Positions 1 through 64,000 of a DNA stretch of 64,000 bases are shown piece after piece. This DNA comes from Smutsia gigantea. Its lineage: Eukaryota. Position 1 is the stretch's first letter, and the number at the start of each line of letters is the position of its first letter. Where the stretch lies: assembly GCA_032199065.1 (NCBI GenBank), contig JAVSCE010011590.1, forward strand, positions 236,551 to 300,550. Direction: 5' to 3'. A model generated the notes under the pieces. That model saw only the letters and a program-made list of their open reading frames with translations, searched no databases and was not told the origin of the DNA. The translations under genes were made by a program, and so were the position numbers.

Positions 1-10440: not shown

Positions 10441-13400
10441 CATTCCCTCAGAACTTAGAAGCCACTTTATTTACTAAAGGCCCTCCTACCTATTAAAATC
10501 ATTCCTCTCTTCTAGTCAGTTTTATTGCACATTTCTTGTCCTGTAAAATTTTGATTCAACAGACATCTGTTAAGCATCTATTAAGTGCAAAGGATAGCAT
10601 GTAAATGTATAAAAATGCCCTCTCAAGGCTCTGTGGTCTCGTGAAGGAGACAGACATGTACAGAAGTCACAAAAATTATGAGGTGTGCTATATTCTACGA
10701 GGGAACAAAGTACAGGGTTATGTTGGGGGGGGACCTGGACCAACTTCCTGGAAGGTATAGACTTTGAACGGGGAAGGGCAGGCCTCTGATAAGAAGCTAA
10801 AGGGAGTGAGAGCCTGAGGAATATAAAAGCCATTGGTTTCACTGGACTTTTTCCTTCTTGGTGAATAATTACCTTTAGATTCACAGCTTGTGTTTCTGTT
10901 CAGGGTAAACATTGCCAGCTTCAAAACATCGCATGAGTTGTGATATATGGACAAGCACTGGACGCCCCAGAGAGGCCCCTCTGGGCCATCTGAAAGCCGC
11001 AGAAGCCAACCAGCAGGTCACAAGAACTTCAGGGCATTCTGCCTTCTGACTCCTCTCGTTCAAAACAACCCTGCTTTTGTCTCTGGCCTACTGATATTTC
11101 ATCTTCCTTCAAGGGAAGTTTCCCACTGTGAGCCCTCCTTCCCTGACCAGTCTCCCTTACCAGGTATGGTAGGATAAAGTAAGCCACAAATTCTTTGCTT
11201 CTCCTTCCACTGAGAAGCAGAGTCTAATTTCTCACTCCTTGAATCTGGGCTGACCTAGAGACTTACTTGACTGCTGTATGTAGTAGAAGTAACATTCTGG
11301 GACTTCTGAGGCTAAGTCAAAGGAAATTTGCACCTTCTGTCAATTTGGAATACTCCCTCTGGCAGTCCTGAGCTGCCAAGTAAGTCCAGCTACCCGAGAC
11401 TGACACAGAGAAAAGGCTACATGCATATGCTTCAGTTAACAGTCTCAGCTGAGCATAGCTTCCCAGACATCCCCCCCAGGGCACCAGACACGTGAACAAA
11501 GCTGTTTTGGGCACTTCCACAGTAGCCCATCTACCAGCCAAATTCAACAGAGTAACTTACATCAGTGACACGGAACAGAAGAAGCATCTAGATAAACCCT
11601 GCCTAAGTTTAAGTGAAACCAATGACATAAAATCATGAAAAATAGAGTGAAGTTGTTGTTTTAAGTCACTACTTAGGAGGGCAGTTTCCTATGAGGCATT
11701 AGATGACTGAGAACACTAGACCTGCAGTATTAAAGCTAATATGCATTAGATTATATTGTCATCATTCCACTCTCCTTAAACCTTTTAAATCACCCAATTC
11801 CTAACACATTGGTCACTGTGCAGTAGTTCAGTGGCAGAACTGCTCTTCTGCGAGGTGAATTACCTGAGGCAGATGTCAACCTGGCAAACATAGCTGCCTG
11901 GACAAGGGGACTCATATCCATGGAGTTGGTTACACTCCCTCATCATTCATTCAACACATACTTATTAATTGGTATCGTTAAATTAATCAGCATCCAAACC
12001 CACCCCTGGGATGTATGTGGTGAAGTCATGTTTCCCTAATTTCTGTACACCCCCAGCGTTAGGGTCAGCATCTACAAGGCAACAGTGTGGTGATCTGTAA
12101 AGTTTAGAACCCCCTCCCACACTTGTGCTCTAGAATGTGGTCTTTGTAATTGGAGAAATGGCCCAGTTTCTCAGCCTATAGAGGTATTGGGAAGAGGTCT
12201 TGATATAAGACAATGAATACATTAAATATATCATTCCCACCTATTCTTTTCTTTTTGCATAAAAATTTAACATGAAATTCCATACCCTCTTGGAACATTC
12301 GTTGAGGAGTATTAGCACTAAATTAACCCCTGCTGTCTAAAAGTCAGCCAACAGCTAACTTCAGCACTTGCTCCCAGCATATTAGCAAACACATGTTTGA
12401 ACAGACTAAGTGGCCAGAGGCCATTTTGGGTGGCCACATTCTAGATTTTTGGGCACAATAAAAACTCACCCAAATTAACACAAAAATTACTACGGGCCAG
12501 GCACGCTTGCTGGTCTCGTTATCAGAGTGTAGCCTCTGAGCTCCCTTAGTCACTCTCTGGAGGCTGCTGTGAGGTCTACTGGACCTGTGCAGACATTCGG
12601 GTGATGAGCAGCTGGCATTGTTACTTCGGCTTTTGTAAAGTCCACAAGAGAAAAAAGTGGGACCATCTGGTCTATGAGGGAGGCCACCAGGGCACGTATC
12701 ACGATGAGATGATCCCCTAGCACGTCCTCCTGTGATGGCCCTTAAAAAGGAGCTCTGTGCTGCAGACTAGTGATGCTAGATGCTCCGAACAGGGCCTGAG
12801 CAATCCTGCCTGGGGCTTACTGGCACATTTTAGTATTTGGAGACAAACAGCTGCTATCACTTTCCCAACTGCCCATTTATTTCTCACTGTACAGTTAGTC
12901 CAAAGGATTCGAAAGACATTCCCAGGTTGAAACTGCCTGTTAGACACAGCTAGGATGAGAGCACAAGTCTTTTGATTCTAGTCCAGCAGTTGGGCACAGT
13001 GACATCTGCTCCCTTTGATATCTGTTACCATTATTGCCTACAGAAGGCCACTGGGTGAAATGAACTGTTGTCCCAGAGGGTCATGAACACATTAAAAGAA
13101 TGTGTCAGCAGAAAGATGGTGGAGTGAGAGGTGAGACAGAGGCTTCCTCCTAAAACCGCATATAATATGAAAATATAACCAATACAACTACTCTTGAAAG
13201 AGCAACAGGAAAGAGGACTCCACGAACCTGCATACACATGGAGACAAGAGTAGACCTCACGGACCAGGGTAACATACTAAAGCTGTGTCCAGACAGATCG
13301 AAGCCCTTCCCCCACCCCTGCTCACTGGTGGGAGGAAGAGGAATGGAGCAGGGAGGGAGTGGAGATCTGGGACTCCTGAATATCGAACTCAACAGATCTG

Positions 13401-14163
13401 CTCTGGGAGCACAAACCTACATTTCATGGTGCTTGCATGATACTCTCCTAATTAGGGGGTTGGAAAGCTAAGAAAGACAGAATTCCTGGAGAGACTGAGA
13501 TTCCAGCTGCTTGTGGAAAGCAGGGATCCATATCTGGCTCTCTGGGACAAAAGAAAGGCAGGCACTCTGAGAGACTTCTTAACTAAGAAGCCCCTAGCAA
13601 GAGGGCTGCTAAAGGGGCAAGGATTGCACAGAGTTTACTGCTCAGGAGAAGGGTCAGGTAGACAAAATTGTCTGGGTGCACTCTGCCCAGCAGGTTGGGA
13701 GCTTTCACAATCTTCAGGTGCTCACTCCAGCTCCCTGGCTGCCTGCACAGCTCCAAGAACCCCTTGCATGATAGGCAGTCTACTGCGCCTTCTCCTGGCC
13801 AACCCCTCCAGGCTCGTAAACCTGGAAACCCTACCCTGGTGTTAGCCCAGCCAGGGGGAAGATCTGTCTATAGCAACTAAAAATGCAAAGCGCAGACGCT
13901 TATACCTGTGTGCTCGGCCCACTGGCTCAGGCAGTGGAGACAGGCATAGCAGCCGGGAAGCAGGAAACAGCTCTTTCCTCCCCCCAAGGCACCAGTACCA
14001 CTCCCCTGCAACCCCCGACATTGCTTCAGGGGCTGAGCAGCTCCAGAGAGTAGAGCTTCAGGACACTAGAGGGCGCCATACACAAATATGAAATGCCAAA
14101 GGAACCTGGTCCATAGTAAAATTATTAATACAACTCCTGAAAATATTTAAATGATATGACCTC

Positions 14164-14958
14164 ATGACTCTCCCTGAAAGGGAGTTTAAAATAAAAATCA
14201 TTAACATGCTCATGGAGGTACCGAAAGATATTCAAGAACTCAGGAATGAATTCCAGTCAGAAATCCAATCATTGAAGAACACAATGGATGGTATTAAAAG
14301 CAGGTTGGATACGGTGGAGGAGACGATAAATGAAATAGAAACTAGAGAAGACAAATACAAAGAAGCTGAGACACAGAGAGAAAAAAGGATCTCTAAGAAT
14401 GAAAGAATATTGAGAGAACTGTGTTTCCAATCCAAACAGAACAATATTTGCATTTTAGGGGTACCAGAAGAAGAAGAGAGAGAAAAAGGGATAGAAAGTG
14501 TCTTTGAGGAGGTAATTTCTGAGAACTTCCCCAATCTGGGGAAGGAGATAGTCTCTCAGGCCATGGAGGTGCACAGATCTCCCAACACAAGGAACCCAAG
14601 GAAGCCAACACCAAGACATATAGTAATTAAAATGGCAAAGATCAAGGATAAGGCCAGACTATTAAAAGCAGCCAGAGAAAGAAATAAGATCACATACAAA
14701 GGAAAGGCCATCAGGCTATCATCAGACTTCTCAGCAGAAACCTTACAGGCCAGAAGGGAGTGGCATGATGTATTTAATGCAATGAAGCAAAAGGGCCTTG
14801 AACCAAGAACACTTTATCTGGCAAGATTATCATTTAAATTTGAAGGAGGGATTAAACAATTTCAAGATAAGCAAAAGCTGAAATTGTTTAATTTACCACC
14901 CACAAACCATCTCTACAGTGTATTATGGAGGGAGAGCTATAGATGGAAGGGTTGCTAA
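14164..14958 (+). CDS. L1-A ORF1, intact at 264 aa, encoding ORF1p (N-terminal coiled coil, central RRM-like domain, C-terminal domain).
   Basis: Track ORF 14164-14958: MTLPEREFKIKIINMLMEV...ERILRELC...MAKIKDKARLLKAARE...LEPRTLYLARLSFKFEGG. Confidence 0.85.
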   Translation: MTLPEREFKIKIINMLMEVPKDIQELRNEFQSEIQSLKNTMDGIKSRLDTVEETINEIETREDKYKEAETQREKRISKNERILRELCFQSKQNNICILGVPEEEEREKGIESVFEEVISENFPNLGKEIVSQAMEVHRSPNTRNPRKPTPRHIVIKMAKIKDKARLLKAARERNKITYKGKAIRLSSDFSAETLQARREWHDVFNAMKQKGLEPRTLYLARLSFKFEGGIKQFQDKQKLKLFNLPPTNHLYSVLWRESYRWKGC

Positions 14959-16820
14959 GATTTAATAACTGTCACCAGAGGTAATAAAACCACAGTAAAG
15001 AAAGCAGAACAGCTAATTACTAAGAAAATGCAAAATTAAATTAACTATCCCCAAAGTTAATCAAAGGATAAACAAACACTACAGAACATGATACCTAATA
15101 TACAAAGAATGAAGAAGGAGGAAAAATAAGAACCTTTAGATTGTCTATGTAATAGCATATGAAGTGAGTTAAGTTAGACTCTTAGATAGTAAGGAAGTTA
15201 ACCTTGAACCTTTGGTAACCACGAATCTGAAGCCTGCAATGCCAATAAGTACATACCTATCCATAATCACCCTTAATGTAAATGGACTGAATGCACCAAT
15301 CAAAAGACATAGAGTCACTGAATGGATGAAAAAACAAGACCCATCCATATGCTGCCTACAAGAGACTCACTTTAAACCCAAAGACATACACAGACTAAAA
15401 GTGAAGGGATGGAAAAAGATATTTCATTCAACTAATAGGGAGAAAAAAGCAGGAGTTGCAGACTTACATCAGACAAAATAGACTTCAACACAAAGAAAGT
15501 CACAAGAGACAAAGAAGGACATTACATAATGATAAAAGGGTCAATCCAACAAGAAGATATAACCATTATAAATATCCATGCACACAACACAGGAGCTCCA
15601 ACATATGTGAAACAAATACTAACAGAATTAAAGGGGGAAATAGAATGCAATGGATTCATTCTAGGAGACTTCAACACACCACTCACTCAGAAGGACATAT
15701 CAACCAGACAGAAAATAAGTAAGGAGACAGAGGCACTGAACAACACATTAGAACAGATGGACCTAACAGACATCTACAGAACTCTACACCCAAAAGCAGC
15801 AGAATACACATTCTTTCCAAGTGCACATGGAACACTTTCAAGAATAGATCATATACTAGGCCACGAAAGGAGTCTTGGTAAATTCAAAAAGATTGAAATT
15901 TTACCAACCATTTTCTCAGATCACAAAGGTATGAAACTAGAAATGAATTATGCAAAGAAAATGAAAAAGCCCACAAACACATGTAGGTTTAATAACATGC
16001 TCCTAAATAATCAATGAATCAATGAGCAAATAAAAACAGAGATCAAGCAATATATGGAGACAAATGACAACAATAATTCAACACCACAAAATCTGTGCAA
16101 CGCAGTGATGGCCGTGCTAAGAGGAAGGTATAATGCAATACAGGTCTATCTCAGGAAAGAAGAAAAATCCCATATGAGAAGTCTAAACTCTCAATTAATG
16201 AAACTCGAAAAAGAAGAATAAATGAGACCCAAAGTCAGTAGAAGGAGGGACATAATAAAGATTAGAGCAGAAATAAATAAAATCGAGAGAATAAAACAAT
16301 AGAAAGGATCAACGAAAGCAAGAGCTGGTTCTTCGAGAAAATAAACAAATAGATAAATCCCTAGCCAGACTTACCAAGAAAAAAAGAGTCTACTCACATA
16401 AACAGAATCAGAAATGACAATGGAAAAATCACTACGGTCAGCACAGAAATACAAACAACTATTAGAGAATACTATGAAAAATTATATGCTAACAAACTGG
16501 ATAACCTAGAAGAAATGGACAATTTTCTAGAAAAATACAACCTTCCAAGGCTGACCCAGAAAGAATCAGAAAACCTGAACAGACCAATTACCAGCAACGA
16601 AATTGAACTGGTAATCAAAAACCTACCTAAGAACAAAATGCCGGAACCAGAAGGCTTCACCGCTGAATTTTATCAAACATTTACTGAAGACCTAATACTC
16701 ATCCTCCTTAAAGTTTTCCAAGGAGTAGAAGAAGAGAGAATACTTCCAAACTCATTCTATGAGGCCAGCATCACTCTAATACCAAAACCGGACAAAGACA
16801 CCACAAAAAAAGAAAACTAG

Positions 16821-16943
<123 letters not shown>

Positions 16944-18081
16944 TGATGGTTCAACATTCGAAAATCCATCAACATCATCCACCACATCAACAAAAAGGAC
17001 AAAAATCACATGATCATCTCCATAGATGCTGAAAAAGCATTTGACAAAATTCAATATCCATTCATGATAAAAACTCTCAACAAAATGGGTATAGAAGGCA
17101 AGTCCCTCAACATAATAAAGGCCATATATGACAAACCCACAGCCAACATTATACTTAACAGCAAGAAGCTGAAAGCTTTTCCTTTATGATCGGGAACAAG
17201 ACAGGGATGCCCACTCTCCCCACTTCTATTCAACATAGTACTGGAGTTCCTAGCCATGGCAATCAGACAACACAAAGAAATAAAAGGCAACCAGATTGGC
17301 AGGGAAGAAGTTAAATTGTCCCTGTTTGCAGATGACATGATATTGTACATAAAAAACCCTAAGGAATCCACTAAAAAGCTATTAGATCTAAGATCTGAAT
17401 TCAGCAAAGTTGTGAGATACAAAATTAATACACAGAAATCTGTGGCATTCCTATACACTAACAATGACCTAGCAGAGAGAGAAATCAGGAAAACAATTCC
17501 ATTCACAATTGCATCAAAAAGAATTAAATACCTAGGAATAAACCTAACCAAGGAAGTGAAAGACCTATACTCTGAAAACTACAAGACACTTGTGAGAGCA
17601 ATTAAAGAAGATGCCAATAAATGGAAACACATCCGGTGCTCATGGATAGGAAGAATTAATATTGTGAAAATGGCCATCCTGCCTAAAGCAATCTACAGAT
17701 TCAATGCAATTCCAATCAAAATGCAAACAGCATTCTTCAATGAACTAGAGAAAATTGTTCTAAAATTCATATGGAACCACAAAAGACCCCGAATAGCCAA
17801 AGCAATCCTGAGAAGAAGAATAAAGCTGGGAGGATTATGCTTCCCAACTTCAAGCTCTACTACAAAGCCACAGTACTCAAGACAATTCGCTACTGGCACA
17901 AGAACAGACCCATAGACCAATGGAATAGACTAGAGAGCCCTGATATAAACCCAACTATATATGGTCAATTAATATACGATAAAGGAGCCATGGACATACA
18001 ATGAGGAAATGACAGCCTTTTCAACAGCTGGTGTTGGCAAAACTGCACAGCTACATGCAAGAGAATGAAACTGGATTATTG

Positions 18082-18347
18082 TTATACGGGTAAATATAGT
18101 AACCACATTGTTTTTGCATGTGAAACCTTCATAAGAGTGTATATCAAGAAACCTTATTAAAAAAAAAGTCTTACATGATGGGACAGTCAGATTCAATGTA
18201 TGGCTCTTCATTCACTAATGTTCATAAAACCAACTGTGAATAATATTTGGTGAACAATAGGAAAATTTAAATATAGACTGACTATTAGATGACAGGAAGG
18301 AATTATTAATCATTTTATTAAATATGATAATGTTATGTTAAAAAAAA
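18082..18347 (+). mobile_element. Short 5'-truncated L1 insertion with a 3' transduction. It has about 86 bp of L1 3' terminus plus poly-A (18159-18167), then about 170 bp of non-L1 sequence ending in a second poly-A (18340-18347). It is flanked by a 15-bp TSD gaaactg[g/c]attattg (18067-18081 and 18348-18362) and is inserted inside the L1-A ORF2.
   Basis: The L1-A ORF2 reading ...MKLDYC | [16 protein letters not shown] resumes exactly after the second TSD copy. The insert begins with the L1 3' terminus ttatacgggtaaatatagtaaccacattgtttttgcatgtgaaaccttcataagagtgtatatcaag. Confidence 0.75.
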
Positions 18348-18731
18348 GAAACTGCATTATTGTTTAACCCCATACACAAAAGTAAACTCAAAATGGATCA
18401 AGGACCTGAAAGTAAGTTAGGAAACCATAACACTCTTAGAAGACAACATAGGCAAAAATCTCCTGAGTATAAGCATTAAGGACTTCTTTCTGAATGCATC
18501 TCCTCGAGCAAGGGAAACAAAAGCAAAAATGAACACATGGGACTACATCAAACTAAAAAGTTTCTGTATGGCAAAGGACACCATCAACAGACCAAAAAGG
18601 CATCCTACAGTATGGGAGAAGATATTTGTAAATGACATATTAGACAAGGGGTTAATATCCAAAATATATAAAGAATTACATGCCTCTACACCCAAAAAGC
18701 AAATAACCCAATTAAAAAATGGGCAGAGGAT

Positions 18732-21700
18732 TTAAAGATGGCGGTGTGAGAGGTGAGACAGAGGCTTCCTCCTAAAACCTCATATAATATGAAAATAAAG
18801 CTACTACAACTACTCTTGAAAGAGCAACGGAAAAGAGGATGGCAACAAACTGCATACACCTGGAGACAAGAGCAGCCCTCACAGAAAAGGGTAACTACTA
18901 AAGCTGTGGTCCTGCGGGATCCCAGCCCTTCCCCCACCCCAGCTCACCAGCAGGAGGAACAGGAACAGAGCAGGGAGGGAGTGGAGATGTGGGACTGCTG
19001 AATACCTAACTCTGGAGATCTGCTCTGGGAGCACAAACCTACATTTCATGGTGCTTGCATGATACTCTTGTAATTAGGGGGTTGGAAAGCTAAGACAGAC
19101 AGAATTCCTGGAGAGACTGAGATTCCAGCTGCTTGTTAAAGCAGGGATCCATATCGGGCTGCTCGGGGACAAAAGAAAGGCGGGCACTCTGAGAGACTTC
19201 CTAACAAAGAAGCCCTTAGCAAGAGGGCTGCTAAAGGGGCAAGGATTGCATGGAGCTTACTGCTCAGGAGAAAGGACAGGCAGACAAAATTGTCCGGGTG
19301 CACTCTGCCCAGCAGGGTGGGAGCTTTCACGATCTTCAGGTGCTCCAGCTCCCTGGCTGCCTACACAGCTCCAAGAACCCCTTCTGTGACAGGCGACTAG
19401 TGCGCCTTTCTTCTGGCCAGACCCACCGGGCGTGTAAACCTGGAAATCCTTCCCTGGTGTTAGGCCAGCCAGAGGGAAGATCTGTCTACAGCAACTAAAA
19501 ATGCAAAGCACAGAGGCTTATACCTGTGTGCTCAGCCCACTTGTTCAGGCAGTGGAGACAGGCATAGCAGCCAGCCCTTTCCTCCCCAGAGGCACCAATA
19601 CCAGTCCCCGGCAATTCCCGCATTGCTTCAGGGGCTGAGCAGCTCCAGAGAGTAGAGCTTCTGGGCACTAGAGGGCGCCATACACAAATATGAAACGCCA
19701 AAGGCATCTCGTCCAGAGTAAAATTATGAACACAACTCCTGAGAAAGATTTAAATGATATGGACCTTATGACTCTCCCTGAAAGGGAGTTCAAAATAAAA
19801 ATCATTAACATGCTCATGGAGGTACCGAAAGATACTCAAGAACTCAGGAATGAATTCCGGTCAGAAATCCAATCATTGAAGAACACAATGGATGGTATTA
19901 AAGGCAGATTGGATACGGTGGAGGAGACAATAAATGAAATAGAAACTAGAGAAGAGGAATACAAAGAAGCTGAGGCACAGAGAGAAAAAAGGATCTCTAA
20001 GAATGAAAGAATATTAAGAGAACTGTGTGACCGATCCAAACGGAACAATATTCGCATTATAGGGATACCAGAGGAAGAAGAGAGAGAAAAAGGGATAGAA
20101 AGTGTCTTTGAGGAGGTGATTGCTGAAAACTTCCCCAATCTGGGGAAGGAGATAGTCTCTCAAGCCATGGAGGTGCGCAGATCTCCAACACAAGGGACCC
20201 AAGGAAGACAACACCAAGACATATAGTAATTAAAATGGCAAAGATCAAGGATAAGGACAGACTATTAAAAGCAGCCAGAGAGAGAAATAGGATCACATAC
20301 AAAGGAAAACCGATTAGGCTATCATCAGACTTCTCAGCAAAAACCTTACAGGCCAGAATGGAGTGGCATGATGTATTTAATGCAATGAAGCAGAAGGGCC
20401 TTGAACCAAGATTACTTTATCCAGCAAGATTATCATTTAAATTTGAAGGAGGAATTAAACAATTCCCAGATAAGCAAAAGCTGAGAGAATTTGCCTCCCA
20501 CAAACCATCTCTACAGTGTATTTTGAAGGGACTGCTATAGACGAAAGTGTTCCTACAGATTAATAGCCATCACGAGAGGTAATAAAACCACAGTAAAGAA
20601 AATAGAACAGCTAATTACTAAGAAAATGCAAAATTAAATTAACTATCCCCAAAGTCAATCAAGGGATAGAAAAATCGTACAGAATATGATACCTAATATA
20701 CAAAGAATGGAAAAGAAAGAAAAAGGAGGAAGGGAACAAACAAACAAACAAAAAAGAACCTTTAGATTGTGTTTGTAATAGCATATTAAGTTAGTTGTTA
20801 GACTTTTAGATAGTAGGGAAGTTAACCTTGAACCTTTGGTAACCACAAAGCTGAAGCATGCAATGCCAATAAGTACATACCTATCCATAATCAGCGTAAC
20901 TGTAAATGGACTGAATGCACCAGTCAAAAGACATAGAGTCACTGAATGGATAAAAAAACAAGACACATCTATATGCTGCCTTCAGGAGACTCACTTTAAA
21001 CCCAAAGACATACACAGACTAAAAGTGAAGGGATGGAAAAAGATATTTTATGCAAACAACAAGGAAAAAAAGCAGGTGTTACAGTACTTGTATCAGACAA
21101 AATAGACTTCAAAACGAAGGAAGTAGCAAGAGATAAAGAAGGACATTACATAATGATAAAGGGGTCAGTCCAACAAGAAGATATAACCATTATAAATATA
21201 TATGCACCCAAAACAGGAGCGCCAGCATATGTGAAACAAATACTAACAGAATTAAAGGAGGAAATAGACAGCAATGCATTCATTTTAGGGGACTTCAACA
21301 CACCACTCACTCCAGAGGACAGATCAACCAGACAGAGAATAAGTAAAGACACAGAGACACTGAACAACACACTAGAACAGATGGACCTAACAGACATCTA
21401 CCGAACTCTGCACCCAAAAGCAGCAGAGTACACATTCTTCTCAAGTGCACATGGAACATTTTCCAGAATAGACCACATACTAGGCCACAAAAAGAACCTC
21501 AGTAAATTCAAAAATATTGAAATCCTACCAACCAACTTTTCAGACCACCAAGGTAAAAAACTAGAAATAAATTTTAGAAAGAAATCAAAACGGCTCACAA
21601 ATACATGGAGACTTAACAACATTCTCCTAACTAATCAATGGGTTAACGACCAAATCAAAACAGAAATCAAAGAATATATGGAGACTAATGACAACAACAC

Positions 21701-24148
21701 AAAGCCACAACTTCTGTGGGACGCAGCAAAGGCAGTTCCAAGAGGAAAGTATATTGCAATCCAGGCCTATTTACAGAAGGAAGAACATTCCCAAATGAAT
21801 AGACAAAAGACACAATTACTGAAATTGGAAAAAGAACAAATGAGGCCCAAAGTCACCAGAAGGAGGGACAAAATAAAGATCAGAGAAGAAATAAATAAAA
21901 TTGAGAAGAATAAAACAATAGAAAAAAATCAATGAAACCAAGAGCTGGTTCTTTGAAAAAATAAACAAAATAGATAAACCCCTAGCCAGACTCATTAAGA
22001 GAAAAAGAGAATCTACACACATAAACAGAATCAGAAATGAGAAAGGAAAAATAACGATGGACCCCACAGAAATACAAAGAATTATAAGAGAATATTATGA
22101 GAATCTATATGCTAACAAGCTGGAAAGCATAGAAGAAATGGACGACTTCTTTGAAAAATACAACCTTCCAAGACTGACCAAGCAAGAAACAGAAAACCTA
22201 AACAGACAAATCACCCGCAATGAAATTGAATCGGTAATCAAAAAACTACCCAAAAACAAAACCCCCGGACCAGATGGATTCATCTCTAAATTCTACCAGA
22301 CATATAGAGAAGATATAACACCCATTCTCCTTAAAGTTTTTCAAAAAACAGAAGAGGAGGGAATACTTCCAAACTCATCCTATGAAACCAGCATCACTCT
22401 AATACCAAAACCTGGCAAAGACCTCACCAAAAAAGAAAATTACAGACCCATATCCCTGATGAAAGTAGATGCAAAAATACTCAACAAAATATTAGCAAAC
22501 CGAATCCAAAAATACATCAAGAGGATCACACACCATGATCAAGTGGGATTCATCCCAGGGATGCAAGGATGGTACAACATTCGAAAATCCATCAATATCA
22601 TCCACCACATCAACAAAAAGAAGAACAAAAACCACATGATCATCTCCATAAATGCTGAAAAAGCATTTGACAAAATTCAGCATCCATTCCTGATTAAAAC
22701 TCTCAACAAAATGGGTATAGACGGCAAGTACCTCAACATAATAAAGGGCATATATGACAAACCCACAGCTAACATCATACTTAACAGCGAGAACCTGAAA
22801 GCTTTTCATCTAAGATCGGGAACAAGACAGGAATGCCCACTCTCTCCACTGTTATTCAACATAGTACTGGAGGTCCTAGCCACAGCAATCAGACAAAACA
22901 AAGACATACAAGGCATCCAGATTGGTAAAAAAGAAGTCAAATTGTCACTATTCGCAGATGACATGATACTGTACATAAAAAACCCTAAATACTCCACTCC
23001 AAATAATTCTAAAATTCATATGGAACCACAAAAGACTCCAAATAGCCAAAGGAATCCTGAGAAGGAGAAATAAAACAGGGGGAATTATGCTCTCTGACTT
23101 CAAGCTCTACTACAAAGCCACAGTAATCAAGACAATTTGGTATTGGCACAAAAACAGACCCACAGAGCAATGGAACAGAACAGAAAATCCAAACATTAAC
23201 CCAAACATATACAGTCAATTAATATTTGATAAGGGAGCCTTGGATACACAATGGGGAGTTGAGAGCCTCTTCAGCAGCTGGTGTTGGAAAAACGGGACAG
23301 CTACATGTAAGAGAATGAAACTGGACTACTGTCCAACCCCATACACAAAGGTAAACTCAAGGTGGATCAAAGACCTGAATGTAAGTCATGAAACCATAAA
23401 ACTCTTAGAAAAAAACATAGGCAAAAATCTCTTGGACATAAACATGAGCAACTTCTTCATGAACATATCTCCTTGGGCAAGGGAAACAAAAGCAAAAATG
23501 AACAAGTGGGACTATATGAAGCTGAAAAGCTTCTGTACAGCAAAGGACACCATCAGTAGAACAAAAAGACATCCTACGGTATGGGAGAACATATTCATAA
23601 ATGACGTATCCGATAAGGGGTTGACATCTAAAATACATAAAGAACTCATGCACCTTAACAAACAAAAAGCAAATAATCCAATTAAGAAATGGGCAGAGGA
23701 CATGAATAGACACTTCTCTAAAGAAGAAATTCAGAAGGCCAACAGGCACATGAAAAGATGCTCCACATCGCTAATCATCAGAGAAATGCAGATTAAAACC
23801 ACAATGAGATATCACCTCACACCAGTGAGGATGGCCAACATCCAAAACACAAACAACAACAAATGTTGGCGAGGATGTGGAGAAAAGGGAACCCTCCTAC
23901 ACTGCTGGTGGGAATGTAAATTAGTTCAACCATTGGGAAAAGCAGTATGTAGGTTCCTCAAAAAACTCAAAATAGAAATACCATTTGACCCAGGAATTCC
24001 ACTCCTAGGAATTTACCCTAAGAATACAGCAGTCCAGTTTGAAAAAGATAGATGCACCCCTATGTTTATATCAGCACTATTTACAATAGCCAAGAAATGG
24101 AAGCAACCTAAGTAATAAATAAATAAATAAACAAATAAATAAATAAAT
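18732..24148 (+). mobile_element. Nested LINE-1 (L1-B), about 5.4 kb, inserted into the L1-A ORF2 with a 14-bp TSD aatgggcagaggat (18718-18731 and 24149-24162). It has a 5'UTR, a broken ORF1 (19690-20226, 20235-20540) and an ORF2 in 4 or more frame pieces. It is 3'-truncated within ORF2 (...KWKQPK) and ends in (AAAT)n rather than a normal 3'UTR.
   Basis: It starts ttaaagatggcggtgtgagaggtgagacagaggcttcc. ORF2 pieces are at 20836-21105, 21033-21935, 22057-23073 and 23087-24115. The end is aagcaacctaag then taataaataaataaataaacaaataaataaataaat. Confidence 0.85.
24113..24148 (+). repeat. (AAAT)n microsatellite forming the 3' tail of L1-B.
   Basis: taataaataaataaataaacaaataaataaataaat. Confidence 0.8.
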
Positions 24149-25394
24149 AATGGGCAGAGGATATGAAGAGACAGTTCTCCAAAGAAGAAATTCAGATGGC
24201 CAACAGGCACATGAAAAGATGCTCCACATCACTAATCATCAGGGAAATGCAAATCAAAACCACAATGAGATATCACCTCACACCAGTTAGGAGCCGCCAT
24301 CCAAAAGAGTAAGAACAACAAATGCTGGTGAGGATGCAGAGAAAGGGGAACCCTCCTACACTGCTGGTGGGAATGTAAGCTAGTTCAACCATTGTGGAAA
24401 GCAATATGGAGGTTCCTCAAAAAACTAATAATAGAAATGTTTGTTTGACCCAGGAATCCCACTCCTTGGAATTTACCCAAAGAATACAACTTCTCAGATT
24501 CAAAAAGACATATGCACCCCTATGTTTATTGCAGCACTTTTTACAATAGCCAAGATACGGAAGCAACCTAAGTGTCCATCAGTAGAATGGATAAGGAAGA
24601 AGTGGTACATATACACAATGGAATACTATTCAGCCATAAGAGGGAAACAAATCCTGCCATTTGCAACAACATAGATGGAGCTGGAGGATATTATGCTCAA
24701 TGAAATAAGCCAGATGGAGAAAGACTAGTGCCAAATGATTTCCCTCGTTTGTGGAGTATAAGAACGAAGCAAAACTGAAGGAACAAAATAGCAGCAGACT
24801 CAGAGACTCCAAGAAGGAACTAGTGGTTACCAAAGGGGAGGGGTGTGGGAGGGTGGATTGGGAGGGTGGGAGAAGGGGGTTGATGGGTATTATGTTTAGT
24901 ACCCATGGTTTGGGGGTTCACGGGGAAAACTGTGTAGCACAGAGAAGGCAAACAGTGAATCTGTGGCATCTTACTACACTGATGGACAGTGACTGCATTG
25001 GGGTATGAGTGGGGACTTGATAATATGGGTAAATGTGGTTACCACATTGTTTTTCCATGTGAAACCTTCATAAGAGTGTATATCAATAATACCTTAATAA
25101 AAAAAAGAATTTGTCAGCAGATCACAAGTCTTGGAAGATGGGGACTGCCTGAGGAGAACAGACTTATGTCAAAGAAATCATATTAAAAACATGATCACGA
25201 TGTGTTTTTCTCACTTAGGATTTGAGTGGTGCTTCTGTGTGGATAGGGCATTTAGAAGTAAATTTTGGAAGTCAAAATAGTGGACTTGGGGAAACATTTT
25301 TATGGCTTGAAGGAATAATGAAACAAAGTATGGGAATTAGGATAGTCTCAGGAGGACTGGTATAATTGATCACCATGTTAGAGAAATCTAAGAC

Positions 25395-25560
25395 AGGGGT
25401 AGAGATGGCATGATATAGTATAGCCATTAAACATGCACTCAGGAGTCCAACAGATCTGTGTTTAAATCCTCCTCTGCTGTTAATGAGCTGTGTGACCCAG
25501 GCAAGAAAATTAAATAATCTGATAAACTCTGAGTGGAGCAAAAGACTCATACTTCAGCTG
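25395..25560. repeat. MIR-like relic.
   Basis: gctgtgtgacccaggcaagaaaattaaataatctgataaactctgagtgg resembles the MIR core. Confidence 0.4.
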
Positions 25561-25879
25561 CAGTAAGATCAGATGTTGCTGATATGGCAAAGGGGCCAGT
25601 CAAGGCCTTCCACGTGGAATGTTTCACCCAGTATGTCACACTCCTTAACAAGGAAGAGCCCCTTGCTCTGGTATAGCCCCTTGCTATACCAGCCGGATGT
25701 TAGAGTCCTCAAGACCATGTCTCTAAGCCTCCAATGCTATTTATACCCTTCAATTGCTCCCACTTGTAGATTCCAAGTAGGAGTTTCATTAATAAAGTCT
25801 GCAATACGTGGAGGTGGATCTACATTGGAGAGGTGGCATAATAAAGAAAGTAAGCTTAGAAGTCCTGCTTACTGAATTT

Positions 25880-26075
25880 AAAAACATGCTCAACATTTAC
25901 AAACTGTGTGACCATGGTGAGTAAACTTCTCGAAGTTTCCGTTTTCTTATCTGTAAGTGGAGATAATAGTAGTACCCACTTTTTATGGGTTGTATAACAT
26001 TTAATGAGATATGCATATGAAACACTTAGCATACTACCTAGCACACAGCAAGCACTTAAAAAGGTATAATCCAAA
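25880..26075 (+). repeat. MIR element.
   Basis: aactgtgtgaccatggtgagtaaacttctcgaagtttccgttttcttatctgtaagtggagataatagtagtacccactttttatgggttgtataacatttaatgagatatgcatatgaaacacttagcatactacctagcacacagcaagcacttaaaaag is near-colinear with the MIR consensus. Confidence 0.7.
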
Positions 26076-26699
26076 ACAAGCAGTTCTTACTCTGTATGAG
26101 AGAGTTGTTTTTCATCAGTGACAGTTTTGAAAAATATGCACTGGGGCTCAGGCCGCCCACTGGTGATGCGTGAAGCTGGTATAGAGTTAGAAGACCTCTA
26201 GCCCCTAAAATCCTCCACATCAGCTGGAGTGCCGACGAACCCACATCCCTGTCTCAGGAGCGATGTTAGGCTGGAGTAGCTGAGGATAGACCTTGTAATC
26301 CTCTGTCTAGCGCTCATGATGGTCTCGGGGGCCTGTTACTGGGCACACTGGCCACCTTGTTTGGCATCATCTGGATCACTGATCTTTAGATGTGTCTTGG
26401 GAACCTGATTTACAGACTACCAGGGAGAGTTTCCAAATGTGCCTGAGCTCCTTAGGTCTATCTCGAGCTCTGGGGCTCAGGACTATAATAATACCATGAT
26501 GTTTATAGCACAAGTATCATCCCCATTTTATGGATTAAGATACAGGCATTCAAAGTGATGGAGGGACTGACTCATGACTAGCAAAAACAGCAATTGATAT
26601 GGAGCTTAGATGATCCCAACTTACTGATTCTAATGCAGTACACTGCAAGCTATGCTTTTCCCCCCATTATTCTAATCATAAATACAGATTACTATATCT

Positions 26700-26790
26700 G
26701 GGATCATTAGCTATAATAATAATAATACCATGAACATAATGGCATATACATACATGCATTCATGCATGTATATATGCATACGTATGTATA
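26700..26790. repeat. Low-complexity AT-rich block with (AATA)n, (CATA)n and (GTAT)n tracts.
   Basis: gctataataataataataccatgaacataatggcatatacatacatgcattcatgcatgtatatatgcatacgtatgtatatgtatag. Confidence 0.7.
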
Positions 26791-29700
26791 TGTATAGTTT
26801 TTTGTAGCTGCATTATCAGGAGTTGTGATAAATTCATACTTTTCCACCTGTTGGAGACCCCTTGATCCCAAGGGTTAGCCAGGATTTGAAATACAGGCCC
26901 TGAAAGAGTAATTATGAGTGTCCTGCCTACAGACCCAACCAGTGACCTGCCTAGACCCAGCCAGCCTAGTGGTCCTTATATACAGATATGTCACCTGGAG
27001 ACTGCTCTCTGCATTAGCCAGACTGTGTCACGTGATTTTGCTTCCTACACTATACAGAGAAAGGTTTGAATTGCAGTGTCCAAAACTTCTTCATTCCTTG
27101 ATTCTATTAAGCAACCTTCCTGTGTAGTTTTTCACTCTTCTGGTTAGACAGTCTTGCGTCTATGGCCCGGATTGTCTGTCTGAGTAAATAATGGTGCTTG
27201 GCTCTGCAACTAGTAGGATTTTCATATGACTTTTACCCCCCTATTTTTTTTTTAATTTTTAAAGCCTTTTCTGCTATTAATTTTCCAGATGTCGGGGACA
27301 TAATATACATAGTGTATTTGGCAGAGAAAATATTGGGAGAAGAGACCGATTAAGTTTCTATTGTAGTAGTTCAACATCACATGATGAGTCAAGTGAAGAA
27401 AAAAGGTAAGGGGAGAACAAGCTGAAATGATAACTAAGCTTCATGTTTAGGAAAAAGGGAAAGTGATAGTGCCAACAGAGCACGAGGAGGGTGGACCGAG
27501 GGTACATCCAAGGGGAGGTGAGGGCTGCTGAAAAAAATCAGACTAGAACTCAGGTGAGTCATTAAGGCTTGAAACAGGTGAGGAGCATAAAACAAGGTAA
27601 AAGACGTAGGGAACAGGAGACAAAGGACTTAGATAAACCAACACGCTTATTGGTACTAAACATCAACCTGCATGCTCAGTCCTATCCAGTTCCTGAGTCA
27701 GCCTTGAAAAAAATGGGAACCACAGTGAAAATTCCACTCTCATCCGCAAAGGTTGAAGGAAGGGTGTGTGGGGAGCTAGCAGGGGGGTACGTAAAAACCT
27801 TGGTTCATTATCTGATTTACCAAAGGTAAGAATCCTAGGCCTCTGCACACTCAATGAACTGTGACCTGATCAGTGACCCATTCTGTCTGAATGGCTTCTG
27901 TCCCAATTCCTGAATCTCACTCCACTTCCCTTCTGGGCTTGAAATATGACCCTGAATCTCAGTTCCCTTGGCTATGGCCAGAACCTATTACCTGGCCTAT
28001 ATCAGGACTGTCTGAACAGTGGGCCATTGACTAGTGCCATGCCTGAAATCAGAGACCTCTCTTCTCTTCTCACTCCAACCTCAATTTAAAAAGTAAATAA
28101 TGAAAGCTGGAGACTTTTGCGACTACCCTGATCTGTATACTTTTGGGCCTGTGGCTATTAGCTCCACCTGGGATACTATGATTCGGCTTTCTGCCACCTC
28201 TTTGGATTGGAGAAATAAGAGAAAGCCCCAGAGAGTGTGCCTTCTCTGGAGCCAGGGGAGGAGGAATTTTTAGGGTAAGAGCCACTTTTCAAGCTGATCA
28301 ATTCCTTCAGGAAGGTGAAGGAGAAAGAGCATGGCCTTAGATCATTTGATTTGGTGAGAAGTACTTCATGGTGACAATGAGAGTGTGCTTTCAATAGTAT
28401 GGTAGAGACAGAGAACAAATTACAGGGGATTTTTAATGCTCTTTATAACAGAGAAACTCAGACAAGCATAAACTGGTTATGATGAACCCTTTATTTAAGC
28501 CTGTCTTTGCATACAAATCACTAAGAGTATGTCCACAGTTCACCCTAAAGACCCCCTCATAGTTTCTCAATGCCTCCGATTTCCTTCGCCCCTGTCTTCT
28601 ACAGTCTTTCTTCTCTGTTCTCTTATATACTCTACTTACCCCCTCCTCATATTCAACCATGTCCCAGAACGGAAATATAGAAGAAAAAAAACCTTAATAA
28701 AATAATGAAATCTGAAAAAGATAAACAAAAACATGTCAACAACCTCCGGGGCCAGGATGAAGAAAGATGCAAGGGAATCTCCTTCATATCACCCTAAAAA
28801 GCATGAGAATTTTCATAAACAATGCTAATAGAAAACCGACCTATACAAAAAATTGACCCTTCTTTGTCCTGAGCTGCTAAGGGGTCAGAAATGGAATTAT
28901 CAGGCAAGAAAGATTCGGGGGAATTGTGGAGGGAGGGAATATACAATTGTTACGTGAAAGCCACTGTCTTCAAAAAAGCTCTGAAGAGGGTAGGCCGGCA
29001 GGAGGCGCTGAACCCTCTGAAGAACCCCCGGAGTACAACATCCCCTCTGCCCTGGAGCCCCAGGACACTACATGCCCCGCTTGCTGCTTTTCTCTGACTG
29101 GACTGCTTCCTCATTCTCGGACTGGTGAGATTCCAGGCAGCCTTCAAGGTCCAGCTCAAACTACACCCACTTGATGATGGGCAGAGTCACTCCTCCATCC
29201 TCTCGGCCCTCCCACCGCTAAGTATGAGGAATGAGAAGTGTGAGGTAAGTGTCCATACCTCTAAGTCCACTGCAAAACCTGTATTTGTTTACAAGTCTCT
29301 CTGCTGTTCAGGAGCTCTTTGCTCTTTATATTCTAGGTGCCTCCTGCAGTGCCTGACACATACAGGTGATTAATACCACTGTGTGGGAGGAAGGAGGAGA
29401 GAAAATAAAGAAGAGGGGAAAAAAGGAAGGAGGAGCAGCATGGAGGAAGGGAGAGAGGAAGCACCGGACTCAACGTTTTCTGGCCGAGAAGAAAGGAAAT
29501 GGATTTTAAAAACTCTAGTCCTCTAGGGACAAAAAGGGAGAAAACCACTTTTCTGGGTCTCAATTGTCCCTCACTCTTCTCTCAGCCGCTTTCTCTCACA
29601 AGGTCGGGCCTCACACCACAGCTGTCCTGTTTTCACTCCTGATCTCTCAATCCACCCCAAAGGGAAGGAAAGAAGCCAGCCAGGCTCCGTCCTCCCCTCC

Positions 29701-30436
29701 ATCCCCTCAAACCTCCTACATCCCTTCCCGCCCTCCACCTCTGCCCGCACCCATCTTCCCCAGGGCAGCATTCCCACCTCATCGCCCAGGCACCTCCAGC
29801 CCCTGTGCTGTGTCAGGTCCAGATGGGAACTTCTGCCGCTGAGTGAAAACCAGAGATCTTAGGGCAGCCTGGGGTGTCTAGACGGGGCCTATAAGTTACT
29901 GGGGAAAGAACATTCCAGAAGGTTTAGGTGTCCCAAGGTTTGGAGGATAGAAAGGAGCAAGTCCTTGCAAAGAGAGGGTCCAACAGTGGTAGCCCTTCCC
30001 ACACCTCCTCACACTTTTTCATGGATGGCCTTGGCAGGTTTTCTCCTGATCCATGGGTCAGAATTATCATTTTTCCTACTGTCTCCTAGTGGCCCCTACA
30101 CCTTGGCTACTGGAGCTGCTAGACTGTCTTCCCAACCAGATGCACTTCCCCTGAAAACAGGGCCAGGGCCCCTAAACCTTGTGGAGTTGCTCCTGCATGT
30201 TCCCTCCTTCCCTAGGCACCCAGCTGCCTCACCCATCCCCAGCCCTTTCCCCAGGAATTCTGCAACCAACTTTCCGTCAATGAAGATCATAAATACAAAA
30301 GCATTTTAGGAGTTGGACAGCGCTGAGCTGGAATAAGATACTATGATGAACAAAGCCTTCTCTTTCTCCCCCCAGAGTCTCTGTCCTACTCTCAGGATGT
30401 CGCTCCCTCCTTCCCTGCCGCCCCTGCTGCTCTCCC

Positions 30437-30989
30437 TCACCCAGCAGGTTTGTTCTGGTGCCGTGTAGGAACCAAAGCCGTGCCCTGCACAGGGGGCAGT
30501 GCCAGGATGCAGGCGGACAGCTCAGCCTGAGGCCTTGGCAGAGTTCCCAGGCAGAGCCATCGGCCCAGGCCGGGACAGTAAGCATGGATCAGGTGGGAGA
30601 GGGCATAAGTCCGGTGGCTATAGCCCCCCAGCACCAGGAGCTCCCCCTGCAGCGCAGCACCTGCAGCACCCACATGGGGGGAGGGCAGGGGTGCCAGGTG
30701 AGTCCAGCTATCAGTCCTTGGTTCATAGGCCTCAAAGCTCAGCAGGTCCCCAGTCTCACCTAACCCGCCTGCCACATATAACCGCCCACCTAGAGCAGCC
30801 GTGACATGGCCAGCCCGAGGTACCCCCATAGGGCTCAGAAGTGTCCCCGGCTTCTCAAGCTTGGGGTCGTAATGCAGCAGTGAGGCCAGGTATTGACCAG
30901 TCCCGCTGCAGCCACCGCTCACATACAGTCGGCCCTCCAAAACAGCAGCGGCGTGGGCAAAGCGAGGTGCGGGAAGCGCAGGTGCTGGC
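30437..30989 (-). CDS. KLHL-family gene, last coding exon (Kelch repeats, stop at 30437-30439).
   Basis: Minus-strand acceptor ctcttctcccttag then gccagcacc. It translates to RPAPALPAPRFAHAAAVLEGRLYVSGGCSGTGQYLASLLHYDPKLEKPG...GRLYVAGG...GELLVLGGYS...TALVPTRHQNKPAG*, with GG-doublet and Y/W Kelch blade signatures. Confidence 0.7.
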
Positions 30990-31065
30990 CTAAGGGAGAA
31001 GAGGGCACAGGGTCAGCAGCAGTCACCTGCAACTCTCGTTCCCTTCCAGGTCCCCTAGTCTCTCT

Positions 31066-31234
31066 CCCTGCTCACCTCCAGACATTGAGCTCGGGGTCAT
31101 AGGCCTCCACAGAGTTGAGGGCAACACCCCTGTCTCGTCCACCCAGGGCATAAAGTTGTCCGTCCAGAGCCACCAGGGGAAAGAAGCTCCGAGCCTGGCA
31201 CAAAGGCGCCATCTCCTCCCAGTCCTCTTGACTG
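31066..31234 (-). CDS. KLHL-family gene, internal Kelch exon.
   Basis: Acceptor ctctgtccag then gtgggacc; donor ctggag then gtgagcagg. It translates to (R)WDPSQEDWEEMAPLCQARSFFPLVALDGQLYALGGRDRGVALNSVEAYDPELNVWR. Confidence 0.7.
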
Positions 31235-31355
31235 GGGTCCCACCTGGACAGAGTGGGACAAGAGATGGCAAGAGTGACCCTAGGAGTCTGTGGTTGGCTG
31301 GGCCTGCAATTTCCCTCAGCTCCACTCTGGGGCCTGCCACCCTTGGGGCTCCTAC

Positions 31356-32280
31356 CTGAGAGTGGAAGCCAGAATGTTGGAGTCGCTGTAGAAATCCTGT
31401 CCACCACACACGTAGAGTTCACTTCCTGCTAGGCTAGCAGCCCCATGGCGGAAGCGCCCTGGGGCAGGCAGGGCTGGCAGCTGCCCCCACTCCACAGTCC
31501 GAACCAGTCCCGTGCCACAGCAGAAGGCCCGGGCCCACCACACTGCTCGGGATGGCTGCCTTATGGCCATGTCCGATCGGAGCCCATCCCCGCCAATCAC
31601 TACCAGTGCCTGGTCAGGCTCCCTCCGCCTCTCTTGACCTGGAACCTCAGCCTCCACCATCAGCTGATGCAGCAAGTCAGGCGACAGGGGCGGAGGCAGC
31701 CCGGCTGCCCGTACCCTCCGCAGCTCTCTAGTGGACATACGGCCAAAGCGGACACATCGCAGCAGGGCCTTGGCCTCCGACTCCTGGGTCTCGGGGTTGG
31801 CAGCGAGCCAACACCGTGCAGCCACAAAGGCTTCGAACTCCTCCTGCACATGTAGCTCATCGCTGTCTAGGAGTTCAGCCAGACGGGCAGCCGGTAAAGA
31901 AGGGAAAGTGGAGCACAGAGCCACAGCAGGCAGGTGCATGAGGAGGTAGTGACGGGCTTTGCTCCACAGCCTCTCCAACCCCGGGACTTCAGCCATGGGG
32001 AGCAGGGCCAGGCAACGGGCGGGGCTGAGGCCCTGTGCCAAGGCTCTCTGGCACAGGGCCAGGCAAGAAGCACTCTGGTACTGCAGAGCAGCCTGGGCCG
32101 CTCGCAGCAGTCCTGGCCACCGCGCCCGAATGACCCCAGAGTAGGCAAAAGAGACAAGGAGTCGCAGGTCCTGGGCAGAGACGGTGTGTAGAGACACCTC
32201 TGTCCCCTGGGATTCCCTCATCCCGCTCAGGAGCATGGCCCCAAAGAACTCGCTGCCACAGGCCAGTGCTGCCCGGTGCA
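31356..32280 (-). CDS. KLHL-family gene, large exon encoding the C-terminal half of a BTB domain, the BACK domain and the first Kelch blade.
   Basis: A textbook acceptor (ccctctctgcttctcctccttgcag) sits at 32281-32305; the donor is ctctcag then gtaggagcc. It translates to (V)HRAALACGSEFFGAMLLSG...LVSFAYSGVIRARWPGLLRAAQAALQYQSASCLALC...ARCLALLPMAEVPGLERLWSKARHYLLMHL...ALVVIGGDG...GSELYVCGGQDFYSDSNILASTLR. An in-frame TAG lies 9 codons upstream of the acceptor, so the exon must be spliced. Confidence 0.75.
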
Positions 32281-34379
32281 CTGCAAGGAGGAGAAGCAGA
32301 GAGGGGTCCAGAATGCTGCAAACTGCTAGGCACTATCCCGACTTCACAACCCCGGCTCTGGGCCAACCACCCAAGGCCACAGGCCCAACCATGGTGTGCA
32401 TCAGAATGCCATGGGGTGCTTGATAAAATACAGGTTTCAGAGACCCACCCCCACAGAGTCTGAGTCAGTCACCTGGATGGATACCCTAGGGATTCGTATT
32501 TTAACATTTTCAAGCACCCTGCATGATTCTCATGTTAGTGGCCTGAAGATACTGTGCTAGACATTGGTTTAGTCTTTTTGATCCAAGTCAGTTGGAAAGT
32601 CTTGATGGATCAAGTTGAGAAGATGCTACAGACAGCATTTGAGAATAGACAAAATAAACTGCAGAGACCAGTTGCAACTTATACAGGTCTCTCTACATTG
32701 TGCATGGAATAAAATTCCTTTACAATCTTAAGAGCCATTGACATCAGCCATTCTGTTAGACAGATTATACTCAGAAAGTGATACCACATTCAGGGATGGC
32801 TGTAACCTAACTTCTTCTAACTGACATCTCCTCTTGCCCAAGACCCAGTGCTTAAGATTTTCTATGTATTCTAACTCTTTCCCACACACACTCCACAGCT
32901 GCCCCAGCCCCGCCTCCAGCCCACCCCATCTCAGTATAGGTCATGGAATCATGACTTTTTTTTTGAATCATGACATTTTAAACTGGAAAGCTTTAAAATC
33001 ATCTTGTTCAAATGTTCTTTTTTAAGATAAGGAAACTGAGTCCTAGAGGAAGGAAGGGATCTATTTTCTATTCTATTGGTGGCTCTCTGGACAGATCTTC
33101 ACCACCCACTGTCACTGATGTCAGGCTGTTAGTACCCTATTTATCTACATGACCGACATGACACTGAAACTGTTCTATTAACAAGTGCAGTTAAATAACT
33201 GGACCTCATATGCTTTCTAATTGAGATACTTCACATCAAAAATGGAATATTCTGACCAAAATATTTAATTTAAATCTAATCAAATCTTTAGATCTAATTT
33301 CAAGTTCAAAGGAAATTGAGAGGCTAAAGGAACAAATTAAACAAAAGGGAAAACACACGCAAATCTGGATAACAGATCTCTCAATAGGATAACCTGTCTT
33401 GTTTCTTCAATAGGTCAAATCTGAAAAAAAAAAAAAGGAGAGAGGACAGTACAAGAGTAAAGGAAGCTTGGGTAGTGAACATCGGAGCACAGCATGGTCC
33501 TTGATTGGTTCCTGGGTTGAACAAACCAGCCCTAAAAGAGATTTTTTTGGACAAGTGGGGCAATTTCTGTGTGGATTAGGCAATATCCTTTAATAATAAT
33601 TCCTTTTGTTAATTTTGTTGGACATGATAAAGATATTGGGGTCATATGAGAAACGGTCCTCTTTTAAAGAGAAACACACCCAAGTATTTATGAGTGAAAT
33701 GTCACAGATTTACTTTAAACTTCAGTAAAAGCAAAATAAAATACGGAGATGAAACAGATATAGCAAAATGCTCATTGTTAAGTCAGGGTGATGTTTGTGT
33801 CCTCCTCAAATTCCTATGTTGAAGCCCTAGTCGCTAATAGGTTGGTATTTGTAGGTGAGGCCTTTGGGAGGCTATCAGGTATGAGAGTGAGACCCTGTGA
33901 ATGGCATTTGTGGCCCTATAAGGGGAGACATGAGAGATGATTCTCCCTCTGCCATGTGCGGATACAGTGAAAAGGTGGCCTCCTACAAACCAGGGAGAAG
34001 ACCCTAACTAGAACCTGACCATGCTGGTACCCTGATCTGGGCTGCCGGCCTCCAGAACTGTAAGAAATACCTGTAGGTACAAGACCCAGGCTATTTTTTT
34101 TTAAGTAGCCCAAGCTGACTAAGACAGGATGATTTTTCTTCTGGGAATCCCAGAAACACTTTTGAGTCCCAGTCATTCCTCTCATAGGCTGCAGCTATGT
34201 GACGTCAGACATGTCTTGAAGTCTGACTTCTTTATCAAAGTCTAAGAGCTGAACTAGTTAATCTCTAAGCCAATCCCTTTTAGTTTTAAACTGTTATGTG
34301 TCTGTATTCTGACTCCATTTGCCAGGTCCTGTGTGTCTGGTCCTGTGTGTCTTTGCTTTGGCTGTGTAGAAGGCACTGC

Positions 34380-34590
34380 ATGGCCTAGTGAAAGTAGACT
34401 GGGCTAGTGGGCGTGAGCTTGTATCCAAGTTCTCACCAATTAACATCTCTGAGTTTAATGTTCTTTGTCTGCAACTAGCGATAATAGTACTTACCTCACT
34501 AGTTTTCAGGGAGAATGAAAAGAGATAGCATGTGTGATAAAAACTCGTGGTTCCCAGTACCTCACTAAGTGAACGATCTGAATACTCAAG
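34380..34590. repeat. MIR relic in the KLHL intron.
   Basis: ...tgtctgcaactagcgataatagtacttacctcactagttttcagggagaatgaaaagagatagcatgtgtgataaaaactcgtggttcccagtacctcactaagtgaac matches the MIR 3' half. Confidence 0.5.
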
Positions 34591-35298
34591 GCATGCAATA
34601 CTCCTTAGCTTTCCTGCTGATGAGCAGAGTTGACTTCAAAGTTCCATGGCCTGGGAGCCTTAAGATTCTGGCAAAACAGTACCAGACCCTGCTCATTAGC
34701 TGAAGGATCCACATCTGCCATGGTGTCAAGCACACTTAGGTGAAAGGACACGCTGGTTTTTTTTCTGGCTTTTCCTGTGTCCTAAATAGAAGATGCCAAG
34801 AAGGGCCTTTGGTTAATCCCTGTTTGAGTCAATCACTTTCTGCTTGTTCTACTGGCATGAACTGTACCTTTAGCTCTATCTAGCCAGCGGACTGGAAATT
34901 CCTTGTTGCTGGGCACAGGAAAAGCCACAGTGTGGAAGGTCAGCTTAAATCTGTCTGAGCTCCCAGAAAAACAACTCAACTGCGCATGCCCCGCTCTCAG
35001 TGAGTCAGGAGAGGCACCCAAGGCCACCCCAGGGAAATTCTGACTATAGCGGGGATCAAAACCACTATGGTAGGGATCAATCCACCTGCTGCTGGCACAC
35101 CCCATTCCGGCGGCTTATGCACCTGCAGCGATGTAATGCCACACAGGTGCTCACCCAGCAGCCGGCAGCCACCTGCCTCCAGTTCCAGGTCGCACCCGGT
35201 GCCCTCTTGGTACAGGAGCTCGATGCTGCGCAGGTTCTCCTTCAACTCTTCTGCCTGGCTGGGCTGCTTTTCATCTTCCCGCCTGCCTCCAGTCCCCT

Positions 35299-35689
35299 CA
35301 CGTCTCCACTGGGCCGCGGCCTTCACTCTGGGTGCTCCTAGGGCCTCGGCCGCTTCCAGTACACCCCCCCAAGGGGCGGGGCCCAGCACCCCCTCATAAG
35401 CAAAGGTCAGTACGGCTTCCCAGGCCCCCGGGGCCACGTCGAGACTAAAGGGGGGTCGTGGACCTCCACCGCCCAGCAGCCTGCCTCGGAAGAGGCTGCT
35501 AACCGCAGCCAAGATCACCCGATGCACCCCGTATACTCGCCCCCCGACTGACACCTCTTCGTCCACCAACAGCTTTTGTTCCCGCAGCCGCTGCGCCTCC
35601 GCAAAGAACTGGCTCGGATGCTCCTCGCTGCGCAGCGCTTCGGACTCCGCCCCACCTTCTGCGTCCTCCTCTTCCTCCTCTAGGGACAT
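35299..35689 (-). CDS. KLHL-family gene, candidate first coding exon (ATG at 35687-35689, acidic N-terminus, then a complete BTB-like segment). The 3' boundary is unresolved; a candidate GTGAGG donor lies near 35298 and the track ORF runs on to 34997.
   Basis: MSLEEEEEDAEGGAESEALRSEEHPSQFFAEAQRLREQKLLVDEEVSVGGRVYGVHRVILAAVSSLFRGRLLGGGGPRPPFSLDVAPGAWEAVLTFAYEGVLGPAPWGGVLEAAEALGAP..., embedded in a CpG island. Confidence 0.5.
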
Positions 35690-36560
35690 GGCTGGAGAGG
35701 GAAGGTTCCTGGGGCCACGGGCCTGGGGCCGGTCTCTTCCAGAGGAAAGGGGGGCAGACGGGGGTCCTCGTCGGGGGACGGAGGCCAGAAGAGGGCTCTC
35801 GGGGCGGGCAAAGCGAGGCCAGGGCCGACCTTTGTGACCGGAAGAGAGGCGCCCTCGGGGACCGAGGCACGAAGTGCGGACTCCGAGATGCTCCCGGCCT
35901 AGGTTCGCTGCATAACTGCAGGTGAGCAGAGGAGAGGGGGTCCGAGCTGGGCCCAGAGGGCAGCCCGGCCTGTCAGTCTCTCTCCCTACTTCAACCCTCC
36001 TCTCCCCACCTCCAGTCCCACCTCCAGGCTGGAGCCGCTAGGCTACACAGCGCAACTGTGAAGCTGCCGAGGTGCAGCGAAGGATGTAAGAGGGGTGTGT
36101 GAAGGTCCAGTGCCCCTTCCTGACCCCAACCTGACAGTCCCCCTCCTGAGACAGCGTTCTGCTGGCCCTCTCACCTGAACCTGCTCGGCTTTGCACCGGC
36201 TGGCGGAGGACACTAGCCCCTCACCCGGCCCGCGGCCCTACCCGGCTAATTATAGCCGGCGCTGGCAGGCTAGGGGCTGGACTCCAGGAGCCCGACTCAG
36301 ACACCCAATCCGCTGGGCCGCGTCCCGAAATGACCTTCTCCCCGCGTCCACCTGTAGGTCGCCTCTTAGCGCTGAGCGAGGCAAATGTGGAAGCCAAGGG
36401 GGATGCGGGAATAGGGTGGACTGAGCCTGGTCAGAAAAACTGCGTTGCCCGGACCCGGCTGGAGGGGCGACGGACCCCGCAGGGTCTGGACCACGCAGAC
36501 CCGCCGAACATGACGCGAAAAGAGTAAAGCGTGCATTTTGGGTCAGTCCTTGGTTTTGAC
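35300..36560. promoter_or_regulatory. CpG island covering the KLHL 5' exon and the intergenic interval to the divergently oriented SLC12A3-like gene. It is a candidate bidirectional promoter.
   Basis: High GC and CpG density across 35300-36560 (gcggccgaggccctaggagcacccagagtgaaggccgcggcc..., ccggccgcggccc..., gacgcgaaaagag). The first recognisable SLC12A3-like coding sequence begins about 1.5 kb from the KLHL ATG on the opposite strand. Confidence 0.6.
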
Positions 36561-38465
36561 TGTTGTTTTTCTGTGAACAATACTGAGGTGAAATGCAAAC
36601 GTAACCAGGCTGGGTCCACCGAGGGCGGAGGTTGGGGGAAGTAAAGGGAGGGCGGTCAGGGCTAGGATCCTAAGTGACCGGGATTTCTTCCCAGTCCCGA
36701 GGTAGGTTCGGTGGTGAAACAGCGAAACCCAGCCCTGCGTCTTCAGAAGGAAGGAGTCTGAGGGAATCTGATCTCACCTTGGTCGCTGGGATGAGGACCA
36801 ATCTCCGCAGCTGCGGGGACCGGAGTCCAGGGCTGGATGGGCCGGGGGCGCGATACCGTTTTTTTAAATTGAATAATAGTTCACGTACAATGCTATATCA
36901 GTTTCAGGTGTGTAACACAGTGACCCAAACTCGCTGTTTGAGGCAGGACACCAATAGCCACCTCCTCTGCCAGGGCCAACACTCCTTCCTCATCTTGAGA
37001 CACCCCTAATTCTGGGCAATCACTTTTCACTGCAGTTCATTTACCTTCATGCGGAAGGAGTTGAGGGAAGCGGCATCGCTGCCCCTTCCCTGAGGAAGAG
37101 GTAGGGACAGGTCAAGGGCTGCTGGGGGCGGATACCCTGTCCTTTAATAAGACTGGTCCAGGCTGGATAGATAGGACAAGCTGGCTTAACCAGGGATAGA
37201 AACACGATTGTCTCTCTGCACTCAGGTGAGAAGGGTGGTGCTCATGTGGGGGGGGTGGGGGTGGGGCGGGAAGGTGGGCTGCTCCGCACAGCACCCTCCT
37301 CCAGCTTTGGGGAACTGTCCCCAGCTCCCCACTTGCCGGTTGGGTACCCGCGCCCACCCAGAGGCAGAGCAGTGTAGCTGCGTGCTGCACTCCCCAAAAT
37401 GGTTCAGTGGAGAGAGGCAGCCTGTGATTGCCTGGACAGAAGGGGCGATGATGACCAGCCTCTACACCCTCTCCCCCATCTCAGACATCTCGGACCACTC
37501 CTATGGCTTCCTCGCAGCAAGACAACGCGGCCAGCACCATGAGTCCCCATCTTGAAGAGAAGGAGCCGCCATACCCCAGGTCGGCATCTGCCCTCCCACC
37601 ACCTGAAAGGACAAGAACACTGGGCCACACTCTGAGTCCCATGCCGGCTCTACAGTCCTGGGACAGCTTCATTGCAGTGAGACTCCGGAGGCTCTGTGCA
37701 GCAATGCCACGGTGAGACCCACGACCCCCCAGTGAACACAGAAGGCTGGATAAAGCCTGCTGTTCTGGGCCATCAGCCACCCTCCATTAAGGCCCTGGGA
37801 CTGACCTCCCCCCATAGCACCTCCAAGTATGTTAGCTGCGGTCCTGGTCCCTGACTTAAGAGCATCCGTGCTGTCTTAGTCACACGAGAGCACAGCATCC
37901 ATCTCCACAGAGGAGCCCCACACCCAGCCGCACCCCCAGAAAGAGGATCTGGATAATTCGTGGGCCAGGCCTGACAAGGCCCAGGGCTGCCTCACCGGAG
38001 TCATGGTACTGGGTGATGCTCAGGGTTCCCCGAGTTAGGGGATCTAGGTGGGGGAGAGAACGTCACTCCGGAGGGGCTCTTGAAGGGTGGGGCTGAGGGT
38101 GACCCCGGTTCCTCACTCACCATCCTACTCTCCTAGACATGCTGTCTGCTCAAGAGCTGGGGCACCACCCTCTTCCTGCGGCCGCCTTCGATCACTGCTC
38201 AGGCGGGCATAGGTGTGGGCTCAGGGCTCTGCTGGGTAGCAGGGGTTCAGGGACCCTGGGAATGAGTTAAAGGGTCCCTATTCCCATCTCCACCCCAGGG
38301 CTCACATGGCTCATTACTCTGCTCTCAGCTTCAGTCCATACTATCCCCAGCCTGTCTATCTCAGCCATTTCCACCAACTGCCAAGGCAAGGCTGGTGAGT
38401 CTGCTGCAGTTCCATCATCTCTCAGGGTCCCTGGTTCCGTCAGATGCAGCCAAAACCACATCTTC

Positions 38466-38516
38466 CTCTCCTCTCCTCTCCTCTCCTCTCCTCTCCTCTC
38501 CTCTCCTCTCCTCTCA
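38466..38516 (+). repeat. (TCTCC)n pyrimidine microsatellite that forms the polypyrimidine tract of the 38518 acceptor.
   Basis: tcctctcctctcctctcctctcctctcctctcctctcctctcag. Confidence 0.85.
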
Positions 38517-38867
38517 GGTGGCAGGTACTTCTTTATCTTGCACAGCCTGGTTCCCGAACTTGGCGAATCCATCGGGATCATCTTCGCTTTTGCCAACACA
38601 GTAGCTGTGGCTATGCACACAGCAGGCTCTGCAGAGACCCTTTCGGATCTGCTCTGGGTAAGGCCCATCCCTCCTTTGGTTGAGTGCAGCCTGCAGTCAT
38701 TTTAAGAATCAGATGGAGGCATCAAATCAGAGAATGAAGTCTCTGTGACCCTCTACCTCTGCCTTCCAGGAACATGGGGTGCAGCTGCCAAACATGGATC
38801 CCAAAAATGAGTTTCGGGTGATGGGTGTGGTGACTATGACCATCCTTTTGGGCGCGGCACTGGCCGG

Positions 38868-38932
38868 TATGGAGTGTGCGTGTGTGTGCGTGTGCATGTG
38901 TGTGTGCACGCGTGTGTGTGTGTGTGTGCAGC
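38868..38932 (+). repeat. (GT/GC)n dinucleotide microsatellite directly at the 3' end of the 38770 exon.
   Basis: atggagtgtgcgtgtgtgtgcgtgtgcatgtgtgtgtgcacgcgtgtgtgtgtgtgtgtgcag. Confidence 0.85.
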
Positions 38933-41900
38933 TGGCACAGCAGATTCCCAGGGGCCGAGACCTGCACCTGGACAGTTTTGCTGGAGGAGACTCCACACAC
39001 CAATTCCTCAGGGGACAAGTAAGGAGGACTCATTCCGAGGCTCTGCTGGGGCAAGCACTAACAGGGCTCCCAGATAAGAAGTGCCCTGTCACCTGCTCCC
39101 AGATATTTACAGTCTTGAGATGTGCCCCTCTGGCATGGGAAGGGACACTGCAGTTTGAGGCAAGAAAGAAAAGGACACCATTTAGCCAGACTCTGGGGAA
39201 GAGGCTGGCGGGAAAGGGAACCAGAGGATGGGAGAGGAGAGGGAAGATGAGACAAGGAGAGGGAGGAGGTGAAGTAGTTACTCCTTCCTTTCCACTCATA
39301 TTTCTCCTGTTTGTTTGTTTTTATCTCCCATAGTATATAGGCCCAAATGATCTCCTTCTTCCTGATCCTCCTCTCTTTTATCAATTACCTTCTGGGGACA
39401 CTCCTCCCCACACACCCCAGCTGACAAGCCACTGGCTTCTTTGGGTACCAAGGTAAGTCAGTGGGAAGCTGGCTGAGAAGTGCATTAAGGGGCATGAATG
39501 CCTCAGAATGTCATTTTTCCTTGGAGCAGGGGACCTCATTAGCCCAACCCTCCTCAGAAAAGCCCCCTTCACTCTGATTCTATATGCCATCTGCGATCAT
39601 TAGGAGACCTCTAAGTCCCTGGGCTGGCTAGTTTACAAACTTCCCTTCTTCCCAGCTCAGCTAAGTTACTGACACTCAAGTGTGTAGAGGGGTAATGGTG
39701 TTGGCTGAATGAAGGGAAGCCAGGAGGTTCTACTCAAAACACCATCTTTTCTCTCTGCTCCTTTGTAGGAAGTATTTTCTTGGAAAATACAGTGCCACAG
39801 CGGCATGGTCCAGAAGGCAGCTTCTCGGGCATGTTTTCCATCGTCTTCTCCTCAGCCACTGGGATACTTCCCAGGACCACTATATCTGGCGACCTTAAGG
39901 TGAGAAGGATGTCCAGGCACAGAGCACACACTCTCTCCCCTCCTCTACCTTCACTAATAGTTCAAGTTTTGTTCCCAGGACCTTGCTACTGCTATCACCA
40001 AAGGAACCCTCCTCGCCATCATGTGGACCACACTTTCCTACCTGGGCATCTCTGTCACCAACGGTAAGGCCCTCCACTCCTGCCTACTGTGCACCGTGAC
40101 CTGGAACCTTTGATTTCTGCTTCTCTGAGGAGCTAGGGTATAGGTGATGAAATGAGCAAGTGGCATTCATCAATCACATTCAAAGTAGTTTACCCCCCCA
40201 CCACCAACATTTCTCCCCATCCCTCATTTCATTAATGAATTGTAGGGCATTCTTTGAGCATCCAATTTCATTACCCCCCAACCCACCATGCACACATACT
40301 TCCAATCTCCCCTTTAACATGAATGGTACCCAGATAGATCTACTGTGTTGGGATGGGGGTCTCTCCCCATGAAGGGGTGTGCATCTTTTATCTCATTTCC
40401 AGGTTCCTGTATGATTCGAGATGCTTCAGGAAATATCACTGACATGGGTGTGCAGAATGGGAGCTGCATGGGGCCAGAGCGTCAGTATGGCTGGGATTTC
40501 AGCAGTTGTCGAGAACAAAGGACCTGCCACTATGGGCTCTCTAATTACTACCAGGTGAGTGAACCAGAGAAGAGTAGGGAAATAAATCTTACCTAGCCCA
40601 TTGTCCAGCACAGAGAAGATGCTCAAAGGGAAGTAATGACTTAAGTGAATTCATGTGCGTGGGGTAAAACTCTCAAAAATGGAATAAAATATAATACACC
40701 ATGCAACTTCTGGGAAAGCAAGGTAAAAAGATGGGTGGAATGCCTTGCTTCTGGAATGCACTGATTTCTGCCTCTGCCTGCCATTCTCCACAGGCAATGA
40801 GCATAATACCTGCTTTCAGCCCCCTGACGTCTGCTGGAATCCTCAGTGCCACTCTGTCCTCTGCCCTTTCCTGCTTTGTTTCAGCCCCTAAAATCTTCCA
40901 GGTTAGTTGGTATCTTACCAAGAGGCTTTGGAGAGAAAGGAGAGAATGTACATAGACAGTGCCATCCCAAGGTATAATTTTTGGGGGAGGAGGAGCAAAA
41001 GAAGACCCAGTCTCAGCAACCAGGGCCTACATGGTGACTGAGGGAGATGGAGATGACTGTGGTTGGCTGGTGTTTAAGAGACAATCTAAGTTCATATAGC
41101 AACATTCAAAGTCTGCCCATAAATCAAGGCAAAGTCTGGGGAGGGATCACTCTTCCATCTGCCTCCTCTGTTTTTCCCACCTCACATTCTCAGGGATGTC
41201 ACTACACTCTATTCCATCTATCCATTCTTCCTTTTAAGACCCCTAAGCTCCCTCGGCTCTTCTCTCTGTACTCCTCACTCCCTCTCACTGCTCTGGAGGA
41301 GCAGGGGGCTGTCATTCTCCCTCCTCCTGGGACCCTCCCCAATGACAGCCATGCCTTTGTACAGCGGCTGTGCCAGGATAAGCCATACCTGGTCATCGGC
41401 TTTCTGGGGAAAGGCTATGGCCAGAAACATAAGCGTGTGCGAGGCTGTCTGTCCGCCTTCCTCATGGCTGCAGCTTCCTCCTTGCTGGCAAGCGCTCCTC
41501 CTCCACCCAGGCTCATTGACCGCCTTTCCCCTCATGCCCCCCACTCCCTACCTAAAGCATCTTTTCTCTCTAGTCCTGAAAGTGGGTGGAAACACCTGCT
41601 AACTTGGTGGCAGTGGTGGTGTTTGTGATGGTGGGGTGGGGAGTAGGGAACAGGGAGTGCAGGGACGGGGAAGCCCGAAGATGTCCTTAATCCCCTAGAC
41701 CTGGATCCCATGACCCAGTTTGGAGACTAACCCCTTGACCTTTCATCTCTCTCAAAGCTGATCTGAACACCATTGCCCCCAACATCTCCAACTTTTTACT
41801 CTGTTCCTATGCCCTCTTTCCACGCTCCCTTCGTCAGTTGCCTGGTTAGTATGGGCAGGTGTTGGGGTCAGGCCCAGGGCTGGGAGGACCTGGGAGAATC

Positions 41901-44900
41901 GGAGAAGCATCCTTGAGGTGCAAGGGTGGGTGGTACTGAGGCTGGGACAAGGGACGGGTTGCATTTGCTCTCCTCTGCAGGCTGGCACCCCTCCTTCCGC
42001 GGGTACAGTCCCTGGCTTTCCCTCCTGGGCTCTCTGCTCTGCCTGCGCATTCTGTTCCCCCTCACTTGGTGGGCAGTGCTCATCGCCATGTTGCTTAGCC
42101 TGCTGCCGCTGCCGTGTGCGTTCTACAAGAAGCCTGGTGAGTGACAGGGCAGGTAGCTACGGGAGTGAAGGAGTGAGACACAGCAAGAGGCTGACCCCCA
42201 CTAGAAGCCCAGAACTATCCCACCTCTAATGGTTCTGCACCACCCCTTCCTCTGCGCAAACATGAGCGGGGGCCCTGTGGTCCAGGCGGCCTTCTGTCAC
42301 ATGGCACTGTCCTACTCAGTGAACCCGACCAATGCGCAGGACCATATCAGGAACTTCCGGTAAGGGAGTCCCTACACAAGCGCTTGAAACCTGGTGGCAT
42401 CTGGACTGCAAATGGGTTTTGTTCAGATTACACAGCATTTAAAATTTCTAAATTAGTTGCCAACATTATGTATCTGGGGTCCTGGCGCTCCATCCACATG
42501 ACACACTTGGCTGGAGCCAACAGCGGCTGTCCGATGGGATACGGCAGGTACTCTCCAGTTTGTCACAGTTCCCACCTGGTTCACTTCATTCTTTGTTATT
42601 ATATGACTGGTTCTTGCAGGCTTTGAGTTTTCAATTCCTGCTCTAGACTAAAAGGAAGCCAGTTTCCTAAAGTCTGGCAGGGGCAGTGGAGGAGAAGGAA
42701 GGGAACAGAGTCCGAGCTGGGTAGAGATGGGTTCCCTGAGGAGGGGGTTCTCCATGGCAGGACAGATGCTACAGGATCTGGGTCCCAACCTCCCTCACTG
42801 GGTTGTGAGGTGGAGAGGCCTCTCTAACCCTCATGGTTTCTCCCTTAAAATCCTCTATAAAATCCCCCATTGGGTGGGGAAGAATTGCTTACTGCTTGAA
42901 CATTCCCCTACCTCTTTCTCCATAGGCCACAGTGCCTGGTTCTCACAGGTCCCCCCAGCCAGCATTCAGCCTTGGTGGATTTTGTGGGGGCCTTCACCAA
43001 GAACACGAGTTTCATGATCTGTGGGAATGTGGTCTCGGTAAGAGAAGTGGGAATGGGAGGGGACTGGGTTGGAGATTCTAGACTGGAGGGAAATAAAAGG
43101 AATGAGAAGATCCACAGGTCAGTGGGCTCAGGGAACCTGAAAAGTGTGAGGGTCAAGCAGGATGCTGAGGGACTGTCCCCAGCCTATATTTCTGCCTCCC
43201 CTTCTTAGGACCCCCAAGCTACTCAAGAGTCCAAGAATCACGTCAAGTGGCTCAATGTCCAGAAGGTTCATTCATTATACGGTCATATCTGTCCCCAGGC
43301 TACGTTCTGGGGCACAGAGCCTCATGCAGGTCAGCTGCCACACTGCATCCTTCTTGTCACCCTTTTGCCCAGCGTGTCATATCCCCTTCTTTCCTTACTG
43401 CCTCTCCTTTCAGGTGGCAGGTCTGGGCCACCTGAAGCCCAATCTGCTGGTCTTAGGATATAAGGAGAATTGGCAGGAGGTGCCAATACCAGCTGTGGAG
43501 GACTGTGTTGGCATTCTGCGGTAAGCGCTGGGAGGAAAGGTGAAGATGGGCTTAGAAATGGTGAGGAGCCAGAGGAAGAAGAAACACAATCATGGTGAAG
43601 CCCTTTTCTCTCCAGCTGCTCAGCAGCCCCTATATGCCCAGGAAGGGGAACATCCCTCTCGTCAGCTCTTGCTCCTAATCTCCTTTTTTCTTCCCCATAA
43701 AGAGATGCCTTTGACCACAACTATGGTGTCTGTCTCTTAAGGATGCCAGGGGGGTAAGCCTGGCTACCCAGCTTCAAACTCAAGGTGAGTCAAAAAGGAG
43801 TGGGCCTAAGAGGAGGATAAGGTGTGGGAGGTATAGAGACTGGCCGTCAAAGACAGTCAGGGAGCCAAGGGCGCTCGTTTAGTTACCAAGGCTTGAGGCT
43901 GAAGAGAATCAGGTCCTAGGATGTGAGAAAAATGAATTTCACTTGGAAGATCCTACCTATAGGCTTAGCTCTCCTGAAACCTTAGGGATGGGGGAAAGCT
44001 CTCAAGTTATCTTCTCAATTCAGGGGGCAGAAATGTGAATTAGGAGATACCAAGTGGGAGGGTGAGGGAGAGCTGGAGGGTGGTCAGGAAGGATATGGCC
44101 CAATCCCAGAGCAGGATGTCCGGCACTATTCCAGTCCTATACTACCACATCGAACTAGCTTACACTTGGGGGTCCTCACTGAATGGCTGGGCTCAAGGAA
44201 GGATGCAAAAGACAACTTCTTTTGCATTATACCTCCACATTTCCCAGTAAATCCAAGGGGTTTGGATACCATAGGTATGGATACTCAGCAGGGAGAGGAG
44301 ATGAATCCTAAAACAGGGTTTTAGAGAAAACAGTTTTGGGAAGTGGAAAGAGTAGTAGGCACCCAGTAAAATGGACAGAAAAGGGAATGTGGTTAGTCAA
44401 TGGAGAGAAAAGCCATATGGCACTTCTGTGGGATAGCAACAATTTTCTTCGGGGAGAGGGGAGGTATGATATTCAGTTGGGAGTAACTGCTCAGCTGGGT
44501 AAGGAATTTGTCTCATTCTTTCCCTTTTTCTTCTTGGGCAGTATCCTTACACTGGCAGCCTCGAACCTTGTTCTGCTCCAAGCAGGGCCGGTGGACAGTG
44601 GACGTGTACTGGCTCAGCAGTGATGGAGGTATTGGACTCCACGGCTCTCGAAAAAGCCCCAACTCCTCTCCAAGTTCCAGAGAACAAGAGTGGGAGGACA
44701 GGGATATAAAAACTAGGGAGGACTTCAGAACAAACTCTGCATTTACCAAGTACCCAATGCTCTCCTCCTACCTCAGAGGCCTTTGCTCTCTTCCCAGTCC
44801 CCAGGGATAGTGGGCAGGGAGGCTGCCTTCCTCGCCTCCCCTCCTCACAGGGCTGATGCTGCTGAGCCCCTTTCTACTGACGCACAAGAAAAACTGGGCT

Positions 44901-47410
44901 CAGTGTCCCGTAAGAGTTTTTGTGAGCAGTCCCCCTGAGTATCTGGAGGAGAAACACACCAGTGAGCAGGACATGAAAACCCAAGGTTATGCCTAAAGTG
45001 CAGAAGCCAGGAAGGGGAGGGGAGGGTGTTGGGCCACTTGCCCAGATGGAGGGATAGGAAAAGGTGCTGGGAAATGTAGGCAAATGTCCGGTTCCTCTCT
45101 CGTCTTGCCCTAGGATACGTGCCCTCCTCAGAAGGTTCAGGCTTGGCTCCCAGCATGTGACTCAACTACCTGACCTCACAGGCAAACCTCAGGACATGAG
45201 ATCAGGACCCAGCCCCTGCCCCAGGGCACTCCTGCTCTGCCTGCCCTCCTTCTTCACAGAATAGCAAGGAGCAAGTGTCAGACAAGCTATATTCTAACAA
45301 GCAGTGGGAGGAGGAAGTGAACCTTGAGGACTGTGGTGGGGAGTAAGCACAAGTAGCTATGGGCTCTACTTACATCAGAACGGGGTTATTCTTACCAGTT
45401 TGGAAAAATCAAGGATCTTAGGCAGCAAAACAGAGAAAAACTGTAAAGTGAGGAAGCTTTATTTTTCCTAAATTCCTAAGGCAGACATTTCAGGGAAAAG
45501 ATACTTCCTGCTCCTTGCTGAATCTAGAGTTTCTTTCTCTGCAGCCAAAAGGCTTTCAAAGACCTGGTGGCCTTACACCAGTTGCAAAAAGCACCACCAA
45601 AAGGGAGACTTGGAATCTACTTCTCTGAGCACTCCTGCTCCTTCAGGCTACATCTCTGAGTGGGATCTGCAGGCAAACCAAAAGCAGGTACATAGGAACA
45701 GGGCCAGCAAGTGGGGCAACTGTCTCAGAGTACAAGCTGATAATGGCACATACCCTGCCCTCTGCTCGGTCTTCCCAACCATGTAGTCGGAGTGGCACAT
45801 GTGTCTTCGTGAAGTCCTATGGCAATATTCCCAGGACGCTGCCCTCATAGTTATGTGAGTGTGGGAAAATGCCAAGCTGCAGGGCAAAGATCCCAGGGGT
45901 AGGGCTGGACCAAAGGCTAGATAAGCTGAGAAACAGGCCGCATTCCTCACGCTGCCTTCCTTAACAGGGGCCTGCCTATGATCCCTCGGTCAGCCTGCCC
46001 TGGGGCCCTGTGCATGGCCTGGCTGGAGATGCTGTCCAGGGGCCTGACACCCCCCATTGCCTTCATCCATGGGCATCAGCAGGACACACTGCCCCTGTAC
46101 CACCAGTGAGAGACTGAGGAGAGACTGAGCCCGGAGGAGAGGCCCACACCTCAGCGCTCAAGGAGCCATGATCTTGGCTCAGCAAACTTGGCGGGGCTGT
46201 CCTTGGGAGGCCTCAAGCAAGAGCCCAAAGCTTCCTAGGAAAGAACTTCCATTCTGAGCGACACCGAAGGGGTGACAGTGCTAAGGAAGATCCTCCATCT
46301 CACTCCATGACATTAATAAAAGCCTAATACCCAAGGCTAATGTGTAATAATATGCTTGGTTCCCATTTATAAAATCAACTCCCCACGCCTGCAGGGAAAG
46401 AGATCATTCCTGTTCTCAAGTATTTTCAAGGAGAGGAATTTATCTTCTATCTCCATCCCAAACTGTTTCACCCCTAAGTTTCTGATTTTGAAATTCGATG
46501 TTTTAGCACATGTTCGACCATTTATGGGTCTATACTTGGTAAATGAAAAAGTGTTTAGCACCACTTTCTACTTAATAACTCATCAGAAACTTACTCTTTT
46601 CCCAACCTCATATGATCTCAATTCTTTTTACCTTTCAGCTTATCTCCCCCATCAGCTTATTCATTCATTCAGCAAATACTAATTCAATGTCCACAATGCA
46701 CCAGATCCTATTCTAAGTACTGGGAAATGATATGGTGATGAATGTGACAGGCTAGTGATCCCCTCCTCTCACAGAGTTTATGTTCTAATAGGAGAAGATA
46801 ATAAACATAAAGAGAACTTTAAGATTAGAAGGTGATTAAGCACTACCAAGAGAAACGAAACAGGGGAGGGGGCTCGAAAGTGCTGAAGAAGTGCAATTTT
46901 AAGTAGGTTTGTCAATTTTAAGTAGACCTCACTGAAAAAGAAAAAATGTTGAGACAGACTTAGACATGGACTGAATTACATCTGAGGGAAGAGCTTCTCA
47001 GGCAGCGAGAGCAACAAGCATAAAGACCTTGAGGGGCCAGCACAAGCCCACCTTCAGTGTGTAAAGAAAACCCCAAAAGCCAAATTTGCTGGAGCAGAGT
47101 GAACAAGGTGGTAAATACCAAGAAATAAGGTCAAAGCAGTAAATAGGGAGGGGTGGGGCAGATCCTGGAGGGCCTTCCAAGGACTGGTTTTTACTCTAAT
47201 ATGGGAAAACACAGAGGATTTCGAGAAGAGTGACATAATCTGGCTTCTGTGTGAACACTGTTCACTCTGGCTGCTGTGTTGAGTATTGCAAGTGGGCAAT
47301 GATGGAGGCAGACAGACCGGCTATTGCAATCATCTTGGAGATGGATGATTCTGGCTCAGTCTAGGGTGGCAGCAGTGGAAGTGAGGAGAAATGGGATTCT
47401 AGATATATTC

Positions 47411-47640
47411 TTTTTTTTTTAGTTTATTTTGATATCATTAATCTACAGTTAAATGAGTAATATTATGATGATTACACTATCCCCTTCATCAGGTTCACCC
47501 CCCCCAACCCCATTACAGTCACTGTCCATCAGTGTAGTGAGATGCCATAGAGTCACTACTTGTCCTCTCTGGGTTGTACAGCCCTCCCCGTGCCCCCCAA
47601 ACATTACATCTGCTAATCGTAATGTCCCTTCTTCCCCCTT
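47411..47640 (-). mobile_element. 5'-truncated L1 (3' terminus only, about 230 bp), minus strand, with a 10-bp TSD agat[a/g]tattc (47401-47410 and 47641-47650). Its 3' terminus is the subfamily variant also carried by the young L1 at 56092.
   Basis: Poly-T follows the left TSD. The reverse complement of 47421-47640 matches 62100-62243 (...tgacctgatgaaggggtagtttaataaccataatattgcacatgtaggtgtagattaatgataccaaaataaa). Confidence 0.8.
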
Positions 47641-50538
47641 AGATGTATTCTGAAGGCAAAAAAGTTAATGAGATTTGATGAACTGGAGATGAAAAAGAGG
47701 TGTCAAATACCAAGGTGCTTTGAAATGAACAACTAGGATAGAGCTGTCATTAACTGAAATAGGAAAGCCCGCAGTAGTAAGTTTGGGAAAAAAGTTCAAT
47801 TCTGTGTATGTTAAATTTGAGATGCCTATTAAGTATCCAAGTTGAGAATCCAAACAGGAGCTAGATATTCAGGACAGTAGTCTGGGTTAGAGCTAAAATA
47901 TTGAGAGTCATCCCCACTAACAAGATTTTAGTAAGACTGGATGAAATCACTGCACATACATGTGTAACTAGAGCAGCAGTCCGCGGACTGAACTCTAGAA
48001 AGTGAATAGACTGTGAGACATGGCGAAACCAGCAAGGGAGACTAAGAAAGAGCAGTCAGTAAGCTAGGAGGCAAACCAGAGAACAGGTCCTAAAGCCAAA
48101 CAAAGAAAATGTTTCAAAAGGAGGTATGTCAAATGCTGCTGACAGCCTGTGTAAGATGAAGCAGAATATGCCATTTGATTTAGATATGTGCAAGTCATTG
48201 GTGACCATGATAAGAACAGTCTTGGTGGGATGGACTTAATAGGGAACTGGTGGAGAGAACTGGAGACAACTCTAAGATATTTTGCTGTAAAATGGAGTAA
48301 AAAAATAGGAAGCAATTGGAAGGGGAAATGGGAGCAAGAGCGGCTTATATGCCTGTGAAATGAGAAAAATGATGGCATTATTTGTGTGATGATAGGAAAA
48401 TCCAGGAAAGAAAGGGAAATATTGACTCTGTTGAAAAGGAGGATGAACTGTTGAGAGATGTCCTTAAAAGCTAGAGGATGGGATCTACTGTACAGATGTT
48501 TGCACAGGAGCATGGAGTTTGTTTATAACAGGGTTTCACAACCTTGACACTAACAATTTAGCCTAGATAATTCTTTGTTGTGGGGGAAGGTTCTGTGCAC
48601 TGAATGTTATTTCGCAGCATCCACGGCCTCTACCAAGTAACACTGCCTCCCAGCTGTGTCAACCAAACGTCCTCGGGGAACAGAATCACTCCCAGTTGAG
48701 AAACACTGGCATACAGTAACAGGAGGAGAAGCGGGGCACATGGGTATGAATGCTAAAAAGTGATTAGATGTAGTGATGGGAATTTGTGGAATATTTTTTT
48801 CTTGCTTTTATTTTCTCACTAAATTAAGGACCCAAGTAGGAGTGAGAATGGGGAGAGATGTTGGAGATTTGAGGGGTCAGGAGGTATGAAACAAGTTACA
48901 GGAAAAGATGGTGAATGAAAGAATTAGGGAATATTGCTAGGTAACATAAAAGACACACTTAAGTTGCATGGTAAATTTAAAGCCAGCTACGTCAGCTGCT
49001 TTCGCTAGCCCTTTCAGCTGCATGGGTCTAGGCATAAACTACGTCAAAAATTGAGTATGACAAAAGCAAGAGAGAGGCAAGGGAGATGAGGTGTGTGTGG
49101 TTAAAGTGCTCATGACTGGAATTTAGCTGGAGGAGGGAAATGAAGACATGTGGGGGATAAGGGTCAGAAGAAAGGAAATCAATGGACTGTAAGTCCCAGT
49201 GAAGGGATGAACTATTTGATTCAGTGCACTGAAGGGAGGGCACTGGGAAGACAGGAGGTAATGGTGACAGAGTGGGGTGCTTGGGACTGAGATACGGAGG
49301 AGTTGTAGGTCCCGAACAGGCCCAAGGGATTGAGTGGCTGAAGTGGGGGTGGAGGACAAGACCACACCAAGATCACAGGAGAAGCGAAGACTTAAGAGAC
49401 CAGAGCATCAGAAGGATGATGCAGAGGGGTACTGAAATCACGGCCACCGCTAGAGGCACTGGGAGAAGCAGAGACCTCAGGAGTAACCAGGGCTCTGAGC
49501 AAGAATGTGAAGAGAACATGCAGAGAAAGGTGGAGGATACAGGGAATTGTGCTAATTGAAAGTTGGTGAATACAGGGAATTTTGCTAATTGCCTGTTAGT
49601 TTCAGAGAGCACAGAAGAACTTCAGGTGTTGGAAGAGGAAGGTGGATGGAGAGTAATGGTTACTGAAGTGTAAAAGATGAGAAGTGACTTGGTAGTTCGG
49701 GACGTCTTGTGGTGGGCATGATGAGACTGGTTCTGGCAGTCATGGTGGGAAGGATGGAGTCCCCCTCAAGCCCGCCAATGAAGTGTTCGTAGGAGACGTA
49801 GGAGTCAGTGTATGGAAGAGAAACAGTTCTACTCTTGAGTTACAAATTAATACAAAATTAGAGGTGGCTCCAGCCCATTTTGAGGGAAGTCCTGAGTACT
49901 TACCTCAAAGAATTTAAATGAGATGATGAATGTAAAGCAGTTAGCACAAGGTCTGATACTAAAATTATATTAGTTATGATACTACTGTTATGAAGCGGAT
50001 GTTAGAAGAGTACATGAGATATCCACTCAATCTCAGCTCCAGAGCAACAGCCCCCAAGGCGACATGCAGTCAGCCAAGGTGCGGCTCTGACTCCTGCCTC
50101 CAGAGCCATTCACCCCAGCAGCAAGAATTTATCCAGGGAGAACTTTGTATTACTCTTGCACAACACAAGTCTATTAACAACATACGAAACCAAAATTATT
50201 TTATTGCTGAGTCAACTTGAGGTTCAAGTGGATGGGAAACGGGAGTCCCTAGCCTTGCCAGGGCTCCCATGTCAGCATAGAGATTAAGGCCCAGGGCCCC
50301 TGAGGCTCCACCAAGGGCATTACTATCCACTCTGATCCTGACAATCTCGTTAATCCCTCCAGGTCACTTCTACTTCGTCTGTCCGATACCTGTAAAAAGA
50401 ACAGGAAAAACTTGGTGGACAGCTATCCCTTGGCATCTTCCATTCTTCTCACCACTCATGAATCTGGACCCTCTTTCCTGCTGACTTTCTGCCTACCTCC
50501 CATATAACCCTATCCAACCCTTTCCAGGGGGATGTTCA

Positions 50539-50736
<198 letters not shown>

Positions 50737-50739
50737 TCA

Positions 50740-50844
<105 letters not shown>

Positions 50845-51030
50845 TTAGTTTTGGCCATTTCCCCATGGCTGGGCTGTACACTACATGTGCATTTACTTAG
50901 GAAAATGAAGTGGAGGTGTAGGGGGCAAAGACTGGGAAGCAAAAACTAGTATTTCTCAAAGCCCTTAGAGATCCAGAATATCAAGAGGAAGGTGCCCATG
51001 CCCAAGAATAGGGAGGAAGAGCACAGCTCA

Positions 51031-51249
<219 letters not shown>

Positions 51250-54200
51250 TCAGGAGTACACTTGCCTGTGGCCAGCATCCGCTGGGCTGCATCCTATGAT
51301 TAAAGAGAAAGCAAACAGATAAAATAATGAATAGTAGACTCTTCTCCTGAAGCCAGGTCAAAAGAGCGACGGGACCACTGCTAATTTCAGGAAAAAACCC
51401 ATTATTGTAGAACCACTGCTGACTCTGAGGCCAGTGCAATTGTGGTGTGTCTTTCACCACGTTCTGGGCAGCTTGTCAGCAAACCACACGTGCCAAATGA
51501 GGCAGGAAAATCAACTGAAAGGCTGTCAGCCAGCTTTCCAGTATGCAAAAGTTGAAGGTTAACTGGGGAAAAAAGGCTCCTAGGAAGTTCACTAACAAGG
51601 AATAAATAGTTTGGTGGGCACAAGGTTTAAGCAGCAGAAACTCATTTTCTCATAGTTCTAGACGCTACAAGTCCAAAATCAAAGTTCCAGCTGATTTGAC
51701 TTCAGATAATCATCATAGTTCTGTATGCAGAAGAAGTGCTTTGAAGGACTGGATTAAAGATGGCAGCATGAGAGGTGAGACAGAGACCTCCTCCTAAAAG
51801 CACATATAATATGAAAATATAATTTAATACAACTAATCCTGAAAGAGCAACAGGAAAGAAGGCTGCATCAGACTGCATACACCCAGAAAAAAAAGAGCAG
51901 ACCTAACGGAACAGGGTAACGTACCAAAGCTGTGACCCGGCGAGGCCCAAGCCCTTTCCCTACCCCAGCTCACTAGCAAGAGGAAGAGAAACAGAGCAGG
52001 CAGGGAGTGGAGGCCTGGGGCCGCTGAACACCTAGCCCCAGAGATCTGCTCTGGGAGCATGAACCTACACTGCATGGTGCTATGGTGATTTAGTGTGGTT
52101 GGAAAGCTAAGACAGGCAGAATACCTGGAAAGATGGAGATTCCAGGTGCTTGTGGAAAATGGATTCATGTCTGGCTGATCTGGGTGGGCAGTCTGAGAGA
52201 CTTCCTAAAAGCGAGAGGGCTGCTAAAGGGGCAAGGATTGCACAGAGCTTAATGCTCAGGAGAAAGGACAGGTAGACAAAACAGTCTGGGTGCACTGTGC
52301 CCAGCAGGTTGGGAGCTTAAACGATCTTCAGGGGCTCCATCCCACTGGCTGGCTATGCAGCTCCAAGGCCCCCCACCATGATACGCAGCCTGCTGTGTCT
52401 TCCTCCCGGCTAGACTGTACCTGGATCAGGCTCGCAAACCGGCAACCCCTGCCCAGGCGTCAGGCCAGACAGAGGGAAGCCCCACCTATGGCAGCTACAA
52501 ACACAAAGCATAGAGGCTTACACCCGTGTGTTCAGCCCACTGGTTCTGGCAGTGTGGACAGGCATAGCAGCTGGGAAGCAGGAAATAGCTCTTTCCTCCC
52601 CCCAAGCACCAACACCGCTCCCCTGTGACCACCAACATTGCTCCAGGGGCTGAGCAGCTCCAGAAAGTAGAGCTTCTGGGCACTAAAGGGCACCACAGAC
52701 AAATTATGAAACGTCAAAGGAACCTGGTTCAAAGCAAAATTATGAACACACCTGAGAAAGATTCAAAGAAAATCAACCTCATGAATCTGTCTGAAAGAGA
52801 TTTCAAAATAAAAATCATTAACATGCTCATGGAGGTACAGAAAAATATTCAAGAACTCAGGAACGAATTTAGGATGGAGATCCAATCATTGAAGAACACA
52901 ATGGAGGGTATTAAAAGCAGATTAGATATGGTGGAGGAGACGATAAATAAAATAGAAATTAGGAAAGAGGAATACAAGGAAGCTGAGGCGCAGAGAGAAA
53001 AAAGGATCTCTAAGAATGAAAGAATATTGAGAAGAACTCTGTGACCAATCCAAGTGGAACAATATTCGTATTATAGGGGTACCAGGAGAAGAAGAGAGAG
53101 AGAGAGAGAAATTGTCTTTGAGTAAGTAATTGCTGAAAACTTCCCCAATATGGGGAAGAATATAGTCTCTCAGGCCATGAAAGTGCACAGATCTCCCAAC
53201 ACAACACCAAGACATATAATAATTAAAATGGCAAAGATTAAGGATAAATAAGGACAAACTATTAAAAGCAGCTAGAGAGAGAAATAAGATCACAAAATAG
53301 AAAACCCATCAGGCTATCAGCAGAAATCTTACAGGCCAGAAGGGAGTCGCATGATGTATTTAATGCAATGAAGCAGAAGGGCCTTGAACCAAGAATACTT
53401 TATCCGGCAAGATTATCATTTAAATTTGAAGGAGGGATTAAACAATTTTCAGATAAGCAAAACCTGAGAATTTACCTCCCACAAACCATCTCGACAGTGT
53501 ATTTTGGAGGGACTGCTATAGATAGAAGTTCCTAAGGTTAAATAGCTGTCACCAGAGGTGATACAAAGGGTTAGACAAAGAGTACAGAATATGATACCTA
53601 ATATATAAAGAATGGAAGAGGAAAAAAGAACTTTAAATGGTGTTACCACAAATCTAAAGCCTGCAATGGCAATAAGTACATACCTATCAATAATCACCCT
53701 AAATGTAAATGGTCTGAATGCACCAATCAAGACACAGAGTCACTGAATGGATTAAAAAACTGTATGCTGCCTACAAGAGACTCACCTCAAACCCAAAGAC
53801 ATAAAAAACCTAAAAGTGAAGGGATGGAAAAAGATATTTCATGAAACTAATAGGGAGAAAAAAGCAGCTGTTGCAGTACTTGTAACAGACAAAACCGACT
53901 TAAAAACAAAGAAAGTCACAAGAGACAAAGAAAGACATTACATAATGATAAAGGGGTCAATCCAATAAGACGAAATAACCATTATAAATATCTTAGCACC
54001 CAACACAGAAGCACCTACATATGTGGAACAAATAGTAACAGAATTAAAAGGGAAAATAGAATGTAATGCATTCATCCTAGAAGACTTGAACACTCCCCTC
54101 ACACCAAATGACAGATCAACCAGACAGAAAGTAAGTAAGGAGACAGAGGCATTGAACAACACATTAGAACAGATGGACCTAACAGGCATCTACAGAACAC

Positions 54201-56805
54201 TCCATCCAAAAGAAGAGGATACACATTCTTCTCAAGTGCACATGGATCATTTTCAAGAATAGACCACATACTAGGCCATAAAAAGAGCCTTGGTAAATTC
54301 AGAAAGATTGAAATTGTAACAACCAACTTCTCAGATGACAAGGGTATAAAACTAGAAATAAATTGTACAAAGAAAACAAAAAGGCTCACAAACACATGGA
54401 GGCTTAACAACATGCTCCTAAATAATCAATGGATCAATGACCAAATTAAAACAGAGATCAAGCAATATATGGAGACAAATGAAAACAACAGCACAATGCC
54501 CCAACTTCTGTGGAATGCAGCCAAGGCAGTGCTAAGAGGGAAGTATGTTCCAATACAGGCCTACCCCAGGAAAGAAGAAAATCCCATATGAACAGTCTAT
54601 ACTCACAATTAGTGAAACTAGAAAAAGAAGAACAAATGAGGCCCAAAGTCAGCAGAAGGAGGGACATAATAAAGATTAGGGCATAAATAAATAAAATTGA
54701 GAAGAATAAAACCATAGAAATAATCGATGAAAGCAGGAGCTGGTTTTTCGAGAAAATAAACAAAACAGATAAACCCCTAGCCAGACTTATCAAGAAAAAA
54801 AGAGAGTCTACACACATAAACAGAATCAGAAATGAGAAAGGAAAAATCACAACAGTTACCACAGAAATACAAAGAATTATTAGAGAATACTATGAAAAAT
54901 TATATGCTAACAAACTGGATAACCTAGAAGAAATGGACAACTTTCTAGAAAAATACAACCTTCCAAGGCTGACCCAGAAAGAAACAGAAAATCTGAGATC
55001 AATTACCAGCAACGAAATTAAACTGGTAATCAAAAAACTACCTAAGAACAAAACACATGGACCAGATGGCTTCACCACTGAATTTCATCAAACATTTAGT
55101 GAAGATCTAATACCTATCCTCCTTAAAGTTTTCCAAAAAGTAGAAGAGGAAGGAATACTTTCAAATACATTCTATGAGGCCAGCATCACCCTAACACCAA
55201 AACCAGGCAAAGACACCACAAAAAAAGAGAATTACAGACCAATATTCCTGATGAACATAGATGCAAAAATACTCAACAAAATATTAGCAAACCAAATTCA
55301 AAAATACATCAAGAGGATCATACACCATGATGAAGTGGGATTCATCCCAGGGATGCAAGGATGGTACAACATTCGAAAATCCATCATCATCCACCACAAC
55401 AGCAAAAAGGACAAAAACCACATGATCATCTCCATAGATGCTGAAAAAGCATTCGAGAAAATTCAACATCCATTCATGATAAAAACTCTCAACAAAATGG
55501 GTATAGAGGGCAAGTACTTCAACATAATAAAGGCCATATATGACAAACCCACAGCTAATATCATACTTAACAGTGAGAAGCTAAAGTATTTCCTCTAAGA
55601 TTGGGAACAAGACAACGATGCCCACTCTCCCCGCTTTTATTCAACATAGTACTGGAGGTCCTAGCCACGGCAATCAGACAATACAAAGAAATAAAAGGCA
55701 TACAGATTGGTAAGGAAGAAGTCAAAACTGTCACTGTTTGCAGATGACATGATACTGTACATAAAAAACCCTAAAGAACCCACTCCAAAACTACTAGAAC
55801 TAATATCGGAATTCAGCAAAGTTGCTGGATACAAAATTAATACACAGAAATCTGTTGTATTGCTATACACTAATGATTAACTAGCAGAAAGATAATCAGG
55901 AAAACAATTCCATTCACAATTGCATCAAAAAGAATAAAATACCAAGGGGTAAACCTAACCAGGGAAGAGAATGACCTATACCCTGAAAACAACAAGACAC
56001 TCCTTAGAGAAATTAAAGAGGACACTAAAAATGGAAATACATCCGATGCTCTTGGGTAGGAAGAATTAATATTGTTAAAATGGCCATCCTGAGGACTTCC
56101 AGGAAGATGGCGGCATGAGCAGGGCAGCAGAAATCTCCTCCCAACACTATATTTATCTACGAAAATACAGCAAATACATCTACTCCTAAAAGAGAGACCA
56201 GAATACACAGGAAAGCGCACAGTGTGCAGCTACACCCGAGAGGACTCGGCACCACAAGAGGCGGGTAAGATACGGAGCTGCGACCCGGCGGGACCCGAGC
56301 ACTCACGCACCCCAGCGCACCAGTGGGAGGAGAGGATTCAGAGGAGGGAGGGAGTGGAAGTACACCCCGTGAAGTAGCCAGCCCCGGTGATCTGTGCGGG
56401 GAGCGCTGACCCACATTGCGCAGTGTAGCGGAGATTGGAGAGACAGAGGGGCAGAATCTGAGCGGGGAACGCGCCAGGGTGCTCGCGGTCGGCTCCCAGG
56501 AAGGGAAAAAAAAAGCGTGCACTTTCTTCAGCGGTCTTAAAGAGACAGGAGCCCAGCGGAGGAGCCGGATCACCCCGGCACACTCAGCCCAGCAGGCTGG
56601 GAGTCTTGGAGAGTTTCAGATGCCTTAGCTGGCGACTGGGGAAGCGTAGCCATACTTACACTTCTCACTAAGATCAACAGCCTCCCATTCGTTCCCACCC
56701 CGGCCAGAGCGATAAAGGGCCCTGCGGAGCGGCACAGTCAAAGCTGCGGAATAGTGGGGCAACAGCACCACCTACAGCATCCCCACAGAATCTACCCCCG
56801 GTGGG

Positions 56806-56912
56806 TGTTTTTTTTGTTTTGTTCTGTTTTTTTTTGGTTTTCTTTTTTGTTTTTTCTTTTCTTTCTTTTTGACTTTCTTTCCTTCTTTTTTTTTCTCTTT
56901 TTAAAGTCTTAA
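56806..56912 (+). repeat. T-rich, (TTTTC/TTTG)n-like low-complexity block inside the L1-D 5'UTR, immediately upstream of ORF1.
   Basis: gtgggtgttttttttgttttgttctgtttttttttggttttcttttttgttttttcttttctttctttttgactttctttccttctttttttttctctttttaaag. Confidence 0.8.
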
Positions 56913-56930
56913 AGAGCCCAGCTGACATAT

Positions 56931-57764
56931 GTGGCAACTACCAGCGACACTTCTAGAGCCGTGAAAAGAAAGAGTAATATGGTTCAGACCAAAATAAAAC
57001 AGACAACCCCAGAGAGGAAGTCTGAAGGGATGGAAATGCACAGTCTTCCTGAAAAAGAATTCAGAATAAAAGTCATAACCATGCTGATGGACCTACAGAG
57101 AAATGTGCAAGAGCTGAGGGAGGAAGTGAGGGAACTGAGGAAAGACAATACAGAAATCAGACAAGCGATCGACGGGCTTAACAGCAGAATGGATGAGATG
57201 CGAGAGACTGTTAATGGAATAGAAAACAGAGAACAGGAGTACAGAGCAGCTGAGGCAGAGAGAGATAAAAGGATTTCTAGGAATGAAAGAATATTAAGAG
57301 AACTGTGTGACCAATCCAAATGGAACAATATTCACATTATAGCAGTACCAGAGGAAGAAGAGAGAGAAAAAGGGATAGAAAGTGTCTTTGAAGAAATAAT
57401 TGCTGAAAACTTTCCCTCGCTGGGGAAGGAAGTAGTCTCGCAGTCCACTGAAGCTCACAGATCTCCCAACACAAGGGACCCAAGGAAGACAACACCAAGA
57501 CACATAATAATTAAGATGGCAAAGATCAAAGATAAAGACAGGGTATTAAAGGCAGCTAGAGAGAGAAAAAAGATCACCTGCAAAGGAAAACCCATCAGAC
57601 TATCATCAGACTTCTCAACAGAAACCTTACAGGCCAGAAGAGAATGGCATGATATATTTAACGTTATGAAACAGAAGGGCCTCGAACCAAGAATATTGTA
57701 TCCAGCACGATTATCATTTAAATATGATGGAGGATTAAACAATTTCCAGATAAACGAAAGTTAA
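56931..57764 (+). CDS. L1-D ORF1, intact at 277 aa.
   Basis: Track ORF 56931-57764: MATTSDTSRAVKRKSNMVQTKIKQTTPERKSEGMEMHSLPEKEFRIKVITMLMDLQRNVQELREEVRELRKDNTEIRQAIDGLNSRMDEM...RILRELCDQSKWNNIHIIAVPEEEEREKGIESVFEEIIAENFPSLGKEV...MAKIKDKDRVLKAARERKKITCKGKPIRLSSDFSTETLQARREWHDIFNVMKQKGLEPRILYPARLSFKYDGG. Confidence 0.85.
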   Translation: MATTSDTSRAVKRKSNMVQTKIKQTTPERKSEGMEMHSLPEKEFRIKVITMLMDLQRNVQELREEVRELRKDNTEIRQAIDGLNSRMDEMRETVNGIENREQEYRAAEAERDKRISRNERILRELCDQSKWNNIHIIAVPEEEEREKGIESVFEEIIAENFPSLGKEVVSQSTEAHRSPNTRDPRKTTPRHIIIKMAKIKDKDRVLKAARERKKITCKGKPIRLSSDFSTETLQARREWHDIFNVMKQKGLEPRILYPARLSFKYDGGLNNFQINES

Positions 57765-60700
57765 GAGAGTTTGCCTCTCATAAACCACCACTACAGGATA
57801 TCTTAAATGGACTGCTCTAGATGGAAGCACACCTAAGGCTAAAAAGATGTCACCAGAGAAAATAAAATCATAGCAAAGAAAGCAGACCATCCAAATACTA
57901 ACTAAAGGCAAAGAATAAAACACCTATTATAGAAAGAATGGAGGAGGACGAATAAGAAGGGAGAGAAATAAAGAAACATCAGACTGTGTTTACAATAACT
58001 TAACAAGAAAGTTAAGTTAGATTGTTAGATAGTAAAGAAGCAACCCTTGAACCCTTGGTAACCACGAATCTAAAGCCAGCAATGGCAATAAGGACATATC
58101 TATCAATAATCACCCTAAATGTAAATGGACTGAATGCACCAATCAAAAGACACAGAGTAACAGAATGGATAAAAAGCAAGACCCATCTATATGCTGCCTA
58201 CAAGAAACTCACCTCAAATCCAAAGATATACACAGACTAAAAGTGAAGGGATGGAAAAAGATATTTCATGCAAACAACAAAGAGAAAAAAGCAGGTGTTG
58301 CAGTACTTGTATCAGACAAAATAGACTTCAAAACGAAGAAAGTAACAAAAGATAAAGAAGGACACTACATAATGATAAAGGGGTCAGTCAAACAAGAAGA
58401 TATAACCATTATAAATATATATGCACCCAACACAGGAGCGCCAGCATATGTGAGACAAATACTAACAGAATTAAAGGAGGATATAGACAGCAATGCATTC
58501 ATTTTAGGAGACTTCAATACACCACTCACTCCAGAGGACAGATCAACCAGACAGAAAATAAGTAAAGACACAGAGGCACTGAACAACACACTAGAACAGA
58601 TGGACCTAACAGACATCTACAGAACTCTACACCCAAAGCAACAGGATACACATTCTTCTCAAGTGCACATGGAACATTTTCCAGAATAGACCACATACTA
58701 GGCCACAAAAAGAACCTCAGTAATTTCAAAAATATTGAAATCCTACCAACCAACTTCTCAGATCACCAAGGTATAAAACTAGAAATAAATTTTAGAAAGA
58801 AATCAAAAAGGCTCACAAATACATGGAGACTTAACAACACTCTCCTAATTAATCAATGGGTTAACGACCAAATCAAAACAGAAATCAAAGAATATATGGA
58901 GACTAATGACAACAACAACACAAAGCCACAACTTCTGTGGGACGCAGCAAAGGCAGTTTTAAGAGGAAAGTATATTGCAATCCAGGCTATTTAAAGAGGG
59001 AAGAACATTCCCAAATGAATAGTCTAAAGACACAATTACTGAAATTGGAAAAAAAAGAACAAATGAGGCCCAAATTCACCAGAAGGAGGGACATAATAAA
59101 GATCAGAGAAGAAATAAATAAAATTGAGAAGAATAAAACAATAGAAAAAAATCAATGAAACCAAGAGCTGGTTCTTTGAAAAAATAAACAAAATAGATAA
59201 ACCCCTAGCCAGACTCATTAAGAGAAAAAGAGAATCTAAACACGTAAACACAATCAGAAATGAGAAAGGAAAAATAACGATGGACCCCACAGAAATATGA
59301 AGACTTATAAGAGAATATTATGAGAATCTATATGCTAGCAAGCTGGAAAACCTAGAAGAAATGGACAACTTCTTAGAAAAATACAACCTTCAAAACTGAC
59401 CAAACAAGAAACAGAAAAACTAAACAGACCAATCACCAGCAATGAAATTGAATCGGTAATCAAAAAACTACCCAGGAAAAAAACCCCTGGACAGATGGAT
59501 TCACCTCTGAATTCTACCAGACATATAGAGAAGAAATAACACCCATTCCCCTTAAAGTTCTCCAATAGAAGAGGAGGGAATACTTCCAAATTCATTCTAT
59601 GAAGCCAGCATCACTCTAATACCAAAACCGGGCAAAGACCTCACCAAAAAAGAAAACTATAGACCAATATCCCTGATGAAAGTGGATGCAAAAATACTCA
59701 ACAAAATATTAGCTAACCAAATTCAAAAATACATCAAGAGGGTCATACACCATGATCAAGTGGGATTCATCCCAGGGATGCAAGGATGGCACAACATTCG
59801 AAAAACCATCAACATCATCCACCACATCAACAAAAAGAAGAACATAAACCACATGATCATCTCCATAGATGCTGAAAAAGCATTTGACAAAATTCAGCAT
59901 CCATTCCTGATTAAAACTCTCAACAAAATGGGTATGGATGGCAAGTACCTCAACATCATAAAGGCCATATATGACAAACCCACAGCTAACATCATACTTA
60001 ACGGCGAGATGCTGAAAGCTTTTCATCTAAGATCAGGAACAAGACAGGGATGCCCACTCTCTCCACTGTTATTCAACATAGTACTGGAGGTCCTAGCCAC
60101 AGCAATCAGACAAAACAAAGACATACAAGGCATCCAGATTGGTAAAGAAGAAGTCAAATTGTCACTATTTGCAGATGACATGATACTGTACATAAAAAAC
60201 CCTAAAGATTCCATTCCAAAACTACTAGAACTAATGTCTGAATTCAGCAAAGTTGCAGGATACAAAATTAACACACAGAAATCTGTTGCTTTCCTATACA
60301 CTAATGATGAACTAACAGAAAGAGAAATCAGAAAAACAATTCCATTCACAATTGCATCAAAAAGAATAAAATAGCTAGGAATAAACCTAACAAAGGAAGT
60401 GAAAGTCCTGTACTCTGAAAACTACAAGACACTCCTAAGAGAAATTAAAGAGGACACTAACAAATGGAAATGCATCCCATGCTCTTGGCTAGGAAGAATA
60501 AATATTGTCAAAAAAGCTATACTACCTAAAGCAATCTACAGATTCAATAAAATCCCTGTCAAACTACCAACAGCTTTCTTCAATGAACTGGAACAAATAA
60601 TTCTAAAATTCATATGGAACCACAAAAGACTCCAAATAGCCAAAGCAATCCTGAGAAGGAGGAATAAAACAGGGGGAATTACGCTCGCTGACTTCAAGCT

Positions 60701-62260
60701 CTACTACAAAGCCACAGTAATCAAGACAATTTGGTATTGGCACAAAAACAGACCGACAGACCAGTGGAACAGAATAGAAAATCCAAACATTAACCCAAAC
60801 ATATATAGTCAATTAATATTTGATAAAGGAGCCTTGGATATACAACGGGGATATGACAGCCTCTTCAGCAGCTGGTGTTGGAAAAACTGGACAGCTACAT
60901 GTAAGAGAATGAAACTGGATTACTGTCTAACCCCATACACAAAGGTAAACTCAAGGTGGATCGTGGATCAGAGACCTGAATGTAAGTCATGAAACCATAA
61001 AACTCTTAGAAAATAACATCGGCAAAAATCTCTTGGACATAAACATGAACAACCTCTTCATGAACATATCTACCCGGCCAAGTGAAACAAAAGCAAAAAT
61101 GAACAAGTGGAACTATATCAAGCTGAAAAGCTTCTGTACAGCAAAGAACACCATCAGTAGAACAAAAAGAGATCCTATGGTATGGGAGAATATATTCATA
61201 AATGTATCCGATAAGGGGTTTACATCCAAAATATATAAAGAACTCATGCACCTTAACAAACAAAAAGCAAATAATCCAATTAAGAAATGGGCAGAGGACA
61301 TGAATAGACACTTCTCCAAAGAAGAAATTCAGATGTCCAACAGGCACATGAAAGGATGCTCCACATCACTAATCATCAGGGAAATGCAGATTAAAACCAC
61401 AATGAGATATCACCTCACACCAGTGAGGATGGCCAACACCCAAAACACAAACAAGAACAAATGTTGGCGAGGATGTGGAGAAAAGGGAACCCTCCTACAC
61501 TGCTGGTGGGAATGCAAATTAGTTCAACCAATCTGGAAAGCAGTATGGAGGTTCCTCAAAAAACTGAAAATAGAAATATCATTTGACCCAGGAATTCCAC
61601 TCCAAGGAATTTACCCTAAGAATGCAGCAGCCCAATTTGAAAAAGACAGATGCACCCCTATGTTTATCGCAGCACTATTTACAATAGCCAAGAAATGGAA
61701 GCAACCTAAGTGTCCATCAGTAGATGAATGGATAAAGAAGAGGTGGTACATATACACAATGGAATATTATTCAGCCATAAGAAGAAAACAAATCCTACCA
61801 TTTGCAACAACATGGATGGAGCTAGAGGGTATTATGCTCAGTGAAATAAGCCAAGCCGAAAAAGACAAGTATCAAATGATTTCACTCATATGTGGAGTAT
61901 AAGAACAAAGAAAAAATACTGAAGGAACAAAACAGCAGCAGACTCACAGAACCCAAGAACGGACTAATAGTTACCAAAGGGAAAGGGACTGGGGAAAATG
62001 GGTGGGAAGGGAAGGATAAGAGGGAAAAAGGGGCATTACGATTAGCAGATGTAATGTTGCAGGGAGCACAGGGGAGGGCTGTAGAACTCAGAGAAGACAA
62101 GTAGTGATTCTGTAGCATCTCACTACGCTGATGGACAGTGACTGTAATGGGGTTGGTGGGGGTGACCTGATGAAGGGGTAGTTTAATAACCATAATATTG
62201 CACATGTAGGTGTAGATTAATGATACCAAAATAAATTATATTTAAAAAAATGGCCATCCT

Positions 62261-62359
62261 ACTTGATAATATGGATAAGTGTAGTAACCACATTGTTTTT
62301 TCATGTGAAACCTTCATAAGAGTGTAAATCAATGATACTTTAATAAAAAATTAAGAAAA
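62261..62359 (+). mobile_element. Tiny 5'-truncated L1 insertion (about 99 bp of 3' terminus plus poly-A) at the same target site as L1-D. It is bounded by the second and third copies of aaaatggccatcct.
   Basis: acttgataatatggataagtgtagtaaccacattgttttttcatgtgaaaccttcataagagtgtaaatcaatgatactttaataaaaaattaagaaaaaaaa is the older-type L1 3' terminus, not the L1-D type. Confidence 0.7.
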
Positions 62360-64000
62360 AAAATGGCCATCCTGCCTAAAGCGATCTACAGATTCACTGC
62401 AATCCCTATCAAAATACCAACAGCATTTTTCCATGAACTGGAACAAACAGTTGTAATTCTTATGGAACCACAAAAGACCCCGAACAGTCAAAGCAATCCT
62501 GAGAAGGAAGAATAAAGCAGAGGGATCTCGCTTCCCAACTTCAAGATCTATTACAAAGCCACAGTAATCAAGATAATTTGGTACTGGAACAAGAACAGAT
62601 CCATAGACCAGTGGAAAAGAACAGAGAGTCCAGATATTAATGCAAGCATACATGGTCAATTTATATATGATAAAGGAGCCATGGATACACAATGGGGAAA
62701 TGACAGCCTCTTCAACAGCTGGTGTTGGCAAACTGGACAGCTACATGTAAGAGAATGAAACTGGATTACTATCTAACTCCATACACAAAAGTAAACTTGA
62801 AATGGATCAAACACCTGAATGTAAGTCATGAAACCATAAAACTCTTAGAAGAAAATATAGGAAAACTCTCTTGAATATGAACATGAGCAATGTCTTCATG
62901 AACTTATATATCTCCACAGGCAAGGGAAACTAAAGCAAAAATGAACAAGTGGGACTCTATCAAACTAAAAAGCTTCCGTACAGCAAAGGACACCAGCAGA
63001 ACAAAAAGGCATCCTGCAGTATGGGAGAATATATTCACAAATGATATATCTGATAAAGGGTTGAAATCGAAAATATATAAAGAGCTCATGTATCTCAACA
63101 AACAAAAAGCAAATAACTCAATTAAAAAATGGGCAGAGGATCTGAACAGACACTTCTCCAAAGAAGAAATTCAGATGGCCAACAGGCACCTGAAGAGATG
63201 CTCCACATCACTAATCATCAGAGAAATGCAAATTAAAACCACTATGAGATATTACCTCACACCAGTTAGGATGGCCACCATCCAAAAGACTAAGAACAAC
63301 AAATGCTGGTGAGGATGCGGAGAAAGGGGAACCCTCCTACACTGCTGGTGGGAATGTACGCTAGTTCAACCATTGTGGAAAGCAATATGGAGGTTCCTCA
63401 AAAAACTAGTAATAGAAATATTTGTTTGACCCAGGAATCTCACTCCTTGGAATTTACCCAAAGAATACAACTTCTCAGATTCAAAAAGACATATGCACCC
63501 CTATGTTTATTGTAGCACTATTTACAATAGCCAAGAAATGGAAGCAACCTAAGTGTCCATCAGTAGATGAATGGATAAAGAAGAGGTGGTACATATACAC
63601 AATGGAATACTATTCAGCCATAAGAAACAAACAAATCCTATCATTCGCAACATGGATGGAGCTGGAAAATATGCTCAGTGAAATAAGCCAGATGGAGAAA
63701 GACAAGTGCCAAATGATTTCCCTCATTTGTGGAGTATAACAACGCCGCAAAACAGAAGGAACAAAATAGCAGGAGACTCAGAGACTCCAAGAAGGAACTA
63801 GTGGTTACCAAAGGGGAGGGTGGGTGGGGAGGGTGGCAGAAGGGGATTGCGGGGTATTCTGTTTAGCATACACTGTGTGGCGGATCATGGGGAAAACAGT
63901 GTAGCACAGAAAAGGCAAACAGTGAATCTGTGGCATCTTACTACACTGAAGGACAGTGACTGCATTGGGGTATGTGTGAGGACTTGATAATATGGGTAAA

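What the first reader, a model, noticed from the sequence alone, without database searches (positions are those of the whole stretch)
31356..35689. Two tandem BTB-like coding segments in the KLHL-family gene
The candidate first exon encodes a complete BTB-like block (...GVHRVILAAVSSLFRGRLLGGGG...LTFAYEGVLGPAPWGGVLEAAEALGAP). The next exon, 3 kb downstream, starts with the C-terminal half of a second, clearly paralogous BTB ((V)HRAALACGSEFFGAMLLSG...LVSFAYSGVIRARWPGLLRAAQAALQYQ) followed by BACK and Kelch. The LTFAYEGV/LVSFAYSGV and GGVLEAAEAL/PGLLRAAQAAL correspondences are too good for chance. Either the BTB exon was tandemly duplicated, the true exon 1 donor lies inside the first BTB (after ...VYGVHR) and the remainder is a duplicated pseudo-exon, or two paralogous genes abut. 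I could not find a phase-compatible donor after GVHR.
Basis: seen in the sequence. Interest (0 to 1): 0.55.

Follow-up and report, generated by a model that had tools for sequence, protein, structure and literature searches.

The report
KLHL33 gene encodes two BTB domains
The two BTB-like segments are real and belong to one ordinary, already-annotated gene (KLHL33) whose protein carries two BTB domains in a row, the second split by an intron, so this is not a duplicated exon, a dead exon or two neighbouring genes.

Summary
The minus strand carries the KLHL33 orthologue (95% identical to Manis pentadactyla KLHL33). The first coding exon (ATG 35689 to 35155) encodes all of BTB1, a 13-residue linker and the first ~34 residues of BTB2. 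It splices to 32280, so BTB2 is complete across the junction, followed by BACK and a Kelch propeller (726 aa, four GT-AG coding exons). Three independent assembled transcripts from other mammals carry exactly this junction. Fish, gecko, bird and marsupial orthologues have both BTBs. BTB1 is under purifying selection like the rest of the protein (dN/dS 0.14-0.20). There is no nucleotide similarity between the copies and nothing BTB-like in the intron. The shared motifs are generic BTB motifs: BTB1 scores no closer to BTB2 than to ZBTB-type BTBs. Only BTB2 keeps the invariant CUL3-docking φ-x-E motif. AlphaFold2 packs BTB1 onto BTB2 like a canonical BTB dimer within one chain; this is a prediction only. 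The architecture is already annotated, so interest is modest.

The parts
36140..36462 (-). Non-coding 5' UTR exon of KLHL33 (approximate limits; the donor was not pinned down)
   Evidence: Transcript contig L003 positions 52-352 align to window 36462-36161, then jump to 35913.
35155..35915 (-). First coding exon. The acceptor AG is at 35917-35916. It contains the disrupted remnant of the N-terminal extension, the ATG, BTB1, the linker and the start of BTB2.
   Evidence: L003 junction ...GGGAAG|CAATCC aligns to window ...cacctgcag|TTATGC. L001, L003 and L004 are colinear down to 35152-35159.
35698..35892 (-). Remnant of the ~69-aa Pro-rich N-terminal extension annotated in orthologues. Here it is out of frame and lacks its start codon.
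   Evidence: tblastn places P0001 aa 2-66 in frame -2, whereas the main ORF is in frame -1. Compared with M. pentadactyla DNA, the ATG is GGG (35895-35893) and there is a 1-nt deletion in CCAGGGAACC.
35687..35689 (-). First in-frame ATG of the intact ORF. It is the likely start codon in this genome.
   Evidence: ORF list and spliced model. The equivalent residue is Met70 in M. pentadactyla and Leu in other mammals.
35297..35641 (-). BTB1 (aa 17-131): a complete BTB fold with no φ-x-E motif and a Gly/Pro-rich alpha3-beta4 loop
   Evidence: Pfam BTB 34 bits. AF2 pLDDT about 90-95 with the canonical order of secondary-structure elements. dN/dS 0.14-0.20. Mean column identity 0.82 across 38 orthologues.
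35258..35296 (-). Inter-BTB linker (aa 132-144): predicted disordered and unconstrained
   Evidence: pLDDT below 50 at aa 133-139. Conservation 0.615 over model residues 126-150. dN/dS 0.7-4.6 on few sites.
35155..35257 (-). N-terminal part of BTB2 (aa 145-178 plus the first base of codon 179): helix alpha1 and strands beta2-beta3
   Evidence: The Pfam BTB match at aa 159-261 spans the junction. AF2 elements H145-162, E168-172 and E175-179.
35153..35154 (-). GT donor of the intron that splits BTB2 (phase 1; ...CTG CTG G|gtgagc)
   Evidence: Sequence. Junction identical in three transcripts.
32281..35154 (-). 2,874-bp intron inside BTB2. No coding or BTB-like segment was detected in it.
   Evidence: tblastn of the orthologue gives no hit in the intron. 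tblastn of BTB1 and BTB2 against the intron gives only E>1 noise.
32033..32280 (-). C-terminal part of BTB2 (aa 179-261; acceptor ...ttgcag|TG CAC)
   Evidence: Pfam BTB_KLHL33 (PF21536) matches aa 194-256.
32213..32221 (-). ATG AGG GAA = M199-R200-E201, the φ-x-E CUL3-docking motif of BTB2
   Evidence: M199 and E201 are invariant in 38 orthologues from fish to mammals. The spacing A193-M194...M199-x-E201 equals KLHL3 A77-M78...M83-S84-E85, which contact CUL3 (PMC3616122).
31712..32014 (-). BACK domain (aa 268-368), including the 3-box directly after BTB2
   Evidence: Pfam BACK 65.8 bits.
31356..32280 (-). Second coding exon (rest of BTB2, BACK, first Kelch blades)
31076..31243 (-). Third coding exon (Kelch)
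30437..30989 (-). Fourth coding exon (Kelch, stop codon included)

Best explanation
Shown: the region is the 5' part of one gene, the orthologue of KLHL33, on the minus strand. Its protein has the architecture BTB1 - short linker - BTB2 - BACK - Kelch propeller. The first coding exon encodes BTB1, the linker and the first ~34 residues of BTB2. A 2.9-kb phase-1 intron interrupts BTB2 at the end of strand beta3, and the next exon supplies the rest of BTB2, BACK and the first Kelch blades. The double BTB is ancestral in bony vertebrates, and both copies are maintained by selection.

Inferred mechanism: KLHL33 is a CUL3 substrate adaptor. BTB2, together with the adjoining 3-box/BACK, is the CUL3-docking unit, because it keeps the invariant φ-x-E motif. 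The Kelch propeller binds substrate. BTB1 lacks φ-x-E and has no 3-box after it, so it is not a CUL3 site. Instead it occupies the dimerisation face of BTB2 and forms an intramolecular pseudo-dimer. That would make KLHL33 a single-chain adaptor with one CUL3 site and one propeller, rather than the usual 2:2 homodimer.

My confidence in the gene-structure part is about 0.97. My confidence in the pseudo-dimer part is about 0.5.
For: Gene structure. A four-exon GT-AG model gives an uninterrupted 726-aa ORF. tblastn of the pangolin orthologue maps colinearly to exactly these exons. Three transcript contigs from independent runs (L001, L003, L004) join window 35155 to 32280 with the identical junction G|TGCACCG. 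Pfam finds two BTB matches, BTB_KLHL33, BACK and five Kelch stretches, with the second BTB match spanning the junction.

Identity. The model is 95% identical to M. pentadactyla KLHL33 and 82-89% identical to about 40 other mammalian KLHL33 proteins of ~796-800 aa. The genomic DNA is colinear with the M. pentadactyla locus at about 89.6% identity.

Age and constraint. Fish, gecko, bird and opossum proteins each give two BTB stretches. dN/dS is 0.14-0.20 for BTB1 and 0.09-0.15 for BTB2. No nucleotide similarity exists between the two coding segments.

Against: The transcripts are from other species, and no RNA data exist for this genome. The pseudo-dimer rests on AlphaFold2 only, with a shallow 38-sequence alignment dominated by mammals. 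AF2 may reproduce the BTB dimer geometry it learned from homodimers. I could not inspect coordinates, PAE or the interface. The beta1-beta5 pairing is inferred from DSSP strings, not seen directly. The linker-length test was not decisive: the spacing between anchor residues is 26-27 in 31/38 sequences but falls to 12-17 in two predicted proteins. CUL3 binding by KLHL33 has not been shown in anything I could find. The human reference protein is a 533-aa form that lacks BTB1, so a short isoform may also exist.
Confidence: 0.9

Rival explanations
1. The gene structure is the same, but BTB1 acts between molecules. BTB1 and BTB2 each pair with their counterparts on other KLHL33 chains, or BTB1 pairs with other BTB proteins. 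This would give higher-order oligomers or heteromeric CRL3 assemblies, analogous to the two self-association domains of SPOP.
For: BTB domains are typically homodimerisation modules, and CRL3 ligases are reported to need dimeric assembly for activity (PMC11074293). BTB1 keeps a conserved alpha1 helix and beta1 strand. Its closest solved relatives are dimerising or filament-forming ZBTB BTBs. AF2 was run on a single chain, so it could not show intermolecular pairing.
Against: AF2 gives a confident compact single-chain arrangement (pTM 0.86) that superimposes on a complete BTB dimer. The complementary loss of beta5 in BTB1 and beta1 in BTB2 fits one intramolecular swapped sheet. The linker is short (13 residues).
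Confidence: 0.3
2. The functional product is the short 533-aa human-type protein, starting at MLLSG inside BTB2. The upstream exon with BTB1 would then be 5' UTR, an upstream ORF or an alternative first exon of little consequence.
For: A Homo sapiens entry of 533 aa and several 'isoform X2' predictions start at this Met. The Pfam family BTB_KLHL33 (63 positions) begins exactly at that residue.
Against: The short form would begin in the middle of the BTB fold, after helix alpha3, and lack helix alpha1, strands beta2-beta3 and helices alpha2-alpha3. BTB1 and the first part of BTB2 are under purifying selection equal to the rest of the protein and are conserved down to fish. Three transcripts carry one continuous ORF through both exons. 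Most orthologue annotations are ~796-800 aa.
Confidence: 0.05
3. A recent tandem duplication of a BTB exon.
For: Two homologous BTB units lie in tandem in one gene.
Against: There is no DNA similarity beyond chance 7-9-mers, and third-codon identity is 36% against 28% expected. The units do not coincide with exons. The architecture is shared by fish, reptiles, birds and mammals. BTB1 is not closer to BTB2 than to ZBTB-type BTBs.
Confidence: 0.02
4. The true donor lies inside BTB1 (after ...VYGVHR) and the rest of the exon is a duplicated pseudo-exon, or the two blocks belong to two abutting paralogous genes.
For: A mouse cDNA-derived protein (B7ZMY3, P0162) lacks 31 residues inside BTB1 relative to the genomic ORF, so minor internal splicing of this exon may occur in mouse. 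One automated annotation fuses exon 1 to the upstream gene OSGEP (P0111).
Against: Three transcripts contain the full exon and splice at 35155. dN/dS for the supposed pseudo-exon part is 0.14-0.20. There is a single continuous ORF. The P0111 fusion simply reads through the same donor into the intron (...LELEADGYRLQ then GKSMGYC...), which is typical of a mis-prediction.
Confidence: 0.01

Closest known systems
KLHL33 (kelch-like family member 33) orthologues, e.g. Manis pentadactyla isoform X1 (796 aa), Meles meles (799 aa), Sus scrofa F1S8H2
   Same: Same gene: 82-95% protein identity across mammals, the same BTB-BTB-BACK-Kelch domain order, the same exon junctions, and colinear genomic DNA.
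   Different: In this window the ~69-aa Pro-rich N-terminal extension is disrupted (start ATG replaced by GGG, plus a 1-nt deletion). The ORF therefore starts at the internal Met and gives 726 aa.
Canonical BTB-BACK-Kelch CUL3 adaptors (KLHL3, KLHL22, KEAP1, KBTBD2)
   Same: BTB2-BACK-Kelch matches full-length KLHL22, KBTBD2 and KBTBD4 structures (Foldseek E 1e-27 to 1e-31). The φ-x-E motif and the residues preceding it are conserved as in KLHL3. The propeller matches KLHL and KEAP1 Kelch domains at TM ~0.9.
   Different: There is an extra complete BTB domain in front. It is predicted to occupy the face that the canonical proteins use for homodimerisation. One phylogenetic study could not place KLHL33 in any KLHL clade (PMC10146909).
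RhoBTB1-3 and BTB-ankyrin (ABTB-type) tandem-BTB proteins
   Same: Two adjacent BTB domains in one chain. For RhoBTB, an intramolecular BTB dimer was proposed, with only one BTB binding CUL3 (Stogios et al. 2005, PMC1257465).
   Different: No Rho GTPase or ankyrin domains, and no large insertion in the first BTB. In RhoBTB2 the first BTB binds CUL3, whereas here the second BTB carries the CUL3 motif. The substrate-binding module is a Kelch propeller.
Engineered tethered BTB heterodimers Miz1-BCL6 and Miz1-Nac1 (PDB 4u2m, 4u2n)
   Different: These are artificial fusions of transcription-factor BTBs with only 16-22% identity to the model. Here the arrangement would be natural and part of a ubiquitin-ligase adaptor.

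Membership tests
KLHL33 orthologue group | Highest similarity to annotated KLHL33 proteins over the full length | tested here: met
   Hits P0001-P0110 are named KLHL33 wherever a source gives a name (a few carry generic names, many have none). The best is 95% identity at 98% coverage.
KLHL33 orthologue group | Match to the dedicated Pfam family BTB_KLHL33 (PF21536) | tested here: met
   89.1 bits against a cut-off of 27, at aa 194-256.
KLHL33 orthologue group | Conserved genomic position (colinear locus, with OSGEP upstream on the same strand) | tested here: met
   About 13 kb is colinear with the M. pentadactyla KLHL33 locus at ~89.6% identity. An OSGEP exon lies at 50643-50539 on the minus strand. 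Only one OSGEP exon was detected, so the synteny evidence is thin but consistent.
BTB-BACK-Kelch (KLHL) CUL3 substrate adaptors | BTB domain followed by a BACK domain and a 5-6-blade Kelch propeller | tested here: met
   Pfam BTB, BACK (65.8 bits) and Kelch_1 (154.7 bits, 5 stretches). The AF2 model matches full-length KLHL22 and KBTBD2 and Kelch domains at TM ~0.9.
BTB-BACK-Kelch (KLHL) CUL3 substrate adaptors | φ-x-E motif in the alpha3-beta4 region of the BTB next to the 3-box | tested here: met
   BTB2 has M199-R200-E201, invariant in 38 sequences, with spacing identical to KLHL3. BTB1 lacks the motif.
BTB-BACK-Kelch (KLHL) CUL3 substrate adaptors | Physical binding to CUL3 and substrate ubiquitylation | not testable with these tools
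   No experimental report was found for KLHL33.
BTB-BACK-Kelch (KLHL) CUL3 substrate adaptors | Homodimerisation through the BTB domain | not testable with these tools
   AF2 on a single chain predicts that the dimer face of BTB2 is occupied by BTB1. No multimer prediction or experiment was available.
Tandem-BTB proteins with an intramolecular BTB dimer (RhoBTB-like arrangement) | Two adjacent BTB folds in one polypeptide | tested here: met
   Pfam finds two stretches. AF2 folds both confidently.
Tandem-BTB proteins with an intramolecular BTB dimer (RhoBTB-like arrangement) | The two BTBs pack as a canonical dimer within the chain | tested here: inconclusive
   Predicted by AF2 and supported by two structure-comparison programs, but this is a prediction only. 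The linker-length test was not decisive.
Tandem-BTB proteins with an intramolecular BTB dimer (RhoBTB-like arrangement) | Rho GTPase domain (RhoBTB family proper) | tested here: not met
   No such domain appears in the Pfam scan. The resemblance is an analogy of architecture, not family membership.
Recent tandem exon duplication | Detectable nucleotide similarity between the copies | tested here: not met
   blastn with word size 7 finds only chance matches (E>=0.6). Codon-aligned identity is 48%, and third positions 36% against 28% expected.
Recent tandem exon duplication | Repeat unit boundaries coincide with exon boundaries | tested here: not met
   BTB1 and the first part of BTB2 share one exon, and the intron lies inside BTB2.
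Pseudo-exon or decaying duplicate | Relaxed constraint (dN/dS near 1), frame disruptions, absence from mRNA | tested here: not met
   dN/dS is 0.14-0.20, the ORF is intact, and the segment is present in three transcripts.

The most novel reading that the evidence does not exclude
KLHL33 is a natural single-chain BTB pseudo-dimer, and the only KLHL-type CUL3 adaptor I saw with such an arrangement. In it a degenerate, CUL3-blind BTB1 permanently caps the dimer interface of BTB2. The result would be an obligate 1:1 adaptor:CUL3 ligase with a single propeller, unable to homodimerise or heterodimerise through the canonical BTB interface. The literature and the human reference protein (a 533-aa form that starts inside BTB2) have overlooked this because the first coding exon is missing from that model.
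Probability: 0.4. Interest if true: 0.5.

Novelty: already known. Interest (0 to 1): 0.28.

Why it matters
For genome annotation, this is a clean example of a homologous domain pair plus an intron inside a domain being mistaken for a duplicated exon or for two genes. Automated pipelines stumble at the same donor: an OSGEP-KLHL33 fusion in Fukomys, a 533-aa human model that starts inside BTB2, and a Pfam family apparently built on that truncated form. For biology, KLHL33 is essentially uncharacterised. If the predicted intramolecular BTB1:BTB2 pairing is real, it would be a natural exception to the rule that BTB-Kelch adaptors work as homodimers recruiting two CUL3 molecules. That would bear on how dimerisation, the CUL3 N-terminal assembly motif and dimerisation quality control apply to CRL3 ligases. 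That part is a hypothesis from structure prediction, not a result.

Tried and rejected
(1) My first exon-3 boundary was off by one base and broke the frame. It was corrected.

(2) My first alignment of the start region used wrong L002 coordinates and was meaningless for that row. It was redone with blastn offsets.

(4) A search of the intron for a hidden exon supplying the N-terminal half of BTB2 found none. None is needed.

(5) I tested whether BTB1 and BTB2 are each other's closest relatives. They are not demonstrably so, so I do not claim an intragenic duplication.

(6) A profile search with the double-BTB region, meant to find invertebrate or other double-BTB relatives, returned mainly exon-1 ORF fragments of vertebrate KLHL33 and one weak echinoderm KLHL hit. 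It gave no information on origin.

(7) The many 608-aa Logan/ENA hits are read-through ORFs on genomic contigs whose sequence is nearly identical to the human entry, not transcripts. I did not use them as splice evidence.

(8) P0145, which I guessed to be human, is mouse.

(9) Literature: Dhanoa et al. 2013 does not mention KLHL33 in its main text, and I found no paper describing a double BTB in KLHL33.

(10) The AlphaFold-database fold search for natural tandem-BTB analogues was unavailable.

(11) Linker-length conservation as a test of the pseudo-dimer was inconclusive.


Full report
**What is in the sequence.** The region lies on the minus strand of a mammalian gene. The similarity is not chance. 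BLASTP gives 37% identity over 78 residues with E=6e-8. The Smith-Waterman score is 82, against 27.2 ± 4.8 for 2000 shuffles (z=11.4, none reaching it). The hhalign probability between orthologue profiles is 97.4%. Pfam BTB matches both segments above its gathering threshold.

The upstream ORF does not end with BTB1. After BTB1 and a charged linker it continues with ...AEELKENLRSIELLYQEGTGCDLELEAGGCRLL. This has the pattern of the first helix and the beta2-beta3 hairpin of a BTB domain. The acceptor ...ctccttgcag|TG CAC at 32282-32281 is phase-compatible: G+TG gives Val179, followed by HRAALACGSEFF. Joining 35689-35155, 32280-31356, 31243-31076 and 30989-30437, all GT-AG, gives an uninterrupted 726-aa ORF. 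On that protein Pfam finds BTB at aa 33-125 and a second BTB at aa 159-261. The second match spans the junction at residue 178/179. Pfam also finds BTB_KLHL33 at aa 194-256, BACK at aa 268-368 and five Kelch stretches.

**Independent support for the gene model.** The protein is the KLHL33 orthologue. It is 95% identical to Manis pentadactyla KLHL33 isoform X1 and 82-89% identical to about forty other placental-mammal KLHL33 proteins, most of ~796-800 aa. tblastn of the pangolin protein maps colinearly to exactly my four exons and to nothing in the intron. About 13 kb of the M. pentadactyla locus aligns colinearly at ~89.6% nucleotide identity. The window therefore comes from a related but different species.

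Three contigs assembled from public sequencing runs are too short to be genomic and each carries one continuous KLHL33 ORF: L001 from SRR33486306, L003 from SRR1584453 and L004 from SRR24829791. Each maps to the window as the same four blocks, and each reads ...G|TGCACCG... at the join, base for base as predicted. L003 additionally shows a non-coding 5' exon at about 36462-36140. It also shows that the first coding exon begins at the acceptor ...cacctgcag|TTATGC, so the exon starts at 35915. One OSGEP exon lies upstream on the same strand at 50643-50539.

In the codon alignment, third positions agree at 36% against 28% expected from composition. The repeat units do not coincide with exons. Fish (Nerophis), gecko, bird and opossum KLHL33 all give two Pfam BTB stretches. 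Any duplication therefore predates bony vertebrates.
- *Internal donor plus pseudo-exon.* All three transcripts contain the whole exon. BTB1 has dN/dS of 0.14-0.20 against the three transcripts. That is the same range as BTB2 (0.09-0.15), BACK (0.08-0.12) and Kelch (0.13-0.19), while the 13-residue linker is unconstrained (0.7-4.6, few sites). Column conservation across 38 orthologues is 0.82 for BTB1 and 0.87 for BTB2.
- *Two abutting genes.* This is excluded by the single ORF, the transcripts and the orthologue annotations.

With phmmer at the same database size, BTB1 scores 23.9 bits against BTB2. It scores 32.1 bits against a ZBTB17/NACC1 chain and 29.6 bits against ZBTB7A. BTB2's best solved relatives are KBTBD2, KLHL26 and KEAP1. 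The two domains are homologous as BTBs, but I cannot show that they are each other's closest relatives. I therefore do not claim an intragenic duplication.

**How it probably works.** BTB-BACK-Kelch proteins are CUL3 substrate adaptors. In KLHL3, CUL3 is contacted by helix alpha3 (A77, M78), by the φ-x-E motif M83-S84-E85 in the alpha3-beta4 region, and by the 3-box at the start of BACK. The E85A mutation abolishes binding (PMC3616122). KLHL33 BTB2 has A193-M194...M199-R200-E201 with identical spacing. M199 and E201 are invariant in all 38 sequences from fish to mammals, and BTB2 is followed directly by BACK. BTB1 has a poorly conserved Gly/Pro-rich loop at that position and no 3-box after it. 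I infer that BTB2-BACK is the CUL3 site and that BTB1 is not.

AlphaFold2 with the 38-sequence alignment folds both BTBs confidently, with the same order of secondary-structure elements (full length: pLDDT 85.1, pTM 0.74). The intron falls at the end of strand beta3 of BTB2. The isolated double-BTB fragment (residues 1-263) gives pLDDT 87.8 and pTM 0.86, unusually high for two domains joined by a disordered linker.

The predicted secondary structure is also complementary. BTB1 has the N-terminal strand beta1 but no beta5. BTB2 has beta5 but no beta1, its place being taken by the linker. The two strands have equal length in both models. This fits a single swapped beta1-beta5 sheet between the two domains of one chain.

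My working model is that BTB1 caps the dimer face of BTB2. KLHL33 would then be a single-chain pseudo-dimer with one CUL3 site and one propeller. This contrasts with the 2:2 dimers described for KLHL22, KEAP1 and others (PMC11074293).

This part is prediction only. The alignment is shallow, AF2 may simply reproduce a learned dimer geometry, and I had no access to coordinates or PAE. The linker-length test was not decisive. The main rival is intermolecular pairing of BTB1, leading to oligomers.

**Comparison with what is known.** The gene and its BTB-BTB-BACK-Kelch architecture are already in public annotation for dozens of species, so the finding is not new. I found no paper that describes the double BTB of KLHL33. 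[quoted passage not shown]

A Homo sapiens entry (533 aa) begins at MLLSGMRES, inside BTB2. The 63-position Pfam family BTB_KLHL33 begins at exactly that residue, which suggests the family was built on the truncated model.

The idea that adjacent BTB domains form an intramolecular dimer was proposed for RhoBTB proteins in 2005 (PMC1257465). KLHL33 has no Rho domain, so this is a resemblance of architecture, not family membership.

**Verdict.** The finding describes a real feature with an ordinary explanation: one annotated gene with two BTB domains, the second split by an intron. Interest is low to modest. The only element that might interest a specialist is the predicted single-chain BTB pseudo-dimer, which would need experimental testing.

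Noticed in passing
window 35698-35895 (minus strand): The ~69-aa proline-rich N-terminal extension annotated in most KLHL33 orthologues is disrupted here. The orthologous start ATG is GGG (two substitutions relative to M. pentadactyla), with a TAG two codons upstream. A 1-nt deletion (CCAGGGAACC to CCA-GGAACC) shifts the frame. Translation probably starts at ATG 35689, a Met shared with M. pentadactyla but Leu in other mammals. This could be a real lineage-specific loss or an assembly error.
   Followed up: partly
window ~36140-36462 (minus strand): A non-coding 5' exon of KLHL33 was detected only through transcript contig L003. It is spliced to the acceptor at 35917-35916. The exact donor in the window was not determined.
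   Followed up: partly
P0059 (Homo sapiens, 533 aa) and Pfam PF21536: The human KLHL33 entry starts at MLLSG, inside BTB2. The 63-residue Pfam family 'BTB_KLHL33' starts at exactly that residue, so the family appears to model the C-terminal remnant of a truncated gene model rather than a distinct domain type.
   Followed up: partly
P0111 (Fukomys damarensis 'OSGEP', 594 aa): An automated annotation fuses OSGEP to KLHL33 exon 1 and reads through the exon-1 donor into the intron (...LELEADGYRLQ then GKSMGYC...).
   Followed up: no
P0162 (mouse B7ZMY3, 218 aa) vs P0145 (mouse genomic exon-1 ORF, 249 aa): A mouse cDNA-derived product retains intron 1 (...YRLRGESL*) and lacks 31 residues inside BTB1 (VILAA|LTFAYEG). 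This may be a minor internal splice ('exitron') or a cloning artefact. It would be the only hint of a donor inside BTB1.
   Followed up: no
window 50539-50643 (minus strand): One exon with 86% identity to OSGEP lies upstream of KLHL33 on the same strand, consistent with the expected neighbourhood. Other OSGEP exons were not detected at E<=1e-3.
   Followed up: no
L002 1-2024 (M. pentadactyla locus; corresponds to roughly window 38000-39900): The pangolin assembly annotation places an 856-aa gene product on the opposite strand just upstream of KLHL33. I did not examine what it is, or whether it is present in the window.
   Followed up: no
P0077-P0099 (608-aa Logan/ENA proteins): Dozens of near-identical 608-aa 'proteins' from metagenome and SRA assemblies are nearly identical to the human KLHL33 entry. 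They are KLHL33 genomic DNA translated straight through the introns from the MLLSG Met, presumably human DNA in those samples, and are not transcripts.
   Followed up: partly

Follow-up and report, generated by a model that had tools for sequence, protein, structure and literature searches.

A probable unitary pseudogene of SLC12A10 beside KLHL33 in the giant pangolin

A cotransporter gene head-to-head with KLHL33

The window, a stretch of 64,000 nucleotides of Smutsia gigantea DNA, was analysed by tblastn and spliced alignment, which place a cation-chloride cotransporter (CCC) gene with introns and 25 exons at 37503-46109 of the + strand. Its reconstructed product matches human NCC structures (phmmer, E-value of 1.6e-268), and the gene is colinear with NCC from the '...GCLTGVM' exon (37880-38005) to the exon that ends '...CMAWLEMLSRGL...LYHQ*' (45968-46109). 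The initial annotation had placed an NCC-like gene on this strand at this position, as is borne out here; its gene start, 37208, is only the mechanical TTG start of an open reading frame (ORF), the first coding exon opening with the ATG at 37503, and its estimate of about 20 exons gives way to a count of 25 coding exons. The product comprises an AA_permease domain (Pfam, 6.8e-63) and an SLC12 C-terminal domain (2.1e-88). No AA_permease_N domain was detected by Pfam at the reconstructed N-terminus, so the homology of exon 1 is carried solely by a short motif. The 24 introns have AG acceptors in 23 cases and GT donors in 20, giving canonical dinucleotides at 43 of 48 splice positions. With its introns kept and the domain architecture of a CCC, the gene is neither a processed copy nor a retrocopy.

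The neighbour on the opposite strand comprises the following features.

30440..35689, - strand: KLHL33, head-to-head with SLC12A10; synteny anchor and internal control
32236-31356, 31243-31076 and 30989-30440, - strand: coding exons of KLHL33
35689-34997, - strand: BTB-containing ORF upstream of the KLHL33 exons

KLHL33 was identified by the Pfam BTB_KLHL33 model and by 91% identity to human KLHL33, which specifies the KLHL-family gene previously noted in head-to-head orientation. The ATGs of the two genes are separated by approximately 1.8 kb, and the G+C content is 0.55-0.59 over 34-38 kb. The cotransporter gene is flanked by KLHL33 and TEP1; human SLC12A3 lies between NUP93 and HERPUD1. No paper mentioning both KLHL33 and slc12a10 came up in a full-text search.

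Relationship to SLC12A10 and SLC12A3

The best database matches are horse SLC12A10 (BDR32795.1; UniProt A0A5F5PY88) and a rhino 'SLC12A3-like' protein, with identities of 72% to the former and 75% to the rhino fragment. Identity to pangolin NCC is 50% overall and 57% in the membrane core, rather than the 65-70% core identity to NCC estimated initially; for comparison, the NCCs of Manis and Anolis are 79% identical. In a neighbour-joining (NJ) tree (Kimura distances, 200 bootstraps), the pangolin sequence joins horse and rhino with 100% bootstrap support. Tetrapod non-NCC sequences surround this group in a clade with 82.5% support; Manis NCC falls with the other NCCs in a separate clade. Clustering within the SLC12A3 clade was looked for and did not occur, and the pangolin branch outside it is long, in agreement with the proposal of a paralogue distinct from SLC12A3 itself; the SLC12A10/NCC2 lineage, also named at that stage, is the one recovered. 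Teleost slc12a10 falls outside this clade in the NJ tree, so that the deeper orthology is taken from published work (PMC11381001). Among the pangolin entries of the protein database, no second SLC12A10-like protein was found. Judged by similarity and tree position, the locus is the giant pangolin orthologue of SLC12A10 (NCC2/NCCbeta) and not SLC12A3.

The equid SLC12A10 proteins (BDR32795.1; A0A5F5PY88; donkey A0A9L0ISN3) share with the pangolin copy the exon order, the AA_permease and SLC12 domains and a divergent TM1. SLC12A3 (NCC) belongs to the same subfamily and is colinear with the pangolin copy from TM1 to the C-terminus; however, it lies in another clade and beside other genes, and the pangolin copy encodes no protein.

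According to two articles (PMC11381001; PMC11145369), SLC12A10 survives in horse, zebra and platypus, whereas most mammals have it only as a pseudogene or have lost it by deletion. The second describes the mammalian pseudogenes as lying 'at the same chromosomal locus' (PMC11145369), and both cite Motoshima et al. 2023, Physiol Genomics 55:113. The question left with the initial annotation, whether a mammalian copy had been described, is answered in the affirmative by these reports.

Exons, lesions and loss of constraint

The exons and the lesions that they carry, all on the + strand, are as follows.

37503..37676, +: exon 1, from the ATG (MASSQQ...ERTRTLGHTLSPMPALQSWDSFIA), GT donor; remnant of the N-terminal RTxGxNT phospho-regulatory motif, matched by eye to NCC 'MRTFGYNTVDVVP'
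37880..38005, +: exon 2, SHESTAS...ARPDKAQGCLTGVM, AG and GT intact; conserved FGW motif gone, 3-aa in-frame deletion relative to horse
38137..38212, +: exon 3 (TM1), TCCLLKSWGTTLFLRPPSITAQAGI; many substitutions, including the invariant Trp of LPW to Ser
38299..38394, +: exon 4
38518..38657, +: exon 5; changes at invariant S, R, G, V and F residues
38770..38874, +: exon 6, EHGVQLPNMDPKNEFRVMGVVTMTILLGAALAGME; a TG dinucleotide directly after 38874 leads into a TG-rich run, the (TG)n microsatellite at 38875-38930 overwriting both the original donor and the final codons, which encode WESK in horse and NCC
39341..39452, +: exon 7, AQMISFFLILLSFINYLLGTLLPTHPS*QATGFFGYQ; TGA in frame at 39422-39424, in place of the Arg of horse, donkey and rhino (rhino 'THPSRQATGFFGY')
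39769..39899, +: exon 8 (TM6), GILAGANISGDLK loop; invariant G to R and N to T
39979..40063, +: exon 9
40403..40554, +: exon 10, extracellular loop, SCMIRDASGN...CHYGLSNYYQ
40794..40901, +: exon 11 (TM8)
41365..41487, +: exon 12, RLCQDKPYLVIGFLGKGYGQKHKRVRGCLSAFLMAAASSLL; no GT donor, the sole donor-like GCAAGC at 41488 being off by one base from the phase of exon 13
41758..41844, +: exon 13 (TM10), DLNTIAPNISNFLLCSYAL//FPRSLRQLP; 14-nt deletion near 41817, followed some 10 nt later by a 1-nt deletion; the pair removes VNFGC, scrambles three residues and restores the frame, the +1 frame reading a kept 'FHA'
41981..42136, +: exon 14 (TM11-12), WHPSFRGYSPWLSLLGSLLCLRILFPLTWWAVLIAMLLSLLPLPCAFYKKP
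42257..42359, +: exon 15, (A)NMSGGPVVQAAFCHMALSYSVNPTNAQDHIRNF; acceptor at 42255-42256 is CG instead of AG
42926..43037, +: exon 16
43209..43329, +: exon 17, DPQATQESKNHVKWLNVQKVHS/YTVISVPRLRSGAQSLMQ; loss of 2 nt near 43275 (TCATTATACGG) changes the reading frame inside the exon
43414..43520, +: exon 18, VAGLGHLKPNLLVLGYKENWQEVPIPAVEDCVGIL
43703..43784, +: exon 19, DAFDHNYGVCLLRMPGG/SLATQLQTQ; 1-nt deletion 3' of the G-run 43749-43754 brings TAA (43755-43757) into frame
44542..44628, +: exon 20, (V)SLHWQPRTLFCSKQGRWTVDVYWLSSDG
44851..44962, +: exon 21, LMLLSPFLLTHKKNWAQCPVRVFVSSPPEYLEEKHT; donor AG|TG at the phase needed by exon 22, use of the sole GT (44962-44963) shortening the exon by 1 nt and breaking the phase with exon 22
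45114..45200, +: exon 22, IRALLRRFRLGSQHVTQLPDLTGKPQDM; donor at 45201-45202 is AT, with no GT within the next ~60 nt
45545..45687, +: exon 23, QKAFKDLVALHQLQKAPPKG\DLESTSLSTPAPSGYISEWDLQANQKQ; 1-nt insertion in the A-run 45597-45600, a single frame in the donkey protein
45787..45854, +: exon 24, SEWHMCLREVLWQYSQDAALIV
45968..46109, +: exon 25, GLPMIPRSACPGALCMAWLEMLSRGLTPPIAFIHGHQQDTLPLYHQ, then the ancestral stop TGA at 46107-46109

The lesions number ten: one TGA, three uncompensated frameshifts (exons 17, 19 and 23), one compensated deletion pair and five splice-site or exon-end losses, the last comprising one acceptor that is gone, three donors that are either missing or out of phase, and the microsatellite over the end of exon 6. 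They were taken from the DNA itself, in one assembly, and called against two equid references that are gene models or splice variants rather than verified full-length proteins. At the site of the pangolin TGA the equid gene encodes Arg, and it reads exons 13, 17, 19 and 23 in one frame each. The junction calls for exons 12, 21 and 22 assume conserved exon phase, that of exons 21 and 22 being taken from the exon lengths and phases that we presume for human NCC. Both spliced alignments required a -1 shift at the exon 12 junction, and for exon 15 the two nearest upstream AGs yielded a wrong frame or a stop. Reptile gene models are too patchy to define exons 21-23, and exon 23 was settled with the donkey protein and the DNA. 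With neither an uninterrupted ORF nor a full set of usable splice sites, no full-length transporter can come from pangolin SLC12A10.

Two calls of the spliced aligner were rejected and a third was relocated. A frameshift at 38015 with a non-canonical intron in the TM1 region is replaced in the DNA by a GT-AG intron (38006-38136), a 13-nt 'WESK' mini-exon (38932-38944) is an artefact of the TG-rich region, and a frameshift at 41470 is unnecessary there, the missing base lying at the exon 12 donor instead. The in-frame stop, the frameshifts and the broken splice sites had gone unnoticed in the initial annotation.

The same algorithm, applied to KLHL33 against human KLHL33, found no stop and no frameshift over 533 codons, with all junctions GT-AG.

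The motif changes quoted initially are present in the DNA: CLLKSWGT from 38143, ARPDKAQGCLTGV within 37880-38005 and the third within 39769-39899. At positions invariant in 44 other Na-coupled CCCs, the pangolin copy is changed at 26 of 100, compared with 13 of 103 in horse and 6 of 66 in rhino. These changes include TM1 and the TM6 loop, and five residues of TM10 are deleted. The terminal branch of the pangolin sequence is four-fold longer than that of horse (0.207 versus 0.05), and its Pfam AA_permease score is lower (213 bits versus 316). Residues that are invariant across the subfamily in TM1, the TM6 loop and TM10 are not conserved in the pangolin copy, and constraint on the sequence is relaxed.

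Decay of the gene and competing readings

Orthology, the lesions themselves, the loss of constraint and an intact neighbour are direct observations at this locus. Very probably this SLC12A10 orthologue has stayed at its ancestral position by KLHL33 and TEP1 and has become a unitary pseudogene there. The gene is disabled at an intron-containing locus and intact in equids, where both proteins and cDNA are available. SLC12A10 is the ancient paralogue of the thiazide-sensitive cotransporter SLC12A3. The pangolin copy keeps 25 of 25 coding exons in recognisable form and most of its splice sites, yet it carries a nonsense codon, several frameshifts and lost splice sites, along with replacements at many residues that are invariant in working Na-coupled cotransporters. 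A correctly spliced transcript would be translated only as far as the TGA, codon position 267 of 950 in the reconstruction, before most of the membrane domain, and nonsense-mediated decay would be the expected fate of any transcript. The copy probably lacks any residual function. Of the earlier suggestion of a 'tissue-restricted or decaying' gene, decay is upheld by the TGA, the frameshifts and the lost splice sites, and a working second Na-Cl cotransporter is not; relevance to renal or sweat-gland salt handling found no support in the analysis.

A functional, divergent second Na-Cl cotransporter, tissue-restricted as in horse, would agree with 25 exons in order, canonical dinucleotides at nearly all splice positions, a C-terminal stop at the ancestral place and the existence of horse cDNAs (BDR32795.1). 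It is nevertheless very improbable, given the TGA in exon 7, three uncompensated frameshifts, four broken junctions, a TM10 that lacks five residues and replacement of 26% of invariant residues, including those in TM1 and the TM6 loop; the ORF of KAK2498915.1, moreover, needs two out-of-frame exons and intron read-through. Slightly less remote, and still improbable, is the view that the animal itself carries an intact gene, the lesions having arisen as errors of sequencing or assembly. Three of them are indeed single-base indels in or beside homopolymer runs (43749-54, 45597-600 and 44961-63), each of which alone could be such an error, but four are substitutions (the TGA, the acceptor change from AG to CG and the donor changes from GT to AT and from GT to GC), the class least prone to assembly error, and the 14-nt and 2-nt deletions lie outside homopolymers. 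Indel errors do not account for the surplus of replacements at invariant residues, and KLHL33 next door carries no lesion.

That the locus is a duplicated or processed pseudogene of SLC12A3 itself is scarcely conceivable: relatives are often named 'SLC12A3' or 'SLC12A3-like' in databases and the gene is colinear with human NCC, yet it keeps its introns, is much closer to horse and rhino SLC12A10 (72-75%) than to pangolin NCC (50%), falls outside the NCC clade and is flanked by KLHL33 and TEP1. We regard as unlikely, though the least so among these alternatives, the idea that the pseudogene is transcribed and keeps some non-coding or truncated-protein role, driven for instance by a promoter shared with KLHL33. 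The head-to-head arrangement, the short G+C-rich interval between the ATGs and the preservation of most splice sites fit such a role; however, splice-site preservation is also expected from limited time since inactivation, and the sequence features demand no function. The locus may still be transcribed from a promoter region common with KLHL33.

On the unitary-pseudogene reading, the loss in the pangolin lineage was presumably independent of those in other mammals. That it was also late, SLC12A10 having been functional well into the evolution of Ferae (the pangolin-carnivore group) or Pholidota, is a tentative and rather doubtful suggestion, prompted by the small number of lesions, about ten, in a gene that still has its 25 exons and 43 of 48 splice dinucleotides; if true, it would add one more dated, independent case to the repeated mammalian loss of NCC2. 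The SLC12A10 pseudogenes reported in most mammals by Motoshima et al. 2023, as summarised in PMC11381001 and PMC11145369, are the same gene with the same unitary-pseudogene fate; by that account the pangolin copy is unremarkable, and pseudogenes of its kind are on record. The locus points to no second functional Na-Cl cotransporter in a mammal, and its significance beyond book-keeping is little; the base-level lesion map could help to date the repeated NCC2 losses. The sole protein annotated from this gene, the S. gigantea GenBank entry KAK2498915.1, maps onto the window with 485 of 485 residues, which identifies the giant pangolin as the source of the DNA, and stays open only via the out-of-frame exons and intron sequence mentioned above; it is an annotation artefact from the pseudogene and is unsuitable as a transporter sequence.

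Identity and exon structure of the cotransporter gene

Three-frame translation of the forward strand reveals, from 37.5 to 46.1 kb, a series of short open segments with matches to Na-coupled cation-chloride cotransporters. When the clearest of these were joined into a 477-residue query, 236 proteins matched at E ≤ 1e-20. The top match was 'solute carrier family 12 member 10 [Equus caballus]' (E 2e-192), the other leading matches being a UniProt horse entry, a Smutsia gigantea hypothetical protein and a white-rhino 'SLC12A3-like' fragment; true sequences of NCC (SLC12A3), the Na-Cl cotransporter that is sensitive to thiazides, the one from the pangolin Manis javanica among them, ranked far lower, at approximately 50% identity. 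The cotransporter homology of the locus is far beyond chance, and the reconstructed protein (950 positions) matches human NCC cryo-EM chains with an E-value of 1.6e-268 and possesses the Pfam AA_permease and SLC12 C-terminal domains.

The gene was modelled using a purpose-written protein-to-genome aligner that permits introns and frameshifts, with horse (P0002) and donkey (P0150) SLC12A10 as queries, and each exon junction was then inspected in the DNA itself. The model comprises 25 coding exons totalling 2835 nt, from an ATG at 37503 to a TGA at 46107-46109 (+), with AG at 23 of 24 acceptors and GT at 20 of 24 donors; the presence of introns rules out an origin as a retrocopy. The start at 37208 proposed in the initial annotation is only the mechanical start of an open reading frame. 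Intron 4 contains a (TCCTC)10 microsatellite (38464-38515), the opposite strand of which forms an 'ERRGE' repeat open reading frame.

In an alignment of 47 sequences that includes the reconstruction, the latter is 75% identical to the rhino fragment, 72% to horse SLC12A10 and 48-56% to reptile and frog NCC2-type proteins. Identity to Manis NCC is 50% overall and 57% in the membrane core, so that the 65-70% identity to NCC estimated initially was an overestimate. Pangolin, rhino and horse group at 100% bootstrap in a neighbour-joining tree built from Kimura distances over 534 columns with 200 bootstraps; the tree nests this group with reptile and Xenopus non-NCC sequences (82.5% bootstrap) and places the NCC clade, Manis NCC included, separately. 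Teleost slc12a10 groups apart in this simple tree, and its orthology to the tetrapod genes is taken from published synteny work rather than from the tree.

Lesions in coding sequence and splice sites

The equid SLC12A10 proteins served as the reference for calling lesions, which were read in the DNA itself; two frameshifts proposed by the aligner, at 38015 and 41470, were discarded as artefacts.

Lesions in the pangolin SLC12A10 gene (all on the forward strand)
1. Exon 7: in-frame TGA at 39422-39424; Arg in horse, donkey and rhino
2. Exon 6: last four codons and donor overwritten by a (TG)n microsatellite, 38875-38930
3. Exon 12: GT donor lacking; GCAAGC at 41488, the sole donor-like site, is off phase by one base
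4. Exon 13: 14-nt and 1-nt deletions; frame restored, with TM10 losing five residues and three more scrambled
5. Exon 15: acceptor is CG, 42255-56
6. Exon 17: 2-nt deletion at approximately 43275
7. Exon 19: 1-nt deletion after the G-run 43749-54, bringing a TAA into frame
8. Exon 21: donor is AG|TG at the phase demanded by exon 22
9. Exon 22: AT at the donor position (45201-02) and GT absent from the vicinity
10. Exon 23: 1-nt insertion in the A-run 45597-600; single frame in donkey

Base substitutions account for four of these changes and multi-base deletions lying outside homopolymers for two, a pattern that is not explicable by indel-type assembly error. Moreover, KLHL33, which lies head-to-head with the pseudogene (30440-35689, -; approximately 1.8 kb from ATG to ATG), is intact when aligned to human KLHL33 with the same aligner: its intact coding part (30440-32236, -) comprises three exons, all GT-AG, and is free of stops and frameshifts over 533/533 human residues. 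The lesions are thus a specific feature of the cotransporter gene. The Smutsia gigantea GenBank protein KAK2498915.1 ('hypothetical protein MC885_003943') is identical to the window at 485/485 residues in 11 blocks (38139-42141, +). It reads the TM1 exon (exon 3) and the stop-bearing exon 7 in wrong frames, reads through intron sequence flanking exon 12 on both sides and omits exon 13; it is an annotation artefact, its frame kept open across a broken gene.

Decay and loss of constraint

The locus is very probably a unitary SLC12A10 pseudogene in the giant pangolin, presumably without any function. Even if spliced correctly, a transcript would be read only as far as position 267 of the 950 in the reconstruction; the exons beyond this stop are not joinable in frame, and TM10 is badly damaged. 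The initial annotation was correct in its observation and half correct in its interpretation: it rightly set the gene apart from SLC12A3, as the separate NCC clade bears out, but a working cotransporter is contradicted by the lesions.

Constraint was measured over 103 alignment columns that are invariant across 44 other Na-coupled cotransporters. The pangolin reconstruction is altered at 26 of the 100 columns covered, compared with 13 of 103 in horse and 6 of 66 in rhino; among the residues altered in pangolin are the Trp of LPW in TM1, three residues of ISRSLGPELG (S, R and G) and two of GILAGANISGDLK (G and N). In the neighbour-joining tree the terminal branches of pangolin, rhino and horse measure 0.207, 0.093 and 0.05, respectively, and the Pfam AA_permease domain scores 213 bits in pangolin, compared with 316 bits in horse. 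The motif changes quoted initially are present in the sequence, as a sign of decay rather than of a new specificity. Equid SLC12A10, supposedly functional, is also divergent in TM1 (CMLHMWSV versus CMLNIWGV), and the horse and donkey models (P0001, P0002 and P0150) disagree by skipped or extended exons. Motoshima et al. reportedly found in 2023 that horse SLC12A10 gives many truncated splice variants and is perhaps itself under weakened constraint, which the 13 of 103 changes in horse would fit; together with the disagreeing models, they may reflect such weakening in equids.

The former coding sequence (2.8 kb) carries approximately eight indel events and all its exons are still recognisable, which suggests neutral decay over some 10 to 20 million years, a rough estimate that presumes typical mammalian indel rates. 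Since the equid and rhino lineages retain open reading frames, the pangolin loss appears to be independent of those in primates and rodents. The pseudogene belongs to a class described previously: PMC11381001 states that SLC12A10 is deleted or pseudogenised in birds and a majority of mammals, and the gene is reported to persist in horse, zebra and platypus; PMC11145369 places the mammalian pseudogenes at the same chromosomal locus, and both papers cite Motoshima et al. 2023.

Neighbouring genes and repeats

The window consists of mammalian sequence and contains LINE-1 fragments as well as CpG-rich promoters. KLHL33 shows 91% identity to human KLHL33 and Pfam BTB_KLHL33, BACK and Kelch matches; a separate open reading frame upstream (34997-35689, -), which contains an ATG and a further BTB domain, probably represents a longer isoform. 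TEP1 (telomerase-associated protein 1) has its first coding exon at 326-1159 (-), where five TEP1_N repeats occur (E 4.7e-98). Within this exon, a tandem array at 726-1159 (90 bp × 4.8, 98% identity) corresponds to the 30-residue TEP1_N protein repeats rather than to a non-coding satellite. In human, TEP1 and KLHL33 are, we assume, adjacent at 14q11.2, and SLC12A3 presumably lies on 16q13 between NUP93 and HERPUD1.

A very G+C-rich stretch at 5547-6344 has long spurious open reading frames on both strands, for which no Pfam match was detected; its position suggests the promoter and 5'UTR CpG island of TEP1. LINE-1 fragments with ORF1-like and reverse-transcriptase-like open reading frames (2610-3820, -; 14164-24115, +; 52625-63312, +) occupy most of the window beyond the three genes, and include a near full-length LINE-1, its ORF2 disrupted, at about 19.7-24.1 kb (+).

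Follow-up and report, generated by a model that had tools for sequence, protein, structure and literature searches.

The DNA analysed here is a stretch of 64,000 nucleotides from the pangolin Smutsia gigantea, referred to below as the window. We conclude with high confidence that its segment at about 37.5-46.1 kb (+) is the unprocessed, unitary SLC12A10 pseudogene of the pangolin. This gene encodes the second Na-Cl cotransporter of bony vertebrates. The pseudogene is regarded as unitary on the grounds that its introns and its genomic position are kept and that an open-frame orthologue is present in the horse SLC12A10 records. A preliminary description of the same DNA had pointed out an in-frame TGA in a transmembrane exon of an SLC12A3-like gene, and had considered this codon to be the strongest single piece of evidence for a pseudogene. 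The pseudogene status itself is reinforced by our analysis, which found at least ten further disabling changes in the same gene. The rank given to the TGA has to be lowered, as it is one of about 10-11 lesions, and the frameshifts and lost splice sites are no less decisive.

Exon map, lesions and constraint

The limits of 24 exon remnants were set by tblastn searches with the proteins of horse and donkey and by aligning the window pairwise with rhinoceros DNA (Table 1; the exon numbering is our own). For the first of these, tblastn with NCC N-termini gave a weak trace only, and the alignment to the rhinoceros then located the region of the ATG and the 3' end. The ATG (MASSQQ...) aligns with rhinoceros MASRQR..., and the 3' end, ...AQGCLTGVM followed by GT, matches rhinoceros ...PLYFDWVRGVM followed by GT, minus 9 nt. 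Three-frame translations of exon 1 gave no open frame from the ATG to the donor. At the other end of the gene, the terminal stop (46107-46109) coincides in position with that of NCC (...TFYCQ and stop).

Table 1. Exon remnants of the probable SLC12A10 pseudogene and flanking synteny anchors (positions in the window)
Feature	Position	Strand	Remarks
KLHL33 coding exons (synteny anchor, outside the pseudogene)	30440-36037	-	Pfam Kelch, BACK and BTB_KLHL33 domains
Exon 1 remnant (N-terminal cytoplasmic domain)	37503-38008	+	putative boundaries
Exon 2	38137-38212	+	TCCLLKSWGTTLFLRPPSITAQAGI; AG/GT splice sites
Exon 3	38299-38394	+	frame intact
Exon 4	38518-38657	+	frame intact in pangolin; 1-nt deletion in rhinoceros
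Exon 5	38770-38874	+	EHGVQLPNMDPKNEFRVMGVVTMTILLGAALAGME
Exon 6	39341-39452	+	112 nt; AG/GT splice sites; 91% identical to rhinoceros
Exon 7	39769-39899	+	frame intact
Exon 8	39979-40063	+	frame intact
Exon 9 (large extracellular loop)	40403-40554	+	SCMIRDASGNITDMGV...GLSNYYQ; frame intact
Exon 10	40794-40901	+	frame intact
Exon 11	41365-41487	+	1-nt deletion near 41472/41473; 123 nt vs 124 in rhinoceros
Exon 12	41758-41844	+	net 15-nt deletion (87 vs 102 nt)
Exon 13	41981-42136	+	WHPSFRGYSPWLSLLGSLLCLRILFPLTWWAVLIAMLLSLLPLPCAFYKKP; frame intact
Exon 14	42260-42359	+	acceptor 42258-42259 is AA; AG in rhinoceros
Exon 15	42926-43037	+	frame intact in pangolin
Exon 16	43209-43329	+	2-nt deletion near 43275/43276 (121 vs 123 nt)
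Exon 17	43414-43520	+	VAGLGHLKPNLLVLGYKENWQEVPIPAVEDCVGIL; frame intact
Exon 18	43703-43784	+	1-nt deletion in G-run about 43749-43754 (82 vs 83 nt)
Exon 19	44542-44628	+	(V)SLHWQPRTLFCSKQGRWTVDVYWLSSDG; frame intact
Exon 20	44851-44961	+	GLMLLSPFLLTHKKNWAQCPVRVFVSSPPEYLEEKH..; 1 nt under rhinoceros length near 44957
Exon 21	45114-45200	+	IRALLRRFRLGSQHVTQLPDLTGKPQDM; donor 45201-45202 is AT, GT in rhinoceros
Exon 22	45545-45687	+	1-nt insertion in A-run 45599-45602
Exon 23	45787-45854	+	SEWHMCLREVLWQYSQDAALIV(M)
Last coding exon	45968-46109	+	GLPMIPRSACPGALCMAWLEMLSRGLTPPIAFIHGHQQDTLPLYHQ and stop
OSGEP-like exons (synteny anchor)	50740-51249	-	colinear with the rhinoceros gene carrying PF00814

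What the preliminary description had said of the stop-bearing exon was borne out in every detail when the sequence was read directly and translated. In the frame given there, exon 6 encodes AQMISFFLILLSFINYLLGTLLPTHPS, a stop and QATGFFGYQ; the TGA, at 39422-39424 (+), is in frame and lies 81 nt, or 27 codons, into the exon, which has an AG acceptor (39339-40) before it and a GT donor (39453-54) after it. The two other frames of 39341-39452 have no likeness to SLC12 proteins. The colinearity with NCC that had been claimed for this exon also holds, since its 37 residues match human NCC 284-320 without a gap (E about 2e-5, phmmer against PDB), the match to NKCC1 being far weaker in the same search, and the following exon opens with GSIFLEN at 39769, as had been proposed. 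Against horse SLC12A10 the exon has 89% identity (E 2e-14, tblastn). A metagenome scan with a conserved 22-mer of exon 6 returned no match. Downstream of exon 1, no in-frame stop precedes the TGA.

Over the whole gene we count one nonsense codon, five frameshifts (-1 in exon 11, -2 in exon 16, -1 in exon 18, -1 in exon 20 and +1 in exon 22), three losses of a splice dinucleotide and one 15-nt deletion, all of them read from one assembly, so that single lesions, the TGA included, could be assembly errors. The exon phases of the ancestral gene agree with one another only after the pangolin-specific changes are undone. Horse, donkey and rhinoceros serve as the references from which we infer the probable direction of each lesion, and the likely timing of the loss is inferred as well.

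A near-invariant motif of exon 2, LRLPWITAQAGI, is changed to LRPPSITAQAGI, and the last four codons of exon 5 (WESK in horse and rhinoceros) are replaced, together with the original donor, by a GT/TG microsatellite (38874-38930). The ancestral reading of exon 11, ...FLIAVGFILT, is the same in horse and rhinoceros, and the donor of this exon (41488-41489) is GC, not GT. The deletion in exon 12 takes VNFGC out of a transmembrane segment. In exon 16 the frame switches between ...NVQKVHS and YTVISVPRLRSGAQSLMQ, and in exon 18 the ancestral frame meets a TAA (43755-43757) after the deletion. The frame switch of exon 22 falls between QKAFKDLVALHQLQKAPPKG and DLESTSLSTPAPSGYISEWDLQANQKQ; donkey and rhinoceros have this exon in one single frame, and the donkey protein confirms the insertion. 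For exons 20 and 21 the polarity is taken from the rhinoceros, itself a pseudogene, plus turtle and NCC protein lengths; in exon 20, the rhinoceros length agrees with both of these and with the phase of exon 21. A further candidate lesion, YKN-stop-GG after WLSSDGG (44630-44720), was discarded: tblastn with more homologues placed the true next exon at 44851-44961, and the stretch in question is intron.

Constraint is relaxed at the pangolin locus. Identity to the rhinoceros is 84.1% in exons versus 82.0% in aligned intron columns. Over 397 indel-free codons, dN/dS against the rhinoceros is 0.49, a value that averages both lineages, of which that of the rhinoceros also carries a pseudogene; it is below 1, and therefore part of the pangolin-rhinoceros divergence took place under constraint. 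At positions that are invariant in 15 intact NCC, NKCC and fish SLC12A10 proteins, the pangolin residue is replaced in 39 of 141 covered positions and deleted in 15 more, many of the replacements being radical (G>C, G>V, G>R, P>L, F>S, H>P). Taken alone, such a substitution count is weak evidence, because 25 of 149 invariant positions are changed in horse SLC12A10 too, which is presumed to be functional.

The pangolin pseudogene may still be transcribed, for example in the gonad, and keep a residual role, its 5' part acting either as a regulatory RNA or through a truncated protein or short membrane peptide that the TGA terminates. Motoshima and co-workers are said to have found SLC12A10 expression in the gonad of the horse. 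Most splice sites of the pangolin locus and the region of its start codon are still recognisable, which would suit such a role; nevertheless, we consider it highly improbable, as exon 1 is without an open frame, no constraint on exons is detectable relative to introns, and the protein search found no long transcript-derived pangolin protein, only a genome-annotation model.

That annotation model, KAK2498915.1 of Smutsia gigantea ('hypothetical protein MC885_003943'), is built of strings identical to the translation of the window. Its deposition for this locus could be taken to mean that the gene is functional and that errors of sequencing or assembly produced the TGA and the other lesions, all the more so as a single assembly was analysed and as three of the indels lie in or beside short homopolymer runs (the G-run of exon 18, the A-run of exon 22 and CACAC in exon 20), which are error-prone in long-read assemblies. 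However, the model avoids the TGA only by a wrong-frame exon 6 (YIGPNDLLLPDPPLFYQLPSGDTPPHTPQLTSHWLLWVP) and retained intron sequence. The kinds of lesion are also atypical of assembly error, comprising a C-to-T substitution, three substitutions in splice dinucleotides, a 15-nt deletion, a 2-nt deletion outside any homopolymer and a microsatellite across an exon end. Many radical replacements at family-invariant residues, and exons conserved no better than introns, likewise speak against a functional gene, and we regard this explanation as very improbable. The practical value of these results lies in annotation: pseudogenes underlie both KAK2498915.1 and the 'SLC12A3-like' models of the rhinoceros, which are thus artefacts and unfit as evidence for a functional NCC paralogue in either species.

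Identity and position of the locus

Judged by its sequence, the locus is the mammalian SLC12A10 (NCC2 or NCCbeta) orthologue with its introns kept. When the concatenated exon translations were used as a query, the closest protein matches, at 74-75%, were two horse records named 'solute carrier family 12 member 10', the rhinoceros 'SLC12A3-like' protein and Smutsia gigantea MC885_003943, whereas true NCC proteins reached 57-59% identity only. Over 452 aligned residues, identity was 74% to horse SLC12A10 (BDR32795.1) versus 58% to a bird NCC. The repaired conceptual protein matches AA_permease (PF00324, E 2.7e-59) and the SLC12 C-terminal domain (PF03522, E 3.5e-89), and because both matches are kept the locus is a decayed full-length gene, not a fragment.

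The surroundings of the gene are also those of SLC12A10, its conserved position being judged against the rhinoceros locus. Window positions 30162-51333 are colinear over 21 kb with a rhinoceros segment that holds KLHL33 (-), SLC12A10 (+) and OSGEP (-), in this order; nucleotide identity is mostly 76-83%, and 68% just upstream of the SLC12 gene. On the OSGEP side, the TsaD-family match of a single OSGEP-like exon (51.0-51.2 kb, -) scores 21.5 bits, under the Pfam cut-off of 24.8.

The label 'SLC12A3-like' of the preliminary description was thus right about the SLC12 family, and NCC is the best match in PDB, but the gene is the orthologue of SLC12A10 (NCC2), with 74% identity to it against 57-59% to NCC. 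The stronger proposition, that we are dealing with SLC12A3 (NCC) proper or with a recent copy of it made by duplication or retroposition, could draw on this ranking of NCC among solved structures and on the automated names 'SLC12A3' and 'SLC12A3-like' that NCBI and UniProt attach to the rhinoceros and donkey orthologues. It is nonetheless highly unlikely: identity to NCC is about 58% and to horse SLC12A10 74% despite the decay, the position between KLHL33 and OSGEP is colinear with the rhinoceros SLC12A10 locus, and every intron is retained, which argues against a retrocopy. NCC is located elsewhere, and in human adjoins NUP93 and HERPUD1.

Origin and consequences of the stop codon

The stop at 39422-39424 most probably arose by a C-to-T transition at a CpG, from the Arg codon CGA, because the rhinoceros codon at this place is CGA (rhinoceros CCCAGCCGACAAGCC, window CCCAGCTGACAAGCC) and because the residue is Arg in the horse, donkey and rhinoceros proteins (PTNPSRQATGFFGYQ / PTHPSRQATGFFGYH). 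A C-to-T change at CpG is the commonest type of point mutation in mammals. The preliminary description had placed the stop at a D/K position, which is right for NCC; NCC was the wrong reference, though, since the gene is an SLC12A10 orthologue and the residue to compare is therefore Arg. It had also suggested looking for the same TGA in related species, and this comparison returned CGA in the rhinoceros and R in the horse and donkey proteins.

We propose that the ancestral CGA would have become TGA as one among many neutral disabling mutations, after function had been lost in the pangolin lineage. A transcript with ancestral splicing would stop at the TGA, within the transmembrane domain; past this codon, translation would be out of frame in exon 11, and would then run into more frameshifts and dead splice sites. 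It would be impossible to make a full-length transporter from the pangolin locus, and it is probable that no protein product is made at all. Skipping of exon 6 was considered as a rescue and rejected, because the length of the exon (112 nt) means that skipping shifts the frame.

TGA encodes selenocysteine in recoding and is the leakiest of the stop codons, and the preliminary description had left room for a gene that requires readthrough or editing, a reading that we reject given the lack of a SECIS and the exon 11 frameshift and further lesions downstream. That the TGA is recoded and the transporter still made, be it through selenocysteine insertion, programmed readthrough or A-to-I editing that turns UGA into UGG, is scarcely credible, as the whole 64-kb window gave 0 matches to SECIS or any other Rfam family at gathering thresholds, the orthologues have Arg at the position and not Cys or Sec, and the five frameshifts and three dead splice sites downstream are beyond repair by the recoding of one codon.

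SLC12A10 decay in the pangolin and other mammals

The rhinoceros copy of the gene has lesions of its own: a 1-nt deletion in exon 4, a TAG in exon 5, deletions of 5 nt in exon 14 and of 1 nt in exon 15, and a TGA in exon 16. None of the lesions is common to rhinoceros and pangolin, which points to independent decay of SLC12A10 in the two. According to section 4.1 of one publication (PMC11381001) and the introduction of another (PMC11145369), both citing Motoshima et al. 2023, SLC12A10 is kept in fishes, amphibians, reptiles, platypus, horse and zebra. The same sections state that birds and most mammals have lost it, by deletion or by pseudogenisation, and that various mammals carry a pseudogene at this locus (PMC11381001; PMC11145369). 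The function of horse SLC12A10 is likewise taken from the literature, as given in the section cited (PMC11381001).

Seen against this background, the loss of SLC12A10 in mammals is an already described phenomenon, and the pangolin case is an ordinary one. The loss in the pangolin may be an independent, lineage-specific event, perhaps not individually documented. The pangolin joins the many mammals with a decayed second Na-Cl cotransporter gene, a result of small biological weight, and the fact that its lesions are unlike those of the rhinoceros agrees with published accounts in which the gene was lost repeatedly and independently.

Among the known systems closest to the pangolin locus is equid SLC12A10 (horse BDR32795.1; donkey A0A9L0ISN3), its orthologue. 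Its protein identity to the pangolin gene is the highest, at 74% overall and 89% in exon 6, and the exon phases, the architecture of AA_permease and SLC12 C-terminal domain and the local motif PT(N/H)PS-R-QATGFFGYQ are common to both. In equids the frame is open, Arg stands where the pangolin has its stop, and the records are of cDNA type, whereas the pangolin gene has the stop and about ten other lesions. SLC12A3 (NCC) is a paralogue with the same fold; it can be aligned residue for residue over exon 6 (human NCC 284-320) and ends at the same terminal stop position. It differs from the pangolin gene in its identity of only about 58%, in its other chromosomal locus and in having D/K where SLC12A10 has R. 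Finally, the SLC12A10 pseudogenes reported at this locus in most mammals are a close parallel to what we describe here: the same gene, left as a unitary pseudogene between its neighbours once its function was lost.

A protein deposited for the giant pangolin

The protein KAK2498915.1, deposited in GenBank for Smutsia gigantea, is an artefact of gene prediction on the SLC12A10 pseudogene. Its model reads exon 6 out of frame, thereby avoiding the in-frame TGA at window 39422-39424, leaves out some of exon 5, and treats both intron 10 and the sequence 3' of exon 11 as coding.

In exon 4, the final codon (window 38655-38657) is TGG, encoding Trp; the horse has Arg at this place (LLDLLR). This codon may represent a further CpG-type change, from CGG to TGG, in a stretch where the rhinoceros is too diverged to polarise it. 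Such a change would be consistent with neutral CpG decay throughout SLC12A10.

Neighbouring genes and repeats

The exons of KLHL33 appear, from their reading frames, to be long and open. Its 5' exon is GC-rich and ends about 1.5 kb from the remnant of SLC12A10 exon 1, the two genes lying head-to-head. Near the start of the window, the long ORFs of the GC-rich stretch gave no Pfam match, and this stretch may be a CpG island or the promoter of the next upstream gene, which by the human gene order would be TEP1. Past 52 kb, downstream of the exons of OSGEP, the region is broken up by many more L1-like ORF fragments.

Features in and around the SLC12A10 pseudogene, with the rhinoceros locus (L001) used for comparison
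Feature	Position (window unless stated)	Strand	Description
GC-rich stretch	5557-6363	+/-	Long ORFs on both strands
Large LINE-1 insertions	~13.4-24.9 kb	+	
L1 ORF1-type piece	14155-14955	+	Transposase_22 and dsRBD domains
Second ORF1-like copy	Start near 19672	+	
Reverse-transcriptase ORF	21922-23070	+	
KLHL33	30440-36037	-	ORFs of 191, 326 and 346 aa; Kelch, BACK and BTB_KLHL33 domains
KAK2498915.1 (MC885_003943)	38146-42136	+	Deposited protein on SLC12A10 pseudogene
Perfect (TCCTC)x10 repeat	38464-38515		SLC12A10 intron 3
(GT)n microsatellite	38874-38930		In place of the end of SLC12A10 exon 5 and its donor
Large LINE-1 insertions	~52-64 kb	both	
White rhinoceros SLC12A10 orthologue	L001 8692-16915 (JH767728.1)		Annotated as protein-coding

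The rhinoceros orthologue

In the white rhinoceros the orthologue is annotated in two protein-coding pieces: one is XP_014635850.1, the other a model of 253 aa with an SLC12 domain. This copy is also a pseudogene, and its lesions are its own: a loss of 1 nt in exon 4, a TAG in exon 5, losses of 5 nt in exon 14 and 1 nt in exon 15, and a TGA in exon 16, none of these five being found in the pangolin. Loss of SLC12A10 has therefore also occurred inside Perissodactyla, although equids keep the gene. The two pseudogenes also differ in intron 3, where the rhinoceros lacks the (TCCTC)x10 repeat that the pangolin carries.

What the first reader, a model, noticed from the sequence alone, without database searches (positions are those of the whole stretch)
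43209..43329. Exon-internal frameshift in the SLC12A3-like gene
From the acceptor at 43208/43209 the exon reads DPQATQESKNHVKWLNVQKVHSLY, which parallels NCC ...HTKWLNKRKIKAFYS. The NCC-like continuation (Y)TVISVPRLRSGAQSLMQ, paralleling DVIAEDLRRGVQILMQ, is in the +1 frame. The shift falls near 43270-43285. Both halves are needed to reach the next exon (VAGLGHLKPNLLVLGYKENWQ) in phase. This indicates a 1-nt insertion (or 2-nt deletion), a second disabling lesion.
Basis: seen in the sequence. Interest (0 to 1): 0.6.

Follow-up and report, generated by a model that had tools for sequence, protein, structure and literature searches.

The report
Two-base deletion in SLC12A10 pseudogene
The frameshift is real: a 2-base deletion in one exon of a decayed copy of the salt-transporter gene SLC12A10 (NCC2, not SLC12A3) in a pangolin-like genome, one of about 14 disabling lesions in a gene already known to be dead in most mammals, so it is ordinary.

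Summary
Exon 43209-43329 is 121 nt. Its first half reads in frame 0 and its second half in frame +1. A four-species DNA alignment places a 2-nt deletion (TC/CT of TTCTAT) at 43276/43277. The orthologous exon is 123 nt and in frame in Manis javanica, donkey and echidna. With ortholog-like splicing the shift gives a TAA at 43461-43463.

The interpretation needs two corrections. First, the gene is not SLC12A3. It is the ortholog of SLC12A10 (NCC2/NCCbeta). It lies between KLHL33 and OSGEP, as the intact gene does in donkey, and next to OSGEP as in echidna. It is 64-70% identical to horse SLC12A10 against 47-48% to true SLC12A3, and groups with horse and donkey SLC12A10 at 100/100 bootstrap. Second, this is not a second lesion but one of about 14 in the window: two nonsense codons, seven other frameshifting indels, three splice-site changes and a deleted exon end.

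dN/dS against M. javanica is 0.83, against 0.11 for donkey versus echidna. M. javanica carries about 18 lesions of its own, and none is shared with the window.

Pseudogenisation of SLC12A10 in most mammals is already published, so this is an ordinary lesion in a known kind of unitary pseudogene. The only mildly interesting point is that the two pangolin lineages decayed independently.

The parts
43209..43329 (+). Exon carrying the frameshift. It is block 16 of my exon numbering and corresponds to horse SLC12A10 residues 634-674. It is 121 nt here and 123 nt in orthologs.
   Evidence: Acceptor CTTAG|G, donor CAG|GTCAGC.
43275..43277 (+). Site of the 2-nt deletion. Ancestral CAT TCA TTC TAT ACG (H S F Y T) became CAT TCA TT/AT ACG. 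Placement is ambiguous by one base because either TC or CT could be the lost pair.
   Evidence: Four-species alignment A1, pairwise blastn, frameshift-aware alignment. Re-inserting CT restores ...KVHSFYTVISVPRLRSGAQSLMQVAGLG....
43461..43463 (+). First in-frame stop (TAA) caused by the shift if the three exons are spliced as in orthologs.
42924..43037 (+). Upstream exon ([38 protein letters not shown]), ending in phase 0.
43414..43520 (+). Downstream exon (VAGLGHLKPNLLVLGYKENWQEVPIPAVEDCVGIL), in the +1 frame relative to 43209.
37503..46109 (+). Whole SLC12A10 (NCC2) unitary pseudogene: ATG at 37503, terminal TGA at 46107-46109, about 25 exon blocks colinear with donkey SLC12A10.
37567..37606 (+). 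Exon 1 lesions: a 13-nt deletion after 37567, and TGA at 37604-37606 in the ancestral frame.
   Evidence: Alignment A2.
37991..37992 (+). A 9-nt in-frame deletion removing part of the conserved FGWV motif region. It does not disrupt the frame.
38876..38930 (+). The 3' end and donor of exon 5 are deleted. The exon is fused to a TG microsatellite that in M. javanica lies about 280 nt further into the intron.
39422..39424 (+). Nonsense codon TGA. Donkey has CGA and M. javanica has CAA.
41473..41489 (+). A 1-nt deletion (GG to G at 41473), and the donor changed from GT to GC at 41488-41489.
41816..41826 (+). A 14-nt deletion (junction 41816/41817) plus a 1-nt deletion near 41826.
42258..42259 (+). 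Acceptor changed from AG to AA.
43755..43755 (+). A 1-nt deletion (TT to T after the G6 run).
44959..44961 (+). A 1-nt deletion at the 3' end of exon block 20.
45201..45202 (+). Donor changed from GT to AT.
45599..45602 (+). A 1-nt insertion (AAA to AAAA).
30440..35689 (-). KLHL33, the upstream neighbour. It is intact: the 533-aa isoform is 476/533 identical to human.
50353..51257 (-). C-terminal exons of OSGEP, the downstream neighbour.
   Evidence: (Pfam TsaD 6.7e-21). Orthologous region of L001 annotated with TsaD.

Best explanation
The window carries the decayed, non-functional remnant (a unitary pseudogene) of SLC12A10, the second Na-Cl cotransporter gene of vertebrates (NCC2/NCCbeta). 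It sits at its ancestral position between KLHL33 and OSGEP, in a genome about 10% diverged from Manis javanica. That distance suggests an African pangolin, but this is an inference.

The flagged feature is a 2-bp deletion inside one exon. It lies in a short TCAT-repeat context, which fits replication slippage. It shifts the reading frame by +1 and would end translation 17 codons into the next exon.

It has no function. It is one of about 14 independent disabling mutations that built up after selection on the gene was lost. All of them arose on the window's own lineage after it separated from the M. javanica lineage.

Shown by tool results: the deletion, its polarity, the orthology, the other lesions, and near-neutral dN/dS. 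Inferred: the slippage mechanism, the species identity, and the timing of the loss of constraint.
For: Frameshift and polarity:
- establish the frameshift and show it is a deletion.

Orthology to SLC12A10:
- The best protein hits are horse SLC12A10 (64-70% identity) and the monotreme SLC12A3-like proteins (58%). True mammalian SLC12A3 reaches only 47-48%.
- In an NJ tree the window and M. javanica group with horse and donkey SLC12A10 at 100/100, and with the monotreme genes at 100/100. They sit apart from true SLC12A3, including donkey SLC12A3.
- Synteny is KLHL33(-)/gene(+)/OSGEP(-) in the window, in M. javanica and in donkey. Echidna has TEP1/gene/OSGEP/APEX1/TMEM55B.

Pseudogene status:
- The window has two nonsense codons, seven further frameshifting indels, three splice-site changes and loss of one exon end with its donor.
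- dN/dS is 0.83 for window versus M. javanica and 0.11 for donkey versus echidna.
- Branch-specific omega is 0.93 on the window branch and 0.80 on the M. javanica branch.

Literature:
- slc12a10 is functional in horse and platypus, and is a pseudogene at the same locus in various mammals. This is Motoshima et al. 2023 as summarised in PMC11145369 and PMC11381001.
Against: - No raw reads or second assembly of this species could be consulted, so an assembly error at this one site cannot be formally excluded. The site is not a homopolymer.
- Expression was not testable.
- The Motoshima paper itself was not readable. I therefore could not confirm from the paper that the published locus is KLHL33-OSGEP, or whether pangolins were among the species examined. 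The locus was established here from the donkey and echidna contigs.
- The donkey reference has an in-frame stop in part of exon 1, so the equid gene is not a perfect intact reference for that exon.
Confidence: 0.93

Rival explanations
1. The 2-nt gap is a sequencing or assembly error, and the real exon is 123 nt and in frame.
For: No reads could be checked. Two of the other single-base indels in the window lie in or next to short homopolymer runs (43755 after G6, and AAAA at 45599-45602). This is the sort of place where assembly errors occur.
Against: - The site is TTCATTCATT|ATAC, which is not a homopolymer.
- The same gene carries many lesions that are not typical error types. These are 13-, 14- and 9-nt deletions, two TGA codons from point changes, three splice-site substitutions and a roughly 300-nt deletion of an exon end.
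- dN/dS on this branch is about 0.9, so a frameshift here is expected.
Confidence: 0.05
2. The gene is SLC12A3 (the thiazide-sensitive NCC) itself, or a recent duplicate of it, being inactivated in this species. This would be physiologically remarkable.
For: - Human NCC aligns along the whole gene.
- The M. javanica fragment model is labelled 'Solute carrier family 12 member 3'.
- NCBI names the orthologs 'SLC12A3-like'.
Against: - Identity to true mammalian SLC12A3 is only 47-48%, against 64-70% to horse SLC12A10.
- The tree places it with SLC12A10 at 100/100, apart from donkey, human and mouse SLC12A3.
- The neighbours are KLHL33 and OSGEP, as for the intact donkey gene, and OSGEP also flanks the echidna gene.
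- From my own knowledge, the neighbours of SLC12A3 on human 16q13 are NUP93 and HERPUD1. This is recalled, not tested.
Confidence: 0.01
3. The locus still makes a protein. The frame is rescued by a cryptic acceptor (AG at 43217-43218) or by other alternative splicing.
For: Starting the exon at 43219 gives an open 111-nt exon that joins the next exon in phase.
Against: - That rescue replaces 19 conserved residues with out-of-frame sequence.
- At least 13 other disabling lesions lie upstream and downstream. They include a 13-nt deletion 65 nt after the ATG and two nonsense codons.
- Evolution is near-neutral.
Confidence: 0.01

Closest known systems
SLC12A10 (NCC2 / NCCbeta) pseudogenes of mammals (Motoshima et al. 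2023, Physiol Genomics 55:113, as summarised in PMC11145369 and PMC11381001)
   Same: Same gene and same chromosomal neighbourhood as the intact equid and monotreme genes. Same fate: loss through frameshifts, nonsense codons and splice-site mutations at the ancestral locus.
   Different: I found no held paper that mentions pangolins together with slc12a10, so this lineage may not have been described explicitly. Here every ORF lesion is private to one of the two pangolin lineages compared.
Functional SLC12A10 of horse and donkey, and the SLC12A3-like gene of platypus and echidna
   Same: Exon-by-exon colinearity over about 25 exon blocks. Splice phases are the same. The flagged exon is 123 nt in those species, and the residues after the shift are 16/17 identical to horse.
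   Different: Those genes keep an open frame apart from a stop in part of donkey exon 1. The window copy has about 14 disabling lesions and omega near 1.
SLC12A3 (NCC, the thiazide-sensitive Na-Cl cotransporter)
   Same: Same subfamily. Pfam SLC12 C-terminal domain and the same overall exon pattern.
   Different: It is a paralog at a different locus. Identity is 47-48% only, and it forms a separate clade.

Membership tests
SLC12A10 (NCC2/NCCbeta) orthologous group | Closer in sequence to SLC12A10 than to SLC12A3, and groups with it in a tree. | tested here: met
   64-70% identity to horse SLC12A10 against 47-48% to mammalian SLC12A3. In the NJ tree it groups with horse and donkey SLC12A10 at 100/100 and with monotremes at 100/100. 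The tree is midpoint-rooted with no NKCC outgroup, and deeper non-mammalian relationships are unresolved.
SLC12A10 (NCC2/NCCbeta) orthologous group | Conserved synteny with the intact gene. | tested here: met
   KLHL33(-)/gene(+)/OSGEP(-) in the window, in M. javanica and in donkey. Echidna has TEP1/gene/OSGEP/APEX1/TMEM55B.
SLC12A10 (NCC2/NCCbeta) orthologous group | Conserved exon-intron structure. | tested here: met
   24 exon blocks plus the 5' part of exon 1 align one-to-one with donkey exons, with matching boundaries.
Unitary (unprocessed) pseudogene | Frame-disrupting mutations relative to intact orthologs at the ancestral locus, with introns retained. | tested here: met
   Two nonsense codons, eight frameshifting indels including the flagged one, three splice-site changes and one deleted exon end with its donor. 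Introns are present.
Unitary (unprocessed) pseudogene | Relaxed selection (dN/dS near 1). | tested here: met
   NG86 dN/dS is 0.83 for window versus M. javanica and 0.11 for donkey versus echidna. Branch omega is 0.93 and 0.80. With about 30 synonymous changes per branch, the standard error is roughly 0.2.
Unitary (unprocessed) pseudogene | No functional paralogous copy of the same gene elsewhere, and no translated product. | not testable with these tools
   Only one 64-kb window of this genome is available, and there are no expression data.
SLC12A3 (NCC) ortholog | Located at the SLC12A3 locus and groups with SLC12A3. | tested here: not met
   It has different neighbours and lies outside the SLC12A3 clade, which includes donkey SLC12A3.

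The most novel reading that the evidence does not exclude
SLC12A10 still had an intact reading frame in the last common ancestor of the two pangolin lineages compared, and was then lost independently in each. If so, a second Na-Cl cotransporter persisted in stem pangolins long after most placental lineages had lost it.

The support is the lesion pattern. The window has about 14 lesions and M. javanica about 18, and none is shared across the coding exons and splice sites that could be compared.

With roughly 15 lesions per terminal branch, zero shared lesions limits any neutral period before the split to less than about a fifth of a terminal branch. This is a Poisson 95% bound and my own inference.
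Probability: 0.4. Interest if true: 0.3.

Novelty: new member of a known kind. Interest (0 to 1): 0.15.

Why it matters
It matters very little for biology at large. It is one more neutral lesion in a gene already reported as pseudogenised in most mammals.

It has practical value for annotation:
- The locus should be labelled an SLC12A10 pseudogene. It should not be called 'SLC12A3', as the fragmentary M. javanica model is, nor read as evidence that the thiazide-sensitive NCC is damaged in pangolins.
- The lesion catalogue, all of it private to one lineage, gives a small dated marker set for when this transporter was lost in Pholidota.

Tried and rejected
- **1-nt insertion.** Rejected, because three outgroups have two extra bases.
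- **Different acceptor putting both halves in one frame.** Rejected. The only frame-restoring AG (43217-43218) discards the homologous first half.
- **False frameshifts from my aligner.** The aligner reported a 'frameshift' at 38013. The DNA alignment showed this was an artefact of fitting intron sequence. The real event there is a 9-nt in-frame deletion. It also reported a small indel at 44592 that is not real.
- **Reading the Motoshima 2023 paper.** Tried by DOI and by PMC id. It is not held.
- **Literature search for slc12a10 with OSGEP, KLHL33 or TEP1.** Nothing relevant.
- **Species identification.** A KLHL33 protein search returned no pangolin-labelled hit. The species therefore stays inferred.
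- **Four-taxon parsimony with echidna to polarise stem changes.** Discarded as biased, because synonymous sites are saturated (dS about 1.3).
- **First protein search with the 115-aa exon peptide.** It found only fragments. The full conceptual protein was needed.

Full report
**1. The observation**

The window is mammalian genomic DNA. Between 42.9 and 43.6 kb on the + strand lie three small exons with good splice sites.

- Exon 42924-43037 reads [38 protein letters not shown]. It ends in phase 0 before GTAAGA.
- The flagged exon runs from 43209 (after CTTAG) to 43329 (before GTCAGC) and is 121 nt.
- Exon 43414-43520 reads VAGLGHLKPNLLVLGYKENWQEVPIPAVEDCVGIL.

Frame 0 of the flagged exon gives DPQATQESKNHVKWLNVQKVHSLY followed by unrelated residues. 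Frame +1 gives YTVISVPRLRSGAQSLMQ, and only this frame joins the next exon in phase.

tblastn with human NCC gives two HSPs in different frames over this exon. The description and the coordinates are therefore correct.

**2.

I wrote a protein-to-DNA dynamic-programming aligner. It allows introns, codon gaps, stops and frameshifts with steps of 1, 2, 4 or 5 nt. I ran it with horse SLC12A10 (P0028) against 37.0-46.5 kb.

It needs a frame change exactly at 43276-43277. Identity is 15/23 before the shift (DPQATQESKNHVKWLNVQKVHSL against EPQAIQESENHVNWLNVRKIRSF). It is 16/17 after the shift (YTVISVPRLRSGAQSLM against YTVISAPRLRSGAQSLM). No single-frame solution exists.

**3. Polarity of the lesion**

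I obtained the orthologous exon from three other genomes through the exact-protein look-up:
- Manis javanica (L001)
- Equus asinus (L002)
- Tachyglossus aculeatus (L003)

In all three the exon is 123 nt and in frame. The four-way DNA alignment shows one 2-nt gap in the window: TCATTCTATAC in the others against TCAT--TATAC here.

The ancestral codons CAT TCA TTC TAT ACG (H S F Y T) became CAT TCA TT|AT ACG. The event is therefore a 2-nt deletion (TC or CT) between 43275/43276 and 43277, not a 1-nt insertion. The local TCAT-TCAT-TC context fits slippage, which is my inference.

Spliced as in the orthologs, the shifted frame reaches TAA at 43461-43463. Putting CT back restores ...KVHSFYTVISVPRLRSGAQSLMQVAGLG....

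**4. What gene this is**

Human NCC aligns along the whole locus from about 38.1 to 46.1 kb, but at only 40-60% identity. That is far too low for a mammalian SLC12A3 ortholog.

A database search with the conceptual protein gave these identities:
- horse 'solute carrier family 12 member 10' and its full-length form: 64-70%
- echidna and platypus 'SLC12A3-like': 58%
- amphibian 'SLC12A3-like': 49-50%
- true mammalian SLC12A3: 47-48%

In a neighbour-joining tree the window and M. javanica sequences group with horse and donkey SLC12A10 in 100/100 bootstraps, and with the monotreme genes in 100/100. They lie outside the SLC12A3 clade, which contains donkey, human, mouse, bat and possum SLC12A3. The tree is midpoint-rooted with no outgroup, and deeper nodes are unresolved.

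The neighbours agree:
- In the window, an intact KLHL33 lies on the minus strand at 30.4-35.7 kb. Its 533-aa isoform is 476/533 identical to human.
- OSGEP exons lie on the minus strand at 50.35-51.26 kb (Pfam TsaD, 6.7e-21).
- The intact donkey gene lies between KLHL33 and OSGEP.
- The echidna gene lies between TEP1 and OSGEP-APEX1-TMEM55B.
- The M. javanica fragment lies between KLHL33/TEP1 and OSGEP.

So this is the SLC12A10 (NCC2/NCCbeta) ortholog at its ancestral locus. It is not SLC12A3.

The literature states that slc12a10 is retained in horse and platypus. It also states that a pseudogene sits at the same locus in various mammals. This is Motoshima et al. 2023 as summarised in PMC11145369 and PMC11381001. 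The primary paper was not readable.

**5. The source species**

The window aligns to the M. javanica contig over 30.7-55.4 kb at 87-91% identity, and synonymous divergence in this gene is 0.12. This is a pangolin-like genome well separated from M. javanica, most simply an African pangolin. That identification is inference, and my attempts to name the species failed.

**6. The flagged lesion is one of many**

Three-way exon alignments (donkey, window, M. javanica) show these changes private to the window:

| Position | Lesion |
|---|---|
| after 37567 | 13-nt deletion, 65 nt downstream of the ATG at 37503 |
| 37604-37606 | TGA in the ancestral frame |
| after 37991 | 9-nt in-frame deletion in the conserved FGWV region (not frame-disrupting) |
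| 38876/38877 | loss of the last codons and donor of exon 5, now fused to a TG microsatellite |
| 39422-39424 | TGA (CGA in donkey) |
| 41473 | 1-nt deletion |
| 41488-41489 | donor GT to GC |
| 41816/41817 and ~41826 | 14-nt deletion plus 1-nt deletion |
| 42258-42259 | acceptor AG to AA |
| 43276/43277 | the flagged 2-nt deletion |
| 43755 | 1-nt deletion |
| ~44959 | 1-nt deletion |
| 45201-45202 | donor GT to AT |
| 45599-45602 | extra A |

That is about 14 potentially disabling events. The flagged one is roughly the tenth in 5' to 3' order, not the second.

Two 'frameshifts' that my aligner reported, at 38013 and 44592, were artefacts. The DNA alignments corrected them.

**7. Selection**

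Codons were aligned in the donkey frame. Nei-Gojobori dN/dS values are:
- 0.83 for window versus M. javanica (829 codons)
- 0.45-0.48 for either pangolin versus donkey
- 0.11 for donkey versus echidna

Three-taxon parsimony gives omega of 0.93 on the window branch, 0.80 on the M. javanica branch and 0.43 on the combined pangolin-stem and donkey branch. Each terminal branch has about 30 synonymous changes, so the error is about ±0.2.

Both pangolin copies have therefore evolved essentially neutrally since they separated.

**8. An unexpected detail**

M. javanica carries about 18 lesions of its own:
- three stops in exon 1
- deletions of 16, 8, 1, 4, 1, 4, 2 and 1 nt
- a 1-nt insertion
- two donor changes
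- loss of most of one exon
- three further stops

None of these coincides with a window lesion. The ATG is kept in both species.

At roughly 15 lesions per terminal branch, zero shared lesions means the reading frame was still intact at the split, or had been free to decay only briefly before it. Either the gene was lost twice, or the first hit was regulatory and lies outside what I compared. This is the only mildly novel aspect, and it rests on two genomes.

**9. Rivals**

- *Assembly error.* This cannot be excluded for the single site without reads. However, the site is not a homopolymer, and the gene's status does not depend on it.
- *Cryptic acceptor.* An AG at 43217-43218 would restore phase, but it replaces 19 conserved residues. 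Given the other lesions this is irrelevant.
- *Damaged SLC12A3.* This reading is refuted by identity, tree and synteny.

**10. Verdict**

It mislabels the gene and undercounts the lesions.

The feature is an ordinary neutral mutation in a unitary pseudogene of a gene already known to be lost in most mammals. I found no held paper linking pangolins to slc12a10, so I rate it a new member of a known kind, of low interest.

Noticed in passing
window 37503-46109 compared with L001 6758-15530: The window copy and the Manis javanica copy of the SLC12A10 pseudogene carry about 14 and about 18 disabling lesions respectively, and none is shared. This suggests the reading frame was still intact at, or shortly before, the split of the two pangolin lineages.
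   Followed up: partly
L002 (Equus asinus) about 10520-10540: The donkey SLC12A10 locus has an in-frame TAG (KAPLC*GWVMGVM) where the horse protein P0028 has F, inside the conserved FGWV motif of exon 1. Annotated donkey isoforms skip this segment. The equid gene may be variably compromised at its 5' end.
   Followed up: no
L001 10001-14018 (protein P0003): The M. javanica GenBank model named 'Solute carrier family 12 member 3' (166 aa) is a chimeric reading of SLC12A10 pseudogene exons mixed with out-of-frame or intronic sequence. It is a mis-annotation by similarity.
   Followed up: partly
window 38874-38930 and L001 about 8400-8516: A TG/GT microsatellite lies in intron 5. In the window it directly abuts the truncated exon 5, consistent with a roughly 300-nt deletion ending in the repeat.
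   Followed up: partly
window 13112-24115 and 52600-63300: A-rich stretches (AT skew 0.3-0.4) hold several LINE-1 copies on the + strand, with ORF1- and ORF2-like open frames. Two copies (13.1-17.0 kb and 18.7-22.6 kb) both match the same L1 in the M. javanica locus at 81-88% identity.
   Followed up: no
window 47280-48208: About 930 nt are present in the window but absent from the aligned M. javanica sequence, between the pseudogene's 3' end and OSGEP. The adjoining 48-50 kb bin has an unusually high GC skew (0.35).
   Followed up: no
window 38464-38515: A perfect (TCCTC)x10 repeat lies in the intron just upstream of exon block 4 and forms its polypyrimidine tract.
   Followed up: no

Follow-up and report, generated by a model that had tools for sequence, protein, structure and literature searches.

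The OSGEP intron and the target site

The window, that is, the whole stretch of 64,000 nucleotides analysed in the present study, contains OSGEP exons equal to those of OSGEP from Smutsia gigantea, an African-type pangolin. An OSGEP intron harbours an older L1 in antisense orientation. This L1 is on the + strand of the window, like the two inserts that it contains, and has been hit inside its ORF2. The following features were observed around the site.

52791-56076, + strand: 5' part of the host L1, matching full-length L1 coordinates 958-4422; the last bases before the nick site are attaatattgTT
56077-56090, + strand: target-site duplication (TSD) copy 1, AAAATGGCCATCCT, an exact repeat match; the G at 56091 is ambiguous
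56091-62246, + strand: full-length decayed L1, identified by self-match, paralog map, ORFs, Pfam and absence from the Manis javanica ortholog
62247-62260, + strand: TSD copy 2, AAAATGGCCATCCT, an exact repeat match
62261-62359, + strand: 99-bp 5'-truncated L1 3' terminus of the "ins-type" subfamily, with 91% identity to other L1 3' ends and absent from the M. javanica ortholog
62360-62373, + strand: TSD copy 3, AAAATGGCCATCCT, an exact repeat match running on into the host L1
62374-64000, + strand: 3' part of the host L1, continuing past the window end and ~90% orthologous to M. javanica up to ~63300

Several properties of the host element are apparent. First, its two halves (52791-56076 and 62374-64000) abut at full-length-L1 coordinates 4422/4419, and an RT domain was found by Pfam in its ORF at 54933-55598. 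Second, the 5' edge of the TSD carries the endonuclease (EN) consensus TT/AAAA (attgTT/AAAATGG at 56074-56083), and AAAA is preceded by gTT in the host L1 as well as in the orthologous M. javanica copy, and by gtg or gtc in other copies. Third, the host L1 consists of ins-type sequence from ~63310 on, and this part is non-orthologous to M. javanica; gene conversion or an L1-L1 recombination deletion may account for the switch. A third L1 at the same site, represented by the host 3' part (62375 onward), was suspected from an overall identity to M. javanica of only 85-87%; this reading was rejected, as identity is ~90% over the first ~900 bp past the site, where the sequence shares the M. javanica states, and the sequence is foreign only from ~63310. 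An Rfam search of the whole window returned no match, and exact-product look-ups of the ORFs at 59676-60374, 31352-32281, 54933-55598 and 58165-58689 found none on record. In addition, S. gigantea OSGEP (P0133) was absent from the gene-position index, and a KLHL33 protein search gave no pangolin record.

An earlier reading of the sequence only had described a target sequence in three copies bracketing two inserts, and all three were located: AAAATGGCCATCCT is present on the + strand at 56077-90, 62247-60 and 62360-73, and the copies are mutually identical. That reading gave the duplication a length of 15 bp, but the repeat unit is 14 bp. The 15-mer AAAATGGCCATCCTG is matched in full at 56077-56091 and at 62360-62374, but 62247-62261 agrees with it at 14/15 positions and ends in A; because other L1 copies have ggggACTTGATAAT where the small piece starts, this A at 62261 is assigned to the small piece as its first base. 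The G at 56091 might be a target base, or the full-length L1 might start with it, and a 17-nt repeat brackets the small piece once the adjoining A's are counted. TSDs in L1 insertions made by target-primed reverse transcription (TPRT) are typically 7-20 bp long. With up to two mismatches, 4 matches to the 15-mer were found, compared with 0.27 from shuffles. The fourth match, at 17667, is the equivalent ORF2 position of another L1 copy, so the repeat motif is L1 coding sequence; this is the window's one other copy keeping the site, and it is uninterrupted and has gtg before AAAA. Another copy (copy A, 2268-3981) was suspected to be a read-through retrocopy from the locus, since its start lies 3 nt inside the end of the 14-mer. 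This origin was rejected: copy A is flanked by a TSD of its own, and its identity is higher to copy B (94.3%) than to the host (88.8%).

Two inserts from different L1 subfamilies

The insert between copies 1 and 2, flanked by 14-bp direct repeats (56077-90 / 62247-60), is a full-length L1 of 6,155 bp (56092-62246), which confirms the ~6.15-kb element recognised earlier. Its 5' UTR runs to ~56930 and reaches the same 5' extent as those of full-length M. javanica L1s. Both ORF1 (56931-57764), with Transposase_22 (PF02994) and dsRBD (PF17490) domains by Pfam, and remnants of ORF2 (58165-61902), with EN (58165-58689) and RT (59676-60374) domains, were observed; Exo_endo_phos (PF03372) and RVT_1 (PF00078) were found in the ORF2. 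The ORF2 is split into pieces, and this copy is therefore dead. The element was also thought to end in its own poly-A. It does have its own 3' tail, ttatatttAAA (62236-62246), but of poly-A there is just AAA (62244-46) before the AAAA belonging to the TSD. A tail that was short or has decayed would fit this weak end, as would a few transduced bases.

The insert between copies 2 and 3 is, as had been proposed, a 99-bp 5'-truncated L1 3' end with its own tail (62261-62359). Its body (62261-62347) has an AATAAA signal at the end and is followed by a 12-nt A-rich tail, aaattaagaaaa (62348-62359). L1 3' termini at 25015-25104 and 2356-2268 show 91% identity to the piece, which carries the subfamily motif CATGTGAAACCTTCATAAGAGTGTA. 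Thus, the piece shows the marks of TPRT, namely a co-linear L1 3' terminus, 5' truncation, an A-rich tail and a flanking TSD. Metagenome scans returned 0 hits both for the junction of the 14-mer with the piece and for the 3' motif of the ins-type subfamily. The possibility that the piece was copied from the host L1's own 3' end was considered and rejected: over the 19 nt of the host end that lie inside the window, the piece has two private changes where the host matches the subfamily consensus.

Since the region consists of nested L1 sequence, the 128-bp block made up of the piece and one target copy might be attributed to an assembly artefact, through collapse or mis-join of L1 reads. However, five substitutions are private to the piece, which also has a decayed tail of its own, the junctions are base-exact, and the L1 copies are 9-18% diverged from each other and so not hard to assemble; this explanation is highly unlikely. 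A 3' transduction, in which a source locus would already have combined the full-length L1 with the 14-mer and the 99-bp piece (junction AAAAAAATGGCCATCCTACTTGATAAT) and one read-through RNA would have brought them here in one insertion, would be in line with the weak tail of the full-length L1, and the downstream AATAAA and A-rich tail of the piece have the layout of a transduced segment. In a transduction, unrelated source flank is expected after the L1 tail, whereas the first bases of the segment observed here are those of the local target. This target, the internal 14-mer and the two outer duplications all share one sequence, which would demand a chance re-choice of the same 14 bp, and the double-insertion problem would simply be shifted to another locus. 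We consider a transduction extremely unlikely.

Along with the earlier reading, alignment of both 3' termini to L1 subfamily consensus sequences had been suggested; alignment with other L1 copies showed that the two inserts come from different subfamilies: the 3' ends are set apart by an indel of 11-15 bp together with many substitutions, and overall identity is 82-84%. The inserts also differ in truncation point (full length vs 99 bp), as expected of separate events. The ins-type 3' end has a derived insertion of ~11-15 bp, which was not found in the ancestral ortholog, the full-length L1 or one young M. javanica L1. Private divergence was 2.5% (27/1092) in the full-length L1 and 3.0-4.1% in other ins-type copies, and 5 private substitutions were counted in 87 positions of the small piece; the age difference between the piece and the full-length L1, compared on 87 bp of the piece and three reference copies, was not significant (Fisher p = 0.08). 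The piece had been assigned to an older subfamily. Judged by these divergences, ins-type copies are older than the full-length L1, but only slightly, and the 3' end of this supposedly older type carries the derived insertion. The age difference between the two inserts themselves is suggestive only.

The empty orthologous site and the probable order of events

Comparison with related species had been recommended for this locus. The comparison covered M. javanica alone, and the empty state was seen there: the host L1 is uninterrupted at the orthologous site, which reads attaatatcgttAAAATGGCTATCCTtcctaaagc. A single target copy, AAAATGGCTATCCT, lies on the reverse strand of the M. javanica locus (L003) at ~16737. 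The host 5' part is orthologous to L003 19184-16724 (89.9%) and contiguous with unique flank at ~90%, and the flanks are ~90% identical on both sides, including ~900 bp past the site. The host L1 predates the split between the African and Asian pangolin lineages and, the M. javanica site being empty, both inserts are lineage-specific. The lineage branch since the split is ~5%, the divergences of the inserts fit post-split insertion, and both L1 subfamilies were active once the lineage of M. javanica had split off. Precise excision as the source of the empty state in M. javanica was rejected, because the private divergence of the full-length L1 (2.5%) is about half of the post-split branch.

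In TPRT, the L1 endonuclease nicks the bottom strand at TT/AAAA, and the T-rich 3' end primes on the poly-A of the L1 RNA. A staggered cut of the top strand downstream, followed by fill-in, produces the target duplication. Herein, we propose that two separate TPRT events at one 14-bp target, the second into the duplication made by the first, very likely generated the observed structure, which is also the reading that had been preferred from the sequence. Two events are favoured because a separate 3' tail and a pair of 14-bp repeats can be assigned to each insert, the target is a consensus gTT/AAAA, the inserts belong to two subfamilies, and the M. javanica site is empty; the third target copy lies between the two inserts (62247-62260), as a double insertion predicts. 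We infer that the events were separated in time and followed one another in a definite order, the small piece probably being inserted first.

The starting state would have been gTT/AAAATGGCCATCCT/g in ORF2 of the old antisense L1 in the OSGEP intron. First, a severely 5'-truncated, 99-nt ins-type cDNA would have been inserted, with the top strand cut 14 nt downstream of the nick, such that fill-in duplicated 14 bp. Second, the left copy of the duplication would have kept a complete gTT/AAAA site. Third, a later re-nick, again with a 14-nt stagger, would have led to insertion of the full-length L1 of the other subfamily. In the alternative order, the full-length L1 would have come first, and its tail would have created a new tTT/AAAAAAA site at the right-hand copy, where the 99-bp piece was then inserted; this site would be located 3 nt upstream, and coincidence would be required of the top-strand cut only. 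The identical TT/AAAA nick claimed for both events is thus needed if the small piece came first, but not if the full-length L1 did. The two-event model needs the top-strand cut at the same bond in both events, and the typical spread of TSD lengths would make this a coincidence of roughly 1 in 10.

The L1 RT is capable of template switching, as known from U6/L1 and other chimeric retrocopies, and a single template switch had been named as the alternative. A single TSD pair encloses such chimeras as a whole, and their internal junction lacks a target copy. The simple version would therefore leave no target copy between the parts, whereas a complete 14-bp copy is present there. In a more complex single event, reverse transcription would start on an ins-type RNA and abort after 99 nt, the 14-nt top-strand overhang would be copied, and the resulting ...CCATTTT-3' primer would re-prime on the poly-A of a full-length L1 RNA; in a variant, a second RNP would re-nick the site within the same cell cycle. 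The identity of the three 14-mer copies gives no sign of time elapsed between the insertions, and the lack of a significant age difference between the piece and the full-length L1 is likewise consistent with one event. However, overhang copying involves several unprecedented steps and leaves the top-strand end paired at the wrong place, and the source RNAs belong to subfamilies with different mean copy age. A single complex event is thus improbable.

Two alleles with one insert each might also have been joined by a misaligned crossover, in which the right-hand duplication on one allele recombined with the left-hand duplication on the other, and precise parallel insertions at one site have been documented in separate lineages. 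This route still requires two independent same-site TPRT events and, in addition, recombination across no more than 14 bp of homology, and is less parsimonious than serial insertion; we regard it as very doubtful. It is conceivable, albeit unlikely, that re-use of the site was non-random, either through preferential re-cutting of a fresh duplication or through the coupling of an aborted 99-nt TPRT with full-length insertion at one lesion. If so, triple-TSD double insertions would be far commoner genome-wide than random TTAAAA re-use predicts. With regard to preferential re-cutting, the left copy retains the full EN site and adjoins new L1 DNA.

Site re-use in other systems and its meaning

Double insertion at one target and re-use of an L1 endonuclease site are both documented phenomena, and the pangolin locus is a clean example. 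First, double insertion at one target gives rise to tandem dimers of R1, jockey, P-element and hobo (McGurk & Barbash 2018, Genome Res, PMC5932611). As in the pangolin, two insertions entered one target and the duplication is kept in the junction, and the non-LTR dimers combine two copies with different 5' truncation points; however, these dimers are found in Drosophila and usually contain the same family twice, whereas the present locus involves mammalian L1, two subfamilies and one copy of 99 bp. Second, the same L1-endonuclease integration site has been used twice independently in NF1, APC, F9 and BTK (Wimmer et al. 2011, PMC3219598); for precise parallel insertions of retroposons, a frequency of 0.01-0.29% of loci was measured (Doronina et al. 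2023, PMC10531181), such that these cases are to be expected genome-wide. In both reports, as in the present study, one nick site or TSD served independent L1-driven insertions. The reported insertions occurred in different individuals or lineages with one insert per allele, but in the pangolin both hits fell on one chromosome, and the target is consequently present in three copies. Third, pre-existing TEs were shown to contain insertion hotspots in a statistical survey of human nested TEs (Levy et al. 2010, PMC2836564), consistent with a new retroelement inside an older TE at a good EN site. Fourth, the arrangement resembles U6-L1 chimeric retrocopies in having a 5'-truncated L1 3' end on the 3' side and a second retro-copied RNA upstream; unlike those chimeras, with their single TSD pair, the pangolin locus has a full target copy at its internal junction.

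The locus leaves the understanding of the L1 mechanism unchanged, and its value lies mainly in a base-by-base worked example of how an L1 insertion leaves the endonuclease site intact in the left duplication, such that the same site is open to another hit. The rare homoplasy of retroposon presence/absence markers is caused by such repeat hits, and the locus could be used as a two-state marker among African pangolins. Moreover, the OSGEP intron has undergone a lineage-specific expansion of 6.3 kb.

Two inserts within an older L1

The gene features of the window are as follows:
326-1159, - strand, TEP1 exon 1
30.4-35.7 kb, - strand, KLHL33 exons
51293-50353, - strand, OSGEP 3' exons

Compared with Smutsia gigantea OSGEP (KAK2498923.1), the 123 residues encoded by the OSGEP exons have 0 mismatches; compared with that of Manis javanica, they have 5. 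The remaining OSGEP exons lie past the window end, and the L1 nest is therefore located within an OSGEP intron, antisense to this gene. An older + strand L1 (the host L1) is divided into two halves, one left of 56077 and one right of 62374, which meet at coordinates 4422/4419 of the full-length L1 inserted between them.

The 15-mer AAAATGGCCATCCTG, part of the L1 ORF2 coding sequence, was matched exactly at 56077-56091 and 62360-62374 and in 14 of 15 positions at 62247-62261, compared with a chance expectation in shuffled sequence of 0.27 matches at <=2 mismatches. An additional, fourth exact copy at 17667 occupies the equivalent ORF2 position within a different L1. At the start of the small insert, other L1 copies read ggggACTTGATAAT. 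The A at 62261 therefore belongs to that insert as its first base, which leaves a duplication of 14 bp (AAAATGGCCATCCT); the G at 56091 could be the next base of the target or base 1 of the full-length L1. Thus, of the 15-bp site in three copies proposed in the sequence-only reading, the three copies are retained and the length is corrected, and no later point mutation is needed under either insertion order.

The first and second target copies enclose a 6,155-bp L1, whose 5' UTR, measured upstream from the conserved AGATGGCGG, matches those of full-length M. javanica L1s in extent. ORF1 contains Transposase_22 and dsRBD domains, with Manis L1 ORF1 proteins as the best matches (66-71%). Endonuclease and RT domains are present; ORF2 is split in four pieces, indicating that this copy is dead. 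The 6.15-kb element had been described with its own poly-A, although the tail is merely AAA, preceded by ttatattt. The second and third target copies are separated by 99 bp that share 91% identity with the final 90 bp of the L1 copies at 25015-25104 and 2356-2268 and end in a 12-nt A-rich tail, consistent with the earlier description of an L1 3' end with its own tail.

The Manis javanica locus and the ages of the inserts

The orthologous M. javanica locus (L003, JAMQTK010001641.1:1874104-1910483) was reached via the M. javanica OSGEP protein (P0324), a protein-cluster member. This locus is in reverse orientation, with ~90% identity to the window across non-repeat DNA (90.2% for L003 19283-24753 against 53628-48208). 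The host L1 is present and uninterrupted in M. javanica, reading ...gaattaatatcgttAAAATGGCTATCCTtcctaaagcaatctacagattc..., with 89.9% identity in the 5' half; the ~900 bp directly after the site are also ~90% identical and carry M. javanica character states. Hence, M. javanica has an empty site, the host L1 is older than the lineage split, and both inserts were acquired after the split in the lineage of the window. The comparison with related species suggested by the sequence-only reading was thereby obtained for the empty state.

The two inserts belong to different L1 subfamilies. The small piece shares the derived 3'-end motif CATGTGAAACCTTCATAAGAGTGTA, which includes an insertion of ~11-15 bp, with the copies at 2291, 18117 and 25056 (ins-type). 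Neither the full-length L1 nor the M. javanica host ortholog carries this insertion, and it is also lacking in a young M. javanica L1 whose poly-A is long and pure; CATGTGAAACCTTCATAAGAGTGTA had no match among the seven M. javanica loci searched. The 3' end of the young M. javanica element is of the full-length type, showing that this type is still found in a recently inserted Manis L1. Half of the 10% flank divergence, roughly 5%, was used as the length of the post-split branch.

Private divergence of L1 copies
Full-length L1: 27/1092 = 2.5%
Its relative at 23000-24113: 2.5%
Three ins-type copies: 3.0-4.1%
99-bp small piece: 5/87

Against this branch, both families were active after the split, the ins-type somewhat earlier on average. 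This result favours, and does not prove, insertion of the small piece before the full-length L1, as had been proposed from its older subfamily type; the difference between the two inserts themselves was not significant (p = 0.08).

Several other features of the locus were observed. The M. javanica ortholog (L003 24753-24778) lacks a ~927-bp block present at 47281-48207, which is one more lineage-specific insertion; the block includes, on the - strand (47420-47641), a 222-bp L1 3' end of the full-length type, with its poly-A. The host L1 has a mosaic structure: 62375 to ~63300 follows the M. javanica ortholog (~90%), and the sequence from ~63310 to the window end is ins-type, with 92-97% identity to the L1 copies A (2268-3981) and C3, only ~83% to M. 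javanica (63258-64000 compared with L003 15040-15700, reverse strand) and a private divergence of 3.7%. Its terminal segment of at least 700 bp has therefore been replaced in the window's lineage, which could reflect L1-L1 gene conversion, a homology-resolved insertion or a recombination deletion; the deciding flank lies past the window. The M. javanica annotation (GCA_024605085.1; L003 34290-36380 and 10001-26380) contains a 3,294-residue product joining KLHL33 and TEP1 domains, and an exon at L003 26333-26377 gives its OSGEP model an alternative C-terminus (..RSQRCSLKEQECQEK), where the window encodes the usual ..RYRTDEVEVTWRD; both are probably annotation artefacts.

Two probable insertion events at one target

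Each insert ends in a tail of its own and is bracketed by its own 14-bp repeat pair, at a gTT|AAAA target, and two events of target-primed reverse transcription are thus the simplest account, supporting the core of the earlier interpretation. The observation itself is confirmed with small corrections. A single complex template-switch event had been offered as the alternative; a simple switch would leave no target copy between the parts, yet one is there, and variants that regenerate an internal copy are contrived. Co-mobilisation of both parts from a source locus would work only if the new target happened to be identical to the 14-mer already inside the RNA.

Under two events, the demands differ with the order. 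With the small piece inserted first, the left duplication copy would have retained the entire original endonuclease site and would have been re-nicked at the identical bond, again with a 14-nt stagger. With the full-length L1 inserted first, the tail of this element would have generated a tTT|AAAAAAA site (62241-62250) at the right-hand copy, so that the second nick may differ and coincidence would be needed for the top-strand cut only. The identical nick previously assumed for both inserts is therefore required in the former order and is unnecessary in the latter.

Other L1 copies in the window show structures of their own. Copy A (- strand) is a 5'-truncated ins-type L1 with its own TSD (aaataaacaaggYggt), beginning cct|gcctaaagc, 3 nt inside the end of the 14-mer used as target at 56077. 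As it is nearer copy B (14169-18147; 94.3%) than the host L1, this start was regarded as a coincidence. Reverse transcription might conceivably pause at this ORF2 position. Copy B retains the ORF2 site intact at 17667, with gtg instead of gtt preceding AAAA, and, beyond full-length-L1 coordinate 4835, continues only with the final ~50 bp of the 3' end (18097-18147), followed by a separate L1 fragment at 18339-18730 (coordinates 4811-5207). The composite L1 at 18735-25104 runs from the 5' UTR to coordinate 4129, abuts at 23003 a full-length-type segment that spans coordinates 4503-5620 and is 94.6% identical to the full-length L1, and continues through an (AAAT)n-like run (24114-24150) to an ins-type 3' part from coordinate 5164.

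Expected frequency and precedents

The window contains 64 TTAAAA/TTTTAA sites in its 64 kb; the number for the host L1 is 10 in sense orientation. For a 2.5-Gb genome, taking ~1 post-split L1-driven insertion per 7 kb, as seen in the M. javanica-alignable stretch, and assuming ~1 perfect site per kb and one third of insertions at perfect sites, a rough, order-of-magnitude estimate gives thousands of doubly hit nick sites genome-wide, with equal stagger in hundreds. Independent double use has been reported for three NF1 sites and for sites in APC, F9 and BTK (PMC3219598), and the share of loci with precise parallel insertions is 0.01-0.04% for primates and 0.18-0.29% for toothed whales (PMC10531181). 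Preferred insertion positions exist within older transposable elements (PMC2836564), and tandem non-LTR dimers with the target kept in the junction have been ascribed to double insertion (PMC5932611). These published cases agree in kind with our estimate, and double insertion at one target is a phenomenon already known.
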